A DNA stretch of 61,737 nucleotides, the filler included. It is 8 parts of 8 records of this genome, joined end to end, with 100 filler letters (N's around TTAATTAATTAA, not from the genome) between each part and the next. Parts side by side here need not be neighbours in the genome. Positions count along the whole stretch, not along the records: positions 20,834 to 31,232 come from SRR31147125_82244; positions 31,333 to 42,953 come from SRR31147125_82247; 6 more parts are not named here. One strand, given 5' to 3'. Positions 1-61,737 of the stretch are shown here, one piece after another. Numbering within the stretch: position 1 is the stretch's first letter; each line of letters begins with the position of its first letter. Both the position numbers and the translations under genes were made by a program. The notes under the pieces are model-generated. The model had not been told where the DNA came from, searched no databases, and was given only the letters and a program-made list of their open reading frames with translations.

Positions 1-72
1 AGTGGCGAAGGGACTTGAACCCCTGACCGAACGGATATGAGCCGTTTGCTCTACCGACTGAGCTACGCCACC
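1..72 (-). tRNA. tRNA with CAT anticodon (probably elongator tRNA-Met; Ile2 not excluded); 3' discriminator/CCA cut by the window edge
   Basis: Reverse complement folds as a cloverleaf: GGTGGCG acceptor / CGCCACT, D-arm GCTC..GAGC, anticodon arm AACGG-CTCATAT-CCGTT, T-arm AGGGG-TTCAAGT-CCCTT. Lacks the initiator hallmarks (3 G-C pairs in the anticodon stem, C1 mismatch). Confidence 0.93.
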
Positions 73-144
73 AAAAATATAGGACAAGGGCTACTATACC
101 GATGAAATAATATCATGTCAATAATTTAACTATAAAAAGAGAAC

Positions 145-615
145 TCAGAAATCAAAGTCTGCGCTGAGAATTCTCCATCCGTCTTGAGTCTCCTCAAAAA
201 ACACTTCCCCGGTAATTTCAGCTGCTTCAGTATATATCCTAATCGGCATACTGTAGATCATTTCAATATTCTTGATTTCTCCGCAAATGTAACTTTCCGC
301 TGGCAGAACAGCCCCAAGAGTATCTGCATGCAGAACAGAAAACATAAACCCTGTATCAATGGATACTAACTGATCCAGATTTTCGAAAGAATCACTCTCT
401 AGCAGTAACCCATCCAGCAATATCTGAAAATCTATTCCGCGTTCTGAATCAGAAAGGTTGATAATCTGCCCGATTACCTCATCAACTGGCAAAATATTCT
501 TGGATTTCACTGAAAACAGCATATCCCTGGTATTCATAGCTTCCTCACCAAACAGTGGAAAGACTGCTGCACATAAAGAGATAATGATCACGGCAACTCT
601 AACGGCTTTATTCAT
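145..615 (-). CDS. hypothetical secreted protein
   Basis: 156-aa ORF with an N-terminal signal-peptide-like segment (MNKAVRVAVIIISLCAAVFPLFG); no recognised motif. Confidence 0.6.
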   Translation of the reverse strand: MNKAVRVAVIIISLCAAVFPLFGEEAMNTRDMLFSVKSKNILPVDEVIGQIINLSDSERGIDFQILLDGLLLESDSFENLDQLVSIDTGFMFSVLHADTLGAVLPAESYICGEIKNIEMIYSMPIRIYTEAAEITGEVFFEETQDGWRILSADFDF

Positions 616-764
616 TATATTCAGTTAATACAATATCAAACAACTTTTCAATAGTCAGCAGTGCAGAAATCGTATAAAGAATCGGCAGATATAGATCGGA
701 TTAATTAATCCGCCAAAACTTTCATCTGGACAACTCCATCCAGTTGCTTTACTATAATTCTGCT

Positions 765-2087
765 ATGCGTGAACATATATTGTCATATTTGCAAAAAGAC
801 TTTACAGAACCAATTCGTGATCCTCTATGGAACAATATTCACCTGACCCCTGGACTGATGAAACTTGCCTCAACGGAATCCTTTCAGCAGCTGGGAAGAA
901 TTCGGCAGCTGGGACCGGCATTTCACGTCTACCCGGGAGCGGTACATACCCGATTGAATCATAGTTTCGGGGTATTTCACCTTTCAAGAAAGTTGATCAC
1001 TTCACTTATTATTCTTTCAGATAATAAGCATGTCGATGCTATTGGTCTTACCCTGAAGGGAGTAAAATCTTTTCTAAGTGCCGCGCTGCTGCATGATATA
1101 GGGCATTTCCCTTTCACGCATTCATTAAAGGAACTCCCGCTGAAAGATCATGAACAATTGAGCGGTGAAATTATCCTTGGTGAACCAGACATAAAACAGG
1201 CTCTGCAGAATGATATAGGGGCTGATCCTGAAATGACTGCTGCAATCATTGATCATGACTATATCCTGAATAACTCGCACAATAAAACAGACAGTGAACT
1301 AGAATTCTACAGAAAATTACTGTCCGGCCCTCTGGATCCTGACAAGTTGGACTATCTGAATCGTGATGCATCATTCTGCGGTGTTCCTTATGGAATCCAG
1401 GATGTGGATTATATTATTGATCGGCTTCGGATTGTGGGAAACGGACAGCTTGCTGTATTGGAAAGCGGTACTGGGGCAATCGAGCACTTGCTTTTCGCCA
1501 AATATCTCATGTACCGTAATGTCTATTGGCACAAAACAGTAAGAAATGCGACCGCGATGATTAAGAAATCACTTATTCTGGCCCTGCAGGACGGCCATAT
1601 CCAACCGGAAAAACTCTACAGGCTGGACGATGAGCAGTTCAACTCCCTGTGCACGGGCAGGCAATGTGACGGAACATCTCTCTGTCTCATTCCAAAAGTC
1701 ATGCACAGAGATCTTATGACGGCTGTACTTGAAATCCCGTTTGATGAGAACAATTCTCTGCACAGAAATCTTGAATCTCTTTCTCAGAGAAATTCTATTG
1801 AAACAGAACTAACTCATGCGTTAAACTTTGCATTCGGTACCAATTTGAAACCTTGGGATATCATTATCGATATACCTGAAAAAATATCTTTCAAGGCAGA
1901 AATTCCGGTTCTTGCAAAAAATGGTTCCCTGACTCTGTTCTCAAAAAGCAGCCCGGTATTTACCCAGCCGGTAATTCGGGGGTTTACCGAGAGCCTGCGG
2001 ATTATTCGACTGTTTATACCTGATGAACTATCTGAACAGGAAAATCTGATAGCTTTTCTGAAGCAGGAAATGAGTCAAATACCGTAA
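765..2087 (+). CDS. HD-domain phosphohydrolase, SAMHD1/YwfO-like dNTP triphosphohydrolase family
   Basis: Motifs IRDPLW, RIRQLG..VYPGAVHTRLNHSFGV, LLHDIGHFPFTH, DPDKLDYLNRD, MYRNVYWHK; ATG at 765 preferred over the upstream TTG. Confidence 0.88.
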   Translation: MREHILSYLQKDFTEPIRDPLWNNIHLTPGLMKLASTESFQQLGRIRQLGPAFHVYPGAVHTRLNHSFGVFHLSRKLITSLIILSDNKHVDAIGLTLKGVKSFLSAALLHDIGHFPFTHSLKELPLKDHEQLSGEIILGEPDIKQALQNDIGADPEMTAAIIDHDYILNNSHNKTDSELEFYRKLLSGPLDPDKLDYLNRDASFCGVPYGIQDVDYIIDRLRIVGNGQLAVLESGTGAIEHLLFAKYLMYRNVYWHKTVRNATAMIKKSLILALQDGHIQPEKLYRLDDEQFNSLCTGRQCDGTSLCLIPKVMHRDLMTAVLEIPFDENNSLHRNLESLSQRNSIETELTHALNFAFGTNLKPWDIIIDIPEKISFKAEIPVLAKNGSLTLFSKSSPVFTQPVIRGFTESLRIIRLFIPDELSEQENLIAFLKQEMSQIP

Positions 2088-2115
2088 TTCAATTTCTCAT
2101 ATAAAACGAGGATCT

Positions 2116-2889
2116 ATGACAGCACCTGATAAACTACCTTATTCTGAGCTAATAGCCGGGGAAATGCCGCCCTGGGTTCACCGATTCATAAAACATACAG
2201 GAAAAGCTATCAATAGATATGGGATGATAAAGGCTGATGATCGGGTTCTTATCGGTGTCTCAGGAGGCAAAGATTCACTGGCACTTGCTTTAGCACTATC
2301 CCTGAGAAGGAAATGGATGCCGGTAACCTACCAACTGGATGCACTGCATATCAACTGGGAAGAACACCCGGTTCCTGAAGATCGTATATCAGAAATTGCT
2401 GATTTCTTTGATGCACTATCAATAACTTTCCGTTCCGTGAATGCCAAAATGCATGCAGAATCCTTTAATGGAACTTTTAACTGTTATCTCTGTTCCAGAA
2501 ATCGCCGCAGGATTCTGTTTGAAACCGCGGATGAACAAAATTATAAGTTAATTGCGTTGGGGCATCACCTTGATGATCTGGTGGAAACATCTATGATCAA
2601 CCTCTGTTTTCGCGGCAATTTCTCCACGATGCTGCCGGTGCAGGAATTTTTTGATGGGAAACTCCATATAATACGCCCGATGATAGAAATACGGGAGCAT
2701 GTTACGGAACGGTTGGCAGAGGCTTATGATCTTCCGGTTGCTAAACCTGTATGTCCATATGATCAGACAAATATACGATCCAAACTAAAACCAGTGATTA
2801 AAGATTTATGCAGAATTGACAAATTAACACGCGAACATATCTACAAAGCCCACAACTTGTCAGAGCATATTCAAAAATTTTCTCATTAA
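2116..2889 (+). CDS. ttcA: tRNA 2-thiocytidine biosynthesis TtcA-family PP-loop ATPase
   Basis: PP-loop SGGKDS, CYLC, GHHLDD, IIRPM, C-terminal CP; GAGGA RBS upstream. Confidence 0.82.
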   Translation: MTAPDKLPYSELIAGEMPPWVHRFIKHTGKAINRYGMIKADDRVLIGVSGGKDSLALALALSLRRKWMPVTYQLDALHINWEEHPVPEDRISEIADFFDALSITFRSVNAKMHAESFNGTFNCYLCSRNRRRILFETADEQNYKLIALGHHLDDLVETSMINLCFRGNFSTMLPVQEFFDGKLHIIRPMIEIREHVTERLAEAYDLPVAKPVCPYDQTNIRSKLKPVIKDLCRIDKLTREHIYKAHNLSEHIQKFSH

Positions 2890-2962
2890 TTCAGTATTCT
2901 CTGAATCATTCAGTATTCTCTGATAAATTCAGTATTCTCTGAATAATTCAGTATTTCTCTGA
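2889..2962. repeat. 19-bp-period tandem repeat, 4 copies of ATTCAGTATT(T)CTCTGA
   Basis: Copies start at 2889, 2908, 2927 and 2946; each unit has TCAG..CTGA inverted ends. Confidence 0.9.
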
Positions 2963-3238
2963 ATAAATTTCCGTCTGCTGAATCACTATTTCAGCCTCAT
3001 TTTCCATCATCTTGATAATTTTTTCCATTACACGTTCTCCGTGCTGCCTGGAATTGGTAACCAGAGCGCAGCCGATTTGAGCAAAAGCAAGTGAATCATT
3101 CAGGTCCACCTCGGCAGCAGATACCGAGAATTTATTGATTATTCGTTTCTTCAGAGATTGGATAATCCGTCTTTTATCTTTTATTGACACCGTTCCTTCG
3201 GGAAGTTTCACTATTGTTTGTAACATAGATACCGTCAT
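2948..3238 (-). CDS. DUF503 (YlxP-like) family protein
   Basis: 96 aa with SIKDKRRIIQSLK..KFSVSAAEVDLND pattern. Confidence 0.85.
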   Translation of the reverse strand: MTVSMLQTIVKLPEGTVSIKDKRRIIQSLKKRIINKFSVSAAEVDLNDSLAFAQIGCALVTNSRQHGERVMEKIIKMMENEAEIVIQQTEIYSEKY

Positions 3239-3335
3239 ATTGTTAGTATATATGAGATTACACGTTTGTATAGAGACAATATTTTTTGCTTTTATACCAT
3301 TTTTTCTGTATAATTATCATAGAGAGGGGATTACT

Positions 3336-4685
3336 ATGAAAAAACTTGTTTTGATATTTGCTTTGATTGCAATTCTGCTTATGCCGGCTGCTGCTGCAGA
3401 CGGAGACTTCAATTTTGAACTTGATTTTGGGATTGAGTATTTGACCGTAGATAATACATCACGAATAGCACTGAACCTTATGCCGGACATTTCAGTCGGT
3501 AAATTTGGTGTTGGTTTGAATGGTATTGTCAATATCGACATGGTATCAAGCGGAGATTTACCTTTTACCGTAAACCTTGACAACTGGATTCCCGATTTCT
3601 CGGAAGATGTCACATTTATGGATAAAGTCCAGACTGCTGCCGGATTATATCTGCCTGTTTTTGAATATGTCAGATATGGCTATAAAGGCGATCCTATCCA
3701 TGTAAAACTTGGTCAGCTGGATGAAGTAACGGTGGGTTCCGGTATGTTTATGAAAAACTACTCAAATATGCAAATGCTGCCCGAAACACCGATTCTGGGA
3801 GGAATCCTTGACTTGGACGGCCAGCTTTTCAACTTCCCATACATGGGATTTGAGGCAACTGCCAGCAACCTTGCCGAATTTGATATTATTACCGGCCGCC
3901 TCTATGTCCGTCCGTTGGCGTTTGTTGATTTTCCGGTAATTAAGGACATTCAGCTCGGCGGTACGTATGCAGTCGACAGAGTTCCGGATCTGTATGCTGA
4001 ATTTGCGGTTGCACCAAATATGGTTTCCATGTACGGTGCCGATATCCTGATGCCGCTTGTTGATGCATCATTCCTGGAACTAACCCTTTTCGGAGATGCC
4101 GGATTCCAGCCTGCAAGAGACGGCAGTGATGAAGTTGCAATTGGTTACCGAGCCGGATTCATGGGACATATTCTTGGATTCCTGACCTACAATGGCGACC
4201 TGCTCTTCCCATCAAATGGATTCGTTCCTGCCTACTTTGACAGAAATTACGATACAACCCGTGAGGAGAAATATCTCGACGACGGTATCAATAGTGATAA
4301 TTACTTCCTCAACGCCGGTGCCGGTTTCAGTCTCTTTGATGCGAATCTTGTATTTGATCTGGATATAGCCAGTGAAATACTTTATGAAAATGAAGAATTC
4401 ACAGTAACTGATCCATCAATGACAGCTCAATTTACTCTGGGCCAGGACTTCCTGAAGTTCTTCTATTTTGATGCAGCTTTCCGAAAAGAATTTGATGACA
4501 CCATGCCGATGGGTGAATTCTTCAATAATATCATCAGTTTGTCGAACTCACGAGTTGAGGCACAGGTATACTTCAAATACAGCATAGCGGTTGTCAACAC
4601 AATTATCGCCATTGATTTTGATGAAAATGGTCAGATGATCGGCGAACCGCAGATTGGAGGCGGAGTACAGCTGGAACTGCTGTAG
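3336..4685 (+). CDS. secreted protein, probable outer-membrane beta-barrel (spirochaete-type hypothetical)
   Basis: Start reassigned to ATG 3336 (MKKLVLIFALIAILLMPAAAA signal peptide; GAGGGG RBS); alternating hydrophobic beta-strand pattern, rich in aromatic residues. Confidence 0.7.
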   Translation: MKKLVLIFALIAILLMPAAAADGDFNFELDFGIEYLTVDNTSRIALNLMPDISVGKFGVGLNGIVNIDMVSSGDLPFTVNLDNWIPDFSEDVTFMDKVQTAAGLYLPVFEYVRYGYKGDPIHVKLGQLDEVTVGSGMFMKNYSNMQMLPETPILGGILDLDGQLFNFPYMGFEATASNLAEFDIITGRLYVRPLAFVDFPVIKDIQLGGTYAVDRVPDLYAEFAVAPNMVSMYGADILMPLVDASFLELTLFGDAGFQPARDGSDEVAIGYRAGFMGHILGFLTYNGDLLFPSNGFVPAYFDRNYDTTREEKYLDDGINSDNYFLNAGAGFSLFDANLVFDLDIASEILYENEEFTVTDPSMTAQFTLGQDFLKFFYFDAAFRKEFDDTMPMGEFFNNIISLSNSRVEAQVYFKYSIAVVNTIIAIDFDENGQMIGEPQIGGGVQLELL

Positions 4686-4839
4686 AAGAAACTTTTTACC
4701 TGCATTCTGATAACTGAAATAATCGCGCTGCCATATATTTGGCAGCATGATAGACCTTGTGAAAAATGTTTTCACAGGTAAAATTGACCCGGGGAGTTGT
4801 CTCGGGTCTTAATATTGCTACTACAATTGGGAATTAATA

Positions 4840-6700
4840 ATGAAAAGTAAAACAATCAACATCCTTTGTATCGTTATCATACTGCTTATGGTAACGGGAA
4901 CTCAGAATATCTTTGCGCAGAATCCAACCGACAGCAGTGGAGATTTGTCCGTGGAATTCATAGCAGATGAAAAAGGATCGTTTTTTGTTTTCAACGATTC
5001 AGGTCAGCTTATAACTGATCTTGATAGTGCCGCCATAGTTAAAAAGGGATGGATTGTTCAAACCCTTGAAAGTGCTATCGAGCTTGAAACAGCCGGAATC
5101 GGCACTTTGGTGATTGCACCGAATTCAATTGTATCATTTGACAGCATTGGTCTTGAAGAAGCTTCAATTCTGCTGCTGCGGGGTAGAATGCGGATTCTGT
5201 ATGAAAGCAGTACTTACTTGCTTTCACTGGAAACACCAGTTGCAGTGTACAAAATTACAAATACCGGTGAATATGTGCTTATTTCAGAAGATACTGAGGA
5301 TTTTTATGCGGTTGGCGGCAGTGAGGCATCTGTTACAAACCGCATTTCTGGTCAGGAAAGCACTGTTACCGAAATGACTGTTTATAATCCGCTTGACAGA
5401 AGAGAACTGCAGAAAGAGATATCTGCCGAAATTGCAGAATCTCTTTTGGAAATAGTTCCTGAAAGGGCTGTAGAATTCCCTGTGGTTGAAGTCGCTGCAG
5501 TTCCTGAGCCGGAAGCGGATGTCGCAGTAGAGCTTACAACAGATGAGCCGACAGATGAAGAGATCCCAATAGTAGTCGCAGCTGCTGTTGAGGAGGTTCC
5601 TGCTGACCCTGAACCTGTAGACCCATCTACACCAGACTTGGATGAACTTGCGCCAGAGGAATCCGAAGAAGCTGTCGTAATAGTTGCAGAAGAAGAGATT
5701 CCTGTAATTGCTGTTCCAGAAATTGAAGAAGGGACTGATTCAGAGGAAAGCGTCGTTCCTGCTTCACTGGAACGTCTGGTCCCCACTACTCCTGTAGTGA
5801 TTGTCGAAGAAATTGTTGAAGATGTTGTTGAAGCAGCCGCTGTACCTGAGCCGGAAGCAGTTGAAATCCTTGAAGAACCAGTTGAAACTATTGCTGCAGA
5901 TGAACCTGAAATTATAATTCCTGAGATCGAAGATACAGAGGTCCTTACCGCAACTGATACTGAACCTTCAGCAGAGCCTGATAGTGTGTTGGAAGAACCT
6001 ACTGTACTGGCCATATTACCGCAGCCTGTTGATGTGACAGAACCTGTATTAGCAGCTGAGGAGGAGGCTGAAGAAGAGACTGCTGAACCTCTGGCAGTTG
6101 TTGTTGAAGACACAGTAGATGCAGTAATTGATGAGGCAGAACCAGTTGTCATAGCTGAATCGGAAGCAGTAATAGAAGCAATTGATGCTGCGGCAGATAG
6201 TACTGAAATAATTGAAGAACCCATAACTATTGCTGTAGAACCCACGGAAATAGCAGATATATCTATTGAAGAATCCGATGAAGATCCCATTGGATCTATT
6301 GAAGAAACGGTACCTGTTGAGACTGAACCGATAGATACTGCTGTTGAACTAACAGTAGTTACCGCTGAAGCTGCACCCACGGAGACTCCCGTGGACTCAG
6401 AAACAGAAGATTCCGAAGAGGAAGCTGAACCAGCAGTTCAGGAAATTGTTATTTCAGAACCTGCCCCAATTATCTCATCAGCTGTCGGATCATCAGAAGA
6501 AATAACTGAACAGGCTGTATTAAATGGTGGCGTGGTCATTGAGTCATCTTCCGTAAACTCATTTGAAACCCAGGAATATGAAGAATCATATATACGCTTA
6601 GCTGTATCTCCCTGGATATCATACGGAGATTTCTCTGCAGGTCTTACTTTCCCATTGATGTTTGTTGATTATCCATTCTCAATATCGAACTGGTACCTGC
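4840..6700 (+). CDS. secreted protein: FecR-like N-terminal domain, very long acidic Glu/Pro/Val/Ala linker, then start of a domain resembling the upstream barrel protein; truncated by contig end
   Basis: Signal peptide; FecR-like segment (LVIAPNSIVSF..ILLLRGRMRI..LETPVA); E/P/V/A low-complexity region; ORF runs into the N gap. Confidence 0.7.
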
Positions 6701-6800
6701 NNNNNNNNNNNNNNNNNNNNNNNNNNNNNNNNNNNNNNNNNNNNTTAATTAATTAANNNNNNNNNNNNNNNNNNNNNNNNNNNNNNNNNNNNNNNNNNNN
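6701..6800. other. artificial contig spacer (N44-TTAATTAATTAA-N44); same spacer at 11891-11990, 20734-20833, 31233-31332, 42954-43053, 48761-48860, 54517-54616
   Basis: Identical 100-nt blocks carrying stops in all six frames; composition and gene content change across each one. Confidence 0.98.
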
Positions 6801-9800
6801 CTTCACCACTTCCACTCCTTGTCAATGTTCCAAGATTGAGAGTGTGTACCTCTTTCTTGATTACATTAGTCCCGGCAGTAGCACTCAAGCCAACAACACC
6901 GCCGCTGACACCACCGGTTATCGCAGTAATTCTTGTATCGTCAGCAGCGACAATATTGACAGACGAACCTCCTGTTGAGGTCAATATACCTTTGTTTGTT
7001 GCATTGGCTGAAAGAGTGAGATTATTTACATTAGCAGTGCCTGTAGGAATCGCACCGCCAACCCCAAGACCGGCACCAACGGTACTAGCTGCCACATCGC
7101 CGATAGCTTCAACAATTATGCCCTTACTTGCAGTTATCTCTGCACCAGAATTCACAGTTGCAACAGAGTCTGCTGTAAAGTTATTACTATTGACACTGAT
7201 AGCGACCCCTCCTGCCCCTCCTGATCCAGCGCCTGAGACAGTAATATATTGAAGATCCCTTTGGGCTGATATATATGCTGCCCCATTAGCTGATCTGACC
7301 TTTGCACCGTCTAGAACAGTAACCAGCACCTTTTGCTCTCCTCCGTTCACCCCTATTGCCCCAGACCCACCTCCAATCCCGCCACTGCCGGCAATAGTTA
7401 CCCCTGTATGCTTTCTCGTACCAATAGCAGCAATGGAATTATCTCCTCCTGCATCAATTGTTACTCCCTCATTTATTATTGTTTCTGCATGATTAAAAGT
7501 ACTGGTGATATTGACACCCAGCCCGACTCCTGCATATAACCCAACCCCCAGCCCACCAGCTACAGAAACACCTGTAAATATATTGTTAGCTGAAATAGTA
7601 TTCTTCCCACTGGCATCTATATCAACATTCTTCGCCAGAGTCGTCCTCGCCAGTCCCGGAGTGAAACCACCACTCGTAGAGATAGTCTTTGCATAGTCAT
7701 TCTTACTGCTGACTGTATTGAGCTGAGCTGCGGTAGCTGAATCAAGCTTACTATGTACTGTCGCAGCATTCTTACTGTTACTATTTGTCGCATTGATAAA
7801 GGTGCCGGTATTTTGTAGATGTTTCATTGCATCCGCACTTATAGAGTTACCAAAGGCAACTACAGTTATTGCCGGAGCAACTGCAGCATATTGCCCACCA
7901 CTTCCGGCAATTGAAAAGCTGTCGATATTCGTATTTATATCACTGGCAATAGTTATGTCCCCTGCTGGATTATTTATTTTTGTACTTTCACCAATGTAAG
8001 TATCTGCATGAATCTTTCCTGATAGTATATCTGCTGCAGTAGATATACCAACCTGTCCAGCAGCAAGCATCCCCGCAGCACTGGAAATCTTAGATTGATT
8101 ATTAGCTAATATATTTATATTCCCAGCAACACTATCCCGATATATATTTACTCCAGAACCGACAAGAGTATCGGTTGCTACATTGATAACCTTGGTTGAG
8201 ATAGAACCGGCTACACCAAGATTCCCACCAAATGCTCCACCAACAGCAAAACTATTGATAGCTTCTTCTGTAACTGCAGAAACATCAATTCCTCCTTTTG
8301 CTCTTAACTCCACATTATTTCCAACAGTTGTATCCACATCCTTGTTAACAATACTCGTAGCCAGTGCTGCTCCAGCAGCACCACTGCCGCCAACGGCAAG
8401 AGTTATCGCAATATTCCCCGCTTTAGGTGCGTTTATTGCAGGCATAGTCAATACTGCTGGTGCTCCCAATCCATTTCGCGCAAAGACTGTAGTCGCCGGA
8501 TAACTTCCCGTTGTATCTTGTGCTGGTGCAGTCACTGTAGCTGTTGTCACTCCTGTAATGTTTGCGCCATGTTTAGGACTAAAAGGTGTCGAACTCTGTG
8601 TTATTGTATATGGGTATCCCATCTGGGTTGCAGACTTACTGAGTAAACTCAGGTTACCAGTACTTGCTCTTAGATTACCAACAACTTTGGTGTGAGCATT
8701 ACTATTAATCGAAGAAGCAGCAGATGAAGCAGCAAGTCCGACCTTTCCAGCTGGAGCTCCGCCAACAGAAATATTAGTGATATTTTCATTATTAAGAGTA
8801 ACCGCAGATATCTCAGCTGCCGTTACAGCCGCATTGATATTTGCCTCTGCCTGATTATCAAGAAAGTATGTACTCAATGCCGGCATACCACTACCTGTAC
8901 CAGCAAAACCCACACCAAAGGTATAGAGACCTGTTGTAACATGATTGACTCCAGCAACTCGCACACCTGCATTATCAACAAGTTGTGTATCAGGTGTCAG
9001 CAATGTTGTCCCAAGAGTTGCAATCGCTTTGTTATTAGAAACCACAACGGTTGAGACTGGATTGATTGATATTTTTCCTCCAACAGATCCCCCGAAGGTC
9101 ACAAGGGTGTTATGCTGGTGATTCATCGCCTGAACGGCACTTCCCTTGAGAACACCTTTCTCTAGTAGCCCAGTACTGCTTACAATATTTCCAGTCAGAT
9201 AATCTACTGCATGATTCCCATTCTCTTCAATCTCTCTATTGGTTCCTGTAGCATTCTCTACTTTTGCAGTAGTTGTAAGATTCTGAACAAGCGTATTTAC
9301 AGTGACTCCAGTTGCAACATCAGCCCCACTTGCTCCGATAGCCAGTGAGTTTACAACCTGATCATCTGTCGCCAGCACACTCAGTCCGCCATCAAGAACA
9401 ATTTTAGAACCAGTAAAGACATTCATCAAAGCAGATGTTTCTATATTCATGACATTGGTATTGGCAGAACCAGCAACACTAAATGATTTCGCAAGCGCAC
9501 CACCAGCAGCGATTGCATTAATATGCTCTCTATTGAAAGCATGTATTGAGATATTCTGTAAAGTTGCGACATCATTGTCATGAAGATCAAATACAGCAGC
9601 AGTCTTTTTATTCAAATTATTTACCAGTATTACAGCACCGACTCCTGCAGACCCCGTGCTCAATGCTCCCTGACCAGAACCAGCCACAAAGACAGTATTG
9701 TCAATAGCAGTCAGATTTATGTCTTTACCAGAAGCGATATTATTGCTGCTGATTGTAGCAGCAGTAGTATCAACCTGATTACTTATAATTGCATTTGACG

Positions 9801-11890
9801 CTACTGCAACCTTTCCGCCATAAGCCCCTCCGATAGCGACTAGATAATTGCGGTTATTCTGTTCTGCATAGATATCAACTCCAGCATCTTTAGTCAGCAC
9901 TCTCTCAGTAGCAGGGCTTGTAGATTCAACATGTGTTCCTGTAGCAAAGGTAATTTTATCAGCAGCATCGCCTCCAACAGTTATAGATGATGTCTGTGCT
10001 GCAAGCGACGCCACATCTGAGTAATGTGTAAGAACGAGAGCAGATGCCCCAACCCCAGCCTTACTGCCAACCTCACCCATACCTGCAAATAATATAACAG
10101 GATAATCAGTAAAGGCTGTCTGTGAAAAATTACCATTTGTAGCAGTAACAACCGCATTCTCACCAACACTGGTAAATGCACGATTACGTAATGCCTGAAC
10201 AACAGCAGATCCCTGCATATTCAACTCACCACCAATACCCATACTCACAGTACCAGCTGTAAGCAGACTGTTCTCCTTGGCATTGATAGCTATATTTCCA
10301 TTCTTGGATTCAACAGCAGTATTGTTAGAATTCTGAATTGTGCCAGCACTCCCTATTGCCTGCACAGGCTCCCCTTGCAATCCTGCATAGACATCAGAAT
10401 CAACAGCAGCTATAGAAATCCCAAGACCGACTCCTGCTTTTGCTGAGCCTGTACCAATACCGACTGCTCCCTGCACCATAACCTGCTTACGTGCTGTAAC
10501 AGCATTAATATAAATATTGTTTTCCGCAAGTAAACTGCTCCCATTTGTTGCGTATGCATAACTCTTAGAACTCAACCCCAGCACATCAACATTTCCGGCA
10601 ACATTTACAATTCCACCTGTATTGACAGAAAGGTTTGCAGCAGCTGTTGCAAAGATATCATTACGTATGGAATTGATATTTATACTACCAGTATTTGACT
10701 TGAGTATTGAAGCATCAGCATAAGCCCTGCTCATGATATTGCCATTTACAATATTTGCGTTCCCTGCAACTCCATTAGAAGTACTCTTGGCAAAACCGCC
10801 TGTAACACCTACCTCTCTGGTCTTTGCATCCGCAATTATATTAATCATTTTCTCAGCAGTAATATTTGCATCTTTAACATAGGCTTTAGTATCATCTTGA
10901 AATACACTAATGTTTACTTCACCTGAAACATTAAGCCCGAATTTTGACCCTTTTCCTATACTTGAAGAATGTTCATCTATTCCTGGTGCTGGAGGTACAG
11001 GTATTGTTGAGGTCTGTGTAGTAGTGCTTCCCTCTACAGCACTTGAAAGATCACTTGCCGGAGAAGTAAAAGTTGTTGAACCGCTCGCACTACCTTGCTG
11101 GAAAGAACCTGAAATTGCAATAGAAAGGTTGTTGATATTGGAATTACTAGAAATATTTACATTGCCAGCTGAATGAATAGCTTTCTTTGCTGCTACTGCA
11201 GGAGAAGGATCTCCTTCTTTCGTTCCTATAACAGCAGTTGTCTTGTTGTTAATAGTATTTACAGCCGCCGACAGCCCAACTCCTAAATTTGCCCCCTTCA
11301 GAATACCACCTGTAATATTCAGGTTGTTGACTTCATTGCTTGCCAGCACATTGACATCCTTAGCACTGTTTACTTCTACTGTAGAGTCTACCTGTGATAA
11401 GGCATCATTATCATACACCGCAAAATTTCCACCCCCATTGATAGAGAATGTTGAGTCAGCGCCAGATTTCTGTCCGGCATAAACCATACCAAAACGATTC
11501 TGAGTATTACTTGATGTCACATTGACATCACCAGATACTGTGGTGATTTTTGCCCCATTATCAATTATGGCTGCAGCAGTAGAATTATACTTCTGATATT
11601 GAAATGTCCCTCCAGCGACACTCCCCTGTCCCTGAGTCACTCCAGCAGCAATTATTGAACTTGCACTCCAGATGCCAGCCATATCAATACTTGCAGCACT
11701 GGTCTTAGCATCGACATTAATACTCGCGGCTGATATTGTTCCACCTGATATCTTTGCTGTTGCAGTATTGGTCAGGTTCTGTACCCCAGCATTGAAGCTT
11801 GCTCCTACCGCACTCTGTGTACTGCTTCCAGCTGAAGACTGTACATAATTATTAAAGACAATCCCACTCAACCCCAGATCACCAGCCATA
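6801..11890 (-). CDS. internal fragment of a giant beta-helical secreted protein (leukotoxin LktA-family / filamentous adhesin-like), open at both ends
   Basis: About 1,700 uninterrupted codons covering the whole contig; G/A/S/T/V/N-rich, Cys-free, recurring 'A.I..GA.I.A.GDV.V.A' and 'AGVGxxVxVN' patterns. Confidence 0.7.
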
Positions 11891-11990
11891 NNNNNNNNNN
11901 NNNNNNNNNNNNNNNNNNNNNNNNNNNNNNNNNNTTAATTAATTAANNNNNNNNNNNNNNNNNNNNNNNNNNNNNNNNNNNNNNNNNNNN

Positions 11991-12303
11991 AAAATCCAAC
12001 AACCCCTTTCTTTTCATTGCGCTCCACCATTTCCTCTCTAACGACAAAGCCTCTCTCTCCTGCCATTGCCGCCTTCAAACATGGGGTTTTATGGGCACAA
12101 AGGTACATACAGTCGTCCGGGGTTTCCCGTAACCCGCGGCTTCCCAAGGGAAAAACCTTTTCCAGATCTCCAAAGCAGTCCGGACAGTAGAGCCCGTTCA
12201 GGCGTCGGGTTCCATCCGTATCCACATAGAGGGTATCTTTTGGATAGGTTTTACTTTCTTCCCGTTCCTGTGTTCTTTTTTCTTTCCCCGTAGACATTGA
12301 CAT
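11991..12303 (-). CDS. small Cys-rich hypothetical protein, C-terminus truncated
   Basis: ATG overlaps the radC stop (TAATG); CPDCFG...CMYLCAHKTPC. Confidence 0.65.
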
Positions 12304-13034
12304 TACTTTTCTTTATCCATCAATTCAAAGGCCGTATTAAACTCGGAGATATAGCCCTGATCGGCAAAACTGTAAAATCCGCTATCTCCGGTGATCACAT
12401 GCTCGTGGACCGTGATGCCCACATGACGACAGGCAAACAGTAAGCGTTTGGTGATGGCAATATCTTCCGGAGAAGGCGTGTAGTCGCCGGAGGGGTGGTT
12501 GTGAGCAAAAATAACCGCTGCGGCGCGATGCTCCAATGCCTTGATAATCACCTCTCTGGGATAGACGGAGCTCATGGTCAATGTTCCTTCGAAAAGAATT
12601 TCAAGTGCATTGACCCGATTTTTAGCATCCAGAAATACACCGGCAAACACTTCCCGATGTCGCCGGCCGATGGCATGATCGAGATATGCCATCAACTCTT
12701 TGGAATTACTCACCACATCTTTATCGATAATCCGTGTGGCAAGGTAGCGTTCCGCCACCTCTTTGATCAACTTGATTCCCAAAATATTGGTCGGACCAAC
12801 GCCTTTGATCCTGGAAAGCTCTTCCGGGTTGGCTTCAAATACCCCTTGGAGTGTTTTGAAGCTTTTCATCAGTGCCTTGGCACTCTCCTTACAATCCCGC
12901 CGAGGGGTATTCAGGGTCAAAAGAAGCTCTATCACCTCATAATCTAAAAATCCGGCAATGCCATTTTGAAGGAACTTCTCCCGAAGGCGTTTTCTATGCC
13001 CTTCCCCTCTATGTTTTTTCTCATTCGTCGTCAT
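12303..13034 (-). CDS. radC: RadC family JAB-domain protein
   Basis: GHRKRLRE N-terminus, HhH (IKGVGP), VYPREV, JAB motif HNHPSG..SPEDI..HEH; start reassigned to MTTNEKK at 13034. Confidence 0.9.
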   Translation of the reverse strand: MTTNEKKHRGEGHRKRLREKFLQNGIAGFLDYEVIELLLTLNTPRRDCKESAKALMKSFKTLQGVFEANPEELSRIKGVGPTNILGIKLIKEVAERYLATRIIDKDVVSNSKELMAYLDHAIGRRHREVFAGVFLDAKNRVNALEILFEGTLTMSSVYPREVIIKALEHRAAAVIFAHNHPSGDYTPSPEDIAITKRLLFACRHVGITVHEHVITGDSGFYSFADQGYISEFNTAFELMDKEK

Positions 13035-15671
13035 CGCCCGGGTCCGATTCATCTTCCGGCAACGAAGGGGGCATTTCCCCAATGTCATCGTCTTCAAATG
13101 CATCTTTATCGCCAATCGCTTCGGAAGTGTCGGCGGGTATATCCAACGGTGATAAGGAGGAATCCGGTAGCGGCTCTGCATGGCTCAGCTGGGGCTCTGC
13201 GTCTTTAGTCTCCGCTGCTTCTTCGGTCTCAGTTTCGTCAACGTCTTTATTTTCATCCTCCGGAAGTCTTGCAACGGCAATGAGTTTTTCATCTTGGGAG
13301 AGATTGATCAATCGAACCCCTTGGGTATTTCTACTGATGGTGGAAATACTCTCTACCGGAATTCGAATCAATTTTCCTTTATCCGTCACCAGCATCAACT
13401 CATCGGTGTCTTCCAGAAGCAGCAAAGAGACCATCATACCGTTGCGTTGAGAGGTTCTGATGGAGAAAACCCCTTTACCGCCACGGGTCTGGGCACGATA
13501 CTCGTCAAGTTTGGTGCGCTTGCCGTATCCGTTCTCGGTGACCGTCAGCAGGGTCTGACCATGACTCAGCACCTCCATACCTACAACCTGTCCCCCGCCA
13601 TCGATGCGCATGCCTTTAACGCCCATGGCACCTCTGGCCATTGCCCGAACGTCCTCTTCATGGAATCGAATCACCTTTCCGGCCTTGGAACCTAAAAAAA
13701 CATCCATGGTTCCGTCACTGATTCGAGCGGAAATCAGCTCATCTCCTTCCGCTAATTTGATTCCAATGAGCCCACCGGAACGGGGTCTGGAGTAGGCCAT
13801 GAGATCGGTCTTTTTGATACGCCCCTGTTTGGTAGCCATCAACACGTATTTTCCCTCTTCAAATTGAGGGACCGTCAACACCGTTGCCAGCTGCTCTTCG
13901 GGTTCAAAGTTGAGCAGATTCACAATGGCTTTGCCCACACTGGATCGACCGGCCATGGGAAGTTCATATACTTTTGCCTGATAGACTTTACCCATATTGG
14001 TGATGAAAAGGAAGGTGTGATGGGAAGAAGCCACAAACAGATGCTCGACAAAGTCATCTTCCTTGGTCCCCATGGCCATCTTACCCTTCCCCCCCGATGT
14101 TGACTGGCATAGAGGGAGGCCGGATTTCGTTTGATATACCCACTGCTGGAGACGGTGACCACCATGTCCTCTTCAGCAATGAGATCTTCGATCTGAATCT
14201 GACCGGCATCTTCAACAATTTGGGTTCGACGCGCATCAGCATACTCGCTCTTCAACTCGGTCATCTCATCTTTGATAATCCCTTTGACCACCTCTTCGCT
14301 TGAGAGAATCTCTTTGTACCAGGCAATGTCCTTTAACAGCGCCGCATACTCTTCATTGATTTTTTCTCTCTCCAGACCGGTGAGACGCTGCAATCGCATT
14401 TCCAAAATCGCCTGGGCCTGCACTTCTGAAAAATCAAATGTTGAAATCAGTCCTGATTTGGCCTCATCCGGAGAGTTGGAGGCACGAATTAACGCCACCA
14501 CTTCGTCAAGATGATCCAACGCTTTTTTCAACCCTTCAAGGATATGGGCCCGCTCTTGTGCTTTTTTCAGGTCAAACAGGGTCCGTCGAACAATCACCTC
14601 TTTTCGATGCTCGATAAAATGTTCCAGAATCTCCTTGATGGTGAAAAGCTGAGGCCGTTTATTCACAACCGCAAGAAAGATAATTCCAAAACCGGTCTGC
14701 ATGTAGGTGTGTTTGTAGAGCTGATTAATCACCACATCGGCAATTTGATCCCGCTTCAGGCCAATGGCAATGCGCATTCCGTGTCGATCGGACTCATCCC
14801 GGACAAATGAGGCTCCCTCGATCACCTTTGCTCTCATCAGCGCATCAATTTTTTCCACCAAGCGCGCTTTGTTGACCTGATAGGGAAGCTCCGTGACCAC
14901 AATGGTCTCTCTTTTGGTTTTGCTGTTCTCCTCCACCTCAATTTTTGCCCGAAGCGTAATCACGCCCCGGCCGGTGGCATAGGCATCATAAATTCCTTTT
15001 TTTCCATGAATAATCCCATGGGTAGGAAAGTCCGGTCCCGGAATGTGCTGCATAATTTCGGGGATATCCATATCGGGAGTGTCCAGCAAAGCGATCATGG
15101 CATCACACACTTCCCCGATATTATGGGGGGGAATGTTGGTGGTCATTCCCACGGCGATACCGGAAGACCCATTGACAAGAAGGGCCGGAAATTTGGTCGG
15201 CAGCACCGACGGCTCTTCGATGGTCTCATCGTAGTTGGGGATCCAATCCACCGTATCCTTTTCAAGATCTGCGAGCATCTGGTGGGAGAGTTTCCGCATT
15301 CGGATCTCGGTATAACGCATGGCTGCCGGGGAATCCCCATCCACCGAGCCGAAGTTGCCCTGTCCGTCGACCAGGGTATACCGCAATGAGAAATCCTGGG
15401 CCATGCGTACAATGGTATCGTATACGGCCGAATCCCCATGGGGATGATACTTACCGATAACATCACCCACCACACGGGCCGATTTTTTGTAAGGCTTGTT
15501 CCAGTCGTTTTTCAACTGGCGCATGGCAAAAAGTACACGACGGTGTACCGGTTTCAATCCATCCCGAACATCAGGCAAGGCTCTGCCGATAATGACACTC
15601 ATGGCGTATTCGAGATAGGACTGCTTCATCTCCTTCTCGATACTGGTTACATGATCATCTTTTTCTATCAT
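13021..15671 (-). CDS. gyrA: DNA gyrase subunit A, split by a 1-nt deletion at the C7 run 14089-14095; long acidic C-terminal tail
   Basis: [25 protein letters not shown], catalytic AAMRYTE; adding one G restores the GyrA-box QHRGGKG and joins ORFs 13920..15671 and 13021..14079. Confidence 0.96.
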
Positions 15672-15808
15672 TCACTTTCCTCTTTCACAGTCGGGGAGCC
15701 TATCGCTACCAGGGCTGTTATTGAGACGCTTTTTAGCCGAAAAAACCGGGTACCCTCTTCCGGGGGCCCCGGTTCTTAAAACTCCAAACACCATCAGGCT
15801 ATTTCAGA

Positions 15809-15964
15809 CTATCTGCTGATGCACCCCAATGCCGCTAACAGAAGAAGGATCTCATAAATGATCACTTGAGTATAACTTCCAAAAAAATGATACACAATGC
15901 CACCCCCGATAATGGCCGGCATGGCGGTAAAAACCAAAATTGCAAGCTTTCTGCTGACATCCAT
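15809..15964 (-). CDS. 51-aa two-helix small membrane protein (not in the ORF track)
   Basis: Manual translation: MDVSRKLAILVFTAMPAIIGGGIVYHFFGSYTQVIIYEILLLLAALGCISR*; AGGGTG upstream. Confidence 0.6.
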   Translation of the reverse strand: MDVSRKLAILVFTAMPAIIGGGIVYHFFGSYTQVIIYEILLLLAALGCISR

Positions 15965-16256
15965 ATTTTTCACCCTGTTTGTTGGGGGGCGTCACCCCCG
16001 ATGTGTTAATAATTTCTTCGAAATCAACACTAACTAGTAGCATCAGATCTCCTTCAAGTAAAGAAAAAACCGACGAAAATTAACGCCTAACAGGTAGAAT
16101 TCTAAGATATTTTTCTATACAATATCAGATCAGGCAGTCGATCATCTTCTATTTAGGCAAATGATCTTTAATAATTTGCCCATTTCGGAACAGGGTATAA
16201 GCAGAACAATTCCTTCAGCCGTATGATAAATAGGAAAGTTATTTCAGACGTTTTCC

Positions 16257-17542
16257 TCAACGTTCGATCACCATTGCCATTCCCATTCCCCCACCGATAC
16301 ACATGGAAATCAATCCGGTGGCGTAATTTTTTCGTTTCATTTGATGAATGGCGGTTACCATCTGGCGGGCCCCGGTACAGCCAATGGGATGTCCCAGTGA
16401 AATACCGCTTCCCAACTCATTGGGTTTCTCAACATCAATGCCGAGCTCACGCATACAGCCGATGGCCTGGGCGGCAAATGCTTCATTGAGCTCAATCAAT
16501 TCGATATCGCCAATGGTCATATCGGCTTTTTTAAGTGCCGTGTTGACGGCAGGGACAGGCCCAAGCCCCATGTAAGCCGGATCCAAACCGCCGGATGCAT
16601 AGGTTTTGATCCTGGCAAGCTTCTCCAGCCCAAGTTCATCGGCTTTCTCTTCGGTCATGAGTAAGACGGCGGCAGCCCCGTCGTTGATGCCGGAGGCGTT
16701 ACCGGCGGTGACGCTCCCCTCTTTCTTAAATGCAGGTCTAAGTTTGGCCAGCTTTTCAAGACTGGTCTCCATAGGACGCTCATCACTATCCACCACAATC
16801 TCTTTTTTCTTGACTTTATGGTGATGGGCTCGATTTCCTGGGCAAAGGTTCCATCATGGACTGCAGCAAAGGCGCGGGTATGGCTAAGTAGTGCCAACTC
16901 ATCCTGCTCCTGTCGAGTGATGCCGTATTTTTCAACAATGTTTTCTGCCGTAAGCCCCATGTGGTATCCGTAGAAAATCTCATAAAGACCGTCATACACC
17001 ATGAGATCGTGAACATCTCCGACACCGGTAAGCTCCATTCTGTGGCCCCATCTGGCATTCAACAGCGCCATGGGAGCATTACTCATACTCTCCTGTCCTC
17101 CGGCAAGAATCACATCCGCATCTCCGGCTTTGATGGCTTGTGCTGCCAAGGCAATGGCTTTGAGACCGGACCCGCATATTTTATTGATAGTGAACGCGGT
17201 GGTATATCTTGGAATGCCGGCTGCAATCATTGCCTGACGTGCTGTATTCTGTCCTTGACCTGCCTGAAGAACATTGCCCATGATGACTTCATCGATCTGC
17301 ACCGGAGTGAGACTCTCATCATAATCATACCCCCTCTTTTCAAGATCGATCATGCCTTGATCTTTTAAAGCCTCGGGACCGGCTGCCTGAACGGAGTCGT
17401 CCACCACCGGTCTCAGTCCCGCTTTTTTGAGTACACTTTTCATGACCGTTGTTCCAAGCTCTACTACGGGGACGCTTTTCAATACGCCGCCAAATGATCC
17501 CACAGCTGTTCTTGATCCACTAACGATGACCACATTTCTCAT
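16257..17542 (-). CDS. acetyl-CoA C-acetyltransferase (thiolase), 1-nt deletion at the T6 run 16803-16808
   Basis: NKICGSG catalytic Cys, NEAFA, GHPIG, CIGGG; adding one A gives [16 protein letters not shown] and joins the two ORFs. Confidence 0.93.
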
Positions 17543-17642
17543 TGTTCATGCCTCCAGGTTGTAAGTTAGTTTCAAAATGCAACATAATTTATACAGATTA
17601 ACTGCACATATCAAAATCGCTAGTATCCATCAAGATTTTAGA

Positions 17643-19103
17643 TTATCTCTCCCATTCAGAATCATCATGACTTTCAAAAGATGAATGACTCACTTTTTTT
17701 AGATCATGCCACTGTTTCAATCGTTGTCCAACACTTTTTTCATATCCTCTATCCATGGGGGTATAAAACCGACGACCTTGAAGTGTTGACGGAAGGTATT
17801 CCTGAAAAATGTAAGCGTCTTTATATTCATGGGCATATTTATATCCATTCCCATAGCCCATTTGTTGCATCATTTTAGTTGGTGCATTTCGAATATGCAT
17901 GGGAACCGGTAAATATCCGCTCTTCTCAATTTCATGTCGAACAGATTTACCGGCTTTATATACACTGTTACTTTTTGGTGCAGTGGCTAAATAGACCGCC
18001 GCCTGAGCAATGGCATCATCACCTTCAGGGTGTCCTAAAAATCGAAAGGACTCAAGCGCATTTAACGCCGCTGTCAAGGCGCCGGGATCTGCCATACCAA
18101 CATCTTCAGTGGCAAATCGAACCATTCTTCGTAGGATATAATATGGATCCTCACCTGCCATTAACATCCGATAAAGCCAGTAAAGTGCAGCATCCGGATC
18201 ACTACCCCGCAGACTTTTATGAAACGCCGATATTATATTGTAGTGCTCTTCGCCGGATTTATCGTATCTAAGGGCTTTTTTCTGAAGAGACTGTTCAACA
18301 TCTGCGACATCTATGGTTTGAAAAGGATCTTTCTCATTTCCCGAGGAACTTTCCATCCCCTTCGATTTTTTTTTGATTTTCGTTTTGCCGTTATCAAAAA
18401 AATGATGGGGGGACTTTTGAGAGTTGACATAAACTGCAGCAGTTTCCAGATTAGTCAGTGCCATCCTGACATCACCATCTGCAAATGCCGACATCAAATC
18501 AAAGGCCGCCTCCGTGCAATTGAGCCCCATAAAGCCAAGCCCACGCGCCTTATCTTTCAAGGCGCGAATGAGGATCCGTTTGAGATCTTCATGTGCCAAT
18601 GGATTCAACGTAATAATACGACAACGTGATATCAATGCCGGAATTACTTCAAATGATGGATTTTCAGTCGTTGCTCCAACAAGGATAATGGTTCCTTTTT
18701 CCACGTGGGGAAGAAATCCATCCTGCTGCGCTTTATTGAATCTATGAATTTCATCCACAAACAGTATGGTACGCTTCTTATATAGCCGTTTTCGCTCTTT
18801 TGCCTGTGAAATAACCTCTCGAATCTCCTTGACCCCGGAAAGAACCGCAGATATTTCCGTGAAATGAGATTTCGTTTCGTTGGCAATGATATTGGCCAGT
18901 GTCGTTTTTCCACATCCGGGAGGCCCCCAGAGGATCATGGAAAACAATGTATCGTGAGATATTGCTCTTTTTAACAGAGTCCCCTCTCCCACAACATGAT
19001 TTTGACCGACAAGCTCATCAAGTGACGTCGGCCGCATGCGATGGGCAAGCGGTTGAAACATATCCACATCGTCTTGTTGGTGAACTTCAAAGATATCCAT
19101 CAC
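17643..19103 (-). CDS. rarA: replication-associated recombination protein A (RarA/MgsA)
   Basis: PLAHRMRP, GPPGCGKTT, DEIHRFNKAQQD, ATTENPSF, SAFHKSLRGSD, APKSN, GYKYAH. Confidence 0.95.
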   Translation of the reverse strand: MMDIFEVHQQDDVDMFQPLAHRMRPTSLDELVGQNHVVGEGTLLKRAISHDTLFSMILWGPPGCGKTTLANIIANETKSHFTEISAVLSGVKEIREVISQAKERKRLYKKRTILFVDEIHRFNKAQQDGFLPHVEKGTIILVGATTENPSFEVIPALISRCRIITLNPLAHEDLKRILIRALKDKARGLGFMGLNCTEAAFDLMSAFADGDVRMALTNLETAAVYVNSQKSPHHFFDNGKTKIKKKSKGMESSSGNEKDPFQTIDVADVEQSLQKKALRYDKSGEEHYNIISAFHKSLRGSDPDAALYWLYRMLMAGEDPYYILRRMVRFATEDVGMADPGALTAALNALESFRFLGHPEGDDAIAQAAVYLATAPKSNSVYKAGKSVRHEIEKSGYLPVPMHIRNAPTKMMQQMGYGNGYKYAHEYKDAYIFQEYLPSTLQGRRFYTPMDRGYEKSVGQRLKQWHDLKKVSHSSFESHDDSEWER

Positions 19104-20577
19104 TTACTGTTACCACTTTCACGAGCTCTCTTTTTACGTTGCTGGGCTTGTCGTTCTTTTTTCTCTTTATCTTTTTGCGCTCTTTTTTGTCTGCATACCT
19201 TATATTGGCCGCAGTGTTAGCAGGCTTATCGGAAAAGTCTATTTTTCCGGTACGTTCCCTGAAATATAAGTTAATAGGGGTCATTTCCAATTCCGCCATT
19301 TCACGTATTTGATTCAGCAGATATCGTTTATATGAAAAGTGAACCGCTTCCGGATAGTTTACAAAACAAACAATGGTAGGCGGTTTAACAGCCACCTGCG
19401 TGGCATAATAAAATTTAAGACGCTTCCCTTTATGTAAAGACGGTTCTGCCCGATACACGGCATCCTCGATGATCCTGTTCAGTAGCCCCGTATTGATTCG
19501 ATAGGCATACTCTTCATATATTTTTTCAACCATAGAAAAAATTTTGTGTGTTCGAAGGCCCGTCAAAGCAGAAATGGTCATTGCGGGAGCGTATGACAAA
19601 AATTTGGCCTTCATCCGAAGTTCATCAAAAAATTGTTTTTGATTTTTTTCATCTTTTTCAAGCAAATCCCATTTATTTAGTAGAAATAGTGCCCCGCATC
19701 CCCTATCTCTGGCATATCCGGCAATGGTAACATCTTGATCAGTAATGCCTTCAGATGCGTCAATGAGGATCAAGGTGACATCACATGTGTCAAGACTTTT
19801 CAAAGATTTTAGAATTGAATATTTCTCAATTTTTTCTTTTACTTTCCCTTTACGACGAATGCCTGCTGTATCAATCAGTCGAAAGCGTTGTCCCTGATGT
19901 TCAATTACAAGATTTACGGCATCCCTCGTGGTACCGGCATGTTCACTGACAACCAAGCGGTTTTCGCCAAAAAGCTTGTTGATTAATGATGATTTTCCCA
20001 CATTGGGCCTTCCGGCCACTGTAATGCAAATTTCATCCTGTTCCAGCTCGCGATCATCTGTCTCATCAGTATGGGTCAATTGCTGAGGTAAAGCGGCAAC
20101 CATATCGTTCATAAATTCAGGAAATCCGATGCCATGCTCTGCAGAGACAGGATATAATTGCTCAATCCCTAAAGTATAAAATTCCGACATTGCATCGCGT
20201 TGACGACTATCTTCAACTTTGTTTATCAAATAGAATACCGGTTTTTTACTTTTCCGAAGAATATCAGCCAAATCATGATCAAACGGAGAGAGCCCAGCTC
20301 TTCCATCCAGCACCAATATTAATAAATCTGCCTCGGCAACGGAGATCTCCACATGATGCCGGATTTCAGAAGCAAACCGGTCATCATCCGACAAAAGGAA
20401 CCCACCCGTGTCAATGAGAGTAAATGGGATATCTTTCCAGACGGTATCCGCATAATGTCGGTCCCTGGTAACCCCTGGAAAATCATCAACAAGCGCATCC
20501 CTGGAGCGGGTGATTCTATTAAAAAGGGTCGATTTTCCGACATTAGGACGGCCAACTATTGCAACTACCGGTTTCAT
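19087..20577 (-). CDS. der: ribosome biogenesis GTPase Der (EngA)
   Basis: Two GRPNVGKS P-loops, GVTRD/GTTRD, DTGG/DTAG, NKVE/NKWD, KH-like C-terminal domain. Confidence 0.96.
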   Translation of the reverse strand: MKPVVAIVGRPNVGKSTLFNRITRSRDALVDDFPGVTRDRHYADTVWKDIPFTLIDTGGFLLSDDDRFASEIRHHVEISVAEADLLILVLDGRAGLSPFDHDLADILRKSKKPVFYLINKVEDSRQRDAMSEFYTLGIEQLYPVSAEHGIGFPEFMNDMVAALPQQLTHTDETDDRELEQDEICITVAGRPNVGKSSLINKLFGENRLVVSEHAGTTRDAVNLVIEHQGQRFRLIDTAGIRRKGKVKEKIEKYSILKSLKSLDTCDVTLILIDASEGITDQDVTIAGYARDRGCGALFLLNKWDLLEKDEKNQKQFFDELRMKAKFLSYAPAMTISALTGLRTHKIFSMVEKIYEEYAYRINTGLLNRIIEDAVYRAEPSLHKGKRLKFYYATQVAVKPPTIVCFVNYPEAVHFSYKRYLLNQIREMAELEMTPINLYFRERTGKIDFSDKPANTAANIRYADKKERKKIKRKKNDKPSNVKRELVKVVTVSDGYL

Positions 20578-20678
20578 TATTTTATTTCCTATAGATCTAT
20601 GCAGTTTTGAAATAGTTCCAATTCGCTATGAATGAGTACTATTCATTATTGCTTGTAGGGTGTCAACAATTAGACAAC

Positions 20679-20722
20679 AAAAAAAGCCCGACTCATTGAA
20701 TTATTTCAATAAGTCGGGCTTT
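20679..20722 (-). terminator. intrinsic terminator-like hairpin
   Basis: AAAGCCCGACT-C-ATTGAA..TTCAAT-A-AGTCGGGCTTT preceded by an A-tract (U-tract on the minus strand). Confidence 0.6.
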
Positions 20723-20833
20723 ATATAAAAGATNNNNNNNNNNNNNNNNNNNNNNNNNNNNNNNNNNNNNNNNNNNNTTAATTAATTAANNNNNNNNNNN
20801 NNNNNNNNNNNNNNNNNNNNNNNNNNNNNNNNN

Positions 20834-22300
20834 AAAACTCTCCAACAGGATATCTTCCCTGGTTTCTTGCAGCCCTTGGAGGGTTTCTCGGGACAAAACA
20901 CCTGTCTTTGCGCTTTGGCAATGAGTTTATAGAACGCAACCTGGAAGATTCCCGGAACAGGCTGGGTAATCTGATACGGCATTGCGAACTTGAGGTTATC
21001 GAACAGGCGGAGCACGGGGATATCTACACCCGGATGACCCTGGATATGAAACGAATCTCCATGATATTTCGTTCGGGTATCAACCTGATCCAGGGGGGGG
21101 CCATATTCTGCGCCATCTGGATCTATTTTTTATTTACCTCGGTAAAAGCCGGGCTATTAATCTGTTCAATAATTTTGATCTATATATTTTTGCAAAAAAT
21201 CATCGACCCTGTGATCAACGGGAAAAACCGCGTTGCCATGGAAAACGAAGCCCGACTATTCACCTTTTTCGAACATGTTATCCAAGGGTTTAAAGAACTG
21301 AGGCAGAATACAAAAAAATCCCGGGATTTCTATGAAAATTATTTACAGCCCCTTGCAAAAAAAGCCACGGCCCGGAGAATTGAAGCCAATGAAAAATTTT
21401 TGGGCCTGGCTGTCAGCACCAACGCCCTTGGCCATCTGTCCATGGGCATGATTATATTTGTGCTTGATTTCGGATCTGCCGATATGACCATGAAGTTATT
21501 TGTCATGTACGGATTTTTGATCCATGCCATTACGGTCATGCTGTCCAACCTGCCCGAGGTCATGGAGGGCAATGTGGCCATTCAAAGGATTTGGGAGCTT
21601 GAAGACCAATTAAAGCCCTATCATAAAAAAGAGCCCGTGGCTGGTTTGGCCAAGACAAAAAATTTCAAAGAAATCAGAATTAAAGACCTTGTGTTTGACT
21701 ATACTGACAAAAACGGAGAGACAACCTTCTCATTAGGCCCTGTCAATTGTACTATCAACCGCGGTGAAATCATTTTTCTTACCGGAGGCAACGGCGGGGA
21801 AAATCAACCTTGCTAAAGTTGATCTCAGGGCTGTACCCACCGCGGTCCGGAAGTATCACCCTGGACATCCCCCTGGCCGCATCAGCGCCCATCAACATCT
21901 TTTTTCAGCCATATTTTCCGATTGCTACCTCTTTGACCGGCTCTACGGCATTGACCAACCCGATGATCAAAAAGTCAAGGAACTGCTCCTTGCCATGGGG
22001 CTTTCCAATAAGGTCCGCTGGGATCCGCCCTCGCTTGCCCACCACGGACTGTCCTCCGGTCAGACCAAGCGACTGGCCTTTATCGTCTCCCTGCTGGAGG
22101 AAAAACCCATCTATATTTTTGATGAATGGGCCGCAGAACAGGACCCTGTTTTCAGAAAGACCTTTTATGAGACTCTGCTTCCCGCCATGAAAGCTGAAGG
22201 AAAAACAGTGATCGCAGCCAGTCATGATGACCGGTATTTTCATGTGGCAGATCAAATTATAAAGTTGGACTACGGCATTCCTGAGGATAATAGATGCTGA
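20834..22300 (+). CDS. cyclic-peptide export ABC transporter (SyrD/PvdE/YojI family), 5'-truncated, two 1-nt frameshifts (~21796 G-run, ~21870 C-run)
   Basis: TM domain with GFKELR; FSLGPVNCTINRGE..GGNG.GKSTL; LSSGQTKRLA; FDEWAAEQDP; SHDDRYF, spread over three frames. Confidence 0.88.
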
Positions 22301-23883
22301 AAGATCTTGTCAGGGAACGCTATCCCCAGGTTAAAAAGTATTGTCTCCTGGTTTTGTGCTATGCCTGCATGGATATCGGGATGCTCATTGTATGCAATAT
22401 GGCCGTTGTCAGGCTCTTTAAAGGGGAGTCCAACGTCAGGCAATTTTTGCTTTTCATCGTGCTGGTGTCTGCTGTGCTGTTTTTTTTAAATACCACGGCA
22501 AAACTGAGTATCCGCATTATTGAAGGGCTTGTCCAGGATTTCAGGGAAGGCATCATAAAGCAGGTGATCCATGCTGAATTGGCATCATTTGAACGCATGA
22601 ATTCCGCGCAAATCTATAATATTCTCACCCGGGAAACCCAGGCCATCTCCTTAATTGCCAATCGATTCATACAGATCTCCAGGGTTTTGATTGTAACCGC
22701 CGGCTATCTTGCCATCCTATTGTTTGTCTACCCCCAGGCCTTTATCTGTGTCTTACTCTGTCTTAGCCTGGGTACAGCCATTTATGCCTGGAGGATCATA
22801 CGGGCAAAGGCTGAGATCACCCGGGCAAGGGAAAAAGAAAAAGAACTTTTCAGCGCCATTCAAGCCTTGCTTTACGGATTTAAGGAGTTGAAAATAAACC
22901 CTGAAAAAAGTGAGGCTTTTTTTAAAGGGGCCTTTGTTGAAACATCCAGGCAAACCCGGGAATCCAGGATCCAGGCGGAAAATGAGTTTGCATTCAGCAA
23001 TGTGTCGGCAAGCCTTGTCCAGTATGCTGTTTTTATTCCCATTCTTTTTATTCTTCCGCTCATTCAGGAGGTTCCCGCCCTGGGATTGATGCTCACGGTG
23101 AACCTGCTGATCTTCACCCCCTTTGATGTTCTAAAGGAGGGAATCCCCTACCTGGTAAGGGCCGGGGTGTCCATTGAGCGGATCATGGCGTTTGAAAAAG
23201 AATTCACCGGGCTGAAAACCGAGGCTCAGGACTTATCAAGCCAAACAGATTTCTCCCATGATATTAAATATGAACATATTAATTTCAGCTATACCGATCC
23301 TCTGGGCACCCCTGTATTTTCCCTGAAGGATATTGATCTGACCATAAACAAAGGGGAAGTCCTTTTTATTGTGGGGGGCAATGGCAGCGGAAAATCAACA
23401 TTGCTCAAAATTATAACCGGGCTTTATTTCCCGCTTTCAGGGGGGATAAAGCAAGACGGTAAAGAGGTTGAATCCGTATCCCTTCGCCCCCTTTTCACAA
23501 CGATTTTCTCGGATTTTCACCTGTTTGACAGGCTATACGGCATTGAGGATCCAGATATTAACAAAGTCAACCAATGGCTTGAGTTAATGCAATTATCAGA
23601 CAAGTTAAGCCTCAGGGATAACAGATTCACCACCCTTGATCTTTCCACAGGCCAGAAAAAACGGCTGGCCATGGTTGCTGCAATCATGGATGACAAGCCC
23701 ATCTATATCTTTGATGAATGGGCTGCAGATCAGTCCCCGGAATTTCGCGACTATTTTTATCGCAATCTTCTGCCCCTGCTCAAATCCCGGGGCAAAACCG
23801 TGATTGCGGTAAGCCATGATGACCGCTACTTTGATGTGGCCGACCGGGTGATCGAGCTGGATTACGGCAAGATCCGAAGATAA
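22294..23883 (+). CDS. cyclic-peptide export ABC transporter (SyrD/PvdE/YojI family)
   Basis: GFKELK, GGNGSGKST, LSTGQKKRLA, family-typical FDEWAADQ, SHDDRYF. Confidence 0.92.
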   Translation: MLKDLVRERYPQVKKYCLLVLCYACMDIGMLIVCNMAVVRLFKGESNVRQFLLFIVLVSAVLFFLNTTAKLSIRIIEGLVQDFREGIIKQVIHAELASFERMNSAQIYNILTRETQAISLIANRFIQISRVLIVTAGYLAILLFVYPQAFICVLLCLSLGTAIYAWRIIRAKAEITRAREKEKELFSAIQALLYGFKELKINPEKSEAFFKGAFVETSRQTRESRIQAENEFAFSNVSASLVQYAVFIPILFILPLIQEVPALGLMLTVNLLIFTPFDVLKEGIPYLVRAGVSIERIMAFEKEFTGLKTEAQDLSSQTDFSHDIKYEHINFSYTDPLGTPVFSLKDIDLTINKGEVLFIVGGNGSGKSTLLKIITGLYFPLSGGIKQDGKEVESVSLRPLFTTIFSDFHLFDRLYGIEDPDINKVNQWLELMQLSDKLSLRDNRFTTLDLSTGQKKRLAMVAAIMDDKPIYIFDEWAADQSPEFRDYFYRNLLPLLKSRGKTVIAVSHDDRYFDVADRVIELDYGKIRR

Positions 23884-26800
23884 AGTTGAGACAGCTTTTT
23901 ATCCGGTGCCGCCGCAATGGCCGCCAGCAAGGCCACAAACCCGTCTTTCATTGAGGCAATTGTCCCCTGACAAAACAGATCAGTGTTATAGACAAAAACA
24001 CCCCTGATTTTGCCCCCCTTTCCTCCACGGAGACATCCAGATCGTATTTTGTGACATTGGAACTGCCCAGATCTAAAATCTCAAATGTCGCATCTGCCAC
24101 CCCAAAGCATTCCCCGAAAGGGCCGATATTGGGGGAGTCAAACACCACCTGGAACAACGGGGGCTGACGCCTGTCCCGTTTGATGCCAAGGCCGTTCAAC
24201 AGCATCTCAAAGGGCAGGTCCTGATGGGCAAAGGCCCCCACCACAGATTGTTTTACCCGGTCCAAAAGGGTGGTAAAGGATGGATCCCCGCTCAGATCGG
24301 TTCTCAGGGGAAGAAGATTCCCGAAAAATCCGATCAATTGCTCAATCTGCCTGTGGTTTCTGTTGGCAATAAGGGTGCCGAGAACCATATCCTCTTTTCC
24401 TGTATAACCCAACATCAGGGTGGCAAAGGCGGCGTGGAGGGTCATGAAAAGGGTTGTACCGGCCTTTTGGCCCAAGGCCTTGATCTTTTGGGCCAGATCC
24501 TCGTCAAGTTCGAAACCCAGTGAATCCCCGTTAAAGGTTTGAACAGGTCCCCGGGGAAAATCTGTGGGCGGTGCAAACAGAGAAGGTGCCCCTTCCAGGT
24601 ACCCTTTCCAAAAGTCAATGTGGGTTTTCAAGCGATCACCGGAGAACTCGTTTTCCTGCCAATGGGCAAAATCCGGATACTGGATGTCAAGATCCGGCAA
24701 GTCCGGGGGGGTGTCCTGGGCAAAGGCGCAATATAATTTTTGGAACTCCTGGAAAAAAATCCCCGAGGACCAGCCGTCAAAAATCAGATGGTGGATGGTG
24801 ATCAAGAGGAGAAATTTTTGGTCTTCCAGACAGAGAATTTTTGCCCGGATAAACGGCCCGCAGGTCAGGTCAAAGGGGGTTTCCACCTCCTGGGAGGCCA
24901 GGCAAAGGGCTGTTTTGTCCGGGTCTTTTTCATTGCGAAGATCTGTCACAGGCAGGCCAAGGGTCAACTCAGGGAACCTGACCTGCACAGGCGGTTTTGC
25001 ATGGGCAATCACCGTTCGCAAGGCCTTATGGCGGGCAATGATTTCATTTAAGGCCCATTTAACCCCCTCAATATCCACATCGCCTGTGATCCGGCAGGAC
25101 AGGGGCACATTATAGGTAAAATTTTTCCCGCCGTCCATGTCACTCAGATACCAGAGGCGCTGCTGGGTAAGGGATAAGGGGCATGGGGTGTGGGAGGCCA
25201 CAGGCAGAATCGGGCAAAAGGCCTCACCCTCCCCGCCGGATGCCCTGCGATCCATCTCCCGCCCCAGCTCCCGGATGGTCGGCAATTCAAATAGTTTTCT
25301 AATGGAAATCCTTGCCCTGAAAACCGCCTCCATACGGGCGACAACAGCCACCGCCAGCAGGGAATGCCCGCCCATGCGAAAGAAATTGTCATGGACGCTG
25401 ATGGTGTCAAGGGTGAGCATCTCTTTCCAGATGCGGCTGATGATTTTTTCAGTTTCATTGGCCGGGCAGACAATGTCATGGGTCCGCATGAGCCCGGCAT
25501 CAGGCAGTGGCAGCGCGCCGCGATCGACTTTTCCATTGGGTGTCAAGGGCAGTGCATCAAGCATGATAAACCCGGCCGGGATCATGTAATCGGGCAAGCG
25601 TTTTTCAAGGAACCTGCGCGCATCATCCGGGGTATGGCTGCTGTTTTCCACCACCAGATAGGCCAAAATCTGTTTATCACCGGACCGGGTTTCATGGACC
25701 ATGATAAAGGCATCCTTGATCTTCGCATGCCCCTCCAATATGCGCTGGATCTCACCCAGTTCAATTCTGAACCCCCGAATTTTCACCTGAAAATCCCCTC
25801 TGCCCACAAATTCAATGGCACCATCGGGCAGGTACCGGCAAAGATCCCCTGTCTTGTAGATCCGGCTGCCGGGAGTGAAGGGATTGGGGATAAAGGCCTT
25901 TTGGGTCAATTCCGGGCGGTTAAGATATCCCCGGGCCAGCCCTGCCCCACCGATGTGAAGCTCTCCTTTAACCCCAATGGGCACGGGAAGCCCGTTTTTA
26001 TCAAGGATATAGCAGACCTTGCTGGCAAGGGGCCTGCCAATGGGAATGGTATTGGCTCTTTCTGGCACATGGGTAATACGGTGCCAGGTGGCATATGTGG
26101 TGGTTTCCGAGGGACCGTACATATGGAGGATATTTTCCGGTGGGGCGGTGTCCAGGATCTGTTTCACCCGCTGGGGATTTACAGCCTCGCCGCCGAACAG
26201 CAAATATCTCAAAGAAGAAAAGGCCCCTGGATTCAACCGGGCGATCTGATTCAAAAGGGCTGTGGTCATAAACAGGATACTGATCCCCCTCTCCCGGACA
26301 CAGGCGGTGAGACGGGAGGGAGACAGGGCGGTTTCCCGGTTGATCCCCACAAGGGCGGCACCGTTTGCAAGTGCCCCCCAGATCTCAAAGGTGGCAGCAT
26401 CAAAGGAAACATTTGAGGCATGGGCAATCCTGTCCTCGGGGGTGATACAAATATAGTCGGTATGGGTTACCAGCGGCGGTAAGGCCCCATGGGGGATGCA
26501 TATGCCTTTGGGTGTCCCGGTGGAGCCTGAGGTATAAATCACATAGGCCAGGTCATCCCAAGCAGCGCAGCGTCCAAGATTTTCCTTTCCTTCCCTGCCG
26601 ATCACCTCCCATTCTCTGTCCGGGCAGACCAGGGTCGCCTGGATCTCAGGCAACAAGGATAAAAACCGGGACTGGGTCAGGACAGCAAAAACCTTTGCAT
26701 CTTCCAGCATAAAGGCAATCCGTTGGGCCGGATATTCCGGATCAACAGGGACATAGGCACCGCCGGCCTTTAAAATTCCCAGAAGACCAACAATCATTTC

Positions 26801-28570
26801 AACGGATCGTTCCATACAGATGGCCACCCGACGGTCAGGTCCGATTCCCAGTCCTTTTAAATGGTGCCCCAATTGATTTGCCCGCTGGTTAAGCTCATCA
26901 TAGGTCCATTGCTGGTCTTCAAAAATAAGGGCAATGGCACCCGGGGTTTTTTTAACCCGGTCTTCAAACAGCTCATGGATGCATTTGTCCGGAGGGCAAT
27001 CCCCCTGGGTGGTGTTGAACCCCATAAGAACTTTATCATGCTCCTCATCTGTGAGGATGGGCATCTTTGATAGGGGGTGTTCCGGGTTTTTCACCATTGC
27101 TTCCAGCAAGACCTTAAAATGAGAGATCATCTGATCAATGGTCTGCTCTTTAAACAGGGCCGTGTTGAATTTAAAGGCACCGGTGAATGCATCCGGGGTC
27201 TGATACACTGCCACCGCCAGATCAAACTGGCCCGTCTGCTGTTCAATGACAAGCCCCTGTGCCTGGTTTTGGTTCAGGGTGATGCCCGGGTGTTTTATCA
27301 AAGAGGTGATTTTTTTATCATACAGGGAAAACGAAGACTGAAACACCGGCGAGATATTGAGAGCGTGCTCTATTTCAAGTCCTTTGCAAATGGAGGCAAA
27401 GGGGTATTTCATATGGGAAATCCCCTGACTTATTGTCTGGCTGATCTGCTCCACTAAGGTGACAAAGTCCAGATCACCTGAAAAATCAGCCCGTATGGGC
27501 AGCATATTGATAAAATATCCTGCAACCCCCTTGAACTCGGGCATGGGCCTGACAGAGGCAGGAATGCCGACCACAATATCGGTTTGGGCTGAATACCGGT
27601 GGAGCAATACGGTGTAAGCCGCCAAAACCGTCCTCAGCAAGGGCTTTTTCAGGGACTTTGAAAGGGAGGTAATCTGTCTGCTTAAACGGCTGTCAATGCT
27701 GAAGTTGCGGGTTTTCCCCTGAAAACGCTGCACAGGGGGTCTGGGGTAGTCAAAGGGCAGGTCAAGGGGGGCCATGGGCCCGGCCAGCTGTTTTTCCCAA
27801 TATGCCCGGTCAAGGGCACCCTGGGAACTGTCCATCCACTGTTGCTGCAAATCAATAAAATCCTTATACGACCGATCCAGTACCGGCAGGTCCAGCTCCG
27901 GCAGATCGGCAGTCCTTCCGGCTTTTGAGTCGTAGATCTTTTGAAACTCGTCCCTGAACATCAAACCGGTGGTTGCATCGTCAATAATGTGATGCTCGGT
28001 CATGATAAGGACATGGTCCCTGGGGCCCCGGCTCAAGAGGAATAACTTGACCGGGATTTCATTTTCCAGGTCAAAGGGGGTGGCATAGGCTTTTTCTGCC
28101 ATCTGTTTCAACTGCCCCAGGTCAGCGCCAGAGGCATCTATGCGTTCCAGAACAGCCTGTTTATAGGCATATACCCGCTGCAGGACACGCCCGTTCCTTC
28201 CGGTAAAGAACAGGGTTCTCAGGCAGGCATGGCGATTGACCAGGGCCTGAAAACTGGCCTCAATGACAGAGGGCTCAACCTTGAAACAAATTTTACAGGA
28301 AATAGGACAGGTGTTATAGGCTGAGGCTTTTGGCGCTGTTTTGTAAATGAACCACAAGGCCTCCTGCGCCGGAGATAAAGGATAGGTGTCTGAAACAAAA
28401 TCCCCCTTTTTCAACCAGGCGACAATCTCTTGTTGAAGTGTGTCAATCCTGTCCCGGTCCGCCACGGTCATGGCCCCATCAGGATCCTTGCAGGTCACAC
28501 CCCCATTTTCATCAATCCATAGATTCACACCCTTTTTTTTCAGGGCTGTCAAATAGTTTTCTATATCCAT
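23862..28570 (-). CDS. non-ribosomal peptide synthetase, TubC_N-type docking domain-C-A-T-C, no thioesterase
   Basis: N-terminal MDIENYLTALKKKGVNLW..EIVAWLK; C1 EHHIIDDA; A-domain YTSGSTGTPKG, FDAAT, YGPSE, YKTGD, KIRGFRIELGEI, NGKVDR; T GGHSLL; C2 HHLIFDGWS. One extra G at the C6 run 24013-24018 gives the canonical C-domain end (VYNTDLF..TI...PDKKLSQL) with a stop at 23862. Confidence 0.93.
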
Positions 28571-28656
28571 CCTGCCTCTCAATGATCCGCCTTTTACAGC
28601 CTGGAGTTTAAATCAAGCCCGCCTAAAACACAGGGCAAATTAGCCTGACCAATACC

Positions 28657-29703
28657 TTAAGCAGATGGGGCCGGATCAGTGTATGAGAATTTGTGTCCCT
28701 GATAATTTCTGAAAACATAGGTGCGATCCTGTCTGGACACGAGGTATTCGGGCAGCAAAGGTATTTTTCCGCCGCCGCCCTGGATATCGATGACAAGGTG
28801 AGGTACGGCCAACCCGGACATCCAGCCTCGAATGCTGTCAATAATGGCCAGGCCTTTATCCAGGGTCGGCCTGAAATGATGGGTGCCTTTAACAATGTCC
28901 GGCATAAAAAGGGTATAGGGTTTGACCCTGATGGTTAACAAATTGCGCACCAGACGCCTCATCACCTCCGGGTCAGTGTTCACCCCGTTTAACAGCACCG
29001 ACTGATTGCCCAGGGGAATTCCGGCATCCGCCAGCATGGCGCAGGCTCTGGTGGATTCTGGTGTGATTTCCCGGGGATGGTTAAAATGTACATTCATGTA
29101 CAATGGATGATATTTTTTAAGCATATGGCACAAATCATCTGTAACCTGCATGGGAGAGACACAGGGCACCCGGGTGCCGATGCGCAGAATATCAATGCTG
29201 GGGATCTCCCTGAGTTTTGCAAGATAGTATTCAAGTCTGTCAACGGGCAGCATGAGCGGATCTCCCCCGGACAGGACCACATCCTTGATCCCAGTGTGTT
29301 CCCTGATATACACCAATGCCCGCTCAAAATTCTCATCGCTTATCTTGACCGGTGCACTGCCGAACCGCTTCCGGGTGCAGAACCGGCAGTTCATGGCACA
29401 GGTATTTGAAATAAGCAAAAGCACCCGGTCCGGATACCTGTGGGTGAGGCCGGGCACAGGGGAATCTCTGTTCTCCTCAAGGGGGTCTTCCTCTCCGGCA
29501 GTCTTTCGGATCTCCTGAATATCCGGCAGGCACTGATTCCAGATACCATCTTCGGTCTCACGAATCAGCCCCAGGTAATAGTCGGTCACCTTTACCGGAT
29601 ACTTTTCAGCCACCGGTGCCATGCGATCCATGTACCCGTCCGGGTTGAATCCGGTGCGTTGAAAAACCGTTTCCATCTTAAGGCATTGATTTGTCCAGCT
29701 CAT
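28657..29703 (-). CDS. KamA-family radical SAM/PLP aminomutase (lysine 2,3-aminomutase-like)
   Basis: THRYPDRVL, CAMNCRFCTRKR, LSGGDPL, RIGTR, HFNHPRE, NQSVLL, PLP lysine in GGGGKIP. Confidence 0.92.
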   Translation of the reverse strand: MSWTNQCLKMETVFQRTGFNPDGYMDRMAPVAEKYPVKVTDYYLGLIRETEDGIWNQCLPDIQEIRKTAGEEDPLEENRDSPVPGLTHRYPDRVLLLISNTCAMNCRFCTRKRFGSAPVKISDENFERALVYIREHTGIKDVVLSGGDPLMLPVDRLEYYLAKLREIPSIDILRIGTRVPCVSPMQVTDDLCHMLKKYHPLYMNVHFNHPREITPESTRACAMLADAGIPLGNQSVLLNGVNTDPEVMRRLVRNLLTIRVKPYTLFMPDIVKGTHHFRPTLDKGLAIIDSIRGWMSGLAVPHLVIDIQGGGGKIPLLPEYLVSRQDRTYVFRNYQGHKFSYTDPAPSA

Positions 29704-29717
29704 CTTTATCTCCGGTG

Positions 29718-31229
29718 CTAAAATGCGGCTTCCATAAAGGCGGGATCAAAATTGGGAAACCGTTTGCCCAGTTTTTTCATCACATCATCATGGGTGCCGA
29801 TTTTTTTGGCCATGGTCGAGCAATAGGTATCCAAGGCTTTGTGATACAGATACTCCAGATCCCTTCTGGTCAGGGTGGCAGTTTCGTAGGCAGGGGCGTT
29901 CCTGCCGTCATAATTGGTAAAATCCGGCTCGGTCCATGTAATATTATACTTTTCTTTTTTCTCATAAAACCGGGTGCCCGGATACCCTACCAGCAGGTTG
30001 ATCTCACTGCAGCTGGACAGATCCTCTGCCAGCCATTGCCCCATGGTATCAATGGTCATATTGGCGGATTCATAGGTTTCAAAGGGTGAGCCCACCAGCC
30101 AATAGGTATGGGTATGGATGCCTTCCTCCCGGGCCATTTCCAGCATTTTAACGGCATCGTCCAACTTATAGCCTTTGCCCATGCGGTTGAGGATGTCCTG
30201 GTTGCCGCTTTCAATGCCCAGGTGCAGACAGACGCACCCGTTATCGACCAGCCGCCGCAGCATATCCCGTGTCACCTTGGGGTTCACCCGGGTCTGGGCT
30301 TCCCAGACAATGCCCTGTCCCAGATTCCCCACCACATCGGCGATTTCAAGGGCCTGGTCAACATTGTGGAAAAAATCATGGGTGCCAAAATAGAAAAACC
30401 GGGTATCCCGATTTTGGGTCAGATAAATGATTTCCTCGGCAAACCGGTCCAGGCGCTGGTTTGACACCGAATGCTTCCAATAATCCGCACACCAGATACA
30501 ATTGTTGGTACACCCAGTGGTCGGGGTGACCCGGGAAATGGGAATCTGAATACGGGGCTCGGGATCCAGTTCCTCCGGGGTAAAATTGTCTTCCAGGTGG
30601 GAATAATCCGGAATGGATAAAATGGTCCGGTCCATTCGGGGACGCTCGGGCCCGGAAACGATTTGTCCGTCTTTACGAAAACTGAGTCCGGGAATCTTTT
30701 CAAAATCGCCGTTGGATTCAATGGCCTTTACCAGGTCAAGGGTGGTCAGTTCCCCCTCTTTTTTCACAATAAAATCAAAGACCGATGTTTCCAGGATTTC
30801 TCTGTCCCGGGCCCAGGCATGGGCACCGCCCAGGGCCAGGGGGATATTGGGATGGGCTTTTTTAACGGCTGCGGCCATGCGGGCGGCGGTATTATAGCTT
30901 GCGGTAATGGCGGAAAAGCCGATCATGTCAAATTCGCCGGCCCGCTGCATCACCTTTTCCAAGAGTTTCTCCTCCCGTTGTGCTTCACGGCCTTTGGGAG
31001 AAATAGAGGCAAAAAACGAGCATTCAATATCGTGGCTTTCCAAAAAGGCAATGAGTTGGAGCAAGCCTAAGTGAACCGGCTCCAACATCCAGAATCTGGA
31101 AAAGTCCTTTTCATCCAGATGCTCAAAAACGGTTAGGGCCCGGTAGGCGAACAGATAAAAATAATATTCCCGCTGTAACTGGCTTAAGGGCACTGCCGGT
31201 ACAGGCGGTGCAACAAAGGCGACTTTCAT
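29718..31229 (-). CDS. cobalamin-dependent (class B) radical SAM enzyme, probable methyltransferase
   Basis: N-terminal B12-binding-type domain (HLGLLQL, IGFSA, LGGAHA, EGE, IPGL) and GCTNNCIWC CxxxCxxC; GIESG; YPGT. Confidence 0.88.
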   Translation of the reverse strand: MKVAFVAPPVPAVPLSQLQREYYFYLFAYRALTVFEHLDEKDFSRFWMLEPVHLGLLQLIAFLESHDIECSFFASISPKGREAQREEKLLEKVMQRAGEFDMIGFSAITASYNTAARMAAAVKKAHPNIPLALGGAHAWARDREILETSVFDFIVKKEGELTTLDLVKAIESNGDFEKIPGLSFRKDGQIVSGPERPRMDRTILSIPDYSHLEDNFTPEELDPEPRIQIPISRVTPTTGCTNNCIWCADYWKHSVSNQRLDRFAEEIIYLTQNRDTRFFYFGTHDFFHNVDQALEIADVVGNLGQGIVWEAQTRVNPKVTRDMLRRLVDNGCVCLHLGIESGNQDILNRMGKGYKLDDAVKMLEMAREEGIHTHTYWLVGSPFETYESANMTIDTMGQWLAEDLSSCSEINLLVGYPGTRFYEKKEKYNITWTEPDFTNYDGRNAPAYETATLTRRDLEYLYHKALDTYCSTMAKKIGTHDDVMKKLGKRFPNFDPAFMEAAF

Positions 31230-31384
31230 CCTNNNNNNNNNNNNNNNNNNNNNNNNNNNNNNNNNNNNNNNNNNNNTTAATTAATTAANNNNNNNNNNNN
31301 NNNNNNNNNNNNNNNNNNNNNNNNNNNNNNNNAAAAAGATTCCTAAGGTGTCTCAAATGCAGAATGTCAGAGCTTAATATTGCA

Positions 31385-31418
31385 AAAAAATCACCATGCC
31401 TGCTGCATGGTGATTTTT
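31385..31418. terminator. intrinsic terminator-like hairpin
   Basis: AAAAATCACCATGC-CTGCT-GCATGGTGATTTTT. Confidence 0.6.
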
Positions 31419-31557
31419 ACTGCGTGCGACACTGCCCAATAAGTTTACTTTCTTTCCACTTAAAAATTCCATATTTCGGGCGAATATGATATAATTAACT
31501 GTATTCCGGGTTTCATGATTGACCCGGCTGGGATTTTCAGCACGAAAGGAGCGTTTC

Positions 31558-31887
31558 ATGAAGAAAGCACGCACATTGATCCCTTATTTGTTTATTATTC
31601 TACTTGCCTTTACCGGCTGCGGCTCTGGGGGCACGTCCGAAGCCGAAGGCACAGACCTTGTCCTGACCATCGAGGAGCTGGCTGAATATGACGGAAAAGA
31701 CGGCAGCCCGGCGTATATCGCCGTGGATGGCGTCATCTATGACGTAACAGACGTTCCGCAATGGAAAAACGGTGATCACAACGGCTTTACAGCCGGTAAT
31801 GACCTGACGGATGAGATTAAAACCATCTCGCCGCACGGCGTTTCCAAGCTGAAAGGCCTTCCCGTTGTCGGCAAACTGGCAGAGTAA
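31558..31887 (+). CDS. cytochrome b5-like heme-binding lipoprotein
   Basis: Lipobox LAFTGC; LTIEELAEYDGKDG..YIAVDGVIYDVT; WKNGDH and SPHG His ligands; AAAGGAG RBS. Confidence 0.85.
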   Translation: MKKARTLIPYLFIILLAFTGCGSGGTSEAEGTDLVLTIEELAEYDGKDGSPAYIAVDGVIYDVTDVPQWKNGDHNGFTAGNDLTDEIKTISPHGVSKLKGLPVVGKLAE

Positions 31888-31898
31888 CAGGTGTCGGT

Positions 31899-32291
31899 AT
31901 GTATATCTTCCTCGGCTGGCTCAACATCACGCTCTTTGTCATAATGACAGCGCCGCTTTGGCTGCGTTTCCTGAACACGCATCTGTTTCATTTCAAGGGC
32001 GGCGCGTATAACCGTGTTATCAAGGTGCTCCGGCGTATCCACAAGCCGCTTGGCGGCATCATCCTCGTCATTGCTCTGGTCCACGGGTATTTGGCGCTTG
32101 GCAGTTATCGTCTGCATACGGGCACGCTGCTGTGGCTCGTCGTCGCCGTGTCGGCTTGTCTTGGTCTCTCATTTTACTTATTTAAGAAAAAGGCGCTTTT
32201 TATTTGGCACAGAAGGATGGCGCTCCTGATTCTGGTGTTTGTATTGATTCACCTTCTCTTCCCCAGCGCTGTTTATTACCTGCTGGGTTAA
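31899..32291 (+). CDS. 4-TM membrane protein with paired histidines (ferric-reductase-like di-heme candidate)
   Basis: Four hydrophobic segments; H48/H62 and H104/H118 each spaced i, i+14. Confidence 0.7.
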   Translation: MYIFLGWLNITLFVIMTAPLWLRFLNTHLFHFKGGAYNRVIKVLRRIHKPLGGIILVIALVHGYLALGSYRLHTGTLLWLVVAVSACLGLSFYLFKKKALFIWHRRMALLILVFVLIHLLFPSAVYYLLG

Positions 32292-32381
32292 TAGCCCCGC
32301 CTCACACACAACAGCTCCTAAGACAAACCAACAGGTCTTAAAAGATAGGTTTCACTGGTTACTGCCTCTAAACAATTGGTC

Positions 32382-32420
32382 AGAACCTCGCCTGATGGAC
32401 ATCAGGCGGGGTTCTATTAT
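32382..32420 (+). terminator. intrinsic terminator
   Basis: AGAACCTCGCCTGAT..ATCAGGCGGGGTTCT followed by ATTATT. Confidence 0.6.
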
Positions 32421-32441
32421 TGATGGTAACAGCCCCAATCC

Positions 32442-32470
32442 TTGCCATACTGCCTTTAAACGAATATAAT
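32442..32470 (+). promoter_or_regulatory. sigmaA-type promoter upstream of the MFS gene
   Basis: TTGCCA-N17-TATAAT. Confidence 0.6.
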
Positions 32471-32653
32471 AAGCACCATAATTATTATCAGCCGCCGGGA
32501 GGCGGCGCATTGAATAGGAATGCAGCATACCACCTATTGGCTTGAAGTTTTGACCTACCCCACAGAAAATGAGGTCATCAGTTTCTTATTCTCACACCAT
32601 AATATTAAGGCCATAAAAAAACAATACTTGAATTTAAGAAGGAGGTATACTTA

Positions 32654-33934
32654 TTGGCTGACAACAATACGGGCAAAAACAGAAAATCCATAATCGCCGC
32701 CGGGATTATCGGCAACATCATGGAATGGTATGATTTTGCACTGTACGGCTACCTGGCCGCTATTATATCTCAGCTTTTTTTCCCAAATGATACGCGATGG
32801 CTGTCCCTGCTTTCAACCTACGGTATTTTTGCCGTTGGTTTTATCATGCGTCCTATTGGCTCGGCGATATTCGGCTGGCTGGGCGATACGCTTGGCCGAA
32901 GCAAGACCATGTTCATCTCTGTGGTTGTGATGACCGTTCCGACTTTTGTACTAGGTCTTTTGCCCACGTTTTCCAGCATCGGCATCATGGCGCCGATTCT
33001 GCTGGTTGTGCTGAGGCTGACCCAGGGCTTGTCCGTCGGCGGCGAGTTCTCAAGCTCCGTAACCTATCTGGTTGAGACATCACCGCCATCCAAAAGAGGT
33101 CTGTCCGGCAGCTGGAGCAACGTCGGCAGCGGAATTGGCATGCTGTTGGGCTCTTTGTTTGCCGCAACGGTCACCAGCATACTCGGAAGCGATGCTCTGA
33201 ATGCCTGGGGATGGCGCATCCCGTTTCTTTTCGGCGGCGTTTTAGGCGCCAGCGCCGTCCTGCTGAGAAAAAATCTTCCCAAATCTCAGCACTTTCAGGA
33301 GCATGCTAAATCCAAGGAAAATTCGTCGCCGATCAAAGAGGCTTTTACCAGCAATAGAAAAGAAGTGATTCAAGGCACGCTGTTCGCCTCCGGATACGGC
33401 GTCATCTACTACCTGTCCATGGTGTATCTGCCGACCTGGCTGAGCGAATACGTCGGCTACCCGCTAGCTGATGCCATGCGGGTCAACGCTATTGCAACGG
33501 GCTCTTTAGTCTTTCTGATCCCCCTTATGGCCTGGCTGTCGGACCGGTATATCAGAAGAACGCATTTTTCGGCAATCAGCGTGGCTATTTTTAGCCTCTC
33601 GGCTATTCCGCTCTTTCTCTGGGCAAGGAGCGGAAACCTGCCATCGATTATTGTGACGCAAATGACGTTCGCCTTGCTGATTTCCATTATCAGCGGCGTA
33701 ACGCCGACTATATTTGTCGAGCTGTTCCCCACGCGAGACCGGCTTTCGGGCTACTCCATCGCCTTCAATGTGGGTATGGGAATCTTCGGCGGCTCCACCC
33801 CCATGGTCGTAACCTGGCTGATCTCCAAGACCGGCCTGCAATGGTTCCCGGCTATTTATATGCTGTGCGGGGCTGTTTTGAGTTTAACGGCGCTCCTCTG
33901 GATGAAGGACCGTAGCCGCGAGCCGCTCCGGTAA
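32654..33934 (+). CDS. MFS transporter, metabolite:H+ symporter (ProP-like) family
   Basis: GNIMEWYDF, RPIG..FG.LGD..GR, RLTQGLSVGGE, WGWRIPF; TTG start with AAGGAGGT RBS. Confidence 0.9.
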   Translation: MADNNTGKNRKSIIAAGIIGNIMEWYDFALYGYLAAIISQLFFPNDTRWLSLLSTYGIFAVGFIMRPIGSAIFGWLGDTLGRSKTMFISVVVMTVPTFVLGLLPTFSSIGIMAPILLVVLRLTQGLSVGGEFSSSVTYLVETSPPSKRGLSGSWSNVGSGIGMLLGSLFAATVTSILGSDALNAWGWRIPFLFGGVLGASAVLLRKNLPKSQHFQEHAKSKENSSPIKEAFTSNRKEVIQGTLFASGYGVIYYLSMVYLPTWLSEYVGYPLADAMRVNAIATGSLVFLIPLMAWLSDRYIRRTHFSAISVAIFSLSAIPLFLWARSGNLPSIIVTQMTFALLISIISGVTPTIFVELFPTRDRLSGYSIAFNVGMGIFGGSTPMVVTWLISKTGLQWFPAIYMLCGAVLSLTALLWMKDRSREPLR

Positions 33935-34005
33935 ATCGTTTTAAGCCTGAATATAAGGCGACACGAAGCCATAACGCAGATCAAATGGAAAGGTGGAGAA
34001 AGCGC

Positions 34006-34737
34006 ATGCCGGCTGATTTCATAAAACTTGACGGCGTCTGTTTCGCCTATGACAACCAGACAGTGCTGCATGATATCAGCCTCACATTGCAGCGCGGCGG
34101 CACCTATGCCCTGATCGGTAAATCAGGCGTGGGAAAAAGCACCCTGCTAAACCTGATCGCCGGCTTTTCCCGTCCGGACCAGGGCACGGTAATGATAGAC
34201 GGCGCGCCTATACAGGGGCCAAGAAAACAAACGGCTTTCCTGTTTCAAGAGCTGGGATTGTTCCCCTGGCAAACGGTTAAAGCTGCCGTTGCCATGCCGC
34301 TTAAAATCGCCGGACGGCAAAACGATAGCGACAACGCCGTCCTCTCGCTGCTGGACGACATGCACCTGCGGCATCATCAAAACAAATATCCCCACGAGCT
34401 CAGCGGCGGCGAACGACAGCGCGTGGCCCTGGCCCGCACGCTCATTAACACGCCCGACCTTCTTTTGATGGACGAGCCCACCTCCGCGCTTGACGCGATG
34501 ACAAAGGAGGAGCTGCAAGCTCTCATTCGCCGACAGCAGCAAAAGCGTGGGGCAACGCTTCTATTTGTCACCCACGATATTGAGGAAGCCGTCATGCTGG
34601 GACAGACGATCCTTTTGCTGAATGAAGACGGAACGGTGACGGCGCTGGATAACGACGGCTACGCCATCGAAAACCCCCGGGAGCAGCTGGGGTTTTATGA
34701 CGAATGCATCCGAATACGGAAGCTGCTGAAGATGTGA
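34006..34737 (+). CDS. ABC transporter ATP-binding protein (SsuB/TauB/NitT type)
   Basis: GKSGVGKST, LFPWQTV, LSGGERQR, MDEP, VTHDIEEA. Confidence 0.9.
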   Translation: MPADFIKLDGVCFAYDNQTVLHDISLTLQRGGTYALIGKSGVGKSTLLNLIAGFSRPDQGTVMIDGAPIQGPRKQTAFLFQELGLFPWQTVKAAVAMPLKIAGRQNDSDNAVLSLLDDMHLRHHQNKYPHELSGGERQRVALARTLINTPDLLLMDEPTSALDAMTKEELQALIRRQQQKRGATLLFVTHDIEEAVMLGQTILLLNEDGTVTALDNDGYAIENPREQLGFYDECIRIRKLLKM

Positions 34738-34741
34738 CGCG

Positions 34742-35503
34742 ATGAAATTTATTAAGTATTTATCCAAAAGCCGGCTCGTCGGGTTTATAAGCTTTCTCAT
34801 CCTCTGGGAGCTGGTTCACCTGCTTCTAAAAACCCATACGGTACCGTCGCCTTATGAAACGATTCTCTATTTACTGACGAAACCCCTCACGATCTTAAAG
34901 CATTGCGGCGCAAGCCTTTTAAGAGTCCTGACGGCTATCGGCATCTCGCTTGTCATCGGTATCCCGGCCGGGATTGTTCTGGGCGTCAACAAGACATGCC
35001 GGCGTCTGTTTTCCCCGCTTTTGTATTTCATCTATCCCATCCCGAAAATCGCGTTTCTGCCGGTATTTATGCTGCTGTTCGGTCTGGGCAACACATCTAA
35101 GGTCTTGCTCGTCATTTTTATCATCGTCTTTCAAATCATGCTTTCCGTGCGTGACGGTGTGGCGCAGATACCGCCCCTGTATTTCAAGGTGATGGACAGC
35201 TTTTGCGCGTCTGCCGGGCAGAAATATAAGTATCTGATCTTCCCCGCCATCCTGCAGCAGCTCTTCACAGGCCTGCGCATCAGTATCGGGATTTCTCTGG
35301 CTTCCCTCTTTTTCGCGGAAAACTATGCCGCGCATTTTGGCATTGGTTATTACATCTTAAGCGCCTGGACTAAAATGGACTACGTGGAAATGTTCAGCGG
35401 CATCCTGGCGCTCGGCTTTATCGGCATCCTGCTGTTTTACGTCATCGATAAAATTGAAGCGGCCTGCGCGCCGTGGTACAAACGCCGTGCTTCGGCTGAT
35501 TGA
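34742..35503 (+). CDS. ABC transporter permease (SsuC/TauC type)
   Basis: SLLRV, YPIPKIAFLP, FAENY..GIGYYI; multiple TM segments. Confidence 0.88.
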   Translation: MKFIKYLSKSRLVGFISFLILWELVHLLLKTHTVPSPYETILYLLTKPLTILKHCGASLLRVLTAIGISLVIGIPAGIVLGVNKTCRRLFSPLLYFIYPIPKIAFLPVFMLLFGLGNTSKVLLVIFIIVFQIMLSVRDGVAQIPPLYFKVMDSFCASAGQKYKYLIFPAILQQLFTGLRISIGISLASLFFAENYAAHFGIGYYILSAWTKMDYVEMFSGILALGFIGILLFYVIDKIEAACAPWYKRRASAD

Positions 35504-35513
35504 ATCTTTTACA

Positions 35514-35558
35514 AAAAACCGCCCCAATCCGGCTTAATGCCGATTGGGGCGGTTTTTC
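35514..35558. terminator. bidirectional intrinsic terminator between convergent genes
   Basis: AAAAAACCGCCCCAATC..GATTGGGGCGGTTTTT. Confidence 0.75.
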
Positions 35559-35565
35559 TATGTGG

Positions 35566-36570
35566 TTATATAAACGAAAAATCCGTCAGTTCATGAAAAG
35601 TATATTGCTTTTGAATCAGTCCCTTGTCGAGAGTCCACGCGATGATGCTGTCAAACTGGTCCTCGCTGATGGCCCCGGCATGCTGGAACGTACCGGTCAT
35701 CCCCGACAGATAGTCGCTGATGGCCGCCGGGAACTGATAGTTTGTGAGGATGTCGCTGTATTCGGCCACATCGGTGCTGTTCATATAGTCAACAGCCTTG
35801 TTGCACGCCGTATAGAACGCCTTAATGTCGCCGGGGCGGTCCGTAATCGTCTCGTCTGTAAACAGCAGTGTGCCGCCCTTGATGCCGGCATCTTTGGAGC
35901 TGCCGAGCAGGTTCGCACCCTGCTGCACCAGCATCCCCGCCTGGGGCTCGGTGAAGACGACAGCGTCAATCTGGTCGCTCATCAGCGCTTCAGAGCGGCC
36001 GGAGAACGATGGGATTTCGACGATTTCGTAAGTGAAGCCGTACTGGGCGGCAAACTGGTCCATGATATATTCCAATATAAAGTTCGGTACGAGCGAGATC
36101 CGCTTTCCGGCGAGCTGATCCATGCTGGTGATTCCGGAGCCGGGCGTCGAGAGAATTTTAAAGTCCTCGCTGATATCGGAGGTGATCTTCATGGGGATAC
36201 CATTGCTGGCAAAAGCCGCGCCCGTCATAACATCACCGATCACGCCGTCGAGTTCATCGGCCTGTACGGCCACATTCCGGTCGTTCGGCGAGGAAAAGGC
36301 CTGAATAGATACGTTGACACCCATTTCATCAAAATAACCCATTTCCTTCGCCAGAATAATGGGAATGGCCGATTCCGCCGGCAGGATGCCGATGCTCAAT
36401 TCCTCTCCGGTGGGCTGCGGCTCATTGGACGGTTCGGCAGAGGGCATGGATTCCGCTGACGCGGTGGGCTGGGTGGACGGCGTCTCACTGTTTTCCACCG
36501 GCTTCGAACAGCCTGCGAAGGACGACACGGTTAAAACGAGCAGCATAATTATTGCGAGTGATTTTTTCAC
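35566..36570 (-). CDS. ABC substrate-binding lipoprotein (SsuA/NMT1-like)
   Basis: Lipobox SFAGC, S/T/P/E linker, PIILAKEMGYF, IDAVVFTEP; GTG start with AAGGAG RBS. Confidence 0.85.
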   Translation of the reverse strand: MKKSLAIIMLLVLTVSSFAGCSKPVENSETPSTQPTASAESMPSAEPSNEPQPTGEELSIGILPAESAIPIILAKEMGYFDEMGVNVSIQAFSSPNDRNVAVQADELDGVIGDVMTGAAFASNGIPMKITSDISEDFKILSTPGSGITSMDQLAGKRISLVPNFILEYIMDQFAAQYGFTYEIVEIPSFSGRSEALMSDQIDAVVFTEPQAGMLVQQGANLLGSSKDAGIKGGTLLFTDETITDRPGDIKAFYTACNKAVDYMNSTDVAEYSDILTNYQFPAAISDYLSGMTGTFQHAGAISEDQFDSIIAWTLDKGLIQKQYTFHELTDFSFI

Positions 36571-36628
36571 TGAACAGTTCTCCTTTACAAAATCAATTTC
36601 AGTATTTTACGTCTGATACGGATTGATA

Positions 36629-37378
36629 TCAACCCGTAATTTTCCGAAATGTCTCCATATCCATAAAGTACGGGATGACGTTCCGTTTCAAAAGCAGCGG
36701 GTCGTCTCCCTTGTCGTTTTGGCCCTTCTCGCAGGTAAAGGCCAGCTTATAGCTCCGCTCGCGCAGCAGCGCTGCGTTCCGCTCGTTATAAAGACCAAAC
36801 GGATAGGCAAAGACATCTTTGGCTTGTATAATCCCGCTGTCGTTGCAGCGATTGAGGTCTTCAACTAATTCCCTGTCGCCGGCCGTCATCATCACGCTGG
36901 TCTGCTCATCCGTCCGCCGGTGAAAGCTATCCGTATGATTGGCATATTCAAAAACGTCGGCCATCTCCCGGAGGTCCTTTTCGGTCAGACAGATGGAATG
37001 GTCCGGATCAAACGGCTTTCTCTGCGTATTCAGCCATCCGGTGACGACGAAGGACACGGCATGAAAACCATGCTTTTTCAATATGGGATACGCATACCGG
37101 GCCATGGATTGATAACAGTCGTCAAAGGTCAGCAGAACGGACTTTTCCGGCAGGTGCACATGCTCGTAATAATACGCAATGATCTCCGCCAGCGTCAGCG
37201 TATGGAAGCCCTTCTCAGCTAAGTACGTCATCTGCTCTTCAAAGCTTTCCAGCGTAACAAAAAGCGGGCCTGGCAGGTTATCATCGTAATCCTGCCGAAC
37301 CTCAATGGGTGACGTTTCACCGCGGCGCAGCATGCTGCCTTCTCGGATTTCGTGATACAGTAATACAGCAAATGACAT
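36629..37378 (-). CDS. cytoplasmic polysaccharide deacetylase (NodB/CE4) family protein
   Basis: VLLYHEI, LTFDD, NHTDSFH metal motif, FAYPFG; no signal peptide. Confidence 0.85.
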   Translation of the reverse strand: MSFAVLLYHEIREGSMLRRGETSPIEVRQDYDDNLPGPLFVTLESFEEQMTYLAEKGFHTLTLAEIIAYYYEHVHLPEKSVLLTFDDCYQSMARYAYPILKKHGFHAVSFVVTGWLNTQRKPFDPDHSICLTEKDLREMADVFEYANHTDSFHRRTDEQTSVMMTAGDRELVEDLNRCNDSGIIQAKDVFAYPFGLYNERNAALLRERSYKLAFTCEKGQNDKGDDPLLLKRNVIPYFMDMETFRKITG

Positions 37379-37570
37379 TTTATATTCTCCTGTTGGCTAA
37401 TTATGTATAAAACTCTATAAGTATATCACAAATTCAGTTGTTTCATCACAGCATTTTTTTGAACGACTAGTCAGTTTATTCGGCACATCCACATTCCTCC
37501 AATTCCAGTCATGCTTTTATGTTGAACAGTTGTTCAACATACTGCTTTTTTGAGGCGTTACACACAGCCC

Positions 37571-37599
37571 TTGCCTTATGTAAAAACGGCGAATATAAT
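37571..37599 (+). promoter_or_regulatory. sigmaA-type promoter for the aldo/keto reductase
   Basis: TTGCCT-N17-TATAAT. Confidence 0.55.
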
Positions 37600-37685
37600 A
37601 GACACAGCATAAGTACAGCGCTGTGAAGCCTCTAAACAGGCGGTTTAGCGCGGTCATGGACACGACAGGATGAAGGAGAAATGAT

Positions 37686-38711
37686 ATGCTAACTGTAAAA
37701 CTCGGAAAAACCGGGCTGGTGGTCAATAAAAATGGATTTGGCGTGCTGCCCATCCAACGCGTGGATAAAAAGCAAGCCGTCTATATACTTCAAAAAGCAT
37801 TTTATAACGGTGTCAATTACTTTGACACCGCAAGAATGTATACCGACAGCGAGGAAAAGCTCGGTGCAGCCTTCTCCTATGTCCGGGAAAAGCTTGTTAT
37901 CAGCACAAAGACGGCAGCGGTGACCGCCGAAGATTTCTGGGCAGACCTGGAGCAAAGCCTGCGGATGCTCCAGACAGACGTCATCGACATCTACCAGTTT
38001 CACAATCCGCCGTTCTGTCCAAAGCCGGGCGACGACTCCGGACTCTATGACGCCGCGCTTAAAGCCCGCGAGCAGGGCAAGATCCGCTTCATCGGCATTA
38101 CAAACCACCGCCTGTCCGTCGCGACTGAAGCCGCGTCCTCCGGCCTGTATGATACAATCCAGTTCCCTTTCAGCTATCTGTCCACTGAAGCCGATGAAAA
38201 AATTGTAAAAGCATGCCGGGATAATGATATCGGCTTTATCGCCATGAAAGCCTTATCCGGCGGTCTCATCACCGACTCAGCCATGGCTTACGCCTATCTG
38301 GCCCAGTATGATAACGTTGCGCCGATCTGGGGCATCCAGCGCGAACGCGAGCTGGATGAATTTCTATCCTATCAGGATCATCCGCCCGTCCTGTCTGAAG
38401 AAATGACGCGGCGTATTGAGCAGGACCGCCGGGAGCTGGCCGGCGACTTCTGTCGCGGCTGCGGCTACTGTATGCCGTGCCCCGTGGACATTCAAATCAA
38501 CAACTGCGCCAGAATGGGGCTGCTCCTCAAGCGCGCGCCCCAGGAGGGCTTTCTGTCGGAGCATTGGCAGGCGGAAATGAAGAAAATAGAAAACTGCCTC
38601 CACTGTGACGCCTGCAAAAACCAGTGCCCTTACGGACTTGACACGCCGGTATTGCTTCAGAAAAACTATGAAAATTATAAGACGTATTTTTCGGCGGCGG
38701 ATACACACTAA
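37686..38711 (+). CDS. aldo/keto reductase with C-terminal 4Fe-4S dicluster domain
   Basis: LGKTG, FDTARMY, STK, IDIYQFH, AMKALSGG; CRGCGYCMPCP and CLHCDACKNQCP. Confidence 0.9.
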   Translation: MLTVKLGKTGLVVNKNGFGVLPIQRVDKKQAVYILQKAFYNGVNYFDTARMYTDSEEKLGAAFSYVREKLVISTKTAAVTAEDFWADLEQSLRMLQTDVIDIYQFHNPPFCPKPGDDSGLYDAALKAREQGKIRFIGITNHRLSVATEAASSGLYDTIQFPFSYLSTEADEKIVKACRDNDIGFIAMKALSGGLITDSAMAYAYLAQYDNVAPIWGIQRERELDEFLSYQDHPPVLSEEMTRRIEQDRRELAGDFCRGCGYCMPCPVDIQINNCARMGLLLKRAPQEGFLSEHWQAEMKKIENCLHCDACKNQCPYGLDTPVLLQKNYENYKTYFSAADTH

Positions 38712-38783
38712 TGTCTGTCGTCCGCACACCGGTTAAATTTTGATACTATGCGAGTGATACGCACACCTATAAAAATGCATCAC

Positions 38784-38821
38784 AAAAAGAGCGGAAGATT
38801 TCTATATCTTCCGCTCCTTTG
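38784..38821 (+). terminator. intrinsic terminator
   Basis: GAGCGGAAGAT..ATCTTCCGCTC followed by CTTT. Confidence 0.6.
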
Positions 38822-38861
38822 TATTTAAGCTGTAAAGCCTTTCGCCTTAACAACATGACCG

Positions 38862-38890
38862 CACATATTAGCAAGCCTGTACATATGATA
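38862..38890 (+). promoter_or_regulatory. sigmaK-type (late mother-cell sporulation) promoter
   Basis: CACA-N16-CATATGATA matches the mACm-N16-CATAnnnTA consensus. Confidence 0.55.
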
Positions 38891-38978
38891 ATGCAGCCCT
38901 TATCTCGCATTTATCAGGTTATTCAGAAGCATCAATCATTTAATTTAACGTATCGTTGTGATACGTAGAGGTAAAAGT

Positions 38979-40310
38979 ATGACAGAATTGACAGGGCGGG
39001 TGGTGTGCCAGGGTGACCGCGGATATCAGCAGGCGCGCAGAAACTGGAACCCATTCACCAACGCGCATCCCAAGGTTTTTGTTTTTGCCTATAAGAAAGA
39101 AGACGTATCCAATGCCGTCAGGTGGGCGCGGGAAAATGGCGTCCCTATTCGTATGCGCAGCGGCCGGCATGCCCTTGCCAAAGACTTTTCACAGGTTGAC
39201 GGCGGGATTGTTATAGACGTCGGCGAGATGCAGAATGTCTGTTTAGATAGAGCAAAGAATATTGCCATCGTCCAGCCGGGTATTCGAGTCGGCCCGCTTG
39301 TAAAAATGCTGGCCCGGCAGGGTTACCTGGCACCCTTTGGAGACAGCCCCACTGTGGGTATCGGCGGGATCAGCACCGGCGGCGGGATCACGGCTGTACA
39401 GCGTTCGGTCGGGCTCATTTGCGATAACATCGTAGCCGCAGAAATCGTTGACGCCAATGGCGAGCTCCTGTACGCCTCCAAGCATGAACATCCGGACCTA
39501 TACTGGGCTATCCGGGGCGGCGGCGGCGGAAATTTCGGCATTATCGTTTCCTATGTGTTCAAGGTTCATCGCAGCCCGAGCCGGGTGGGCATATTCGAGA
39601 TCGTGTGGCCCTGGGAGCAGGTGGAAGACGTTATCGACGCGTGGCAGAAATGGGCGCCTTTTGTTGATAATCGGCTGGGAACCATATTGGAGGCTTTTAC
39701 TCAAACAAACGGCCTTCTGCATTCCGAGGGGATTTTCCTCGGGCCAAAGCGTGAGTTGGAGGAATTGCTTGCGCCTTTAGAGTACACCGGCACGCCGACC
39801 AAAGTTTATGTGGACGAGGTCTCGCTCCTGGAAGCCATAGAATTCTGGACGGCAGGCGGCACGGAGTTTGACGATCAAAAAACCAGCTGGTCATCGAGAT
39901 GGGTTGATAAGCTTCTGCCCCAGGAAGGTCTCAGTGCTATCAGAAGCTTTCTGGAAAAATCGACGGGCAGCCAGTCAAACTTCTTCTTCCTCAACTCAGG
40001 CGGCGCGATGAACAGCGTCCCACCCCAGGATACCGCGTTCTATTGGCGGAATACCAATTATTATATGGAGTGGAATGCCTCCTGGTTTAACAACGCCGAT
40101 ACGGCAAAGAATCTCCGGCTGGTGGAAACAGCGCGTCAAGAGCTGCAGCCCTTAACCGTTGGATCCTACGTCAACGTCCCCGATTTATCTATTAAGGATT
40201 ACGCCGCAGAATACTACGGCGCCAATCTGGCCCGGCTTCAGCGCGTTAAAAGAAAATATGATCCGCACAATGTTTTTAAATTTGCACAAAGTATACCGTT
40301 TGACCATTGA
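38979..40310 (+). CDS. FAD-binding oxidoreductase, berberine-bridge-enzyme-like (YgaK/CotQ-like)
   Basis: RMRSGRH covalent-FAD motif, VGIGG..GGG, WAIRGGGGGNFGI, YVN..YYG.N..RL..VK.KYDP. Confidence 0.9.
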   Translation: MTELTGRVVCQGDRGYQQARRNWNPFTNAHPKVFVFAYKKEDVSNAVRWARENGVPIRMRSGRHALAKDFSQVDGGIVIDVGEMQNVCLDRAKNIAIVQPGIRVGPLVKMLARQGYLAPFGDSPTVGIGGISTGGGITAVQRSVGLICDNIVAAEIVDANGELLYASKHEHPDLYWAIRGGGGGNFGIIVSYVFKVHRSPSRVGIFEIVWPWEQVEDVIDAWQKWAPFVDNRLGTILEAFTQTNGLLHSEGIFLGPKRELEELLAPLEYTGTPTKVYVDEVSLLEAIEFWTAGGTEFDDQKTSWSSRWVDKLLPQEGLSAIRSFLEKSTGSQSNFFFLNSGGAMNSVPPQDTAFYWRNTNYYMEWNASWFNNADTAKNLRLVETARQELQPLTVGSYVNVPDLSIKDYAAEYYGANLARLQRVKRKYDPHNVFKFAQSIPFDH

Positions 40311-40336
40311 TCAATAACCAAACCAAAAGCGATATT

Positions 40337-40365
40337 AAGCCGGCGGAGATTGCTTCCGCCGGCTT
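40337..40365. terminator. GC-rich hairpin after the oxidoreductase
   Basis: AAGCCGGCGGA-GATTGCT-TCCGCCGGCTT. Confidence 0.5.
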
Positions 40366-40429
40366 CGCGCGTTATAATAGGGCCTGTGTGTCTGACAAAA
40401 CTGTCAATATTAAGAAAAGGAATCGTTAT

Positions 40430-40948
40430 ATGGGAAAGCAACTGATCGAAGAACTCAGCAGAGAAGACCTTTTAAAGCTCGTTGAGATTTACGCTAAAAA
40501 CTGGCTGGCGATGGACGGCGTCTGGTTTCAGTCCGTAGAGCGCAAACTTGGCATGGACGAGGCCGTGGAGCATGATGAAAACGCCTGGCGCGGCTTCACG
40601 GTGATTGAGGCCAACCGGATTAAGCAGTTTTTAAATCTGCCGGACAATTCAGGGATCGACGGGCTGCGGCGGGCGCTGGCGTTTCGGATGTACGCCACGA
40701 TCAACGAGGATGAAATTCTTATTGAAGACAATGTGCTGATCTACCGGACGCTTGACTGCCGCGTGCAGAACGCGCGAAAACGAAAGGGTATGGAATTTCA
40801 CCCCTGCAAATCCGTCGGTATGATTGAATATACGTATTTCGCCAAAACCATTGACAGCCGGTTTGAATGCGAGGCTATCAGCTGTTACCCGGAAATAACA
40901 GATGAAACGTGCAACTGCGCCTGGAAATTCACACTGAAAGAAGATTGA
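40430..40948 (+). CDS. DUF6125-like family protein
   Basis: KNWLAMDGVWFQSVE, DCRVQ.ARKRKG..HPCKSVG..EY..FA..ID, C-terminal Cys cluster; start reassigned to ATG 40430. Confidence 0.75.
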   Translation: MGKQLIEELSREDLLKLVEIYAKNWLAMDGVWFQSVERKLGMDEAVEHDENAWRGFTVIEANRIKQFLNLPDNSGIDGLRRALAFRMYATINEDEILIEDNVLIYRTLDCRVQNARKRKGMEFHPCKSVGMIEYTYFAKTIDSRFECEAISCYPEITDETCNCAWKFTLKED

Positions 40949-40956
40949 TTACTTAC

Positions 40957-40996
40957 AAATGCCGCCTGACAGCAGCTGCTGCGGGCGGCATTTTTC
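40957..40996 (+). terminator. intrinsic terminator
   Basis: AAATGCCGCC..GGCGGCATTTTT. Confidence 0.65.
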
Positions 40997-40999
40997 AGC

Positions 41000-41028
41000 T
41001 TGTCATCCAAGGACTTAATATGTATAAT
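41000..41028 (+). promoter_or_regulatory. sigmaA-type promoter for the DUF2271 gene
   Basis: TTGTCA-N17-TATAAT. Confidence 0.6.
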
Positions 41029-41072
41029 AAAGCTAAAATTAGTCATATCATCCCAGAAGGAAGGCGATTCAG

Positions 41073-41657
41073 TTGAAAAAAACAACCACGCTGCTGATTG
41101 TTGCAGCAATATTAGCATTACTTTTATCGGGCTGCGGTAAATCAAAACCAGCAGATACTCAGATCACACCGTCGGCCGGCCCGTATGTCGCCATAACGGT
41201 ATATTTTAATCCGCAGGACGGTATCGCCACGAATCAATATGCCGTATGGATTGAGGACGGCAGCGGCAAATTGGTAAAGACCGTGTTCGCCACACATTAC
41301 ACCGCCGACGGCGGTTGGAAAAAGCGGCCGGAAGCCCTGCCGGTCTGGGTCGAAAAATCCGGACTGAGCGCTGGTACAGCGCAGAATATAGATGCCTACA
41401 CCGGCGCGACGCCAAAGGAAGCCGGCCGTCAGGTCTATTACTGGGACTGCACGGACGAAAACGGGCAAATCGTCCCAGACGGTGATTACCGCTTCGTCAC
41501 GGAAGGCATTATTTATTGGGCGGACGCTGTCACCTTTACCGGCACGATTCATGTTGGCGGCGACGAGAACGCCACGCAGGCCGAGGCGCAGTATACAACC
41601 GACGAGGCGGCCGGCACCGATATGATCTCGGGTGTTGATGCCGCCTACACGCCGTAA
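41073..41657 (+). CDS. DUF2271-family lipoprotein with a putative flavinylation motif
   Basis: Lipobox LLLSGC; QYAVWIED..G..VKT.F.T; LPVW; DAYTGAT; WDCTD..G..VPDG.Y. Confidence 0.8.
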   Translation: MKKTTTLLIVAAILALLLSGCGKSKPADTQITPSAGPYVAITVYFNPQDGIATNQYAVWIEDGSGKLVKTVFATHYTADGGWKKRPEALPVWVEKSGLSAGTAQNIDAYTGATPKEAGRQVYYWDCTDENGQIVPDGDYRFVTEGIIYWADAVTFTGTIHVGGDENATQAEAQYTTDEAAGTDMISGVDAAYTP

Positions 41658-41756
41658 AGCGCCTGCGGTCCCCTTCTCCCCTTTTGAATGTCAGAGCCTA
41701 TAAACGTCCCCGATGGTCTACACAATCATAAGAAATGCACACATGTGGGTTATACT

Positions 41757-41789
41757 AAAACGCGCCGCTTTATAAAAGCGGCGCGTTTG
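41757..41789. terminator. bidirectional terminator
   Basis: AAAACGCGCCGCTTT-ATA-AAAGCGGCGCGTTT. Confidence 0.7.
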
Positions 41790-41800
41790 TTATTCAAGTA

Positions 41801-42953
41801 TTATTCCAAATCTACCGAATAGGCGATGTTGATCGAGTGGCTTGCGATGCGTTCCAGCGAGGCAAGCATATTGGTGAATACAACACCCGTATGCGGCCGG
41901 CATAATTCCTCCTGCAGCCGATGGATATGATTTTCCGTATAAATCCGCTGCATTTTGTCAACCTCGCGCTTCATGGCTTCCAGAGAGTCCATCGCGGCCA
42001 AATCCCGTGTCTTGAAAACCTCCAGACTCATCTGGAAAACGTCCATGGTTTTGTCCGCAATGACTTTCAGCTCACTTTTCGCCTCGGTTGTCATTTTTTC
42101 TTTTGTATCAATCAGCGTCATGGTATATTCAGCAATGTTTTCAGCACGGTCGCTGATACGCTCAAGGTCGATGATCACATGATGAAGCTTGCCGAGCTGC
42201 TTGAGGTCATGCTCCGGCAAATCCGCCCCTCGAAAATTGATCATGTAATTGGTGATATTGTCGCTGAGAAAATCCACCGTTTTTTCGATCTCGGCCACCT
42301 TATGCACCGTTAACTCGTCCCGATTGAAAAACGCGTCGAGGGCCAGGCTAAAATTGTCCCGTGTAATCATACCCATGCGGTTGAGCTCTTTCATCGTCTG
42401 GCTGAGCGCGATAGCCGGCGTCTGAATAATCCGTTCGTCGAGATATACGAGCTTTTTTTCCGCGCTGCCGGGCTTGCTTTTATCCGGGATAATGATTGAC
42501 ACGAGCTTCACCATCGCCGGCGCCAGCGGGAACATAAGGACCGTAACGGATACGTTAAAGACCGTGTGGAAATTGGCGATCTGGCGGGTGACGTTCTCCG
42601 GCGACAAGGAGGCAATCCAGGTCAAAAGACTTGGGAACACGGCCAACACTATTAGATATATAACCGTACCGGCCACATTAAATATAAGGTGGATACCGGC
42701 TGCGCGTTTTGAGTTCGTACTGGTACCGACGGCGGCCAAAAGGGCCGTAACGCAAGTGCCGATATTCTGTCCAAGTACAATATAAACAGCAGAGTCGAGA
42801 CCGATGAGGCCCATTAAAGCCATTGCCTGCAGAATACCGACAGAGGCCGAGGAGCTTTGTATGATGGCAGTGAAGCCAGCTCCAATGAGGATACCAATTA
42901 CAGGGCTTTTAAAGTTGACGAGAAAGTTGCGAAACGCCTCGTTTTCCCGGAGC
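41801..42953 (-). CDS. Na/Pi cotransporter family protein with PhoU-like C-terminal domains, 5'-truncated
   Basis: IIQSSSA, GQNIGTCVTA, IANFHTVFN, two DLERI.D-type PhoU repeats. Confidence 0.9.
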
Positions 42954-43053
42954 NNNNNNNNNNNNNNNNNNNNNNNNNNNNNNNNNNNNNNNNNNNNTTA
43001 ATTAATTAANNNNNNNNNNNNNNNNNNNNNNNNNNNNNNNNNNNNNNNNNNNN

Positions 43054-43697
43054 TTTTTGCATTTATTTCTTGTTTGATCAGTTCTTTTATAATTTTTAAT
43101 CTGGCTAATCACAATAAAAAAGTTAATGTAGCAACTTTACTGATAATCGGTATTGCTATATCCTCTTTTTTAGGTTCTTTTACATCATTTGCTATGTACT
43201 TTATAGGAGAAGATTCGTATAGAATAACTATGTGGACAATGGGGTATTTGGGAGCTGCCACTTGGGAAAAAGTCTGGATTTTGCTAATACCTCTGCTTAT
43301 TTCAGTTGTATATTTTTATAAAGTCAGAATCGAGCTTGATGCACTCTTAAACGGCGATGAAGAAGCCCATGCATTAGGGGTAGAAGTTGATAAACTGAAG
43401 AAAAAGTTACTTATAGTCTCTTCGCTTATAGTAGCATTTTCAGTGGCTTTTAGCGGTATGATAGGTTTTATCGGACTTATTGTCCCTCATACACTGCGGA
43501 TGTTAGTTGGAGGAAGTAACAGTAAACTTATACCAAGTGCAACTGTGGGTGGAGGACTGTTTTTATTAGTTTGTGATACTATAGCCAGAACGGTTTTGGC
43601 ACCTGTAGAGATACCAATTGGAGTTATAACATCATTTTTAGGAGCTCCGTTTTTTATCTATTTAGCTTTCAAAGCAAAGAAAGGCGGCTTATTATAA
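43054..43697 (+). CDS. heme/iron-siderophore ABC permease (FecCD/HmuU), 5'-truncated
   Basis: GDEEAHALGV, GMIGFIGLIVPH, CDTIAR..EIPIGVITSFLGAPFF. Confidence 0.9.
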
Positions 43698-44479
43698 TGA
43701 ATATTTATACAATAAGTAATCTTAAATATAGCATAAGGGAAAAAGTTATTCTAAATGAGATAAATTTTTCTGTTAAAAAAGGAGAAATTTTAGGTATCTT
43801 AGGACCTAATGGAAGCGGGAAATCTACTTTGCTAAAGACACTTCTTAATTATCTAAAAAAAGATAATGGAAAAATAGAAGTAATAGACAAAGAGATAGAA
43901 AAGTATAAAAATAAAGAACTGGCTAAAATTGCAGGATTTGTACCTCAAAAACCGAGACTTACAATGTCTCTCAGCGTACGGGATTTTGCTTTGCTCGGTA
44001 GATTACCACATATAAAAAATTCATTTAGTTCATACAGCCAAGAAGATTATGATTATGTAAATGAAATATTGAGAATTATCCAATTAGATAAATTTAAAGA
44101 CAGAGATGTTCATAGCTTGTCAGGTGGAGAATTTCAGAGAGTATTGCTGGCGAGAGCATTAGCACAAGCTCCTGAAGTACTTATTTTAGATGAGGCGACT
44201 TCGGCTATGGACATGAACCATGCACTAAATATGATGAATTTAACAGAAAAATTAGTTAAAAATCATGAATTAACAGCAGTAGCTGTATTACATGATTTGA
44301 ATTTAGCTGCACTTTATTGTGATAAAATAATTTTTTTAAAAGAGGGAAGTATAAAATATTTTGGAGAAGTAAAGGATTTATTTACAGAAGATAAACTAAA
44401 AGAGATATACGGTTTTGATTGTAACATCATAGAAAATTCATACGGGAGACCATCAATCATACCGTTAAAGGGAGTATAA
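43697..44479 (+). CDS. heme/iron ABC ATP-binding protein (HmuV/FecE)
   Basis: GPNGSGKST, LSGGEFQRV..ARALAQ, LDEATS, LHDLNLA. Confidence 0.92.
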   Translation: MNIYTISNLKYSIREKVILNEINFSVKKGEILGILGPNGSGKSTLLKTLLNYLKKDNGKIEVIDKEIEKYKNKELAKIAGFVPQKPRLTMSLSVRDFALLGRLPHIKNSFSSYSQEDYDYVNEILRIIQLDKFKDRDVHSLSGGEFQRVLLARALAQAPEVLILDEATSAMDMNHALNMMNLTEKLVKNHELTAVAVLHDLNLAALYCDKIIFLKEGSIKYFGEVKDLFTEDKLKEIYGFDCNIIENSYGRPSIIPLKGV

Positions 44480-45718
44480 ATGTTTAAAAGAAGATTAAAA
44501 TCACATCATAATGCCGGGGGCTTATTAGACAAACATATTGCAAAAACAAGAATTGATAAAAAAGCATATTTGAATATCCTTAATCAAAAAGGAGATATAC
44601 AGAGCAAAGTAATGTACATTCATATACCGTTTTGTGATAAGATATGCTCATTTTGTAATTTGAATAGAACACAGCTTGATAATGATCTGGAGGAGTATAC
44701 AGAGTATCTTCTGGCAGAGATCAGATCAATTGCGGAGAATAGTTATGTAAAAGATAATCTGTTTGAATCAATCTATTTTGGTGGTGGAACTCCTACAATT
44801 TTGAGAACTCATCAATTAGAAAAAATACTTGTCTGTATTACTGAAAATTATAATTTACATGATGAATATGAGTGGACATTTGAAACAACTCTTCATAACT
44901 TAAATAATGAAAAAATAGAGCTATTTAATAAATACGGAGTAAACAGATTAAGTATAGGAATACAGACGTTTTCTGATAAAGGCAGAGATTTCCTGAACAG
45001 AACTTACAACAAAAATGAGATAAAAGAGAGAATAAACGAGCTAAAAAATAAATTCAAGGGATATATCTGCGCAGATATCATTTATAACTATCAGGGGCAA
45101 AGTACTGAAGAGGTTAGAGAGGATGCAAAGTTAATCAAAGAACTCAAATTTGATAGTGTCAGCTTTTACTCACTTATGATACATGAAGGTTCAAAGTTAT
45201 CAGAGCAAAACATAATGTTATCAGATTCGGCTAAAGACTATGATTATTTCAAGGCATTTTATGATCAGTTAAATAATGATGATGAATGGGAACTGCTTGA
45301 ACTGACTAAATTTGTTCGAAAAAACAGAGATAAATACAAATATATCACTTTACGAAATACCGGGGCAGATACTCTACCGCTTGGAGTTGGAGCCGGAGGA
45401 AATGTTGGAGATATTTCAGTCTATAATATGAAAGAAAATATGTCATTTTATGTTAAACAAAGTGATAAACATATTAAATACAATAAACTTGGCGGATTAT
45501 TACAGTTTAGTTCATATGATCTAATTAAAATTCAAAAAATAATAGATCCTGAAAATTATGAAATATTTTTGTCATGCCTTAAAACATTTGAAGATGAAGG
45601 GTTGGGACATTTTGAAGAAAACAGATTTTACTTAAATTCAAAAGGTATTTTCTGGGGTAATAATATGTCCAAATATTTATGTGAAAAATTAATTGAAAAG
45701 GAGTTTTTTTATGATTAA
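44480..45718 (+). CDS. HemN-like class C radical SAM protein, probable anaerobic heme-degrading HmuW/ChuW
   Basis: YIHIPFCDKICSFC, YFGGGTPT, NRLSIGIQTF; KSHH N-terminus; lies inside a heme-type ABC operon. Confidence 0.78.
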   Translation: MFKRRLKSHHNAGGLLDKHIAKTRIDKKAYLNILNQKGDIQSKVMYIHIPFCDKICSFCNLNRTQLDNDLEEYTEYLLAEIRSIAENSYVKDNLFESIYFGGGTPTILRTHQLEKILVCITENYNLHDEYEWTFETTLHNLNNEKIELFNKYGVNRLSIGIQTFSDKGRDFLNRTYNKNEIKERINELKNKFKGYICADIIYNYQGQSTEEVREDAKLIKELKFDSVSFYSLMIHEGSKLSEQNIMLSDSAKDYDYFKAFYDQLNNDDEWELLELTKFVRKNRDKYKYITLRNTGADTLPLGVGAGGNVGDISVYNMKENMSFYVKQSDKHIKYNKLGGLLQFSSYDLIKIQKIIDPENYEIFLSCLKTFEDEGLGHFEENRFYLNSKGIFWGNNMSKYLCEKLIEKEFFYD

Positions 45719-46533
45719 AAAATTAGTATTGTTCTTTGCACTAAGCCTTACACTATTTGCAACTGAATATGAGCGAATTATTGTGCTTGATCCTGCAGTT
45801 GTGGAAACAATCTATATGCTCGGTGGTGAGGATAGAATAGAAGCTATAGCACATTCAACTATGACGCCTATTGAGCCTGCTGATAAAACGAAAAAGTTAC
45901 CAAATGTAGGAACCCTTCTAAAACCAAGTCTTGAGCTGATTATGGCGCATAAGCCCGACATGGTAATTGCAGGTAAATTTCATGGAAAAATACTTAAAAG
46001 TTTTGAAACTTTCGGAGTTCCATATACGACCTTTGAAGCAAAAACACTGGATGATATGCTAAATAATATTTTATCAATAGGAGAAATGGTTGGAAGGCAA
46101 GATGAAGCAAAAGCACTATATGAGATTAGTTCAAATAAACTAAACAGAGTAAAAAAAGGCTTGGAGAAAAAACCTTTGAATTTGAAAGGAACTTTTATCT
46201 ATAATTCCACTCCATTAATTGCATTTTCGGGTAAATCTATTCAACACGAGATACTACTTTCTTTGGGAGTCGAAGATATAGCAGCCGGAGTTGTCGGACA
46301 GAGACCTATTTTAAGCCCCGAATATATTTTAGAAGAAAATCCTGATTTTTTAATTGGAATTATGGGAATAAAATCAAAAGAAGATTTAATCAGAAGTAAT
46401 GAATATCTGCTGAAGACTAAAGCAGGTAGAAAAAAATATCCACATATTGCAGTCAAATAGAATACTTCGTATTTCGCCGCATATAGTTTCTGAAATAGAA
46501 AAAATTTATGAATTTTTGAATAGTTTAAACTAG
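45711..46533 (+). CDS. periplasmic/extracellular heme- or siderophore-binding protein (HmuT/BtuF type), frameshift at the A7 run 46430-46436
   Basis: Signal peptide, RIIVLDPAVVE, PSLELI..KPD, ENPDFL; the alternative frame continues NIHILQSNRILRISP..LN* to 46533. Confidence 0.85.
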
Positions 46534-46762
46534 GATTTTTGACTCCAAACCCCTCAAACATTCAAAAATAAGTTTAATAAAATGGAAATAATAGATTCTG
46601 ACACAATTATTTTCAATGACAAGATTAAGGCTGATTATAAACATGAAATAAACTGGACTATTTTTAGAACTGAAAACAAGCAAAATTAATGGCAACTATG
46701 TTACCTAAAAAATAAATCAACAACCTACGCCGCAATCGCGGTTAAGAGTTTTTTAAATTTAT

Positions 46763-46806
46763 AAATGCAAGCTTGGAAAATAATTTCTAAGCTTGCATTC
46801 TTTTTA
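46763..46806. terminator. intrinsic terminator-like hairpin between convergent operons
   Basis: AATGCAAGCTT..AAGCTTGCATT followed by a T-tract. Confidence 0.6.
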
Positions 46807-46927
46807 CTATTTTTTCTTGTTTAAACAATTCTATTGTAAAGGGTTTCTTTAATAACGAGCTTTATATTTTCAAAAGTATTAAACCAAAGACAGCTGTTAA
46901 CTTTCTTTTTAACAAATCGATGGTTAA

Positions 46928-47755
46928 TTATATCAAAGCAAGCAAAAATAAACTGGACAAAAGTATCATTAAAATTGGACCAATTAGACTTAATGTTTTT
47001 CTGAGCATAGGGTGAGTTTTTCTTCCTGAAAACTTTAATTGAGTTTTACCGAGCTTAGTTAAGATTCCAATACTAAAGATTGTTATAGCCATACCAATAG
47101 CCATAATATATGCAGCCAATACACCAATCTTGAACATTTTTAAAGAAATAGAAAAAATTAAGAGAGTCATAGCTCCTGGACAAGGAACTCCTCCAATAGC
47201 TAAAGCCATAAAAAAAGAGTTTTTATAAATAGTTTTATGATTATGATGATTATTTTCATTTTGCTTTATTTCATGAAATAACAGATAAATCCCCATCAAA
47301 ATAATTAGAGTAAAACTTACAACTTGAATAGACTTCTCTATATCACTAAAAATTGAAGGTAAAATCCTGTCCATGCTAAATTTTAAAACATTTACAATTA
47401 TTATGGCTGAAGTAACATGGAAAAATGAGATGAGGCTACCCAATAATATAATTTCAAGATTCTTTAGCTTTTTAGTTAAAACATATGAGGATAAAAAAAC
47501 TTTACCATGACCAGGACCCGCTGCATGTAGAGAGCCATATATAAAAGATGAAAACAAGAGAATAGCAATTGCCTCTTTTGAATTTTCTTTTTTTATTTTT
47601 ATCATAGTTTGTGATATTTTCTTTTTAAAATCACGTTGAGTATTTATTAGATTTTTTCTATATGTTATTTTAATATCAGTACCATATTCTCTGAATAGGA
47701 AAACTGACATTAAAAATAATAATACAACTATTACAAGTTTTAAAGTTTTATTCAT
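46928..47755 (-). CDS. nickel/cobalt (NicO/RcnA-type, ZevB-like) transporter
   Basis: YGSLHAAGPGHGK, His-rich loop NHHNH, VPCPGA. Confidence 0.88.
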   Translation of the reverse strand: MNKTLKLVIVVLLFLMSVFLFREYGTDIKITYRKNLINTQRDFKKKISQTMIKIKKENSKEAIAILLFSSFIYGSLHAAGPGHGKVFLSSYVLTKKLKNLEIILLGSLISFFHVTSAIIIVNVLKFSMDRILPSIFSDIEKSIQVVSFTLIILMGIYLLFHEIKQNENNHHNHKTIYKNSFFMALAIGGVPCPGAMTLLIFSISLKMFKIGVLAAYIMAIGMAITIFSIGILTKLGKTQLKFSGRKTHPMLRKTLSLIGPILMILLSSLFLLALI

Positions 47756-48343
47756 TTAATCTCTCCTTATTTTCACGACAATTTCTTCAGGGTATATTTG
47801 TTCGAAATAGTATGCATTCTCTTCATTATACTGTATACTTACATCAATATTATAATTCTCATTATTATTAAATATAATAGGATTTGGTTCAATTAAATAA
47901 TAGTCTGTATAGTACTCTTTGTCATAGATAGATATAATTAGCTCTGTTTCCTTATCAAAAATATCAATATTTAAAGGAATATAAAATGAAAAAACTATAT
48001 ATTCTTCTGATTTTCTCACCTTGAACCAGTCAATATTTTTAACAGGAAAATCTTCCCCATTTATTTTTATTTTAGTTCGGTAGTTTTCATTTTTCAGTAA
48101 TTCAAACTCTTCTTTTCTAATTAATTCTATCTCTTCATCAGTAAATTTCTCCAAACCAAATCTACCTGTTATCATTTCTATTAAAGCACTGTACATCTCA
48201 TCATAGACCCACCTTACTTCAATTCCCTTTAGCCCTTTTTCATTGAAGTCTCCCACTATTAACGTATCAACAAATACATGTGGATGAGAAAAGCTAACAA
48301 TCGTTATAAAAATATAAGTTATTAAATAGAGTTTTTTTCTCAT
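47756..48343 (-). CDS. DUF1007 (ZevA-like) metal-binding periplasmic protein
   Basis: Signal peptide followed by HPHVF; W.YDEMYS; YDKEYY. Confidence 0.85.
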   Translation of the reverse strand: MRKKLYLITYIFITIVSFSHPHVFVDTLIVGDFNEKGLKGIEVRWVYDEMYSALIEMITGRFGLEKFTDEEIELIRKEEFELLKNENYRTKIKINGEDFPVKNIDWFKVRKSEEYIVFSFYIPLNIDIFDKETELIISIYDKEYYTDYYLIEPNPIIFNNNENYNIDVSIQYNEENAYYFEQIYPEEIVVKIRRD

Positions 48344-48980
48344 GTTATTCCTTTCTTTTTTACATAAACTAATTGATATATTGTGTTGCCTTAAATTATA
48401 ACATACAGGATTTAAAAACTCTATCAGGGTATTCGTCGATTTAATAGCTCAATGTAATTATGAGAATAATATTGGAACAACCACTTGATTATGGTAGTGG
48501 TTTAATAAATGTGTAAATCTTTCTCATTCATCCCACTTTTAATTTTAACTCTATATCTTTCAAAAAAAGTGTCAGTGCTTACACTTTTTTACGTAAGTAA
48601 TTTCTACTGTATTAATAAGAATATCTGTTATAATATAGAAAGAAGTCAAATAAAGAAGAGGGATTCTATGTTAAAAAAAATAGTTGCATTGAACCTTTAA
48701 ATATCAACCAAGAAGCAAAAGAAAAGATAAAAAAATACTTAAACTCTAAAAATCCATGTGNNNNNNNNNNNNNNNNNNNNNNNNNNNNNNNNNNNNNNNN
48801 NNNNTTAATTAATTAANNNNNNNNNNNNNNNNNNNNNNNNNNNNNNNNNNNNNNNNNNNNAACCCGACATTTTAAACTTGAAGCAACACTGGGATCCTGT
48901 TCATCCTTTAATCTTGGGTATCCTGATTCAGACACCATTCAATAGAAATTGTTACAAAAAATAACTATCGAATAATCCGA

Positions 48981-50303
48981 TCACATTCCCACCACTGACG
49001 GAAGCCAAAGAACAACTTCAGGGAAAACCATGATAATGATCAGACAAATCGCCTGAAGTGTAATAAACGGCCACACCGACTTATAAATATCACCCATGGT
49101 GATGTTCGGTGGAACCACACCTTTCATGTAAAAGAGTACAAATCCAAAAGGCGGTGTCAGATAGGCCATCTGCATGTTGACGATAAAGAGGATACCGAAC
49201 CAGAGCGGATCGAACCCCAGCAAGGTGACCAACGGCACATAAATGGGCACGGTTATCATGATGATGGGAAGATCGTCCATGACCATCCCCAGAAGGAAAA
49301 AACTGAGCTGCATGGCGATGAGTACCACCCATGGGCTGATGCCGATGGCATCGATGAGATCTTTCAACAAATGGGGCAATCCAAGAGTGTTGACTACAGC
49401 GGAAAACGCCAGACACCCAATGATGATCCAGAGCACCATGCTGGTGAGATGGGCTGTCTTTTCAGCGGCCTCGGTCACCACTCTCAATGTCACTTCTTTT
49501 GATTTTTCACGGATCAGGACAATGATCATGGAGACGAATGCCCCAACAGCAGCCGCTTCGGTTGGTGTCGCAAGGCCGCTGAAAATGGTGCCCATGATGG
49601 AAAAAATCAAAACAAACGGCATGGCCAAGTTTTTAATTGATTTAAATTTTTCAGGCCAGGAAGCGCGTTCTTCGACCGGAATGGGCGGTGCCACTGTTGG
49701 ATCGATGAGGCTTCGGATGAGGATGTAGCTCATGAAAAGTCCGGCCAGCATGAATCCGGGAATGATACCTGCCAGAAACATTTTTCCGATGGAGAGATTG
49801 GAAAGAGACGCATACACGATCATGGTGACACTGGGAGGAATCAAAAATCCCAACGCCCCGCCACCGGAGATACATCCAATGGCCAGAGAGGATTTATATC
49901 CCCTTTTGAGCATGGCCGGTAGAGCGATCAGGCCCATGGTGACTGTGGCAGCACCCACAACGCCCACCATTGCGGCAAAAATAACGCAGATAAAGACGGT
50001 ACCGATGGCCAAACCACCGGGAACCGGTCCCAGCCATTTATAGATCATCTCAAAAATTTCGTCGGCGATTCCCGATTTTTCCAGCATACAGCCGATAAAG
50101 ATAAATAGAGGAATGGCCAGCAAAATGATACTGGTCATGGTTTCGAGAATGGCAGGCGGAAGCATCAACAGAAAACGAGGGCCGTTGAGAAGCAGCAAGG
50201 ATCCGATACCCACCACACCGAGAGTGAAGGCGACAGGGGTTCGAAGAATAAAAAGAAGAACAACGGCAAGGAACATCAGGGCAACAATCAAACCGGGATT
50301 CAT
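48981..50303 (-). CDS. dctM: TRAP transporter large permease
   Basis: LAIPLFIF.G, GGLA, G.LGFLIPPS, ATPTEAAAVG, TPPFG. Confidence 0.93.
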   Translation of the reverse strand: MNPGLIVALMFLAVVLLFILRTPVAFTLGVVGIGSLLLLNGPRFLLMLPPAILETMTSIILLAIPLFIFIGCMLEKSGIADEIFEMIYKWLGPVPGGLAIGTVFICVIFAAMVGVVGAATVTMGLIALPAMLKRGYKSSLAIGCISGGGALGFLIPPSVTMIVYASLSNLSIGKMFLAGIIPGFMLAGLFMSYILIRSLIDPTVAPPIPVEERASWPEKFKSIKNLAMPFVLIFSIMGTIFSGLATPTEAAAVGAFVSMIIVLIREKSKEVTLRVVTEAAEKTAHLTSMVLWIIIGCLAFSAVVNTLGLPHLLKDLIDAIGISPWVVLIAMQLSFFLLGMVMDDLPIIMITVPIYVPLVTLLGFDPLWFGILFIVNMQMAYLTPPFGFVLFYMKGVVPPNITMGDIYKSVWPFITLQAICLIIIMVFPEVVLWLPSVVGM

Positions 50304-50815
50304 TGGGCACTCCTTTCCGAAGCATTAACAATTGTTTTTGCCAGATCTGCAATGATCTGCAGGATAAAAAACAGAGCTCCGGCAGGTATCATCATTTTTA
50401 CCGGCCACATGATGGGCCCAAAAATGGTGTGAGAGTGCTGGTTGGTTTTAAAGGCGAACCAGGCAAATTTATATCCTTGCCAGAAAAGGATACAAAACAT
50501 GAATAAACCCACAAACGATACGACGATATCTGCAGCTAATTTTCCGTTTCGCGGAAAAAATTGATAGATAATGTCAACGGCCACATGACCTTTTTGCATC
50601 AAAACCCAGCCTCCGGTAAGGGCGATATATGCTGCGAAAATTTGTCCGCACAATTCATGCACCCAGATGGTGGGACTGGAAAAGAAGTAACGGGCGATGA
50701 CTTCAAACACCATGAGTGTCATGAAGACGAAAATCAAGTAACTGGCGCCCTTTCCTACGATATGGTTTATCTTTTCAATAAAACCGATTAATTTTTTTAA
50801 CACCTGCATAAGCAT
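50300..50815 (-). CDS. dctQ: TRAP transporter small permease
   Basis: EVIARYFFSSPTIW..E, HVAVDI, four TM segments; start reassigned. Confidence 0.88.
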   Translation of the reverse strand: MLMQVLKKLIGFIEKINHIVGKGASYLIFVFMTLMVFEVIARYFFSSPTIWVHELCGQIFAAYIALTGGWVLMQKGHVAVDIIYQFFPRNGKLAADIVVSFVGLFMFCILFWQGYKFAWFAFKTNQHSHTIFGPIMWPVKMMIPAGALFFILQIIADLAKTIVNASERSAQ

Positions 50816-50922
50816 CCTATCCTGGTCAACCCAGTATTCTCCCCCTCTCCATGCATGGGAGAGGGGGCGTTCAGCTTTGGTAATTTGAGGGCTCATTCGT
50901 CCCTAGATTTTTTTATCGATGA

Positions 50923-51972
50923 TTACAGATTGATTCCTCTTTTCTTCAGATCTTTTTTAACCAACTGAATATATTGAGCGGACAATTCGTCTTTTGACAA
51001 CTCCTCATCCCACAGGCTTACAGCGGTACGGATCCATTTTGTCACGACATCCTGGGGCAGTTCCACATATTTGGCACCGTTGGCTTCCATTTTCGTTTTG
51101 ACCACTGTGTTTTCTTTTTCAAACAGTTTAGCGACATGAGTAGAACACTGTTTCAACTCGCTATCTAAAATTTTCTGGAGATCTTCAGGAAGCTCATTCC
51201 AGCGATCCTGATTGATGATGACTTCACAGTTCTGAGCACCGGATATTTCAGGAACCGTCTGATATTTTGCCACCTCAAATGTTTTGGCAAGAAAGCTCTC
51301 GGTATGACTGCCACTGATTTCGGCATCGATGGTGCCTCTGGAGAGGGCGACGTAGATCTCTGAAAAAGGGATGAATACCGTGGGGATACCCATTTTCTGA
51401 AGAGTTTTGGCAATTGTACCGGATGCCCGAACTTTCAGTTTTTTAAGATCATCCCATGAGTTGATCGGTTTTTTGGAAACGATGGTATATCCATCCATGA
51501 CAAGGGGAGCACCATAGAAGACATTGACCCTGGCATAGGCATCTCGATAAAATTTCAGGACCTCTTCGTCATAGATGAACTCGAGGATCTGCTCGACATT
51601 TCTGGGATCTCCGGGAAGGGCGAATGCAGTGGCTGCGACAGGCAGGATGCCCCCATGGTAGCAGGAACAGGTGGTTCCCATGTCGATGGAGCCGTTTCCG
51701 ACGGTTTCGAAAATGTTCGGTCCTTTGACGAGAGCTCCGGAAGGTAGAATTTGGATGTTGATTCTGCCGTCGCTGCTTTTTTTCACAGCTTTGGCCATGT
51801 CCACCACGGCAACAGTAATGGGATGATTTAGTGAAAACATGTTCTGCATGGTAAATTTAAATGTTTTACCGGCATGTGCCTTCCCAGCCAACATGGTGCT
51901 GAATCCGGTCATCAGCAATGCAACCATGATAATCGAGAGGACATTTCTTAGAGCTGTTTTGGACTTTGACAT
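50923..51972 (-). CDS. dctP: TRAP substrate-binding protein
   Basis: Signal peptide, SDGRINI, GSIDM, DLKKLKVR, EIYVALSRGTIDA, WNELPEDLQ. Confidence 0.92.
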   Translation of the reverse strand: MSKSKTALRNVLSIIMVALLMTGFSTMLAGKAHAGKTFKFTMQNMFSLNHPITVAVVDMAKAVKKSSDGRINIQILPSGALVKGPNIFETVGNGSIDMGTTCSCYHGGILPVAATAFALPGDPRNVEQILEFIYDEEVLKFYRDAYARVNVFYGAPLVMDGYTIVSKKPINSWDDLKKLKVRASGTIAKTLQKMGIPTVFIPFSEIYVALSRGTIDAEISGSHTESFLAKTFEVAKYQTVPEISGAQNCEVIINQDRWNELPEDLQKILDSELKQCSTHVAKLFEKENTVVKTKMEANGAKYVELPQDVVTKWIRTAVSLWDEELSKDELSAQYIQLVKKDLKKRGINL

Positions 51973-52200
51973 CTTGATTTTCTCCCTTAATTAGGTGGTT
52001 TAAATTTGCTCACCATCCCTTTTTAAGACCAACCTGTTTGGTATCTGGAATGATGAAATAGTTCCGATTCATTTTTTCTTTAGAACTTGCAAATCTTGGT
52101 GTTGCAAAATCTATTGAGCCTACTGATTGTATGGCGGATCTTGTCTGTATTGATCCAAATGTTCGACTCATTCTCGTCAGAATTGACTGACAATTTGTTG

Positions 52201-52216
52201 AGCAAGTACTGTGCCA
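52201..52216 (-). promoter_or_regulatory. sigma54 -24/-12 promoter for dctPQM
   Basis: Minus strand reads TGGCAC-AGTAC-TTGCT. Confidence 0.8.
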
Positions 52217-52288
52217 TATTAATTTGTCATCCATAGAGCGGAATCATTGGGGTTTTCCCTCATTTTCGATGATTTTGTAGATTCGAAT

Positions 52289-52449
52289 TATGCATTGCCG
52301 CATATATATTTTATTTTTTTTGTGATTAAATTTGAGATTAAATAAACGATTTATCTCTTCAACAGCTTGATTTTAAATACCTTTGAGGCTCTTGGAATCT
52401 CTTCAAGTTTAAAATTATGCAACAAGGCATAGATATGCAATTTCGCATA
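52289..52449. promoter_or_regulatory. three TATGC-N6-GCATA palindromes (52289-52304, 52416-52431, 52434-52449), candidate enhancer sites; IHF-like site at 52360-52372
   Basis: Exact repeated dyad between two sigma54 promoters; minus strand AATCAAGCTGTTG fits WATCAANNNNTTR. Confidence 0.7.
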
Positions 52450-52554
52450 AGTATTTTTTCTCATTTCACTCTTTTTCAAAATATTTTTTGAAAAAAACTA
52501 TTCATATATAGGTTTACATTTCATTTGTGGATTCGTACAGTTTTCGCAATTTGT

Positions 52555-52570
52555 TGGCATAGCTATTGCT
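52555..52570 (+). promoter_or_regulatory. sigma54 -24/-12 promoter for the AOR gene
   Basis: TGGCAT-AGCTA-TTGCT. Confidence 0.8.
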
Positions 52571-52732
52571 CTGAGGAAAATATGAAATTTACGATTTCAT
52601 CGCATAGTGATCAAATTCATCACCGATTCAATTATCGAAATCGTAGCACAAAAATTAAGACTTCAAAAAGTCGATTGGAAAAAGTTCTAAGAAGAAAATT
52701 TTCAAAGACATTAAACCGGGTGAGGAATCCAC

Positions 52733-54483
52733 ATGAAAGGTTTTTTCAAACGTCTCATCATCATTGATGTGGCTCATCAGACAGTCAGTGTAGAACCCAT
52801 AGAAGAATCGGATTTAAAGGCGTACATGGGTGGCAAAGGATTGGGGACCCATCTATTGTTGAAGCACAACCCACCCCGTGTGGATCCTTTGAGTGCTGAC
52901 AACTGTTTTATTCTGGGGTTGGGTCCGGCAACGGATAGTAGACTTTACGGCAGTTGCCGGTATGGAATATTTACCAAATCTCCCCTAACCGGATTTTATG
53001 GAGAATCTTATTCCGGCGGGAGTGTTGCCGTGGCCATGAGCCGAACCGGATACGATTTCATTATCCTCAAAGGCGCGTCGTCAAAGCCGGTGTGGCTGGA
53101 AATTTCAGATGAAGCGGTCAAATTCCATGCAGCCGATGATCTGTGGGGTATGGAGACCTATGAGACTGAAGACATCGTTAATGAGCGATGTGGGGTTAAA
53201 GGGAGTGGTGCACTGGTCATCGGACCGGCCGGAGAAAATCTGGTGCGCTTTGCCGTAGTTGAAAACGACTATTGGCGATCCGCCGGTCGATGCGGCATGG
53301 GGGCGGTCATGGGCTCTAAAAAAATCAAGGCCCTGGTGTTTCATGGCTCTGCTAAACGAGAGTTCCATGATCCCGATCAAATGAAAGTGTATTCCAAAAA
53401 TATGCTCAAGGAACTCAAAGAACACCCCGCCACCCATACTTATCGGACCCAAGGCACTCCGGTGATGGTTGCCGGTCTCAACAACGCCGGAGCTTTCCCT
53501 ACCCAATACTGGTCTAAAGGGAAATGTGACCATTGGGAAAAGATCAATGCCCAAAGCATGCAGGAAAAACTGGATGCCAAACCCCGATCCTGCAAAACCT
53601 GCTTCATGGGATGTGGGAAATTCGTCACGGTAAAGAGGGCCCCCATAAAGGACTCCAACTGGAAGGTCCGGAATATGAGACCATCTATTCATTCGGGGGG
53701 CTTTGCATGGTGGACAGCATAGAGGATATCGCCTGGCTCAACGATATTTGTGATCGACTGGGTATGGACACCATGAGTGCCGGAAACCTGGTGGCACTGA
53801 CCATCGAGGCATCTCAGCGGGGAAAAATTCAGGAAAATTTTGAATATGGAGATGCCAAGGCCGTTGCAGACATGCTTCACAAAATCGCCCGAAGAGAAGG
53901 GCTGGGCGGACTCATCGCCGAAGGTATCAAAGCCGCCAGTGTGGAGCTCGATATGGAAAATGAGGCCGTTCACGTCAAGGGGCTGGAACCGGCCGGGTAT
54001 GATCCCAGGGTGCTAAAAGGAATGGGACTTGCCTATTCCGTCAGTCCGCGGGGCGCCTGTCACTTGAGAAGCACCTTTTACAAGCCGGAGCTGGCCGGTA
54101 TGATCGATCCGGATCAGATAGAGGACAAAGCCGAGATGTTCCTGGACTTTGAAGATCGCTGCACCCTGTTCGATACCATTATTTTCTGTCGATTCTACAG
54201 AGACTTTTATACTTGGGAAGAGCTGGCTGCCGTATTTGAGATGACCACAGGCGAATCCTTTTCAAAAGAAGATCTTCAGGCCCTTGCCTCCAGAGTAACC
54301 GATGAGACGAGACGTTTCAATATCAGAGAAGGGTTGACCATGGCAGATGATCGCCTTCCCAAAAGATTGATGAAAGAGAAACTGTCTGATGGCAAAGGAA
54401 TCACTGAGGATGAACTGACCTATCTAGTGCAAGATTATTATCGACTTCGGGGATGGAATAAAGAGGGAATTCCGGCGAACTGA
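52733..54483 (+). CDS. tungsten-type aldehyde:ferredoxin oxidoreductase (AOR/WOR family), 1-nt deletion near 53632-53634
   Basis: YMGGKGLG, KSPLTG, IGPAGEN, GRCGMGAVMGSKK, CKTCFMGC, EGPEYET, DRLGMDT, RGACH, IFCRF; adding one A gives VTVKEGPHKG. Confidence 0.92.
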
Positions 54484-54616
54484 ATTCTTAGGAACCGGTC
54501 TTAAATAACTTGCCCANNNNNNNNNNNNNNNNNNNNNNNNNNNNNNNNNNNNNNNNNNNNTTAATTAATTAANNNNNNNNNNNNNNNNNNNNNNNNNNNN
54601 NNNNNNNNNNNNNNNN

Positions 54617-55847
54617 TTTAGTTTTCTGGAACGGTATGTCTCAGCATACATTCTACCAGGTACCACGATTGAAATATATTGGTCTGATGCAGTTATGTTA
54701 AAAAATACACTTGTTGCTATTGTTGATGCGATTAATGAACCTGTAGATTTTGCCATACTAATTATTCCATTCGAAATTCGAGCAAGTAATCCGGCAGCTT
54801 CCATAACACCGCCAAAAATCATGGCCGACATTATCAACCAAATTGTATTTAACATTCCAGCCATACCGCCTGTAGAAAATAATTCATCAACAATTGGGTT
54901 TGAACTCGGTATATGAATATCTCCGTACATTGATTTCATAACAGCAATATAGGATGCTTTCCAATAAGGTTCGTCAGCTCCGCCTATAAGGTAGATGGTA
55001 TCCTGCTGAAATAGTATTGCAAACAGTCCGCCCAGCAAAGTTCCGATTAACAAAGAAGGTAGTGGAGGAGTTTTTTTGATGATTATCGTAATTAAAACGA
55101 TAGGCACCAAAAACAACCATAATGAAATATTAAACTCCATGCTAATCGCACTAAATACTTCTTCGATATTGGTTGTGACCGAAGAAAAATCGTATGTAAA
55201 TCCAATTATTAAAAAAAGAATTAAAGCGATAGTCATTGCGGGAACAGTGGTTATCAACATATATCGAATATGCGTAAACAAGTCAGTGCCACTCATGGCA
55301 GGAGCAAGGTTTGTTGTGTCAGATAATGGTGAAACTTTATCACCAAAATAAGCCCCTGAAATAATTGCACCGGCCACCATGGCATCATTAATCCCCATTG
55401 CTTTGCCAATTCCCAATAAAGCAACACCTATGGTTGCAATGGTAGACCACGAACTTCCTGTAACAACAGAAACAACCCCACTTACAACAACTGCAGTAAA
55501 CAGGAAGATTTTAGGGTGTATTACCTTTAAACCGTAATAAATCAAAGTTGGCACAACACCACTTAACAACCATGTGCCGGCAAGGCTTCCGATAAGAAGG
55601 AGGATTATCATTGCAGGCATTGCCGTACTTATGTTTTTAACTATACTGGTACGGACTGTATCCCATGTGTTGCCATTTCTAATGGCTATAATAGCCGCAA
55701 TTGAAGCTGCAAGAAGAAGAATTATTTGGTTGGAACCGGCAAGTGTGTCATCGCCAAAAAAATTACATTAAGGCTTAAACAAGTTATCAGAAACAGAATT
55801 GGTATAAAAGCTTGAAAAAGAGTAGGCCTTATTTTATTTGAGTTCAT
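54617..55847 (-). CDS. nhaC: Na+/H+ antiporter NhaC family protein, 1-nt deletion at the A7 run 55756-55762, 3'-truncated
   Basis: TGSSWST, ISGAYFGDKVSPLSDTTNLA, DQYISIVVPG; N-terminus MNSNKIRP..NVIFFGDD recovered from the other frame. Confidence 0.88.
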
Positions 55848-56020
55848 AAATTTTATTTAACATTTCGTCCCTGAATCCTTTAATTCTACTCAGTAATTCA
55901 CTATTTTTGATATAACGAATGCAAACATACAAATTAATAATGCATTTGTAGATGCAATTTCAAGAAGAGGAACAATTTTTGAATAACCATTGTAGATAGT
56001 AACCTTTAAAAATTGGGCTC

Positions 56021-56611
56021 ATGGATATAGATTATGATTTTTTCCGGGTAGATGAAGCGTTTTCCAAGCCACAAAAAGGTAAAATTTTAATTAGTGAACC
56101 TTTTCTTAACGATTCATATTTTAAACGATCCATTGTTTTTCTCACAGAACATTCAGATGAAGGTGCGGTTGGATTTGTGCTAAATAAACCAGTTAACCTT
56201 ACAATTAATGAGGTTGTGAAAGATTTTCCTGCGATTGATACACAAATTTCTATTGGTGGTCCGGTTCAAACCAATACGTTGCATTACATTCATACAATGG
56301 GCGATATTATTCCAGAAAGTATACCTGTTGTGGGTGATATCTATTGGGGAGGGGATTTCAACACCATTAAAGAGCTAGCAACATTAGATTTGTTAAAAAC
56401 AAAACAGATTAAATTCTTTTTAGGTTATTCTGGTTGGGCAGCACAGCAACTGGAAGAAGAGATAGAAAGAGACTCGTGGGTAATCACAGATATTGAACCC
56501 GAGAGGGTTATGGCCGAGAAGAATGATCATTTCTGGAAAGAAATGTTAAACCGTCTTGGGGAGAAATACCGGTTGTGGTCTACATTTCCGGAAAATCCTA
56601 CCATGAATTAA
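56021..56611 (+). CDS. YqgE/AlgH family protein
   Basis: LISEPFL.D.YF.RS, GFVLNKP, GGPV, FFLGYSGW..QL..E, PENPTMN. Confidence 0.92.
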   Translation: MDIDYDFFRVDEAFSKPQKGKILISEPFLNDSYFKRSIVFLTEHSDEGAVGFVLNKPVNLTINEVVKDFPAIDTQISIGGPVQTNTLHYIHTMGDIIPESIPVVGDIYWGGDFNTIKELATLDLLKTKQIKFFLGYSGWAAQQLEEEIERDSWVITDIEPERVMAEKNDHFWKEMLNRLGEKYRLWSTFPENPTMN

Positions 56612-56654
56612 TACCATAAGATGCTGGGGCATCTTACGGTATCATCAAAATTAT

Positions 56655-57194
56655 TTATAGCTTCCCTTTAACTTCGTATTTTATTTTTGCTCTTACCTCA
56701 ATGGTATCAGAGAAAACTTCATCAATAACTCCAAAAGCCAAAAATGTATATTCAGCTTCTTTTAAAAATTTAGCAATATCTACATCTTTTGGCGTTAAAG
56801 AAACTTCCCTGGAGTTTTCAGGCACAGGATTGATTTCGGCGATTTCTGTTTCTATATTGTTGTTGTCCAGAAATGAAGCACCAAAAGAACCTAAACCATC
56901 AAAGTTGACGCTCTGATCAGAGTTTATTACTTCAAAGGTTGCTTCTTTAAGTTTTATTTTGTCGATATTGCTCTCATCAAAACCATTGTCTTCAAGAACA
57001 TCTGTTAAATCACTGTCCTGCGTCTTTGTTAAAAAAACATAGGCACCCATTGATTCCTGAGGATAAATTTTAAACTCGAAATATGTGTAGTCAGAATCAA
57101 ATGTGGTTAAATCGCCAAAAAGATCTTCGCATGATGCTAAGATAATAGTGGCAGCCATAATTGTTAACAAACTTCTTCTAAGAATTTTTTTCAT
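56655..57194 (-). CDS. hypothetical lipoprotein
   Basis: Lipobox ILASC followed by acidic residues; beta-rich body. Confidence 0.7.
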   Translation of the reverse strand: MKKILRRSLLTIMAATIILASCEDLFGDLTTFDSDYTYFEFKIYPQESMGAYVFLTKTQDSDLTDVLEDNGFDESNIDKIKLKEATFEVINSDQSVNFDGLGSFGASFLDNNNIETEIAEINPVPENSREVSLTPKDVDIAKFLKEAEYTFLAFGVIDEVFSDTIEVRAKIKYEVKGKL

Positions 57195-57383
57195 GATTAA
57201 AAATGTTAAATTGCTAAATATTAGTATTGTATGATAACTCTTTTGTATTAGTATGTATTCTTGTGATTTATAATAAAATTACAAAATTGATTGCTAAAAT
57301 TCAATTTCAAATTGACGAGTGAATAGTATTGATATACTGATGTAAGTCATTTCTTTATCAATTGTAGATTATAAAATCATGTT

Positions 57384-57391
57384 TATATTTG
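57384..57391 (+). promoter_or_regulatory. Bacteroidota -7 promoter element TAnnTTTG (also 60666-60673 + before recR and 55922-55929 - before nhaC)
   Basis: TATATTTG, TATCTTTG and TATGTTTG each lie shortly upstream of a start codon. Confidence 0.6.
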
Positions 57392-57414
57392 CGCCTGTCT
57401 AAAAATTATAATAT

Positions 57415-59090
57415 ATGGCTAAAGAAAGAAAACACCCAAAGGGGTTAATGGTTCTGTTTTTTACAGAAATGTGGGAAAGATTTGGTTTTTACCTGTTAAT
57501 TGGGATTTTCTTTTTGTACATGACCGAAGGCAAGGATGCTGTATTTCCTGGGATGGGTTTTTCCGGAATGAAAGCGAGTGATATCTATGGTTCTTACCTG
57601 GCTTTGGTTTATCTAACACCTTTTATCGGTGGATTGTTGGCAGATAGATATCTCGGTTATCGATTATCAATTACAATTGGAGGTCTTCTTTTTTCTCTTG
57701 GATATTTCGGATTAGCAATTTATAACGAATCAACATTTTATATTTCGTTGCTGCTGATTATACTTGGTAATGGATTGTTTAAACCAAATATTTCGGCCTT
57801 AGTTGGTAAAGTGTACGATGCAGATCCCAAATACAAGAATTTAAAAGACAGTGGATATAACATCTTTTACATGGGGATTAACATTGGTGCATTCATCTGT
57901 AATTTTATTGCCGCATACTTACGAATAAATTATGGTTGGGGCTGGGCGTTTGCTGCTGCCGGAGTTGGTATGTTAATAGGTGTAATTTGGTTCTGGACAG
58001 GGCAAACCTATGCTAAAGATATTGTTGAAGTAGATAAAGTTTCTCCTCCAAGTGATGGCGATATGCCAATGAAAAGGATTTTTGGTACATTATTCTTGCC
58101 AGCAATAGTGGCTGCAATTCTTGGATGGATGATACCCGATAATATTTTTGGTTCAGATTCGACGGATGCATTTTTGTTTTTCAGTTTGTTTGTTGTTATT
58201 TTCTATGTTAATATTTATAGGAAGGCTAATAAAAATGAAAAACAGCCAATTGCAGCACTTCTTTCAGTATTTGGGGCAGTAATTGTATTTTGGGCAATAT
58301 TCCATCAAAATGGAGCAGCACTAACAGTGTGGGCAGAAAAATATACCAATCGTGAGATTCCCGCAGCAGTTGAACAGCCGGTTATGTCACTTGGGCTAAA
58401 CCAAGAAGTTACCACTGAATTAAGAGAGGTGCCAAAACTTGATGTTCATGGTGCAGAAATAAAAGATGAAAGTGGGTATGCTGTTACCGAACAAGGACCA
58501 CATCCATATTTTAATAATATTCCAAAGGAAGAATGGCCGGAATCCGGTAAATATAATTTGATATCTACAGAGTTATTCCAATCGATCAATCCAGGATTTA
58601 TTATATTGTTTACCCCGCTGGTTGTAGGATTTTTAATTTCATTAATGGAAGACGAAGGAAAAAGGGCAGACGTATTATCTCAACTCCCGCTAAGATTGGC
58701 TGGGGAATGGTGATTACAGCTTTATCAGCCGTGGTAATGATTTATGCAACATTTGTCTCTAAGAACGGAGATATAAAAGCATCTGCTTCATGGCTATTTG
58801 GTACCTATGCGGTTATTACAATTGGAGAACTGTGTTTGAGTCCAATGGGACTATCGCTGGTTTCTAAATTAAGCCCGCCAAGAATTACAGCGCTCATGAT
58901 GGGAGGTTGGTTCTTATCTACTTCAATTGGCAATAAATTGTCAGGTGTGTTATCCGGAATGTGGGATTTATACGAACATAAAGCTTATTTCTTTTTAACA
59001 AATACATTGCTTGCCATGGTTTCTGTTATAATCATTTTTGTATTATTACCATGGCTAAGGAGAGTTGTTGAGGAACATGTAGGAGAATAG
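57415..59090 (+). CDS. POT-family proton-dependent oligopeptide transporter, 1-nt deletion at the T-run 58630-58634
   Basis: EMWERFGFY, GNGLFKPN, FYMGINIG, FQSINP, GELCLSPMGLS; adding one T gives VGFFNFING..STPAKIGWGMVIT. Confidence 0.92.
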
Positions 59091-59115
59091 TAGATAAAAA
59101 ATATTTCTTAGGTTA

Positions 59116-59152
59116 AACCCTTTTGTTCTATCAGGATGAAAGGGTTTTATTT
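59116..59152. terminator. terminator-like hairpin between convergent genes
   Basis: AAACCCTTT..GAAAGGGTTTT with an adjacent T-tract. Confidence 0.5.
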
Positions 59153-60589
59153 TTTAACCCTGCTGAAAAATAACAGGACGAATGTGATAAAACCATTTAT
59201 GATTAATAGTTCAAATCCTATTTGGTATCCATTTAGTAACTGTTCCGAATATTTATTTAGGAAATAACAAATGGCAGGGGCTATTACTGAAATAAATGGA
59301 ATTAACTTACCATTTACTTGCCATTTAGTGAAAATACCCACCGTGTAAAGTCCCAATAAAGGTCCGTAGGTATATCCGGCGACTTTAAACAAAGCACTAA
59401 TAACACTTTCATTATTGATTTGATGAAAAATAAGAATTACAACTAAAAGCAAGGCTGAGATAAAAAAGTGTACTAAAATTCTTGTCCTTTTTAATTCTGA
59501 TTCATTTTTCTCAGCATTGAGAATATCAATTGTAAACGATGTTGTTAATGCAGTTAGGGCAGAATCGGCACTGGAATAAGCTGCAGCAATTAAGCCGATA
59601 ATAAAAAGAATACCTACAATTTGCGGCAAATAACCACCAAGTGCAATTAGTGGGAATAAATTATCCGCATGTTGCGGGATAGCGATATTCATTTGGTTGG
59701 AATATATAAATAAAAGCGCACCGAGGGAGAGAAATAAAAGATTTACCGGGATTAATCCAATGCTAAACGTAATAATGTTTTTTTGTGAATCTTTCGCATT
59801 TTTACAACTTAAATTCTTTTGCATCATATCCTGGTCGAGTCCTGTCATCACAATCGACATAAATGCCCCGCTAAAAAATTGTTTTAAAAAGTGGTTTCCT
59901 TTTTTCCATTCAAAAAAATTCCAGGTTTTTGAGTAATCACTTTCTGATATTTTATCGATAATACCCGAAAAGCTAAGTCCCATTTCTTTACTTATAAAAA
60001 TTACGGTTAACACTGCTGCGGTTAACATAAATAGTGTTTGCAAAGTATCTGTCCAAATAATGGTTTTAATCCCACCTTTAAAAGTATAAAGCCAAATAAA
60101 AATAATTGTTACAACAACAGTTATCCAGAATGGGATATTCCAGTTGCTAAATATTGAAAAATGTAGCACATTGGCAACTAAAAACAATCGAAAAGAAGCC
60201 CCAATTATTCTTGATACGAGAAATAAACTTGCCCCCGTTTTGTATGCATAATTATTAAACCTATTATCAAGATATGTGTAGATTGAAGTAAGGTTCATTT
60301 TATAATAGATGGGTATGAGAACATATGCTATTACAAGGTATCCAAAAAAATAACCAATAACCATTTGCATGTAGTAAAACGAGGAATCGCCTACCCAGCC
60401 TGGAACAGAAATGAAAGTTACACCGGAGAGCGAGGCGCCGATCATTCCGAATGCAACAATAAACCACGGCGACTTTTTATTGCCGATAAAAAATGATTTG
60501 TTATTAGCTTTTTTTGATGTTACAAAAGAAATTAACAAAAGGATGATAAAATAAGAAAGGACAATCGATAAAACTACGCCAGCACTCAT
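59147..60589 (-). CDS. sodium:solute symporter
   Basis: SPW..AFGMIGASLSGVTFISVPG, GG.K..IWTDTLQ, GLDQDMMQKNL, AAAYSSADS. Confidence 0.92.
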   Translation of the reverse strand: MSAGVVLSIVLSYFIILLLISFVTSKKANNKSFFIGNKKSPWFIVAFGMIGASLSGVTFISVPGWVGDSSFYYMQMVIGYFFGYLVIAYVLIPIYYKMNLTSIYTYLDNRFNNYAYKTGASLFLVSRIIGASFRLFLVANVLHFSIFSNWNIPFWITVVVTIIFIWLYTFKGGIKTIIWTDTLQTLFMLTAAVLTVIFISKEMGLSFSGIIDKISESDYSKTWNFFEWKKGNHFLKQFFSGAFMSIVMTGLDQDMMQKNLSCKNAKDSQKNIITFSIGLIPVNLLFLSLGALLFIYSNQMNIAIPQHADNLFPLIALGGYLPQIVGILFIIGLIAAAYSSADSALTALTTSFTIDILNAEKNESELKRTRILVHFFISALLLVVILIFHQINNESVISALFKVAGYTYGPLLGLYTVGIFTKWQVNGKLIPFISVIAPAICYFLNKYSEQLLNGYQIGFELLIINGFITFVLLFFSRVKK

Positions 60590-60687
60590 ACCATCAAATT
60601 TAATCTTGCAAGAATAATGTTTACAAAATAAACGTGCAAGCTTTGTAAGCAGAAGATTGTAAACCTATCTTTGTAAAAAAGAATATC

Positions 60688-61318
60688 ATGTATATTGAAA
60701 AATATCCGTCGAAACTGTTGGAACAGGCTGTAAAAGAATTTTCGAAACTGCCTGGTGTGGGGGAAAGAACTGCTTTAAGACTGGTTTTGTACATGTTAAA
60801 TCAAGAGCCGGAATTTTCTTTGTCATTTAGTGATGCGATTCGCAATTTGGAGGGAGAATATTAATTATTGCAAAAAGTGTCATAATATTTCAGAAACGGA
60901 ATTATGTGAAATTTGCTCATCACCTAACCGTAACGAATCCCTTGTTTGTGTTGTTGAAAATTTACGCGATGTTATTTCAATAGAACATACACATCAATTT
61001 AATGGCTTGTATCACATTTTAGGTGGCAAAATATCCCCAATGGACGGAATTGGTCCCAGTGATTTAAATATAGAATCCCTGGTTGATAGGGTGGATAGGG
61101 AGCCCATTGATGAAATTATTTTTGCCCTTAGCACAACTATGGAAGGTGATACAACCAACTTTTATTTGTATCGAAAACTTCAAGCTTTTGATGTTAAAAT
61201 AACAACGCTAGCGAGAGGTGTATCCATTGGTGATGAACTCGAGTATGCCGATGAAGTTACGCTTGGTAGATCAATAATAAATAGGTTGGATTTTGAACCC
61301 AATCTCAATAAAATCTAA
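60688..61318 (+). CDS. recR: recombination mediator RecR, 1-nt insertion near 60849
   Basis: [20 protein letters not shown] zinc finger, Toprim VCVVE, EGDTT, ELEYAD.TL; removing one G gives NLRENINYC. Confidence 0.94.
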
Positions 61319-61737
61319 CTATCTGCTTCAGCTTTTGCCATTATTTTTGCAGCGAGAGCCGCACCAACAATACCTGCATTATTTAATAATTCAGCAGGCA
61401 CAACTTTTGCTTTAACAGTTAGATGATCAAAGAATTTTTCTTTCTTTTTACTCGCGCCGCCTCCAATTATAAATAAATCAGGACTAAATAAAAACTCAAT
61501 ATGGTTCAGGTATTCATCAAATCTTTTTGCCCAGACATCCCAGGCTAAATCCTCTCTTTTCCTTGTTGCATCAGATGCATATTCCTCAGCTTCTCTCGTA
61601 TTTGGTAAATATACATGGCCAAGTTCTGAGTTAGGAACCAATTTGCCTTTGGAATAAATAACAGTTCCAATTCCGGTACCTACGGTTAATAATATAACTG
61701 TGCCTTTGTTTTTTTTGCCAGCACCAAATTTCATCTC
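61315..61737 (-). CDS. ROK-family kinase, polyphosphate glucokinase-like, 5'-truncated
   Basis: [35 protein letters not shown]. Confidence 0.85.

Follow-up and report, generated by a model that had tools for sequence, protein, structure and literature searches.

A piece of an uncharacterised peptide gene cluster and its possible link to a four-radical-SAM cassette of several unrelated anaerobes

The window analysed here, a stretch of 61,737 nucleotides made of joined contigs, contains a genuine piece of an uncharacterised peptide natural-product gene cluster (Table 1). Two of its genes, coding for a B12-binding radical SAM protein and a KamA-family aminomutase, have counterparts in a cassette of four radical enzymes, itself uncharacterised, which is carried by several unrelated anaerobes. 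Taken jointly with the four-radical-SAM explanation developed below, the reading of the contig as the 3' end of a biosynthetic operon has, in our judgement, an even chance of being right. The organism was labelled a probable sulfate reducer in the original prediction; none of 8 proteins of the window was present in the protein collection searched, and the taxa given by the Atlas were uninformative on this label.

Table 1. Features of the cluster contig and of its two borders (positions in the window)
Feature	Position	Strand	Evidence
Contig linker (N44, 12 bp, N44), end of exporter side	20734..20833	.	
Exporter 1, SyrD/PvdE type	20834..22300	+	TIGR01194/PRK10522 on both pieces; tblastn with exporter 2
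Exporter 2, SyrD/PvdE/YojI-type cyclic-peptide ABC exporter, intact	22294..23883	+	TIGR01194 317.3 > 286.2
NRPS, TubC_N dock-C-A(Ile/Val-type)-T-C	23862..28582	-	Pfam, motifs; listed ORF 28582-23948
Short KamA-family aminomutase, 348 aa	28657..29703	-	TIGR00238 271.8 > 199.2; TIGR03820 404.8 < 525.4
B12-binding radical SAM protein, 503 aa	29718..31229	-	PF02310 + PF04055; ATG 3 nt from contig end
Contig linker (N44, 12 bp, N44), opposite end	31233..31332	.	

The cluster fragment is one whole contig of 10.4 kb (20834-31232), and the gaps by which it had been thought to be cut are contig linkers, seven of which, each N44-12 bp-N44, are present in the window. As the linkers join separate contigs, neighbouring contigs of the window need not adjoin in any genome; tetranucleotide correlations between the cluster contig and the others (0.05-0.36) were uninformative. 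The predicted tight minus-strand operon was confirmed in its genes, strands and spacing: the B12 radical SAM gene, a gap of 14 bp, the KamA gene, a gap of 74 bp and the NRPS gene, converging with the plus-strand exporter genes. As for these supposedly twin exporters, both are of the SyrD/PvdE type, but only exporter 2 is intact, its 3' end overlapping the extended NRPS end by ~22 bp. The 5' end of exporter 1 lies off the contig, and its frame changes near 21796-21799 and at about 21870-21890, around the Walker A region, leave two pieces scoring 76.5 and 148.4 bits with TIGR01194. With the one at the NRPS end, three frame changes were seen on the contig. Homopolymer errors of the assembly are their likely cause, since the GyrA gene, on another contig of the window, is also split at a G run. 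One sequencing run was matched (share 0.08), with no RNA data set among the matches listed, and, among the contig pieces listed, none spanned the frameshifts. The numbers of promoters (14 vs. 10.7 +/- 3.7 in shuffled sequence) and terminators (19 vs. 13.6 +/- 3.7) were inside the shuffle range.

The proposed dock-C-A-T-C arrangement of the NRPS held, the TubC_N docking domain scoring 27.3 bits (cut-off 26). Its ORF is frameshifted at the G run 24013-24018, which conceals the last ~50 residues; the alternative frame stays open as far as the stop at 23862, and its product aligns with the C-terminal end of the best relative, P0205 (67% over 39 aa). Once the frame is restored, the protein ends in a complete C domain, and P0205 stops at the same point. 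This terminal C shares 70% identity with that of P0205, vs. 44.5% for the next match. The elongation module has an intact HHxxxDG motif in C2 and the serine of the T domain, while C1 reads HHxxxDA, and C2 resembles an ordinary C domain by sequence. By a crude count, the terminal-C ending occurs in 2 of 120 NRPS relatives. Such a domain may also act together with a separate A-T protein downstream, whose gene might be in the missing part. Compared with P0205, the window NRPS is without the first A-T-C, the similarity switching at about residues 530-620; the one additional module of P0205 has a code which we take to be Ser-type. The sole A domain on the contig has the code DAFFLGMTYK, which agrees with the Ile/Val code DAFFLGVTFK at 7 of 10 positions, the mismatches of the variable pocket being counted as two (322, 331). 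Judged by this code, the domain is Ile/Val-type and not beta-lysine-type; no beta-lysine-activating A domain was found on the contig, with its one A domain, and the idea that the NRPS loads a beta-amino acid is not supported.

The homology of the aminomutase with lysine 2,3-aminomutase, as originally claimed, stood up well. The protein matched PDB 2a5h (E 2.7e-104) and keeps the CxxxCxxC motif as well as the equivalents of R134, D293, D330 and K337 (numbering from the 2a5h alignment), the first three presumably with lysine-binding roles and the last presumably as the PLP lysine. It passes the wider TIGR00238 model only, missing the cut-off of the AblA equivalog TIGR03820, and it scores lower with the arginine than with the lysine aminomutase model. 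It falls in a cassette-linked clade (support 0.994). At locus L015 the KamA is canonical (TIGR03820 593.6 > 525.4), and those of L015 and L016 fall outside this clade, so that two separate lineages of KamA serve the cassette; on sequence grounds, this would fit plain beta-lysine as what the cassette needs.

The cassette was surveyed in 24 metagenome loci with a B12-family gene, all counts being limited to the DNA fetched; the 18 loci with a full-length B12 gene form 10 groups at 90% identity. Its gene content (SPASM-1, SPASM-2, the 503-aa B12 enzyme and KamA) is conserved and the order kept, whereas the partners vary. A SPASM radical SAM gene (SPASM-2) precedes the B12 gene in 20 of the 24 loci, the four misses having at most 4 bp upstream, and SPASM-1 is present too in 17, all misses having at most 1082 bp upstream. 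KamA accompanies the B12 gene in 16 loci; L017 has none within 9.8 kb downstream, and L021, which carries the other three radical SAM genes, shows no KamA over 19.8 kb. Contigs of eleven sizes are common to the B12-family and KamA-clade records. Since neither SPASM-1 nor SPASM-2 had a match anywhere in the window, SPASM genes are what we infer for its organism: they would lie upstream of the B12 gene, beyond the contig end at 31233. At L026, whose product is 85% identical to the B12 protein over the first 71 aa, SPASM-2 is directly upstream. Membrane and GNAT genes are among the cassette neighbours, and in L011/L012 the cassette lies directly behind two tRNA-Ser genes. An Rfam search of 8 loci gave two tRNAs and one fluoride riboswitch, the latter on the opposite strand.

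No NRPS or SyrD-type gene was found in the fetched DNA of any of the 24 loci, 13 of which have at least 4.8 kb downstream. This tells against the radical SAM enzymes being NRPS tailoring enzymes, as had been supposed. Within that DNA, most relatives show the unlinked state that the original prediction itself had named as its refutation, but one independent contig seems to keep the B12 radical SAM, KamA and NRPS genes together: the Logan contigs recorded for P0001, P0085 and P0205 all measure 34,809 bp, the equality of size being the sole basis. The NRPS link of the cassette rests on this equal size and on the window contig.

The B12 protein belongs to an unnamed conserved family of 503 aa. It has the class B architecture, with an N-terminal B12-binding domain and a CxxxCxxC radical SAM domain whose C240, C244 and C247 are invariant in 45 family sequences. 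The family is tight: 47 of 65 matches have 48-83% identity and the remainder at most 29%, and in the 50%-cluster library the runner-up among full-length proteins scored 307 bits vs. 947. No NCBIfam family cut-off was reached, the best scores being those of ApyD (138.9; cut-off 750) and HpnJ (134.1; cut-off 577.6). The predicted model (pLDDT 91) has the B12 radical SAM fold. Its top match is AprD4 (Z 28.2, rmsd 3.0, 402 aligned), tied with CysS (Z 27.9, rmsd 3.3, 424 aligned); OxsB follows at Z 24.3. In this model, the fold is equally near the non-methylating AprD4 and the methylase CysS, which leaves methylase and non-methylase undivided, so the C-methylated product of the original prediction is not supported. 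It is rather unlikely that the B12 enzyme C-methylates an NRPS-bound residue (e.g. Val/Ile to tert-Leu or beta-methyl-Ile, CysS-like on a carrier-bound substrate), with beta-lysine entering via a module on the missing part. The tight operon with the NRPS, the Ile/Val-type A domain and the rank of CysS would agree with it, as would the majority held by methylases among characterised B12 radical SAM enzymes in the part consulted of PMC8950095. However, orthologues of 55-62% identity occur at loci without an NRPS, and no short RiPP precursor or ACP ORF was evident by eye among plus-strand ORFs of at least 20 aa in 17 intergenic stretches beside the cassette, although a precursor may be encoded farther away; a carrier-bound aliphatic residue is therefore unlikely to be the shared substrate.

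Concerning the partners, orf410, with a putative CDPS/PvcA-like fold, was found in 11 of the 24 loci, including Chlorobiaceae types, and a KS-KS fusion with a GNAT in 4. The orf410 model (pLDDT 70.5) matched TyrRS (Z 8.8, rmsd 3.9, 205 aligned), PvcA (Z 8.7, rmsd 5.1, 216 aligned) and CDPS (Z 8.3, rmsd 4.6, 205 aligned), the three families being tied at Z 8.0-8.8. No Foldseek match at E <= 0.001 and no Pfam or NCBIfam match was obtained; Atlas matches, all < 0.9 and a lead only, had DIT1_PvcA on 32% of one cluster. This modelled fold match is borderline, and an amide ligase cannot be told from an isonitrile synthase by it. A tRNA-synthetase-like fold would suit a B12 enzyme that is not a methylase and links a basic amino acid to a second fragment (a SinC-like C-adenosylation of arginine) or rearranges a ring, the peptide being a Trojan-horse carrier. 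The ranks of AprD4 and OxsB point the same way, as does the sinefungin pathway, for which the consulted part of 10.64898/2026.05.21.726688 gives a B12 radical SAM step on free arginine, tRNA-dependent alanylation and export. Such a role is nevertheless distinctly unlikely: among the scanned cassette neighbours there was no kinase, phosphatase, arginase, corrinoid adenosyltransferase or PEARL.

The spread of the cassette is patchy, over several phyla, and green sulfur bacteria make up many of its carriers. A B12-family member is present in Prosthecochloris sp. GSB1 (WP_167375015.1, locus CHL67_03820, on a 2.47 Mb contig), in the same 90% cluster as the protein of the contig of locus L003. The B12 protein alone gave just two distant loci in genome contigs (29-33% over short stretches) and no match in viral contigs; 107 plasmid records gave matches, which in no case extended along 80% of the query and had ~26% identity in the best rows. 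It was absent from all 401 genomes sampled in the G001 phylum, a weak result in a sample with no positive control. No paper describing the cassette was found in the literature searched, most subscription papers being outside the search.

KamA with a GNAT is reminiscent of N-epsilon-acetyl-beta-lysine synthesis. This pairing, the many green sulfur carriers and SPASM-2 being best with NirJ2/AhbD, far below the cut-off (about 100 bits vs. 500), would speak for a cassette that acts on a lipid, cofactor, tetrapyrrole or macromolecule or serves to produce an osmolyte, its adjacency to the NRPS being incidental. We consider this very unlikely in view of the short gaps of the shared operon, its probable repetition on a second contig, the patchy spread (no carrier among the 401 genomes sampled from one phylum), the position behind tRNA-Ser genes in L011/L012, and the membrane and GNAT neighbours. 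Finally, it is barely credible that true frameshifts (exporter 1, NRPS end) and a lost module have left the window with a decaying, inactivated cluster, as the three frame changes and the missing first A-T-C might suggest, since homopolymer runs are found at or close to the breaks, the essential GyrA is broken likewise and the catalytic motifs are intact.

The explanation that we prefer, which might as easily hold as fail, is that an amine derived from beta-lysine is formed by a mobile four-radical-SAM cassette, and that here the terminal C domain joins this amine to an acyl-Ile/Val chain; the product and the chemistry are what we infer. KamA would turn L-lysine into beta-lysine, and the B12 and two SPASM enzymes would build an unusual amine X from free beta-lysine or one of its simple derivatives. 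The reactions would be C-methylation or a different radical C-C step, together with oxidative decarboxylation, desaturation or ring closure. Each lineage would couple X via an amide bond with a different machine: the aaRS/CDPS-like-fold protein in Chlorobiaceae-type loci, the KS-KS fusion with GNAT in others, and the NRPS here. In the latter, the docking domain and first C would accept a chain, acyl or peptidyl, handed over by an upstream protein that is missing here, and the A-T module would extend it by Ile or Val. The terminal C domain would then release it by transfer to the amine of X, which may be free or bound to a carrier of its own. Export would fall to the SyrD-type ABC transporters, and the exported compound would most likely be an antimetabolite or antibiotic of small acyl-peptide type.

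The pairing of the cassette with different bond-forming enzymes suggests that several products share one unusual building block derived from lysine. A broader proposal is tentative and falls somewhat short of an even chance: the four radical SAM enzymes (two SPASM, B12, aminomutase) would act in sequence on lysine to give an undescribed non-proteinogenic amine, and anaerobes from several phyla, green sulfur bacteria among them, would join this one warhead to three unrelated amide-forming systems (terminal NRPS C domain, KS-KS with GNAT, and a new CDPS/aaRS-fold ligase family), yielding a family of anaerobe products. The natural products known from strict anaerobes are few, and new chemistry continues to emerge from B12-dependent and SPASM radical SAM enzymes. 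A conserved cassette of four enzymes with interchangeable partners suggests one new building block, three attachments and an unannotated aaRS/CDPS-fold family. The Prosthecochloris sp. GSB1 member makes the cassette directly testable without the fragmentary source of the window and, if the four-radical-SAM lysine reading is true, the family could be opened up from a cultured Prosthecochloris strain.

Among known systems, aquimarin was considered as a parallel to the window cluster and dropped, since the consulted part of PMC12426817 describes reductive release and transamination, and not a C domain or B12 enzyme. CysS, TokK, TsrM, MgmA, OxsB and AprD4 share the B12-binding Rossmann domain and radical SAM barrel of the B12 protein (Z 21-28), with 13-19% identity in structural alignments. 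The cyanobacterial Ile/Val modules of cyanopeptolin (OciB-A5 and OciC-A7), from which the code family DAFFLGxTxK was taken (PMC2533009, in its Table 1), resemble the A domain in this code, and many of the cyanobacterial relatives listed have a TubC_N docking domain as well; however, identity is just 36-50% and the window NRPS ends in C, not in TE, R or a further module. The sinefungin cluster of Streptomyces incarnatus may be a working analogue, with a B12 radical SAM enzyme acting on a free basic amino acid and a product that is aminoacylated and exported; the part consulted of its description lists an arginase, kinase, phosphatase, PEARLs and an adenosyltransferase, and mentions no aminomutase, SPASM pair or NRPS (10.64898/2026.05.21.726688).

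Lysine 2,3-aminomutase KamA (2a5h) shares its radical SAM motif, PLP lysine and substrate-contact residues with the window KamA, which differs in its length of 348 aa, in being without Cys268 and the C-terminal zinc ligands, in clade-specific changes beside D293 and D330, and in falling below the AblA cut-off. The blasticidin S cluster combines the radical SAM decarboxylase BlsE with the arginine aminomutase BlsG, and thus resembles the cassette in a SPASM/twitch-type radical SAM enzyme, a KamA-type mutase and an amide-forming step; it differs in that SPASM-1 reaches 26 bits with the BlsE model (cut-off 400) and that no nucleoside glycosyltransferase is among the scanned neighbours. Viomycin, capreomycin and streptothricin are beta-lysine-containing peptides whose clusters also have KamA beside NRPS genes and a C domain placed for the final amide; by contrast, the window contig is without a beta-lysine-type A domain, and three further radical SAM enzymes travel with KamA.

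The studied cluster occupies exactly one contig (20834-31232, GC 0.50) of the eight that make up the window, the other contigs ranging from GC 0.30 to 0.51. It had been described as cut by gaps on both sides: the contig does end there, although the flanking gaps are two of the seven N44-12 bp-N44 linkers that join the contigs. The minus-strand operon of the original prediction was recovered, with the spacers listed below. Both of the twin peptide exporters are of the SyrD/PvdE type, and exporter 2 exceeds the TIGR01194 cut-off (317.3 vs 286.2), whereas exporter 1 is truncated where the contig ends and shows two frame changes between 21796 and 21890.

Features of the studied cluster, of the other contigs and of the compared metagenome loci (L handles); positions without a handle refer to the window
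Feature	Position	Strand	Remark
B12-binding radical SAM gene, 503 aa		minus	upstream-most of three
KamA-family gene, 348 aa		minus	14 bp after B12 gene
NRPS, TubC_N-C-A-T-C		minus	74 bp after KamA gene
Two SyrD/PvdE-type exporter genes		plus	
Frame loss in listed NRPS ORF	24013-24018		G run; second frame stops at 23862
Two proteins, signal-peptide-like starts	3135-4685; 4840-6700	plus	no Pfam match
ORF of at least 1696 aa	6801-11889	minus	fills whole contig
GyrA, split in two	13021-15671	minus	another contig; G run near 14090
Thiolase match	16257-17542	minus	spans only part of model
ABC uptake genes and ChuW/HutW-like radical SAM gene	43074-46460	plus	low GC; radical SAM gene 227.8 bits (cut-off 400)
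orf410, example	L005:12520-13752		410 aa
Double ketosynthase fusions	L015:3387-5957; L016:4145-6748; L021:4467-6884		
Two tRNA-Ser genes	L011:7488-7691		cassette starts about 160 bp behind
MiaB/RimO-type gene	L003:6138-7547; L009; L019:5778-7472		precedes cassette; Prosthecochloris-like loci

The best relative of the window NRPS, P0205 (2650 aa; 2399 bits vs 1943 for the next match), has a C-A-T-C-A-T-C architecture with a similar N-terminal dock, and the protein ends directly after the last C domain. Because its C-terminus matches the window NRPS in two frames, spanning the frame break, with the second frame completing the C domain before its stop, the predicted terminal C domain is real, as in the C-terminated NRPS first proposed. 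Its HHxxxDG motif is intact, and it matches P0205 at 70% and the next match at 44.5%. Up to about residue 530 the window NRPS resembles P0205 module 1, and beyond about residue 620 it resembles module 2; it is without one A-T-C unit relative to P0205, through either natural module loss or gain, or assembly collapse. As for the A-domain code, it is DAFFLGMTYK in the window and DAFFLGLTFK in P0205 module 2, while cyanopeptolin modules with the code DAFFLGVTFK load Ile or Val according to Table 1 of PMC2533009. Since the window code is of this Ile/Val type, the NRPS itself loads no beta-amino acid.

Twenty-four metagenome loci carrying a B12-family gene were compared. In 20 loci the gene immediately before the B12 gene encodes a radical SAM/SPASM protein, and 17 loci have a second such gene; wherever one is missing, the DNA upstream is too short. 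Of the 24 loci, 16 contain KamA; it was not found in 19.8 kb at L021, nor in 9.8 kb downstream at L017, and the remaining six misses are short or cut loci. When clustered at 90% identity, the 18 loci whose B12 gene is complete fall into 10 groups. Eleven contig sizes recur between the B12-family and KamA-clade records (34809, 4931, 9566, 12772, 8125, 7618, 9640, 8241, 8233, 10309 and 6420), in indirect support of the B12-KamA linkage. In L026, whose B12 protein is 85% identical to that of the window over its first 71 residues, SPASM-2 lies three bases upstream; because the window contig stops three bases before the B12 gene ATG, the SPASM pair, which has no match elsewhere in the window, was probably lost beyond the contig end. 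Concerning the cassette borders, the tRNA-Ser genes of L011 are a possible integration site, tRNAs being present in two of the 14 loci scanned, both of the same sequence. The MiaB/RimO-type gene is probably an insertion site and not a pathway part.

No NRPS or SyrD-type gene was found in any of the 24 loci in the DNA compared, which includes at least 4.8 kb downstream at 13 loci. Most relatives of the radical SAM genes are thus unlinked to an NRPS, and their reading as NRPS tailoring enzymes is not upheld. Eleven loci carry orf410, a partner ORF always downstream of the cassette KamA and without a Pfam or NCBIfam match; among these, a 415-aa membrane protein occurs in six, a small GNAT in four and an amino-acid-binding/symporter fusion in three. 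For the orf410 model (pLDDT 70.5), the fold matches are a borderline three-way tie at Z 8.0-8.8 between TyrRS, PvcA and cyclodipeptide synthases, and Foldseek gave probabilities of 0.92-0.99 against the last of these, yet no E <= 0.001; it is a candidate new family of tRNA-dependent ligases or isonitrile synthases. Four further loci have, in place of orf410, a double ketosynthase fusion together with a GNAT of 345 aa upstream. At L015, L016 and L021, the second ketosynthase domain keeps the Cys and the first His, with Gln or Gln-Pro at what we take to be the position of the second His. No ACP gene was seen beside these three fusions, and no precursor peptide or ACP is evident in 17 intergenic stretches of the cassette loci. 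The radical SAM cassette is the invariant part; what varies is the partner, each time an enzyme that could plausibly form an amide.

The window KamA aligns to the Clostridium lysine 2,3-aminomutase 2a5h (E 2.7e-104), with the equivalents of R134, D293, D330 and K337 kept, the zinc-site cysteines missing and clade-specific changes beside D293 and D330. It is over the general KamA model cut-off and below every equivalog cut-off tried (Lys, Glu, Arg, EpmB), the lysine model scoring highest among these. In a tree of 124 sequences (the window KamA, those of 12 cassette loci and, out of 120 listed matches, the 111 shorter than 450 aa), it falls in a clade of 32 (support 0.994) holding 10 of the 12 cassette-locus KamAs; L015 and L016 have a different, canonical KamA (for L015, TIGR03820 593.6 against a cut-off of 525.4).

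The B12-family search gave 65 matches, 47 at 48-83% identity and nearly all of 503 aa, the rest at 29% or less. When 1.84 billion cluster representatives were searched with a profile, one full-length family representative (947 bits) was returned plus fragments, the best full-length outsider reaching 307 bits. Named members belong to Prosthecochloris, Chlorobium/Chlorobiaceae, one Deltaproteobacteria MAG and one Spirochaetales MAG; Prosthecochloris sp. GSB1 is a cultured carrier. Three database proteins of 2100-2300 aa (P0327, P0328 and P0330), with four or five tandem B12 radical SAM profile matches, are distant from this family. The window enzyme is under all NCBIfam family cut-offs, and its model (pLDDT 91) is closest to AprD4 (Z 28.2, rmsd 3.0, 402 aligned) and CysS (27.9, 3.3, 424), followed by MgmA, TsrM, OxsB and TokK.

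To a mechanism in which KamA would supply beta-lysine, the B12 and SPASM enzymes would remodel it to an amine X, and the terminal C domain would here join an acyl-Ile/Val chain to X before export, we give even chances. Since AprD4 and CysS match the model equally, methylation by the B12 enzyme is possible; non-methylating B12-radical SAM members are also described (PMC8950095). Its action on an NRPS-bound residue is unlikely, the cassette standing without an NRPS at the compared loci. A sinefungin-like non-methylating coupling (compare 10.64898/2026.05.21.726688) is slightly less probable still. That the target is non-secreted and the NRPS linkage incidental seems quite improbable. The window's B12 subclade (the window and its relatives P0001-P0003; support 1.0) is poorly sampled for context, the loci nearest the window by identity (L022, L025, L026) all being under 2 kb, so that the NRPS link may be usual within it; the sole other sign of this link is that the best B12 (P0001, 83%), KamA (P0085, 79%) and NRPS (P0205) matches are each recorded on a 34,809 bp contig. 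Decay of the window copy, which the broken frames might evoke, is highly improbable, as these point to assembly errors: the NRPS break is read in this way because GyrA is also split at a G run, and the GyrA split and partial thiolase match suggest homopolymer errors across the assembly. Among its listed pieces, the one sequencing run aligned to the contig had none spanning the breaks.

The eight contigs, at 30% to 51% GC and with low tetranucleotide correlation, may come from different organisms. On another of them, the contig-filling ORF, which is devoid of Cys but has much Ala, Gly, Ser, Thr, Val and Asn, has no Pfam match at 1e-3 and no NCBIfam match at 1e-30; it has the look of a large beta-strand repeat protein, either secreted or on the cell surface. 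The low-GC uptake genes and their radical SAM neighbour probably serve heme uptake and anaerobic degradation.

The window cluster is a real, uncharacterised biosynthetic cluster fragment, and to this extent the candidate new pathway stands. No account of the four-radical-SAM cassette was found in the literature searched, mostly papers available without subscription. With the NRPS-tailoring reading gone, a larger unit comes into view: a mobile cassette of four radical SAM genes that has a cultured carrier and at least three partner systems, and each part of which is a member of a known superfamily.
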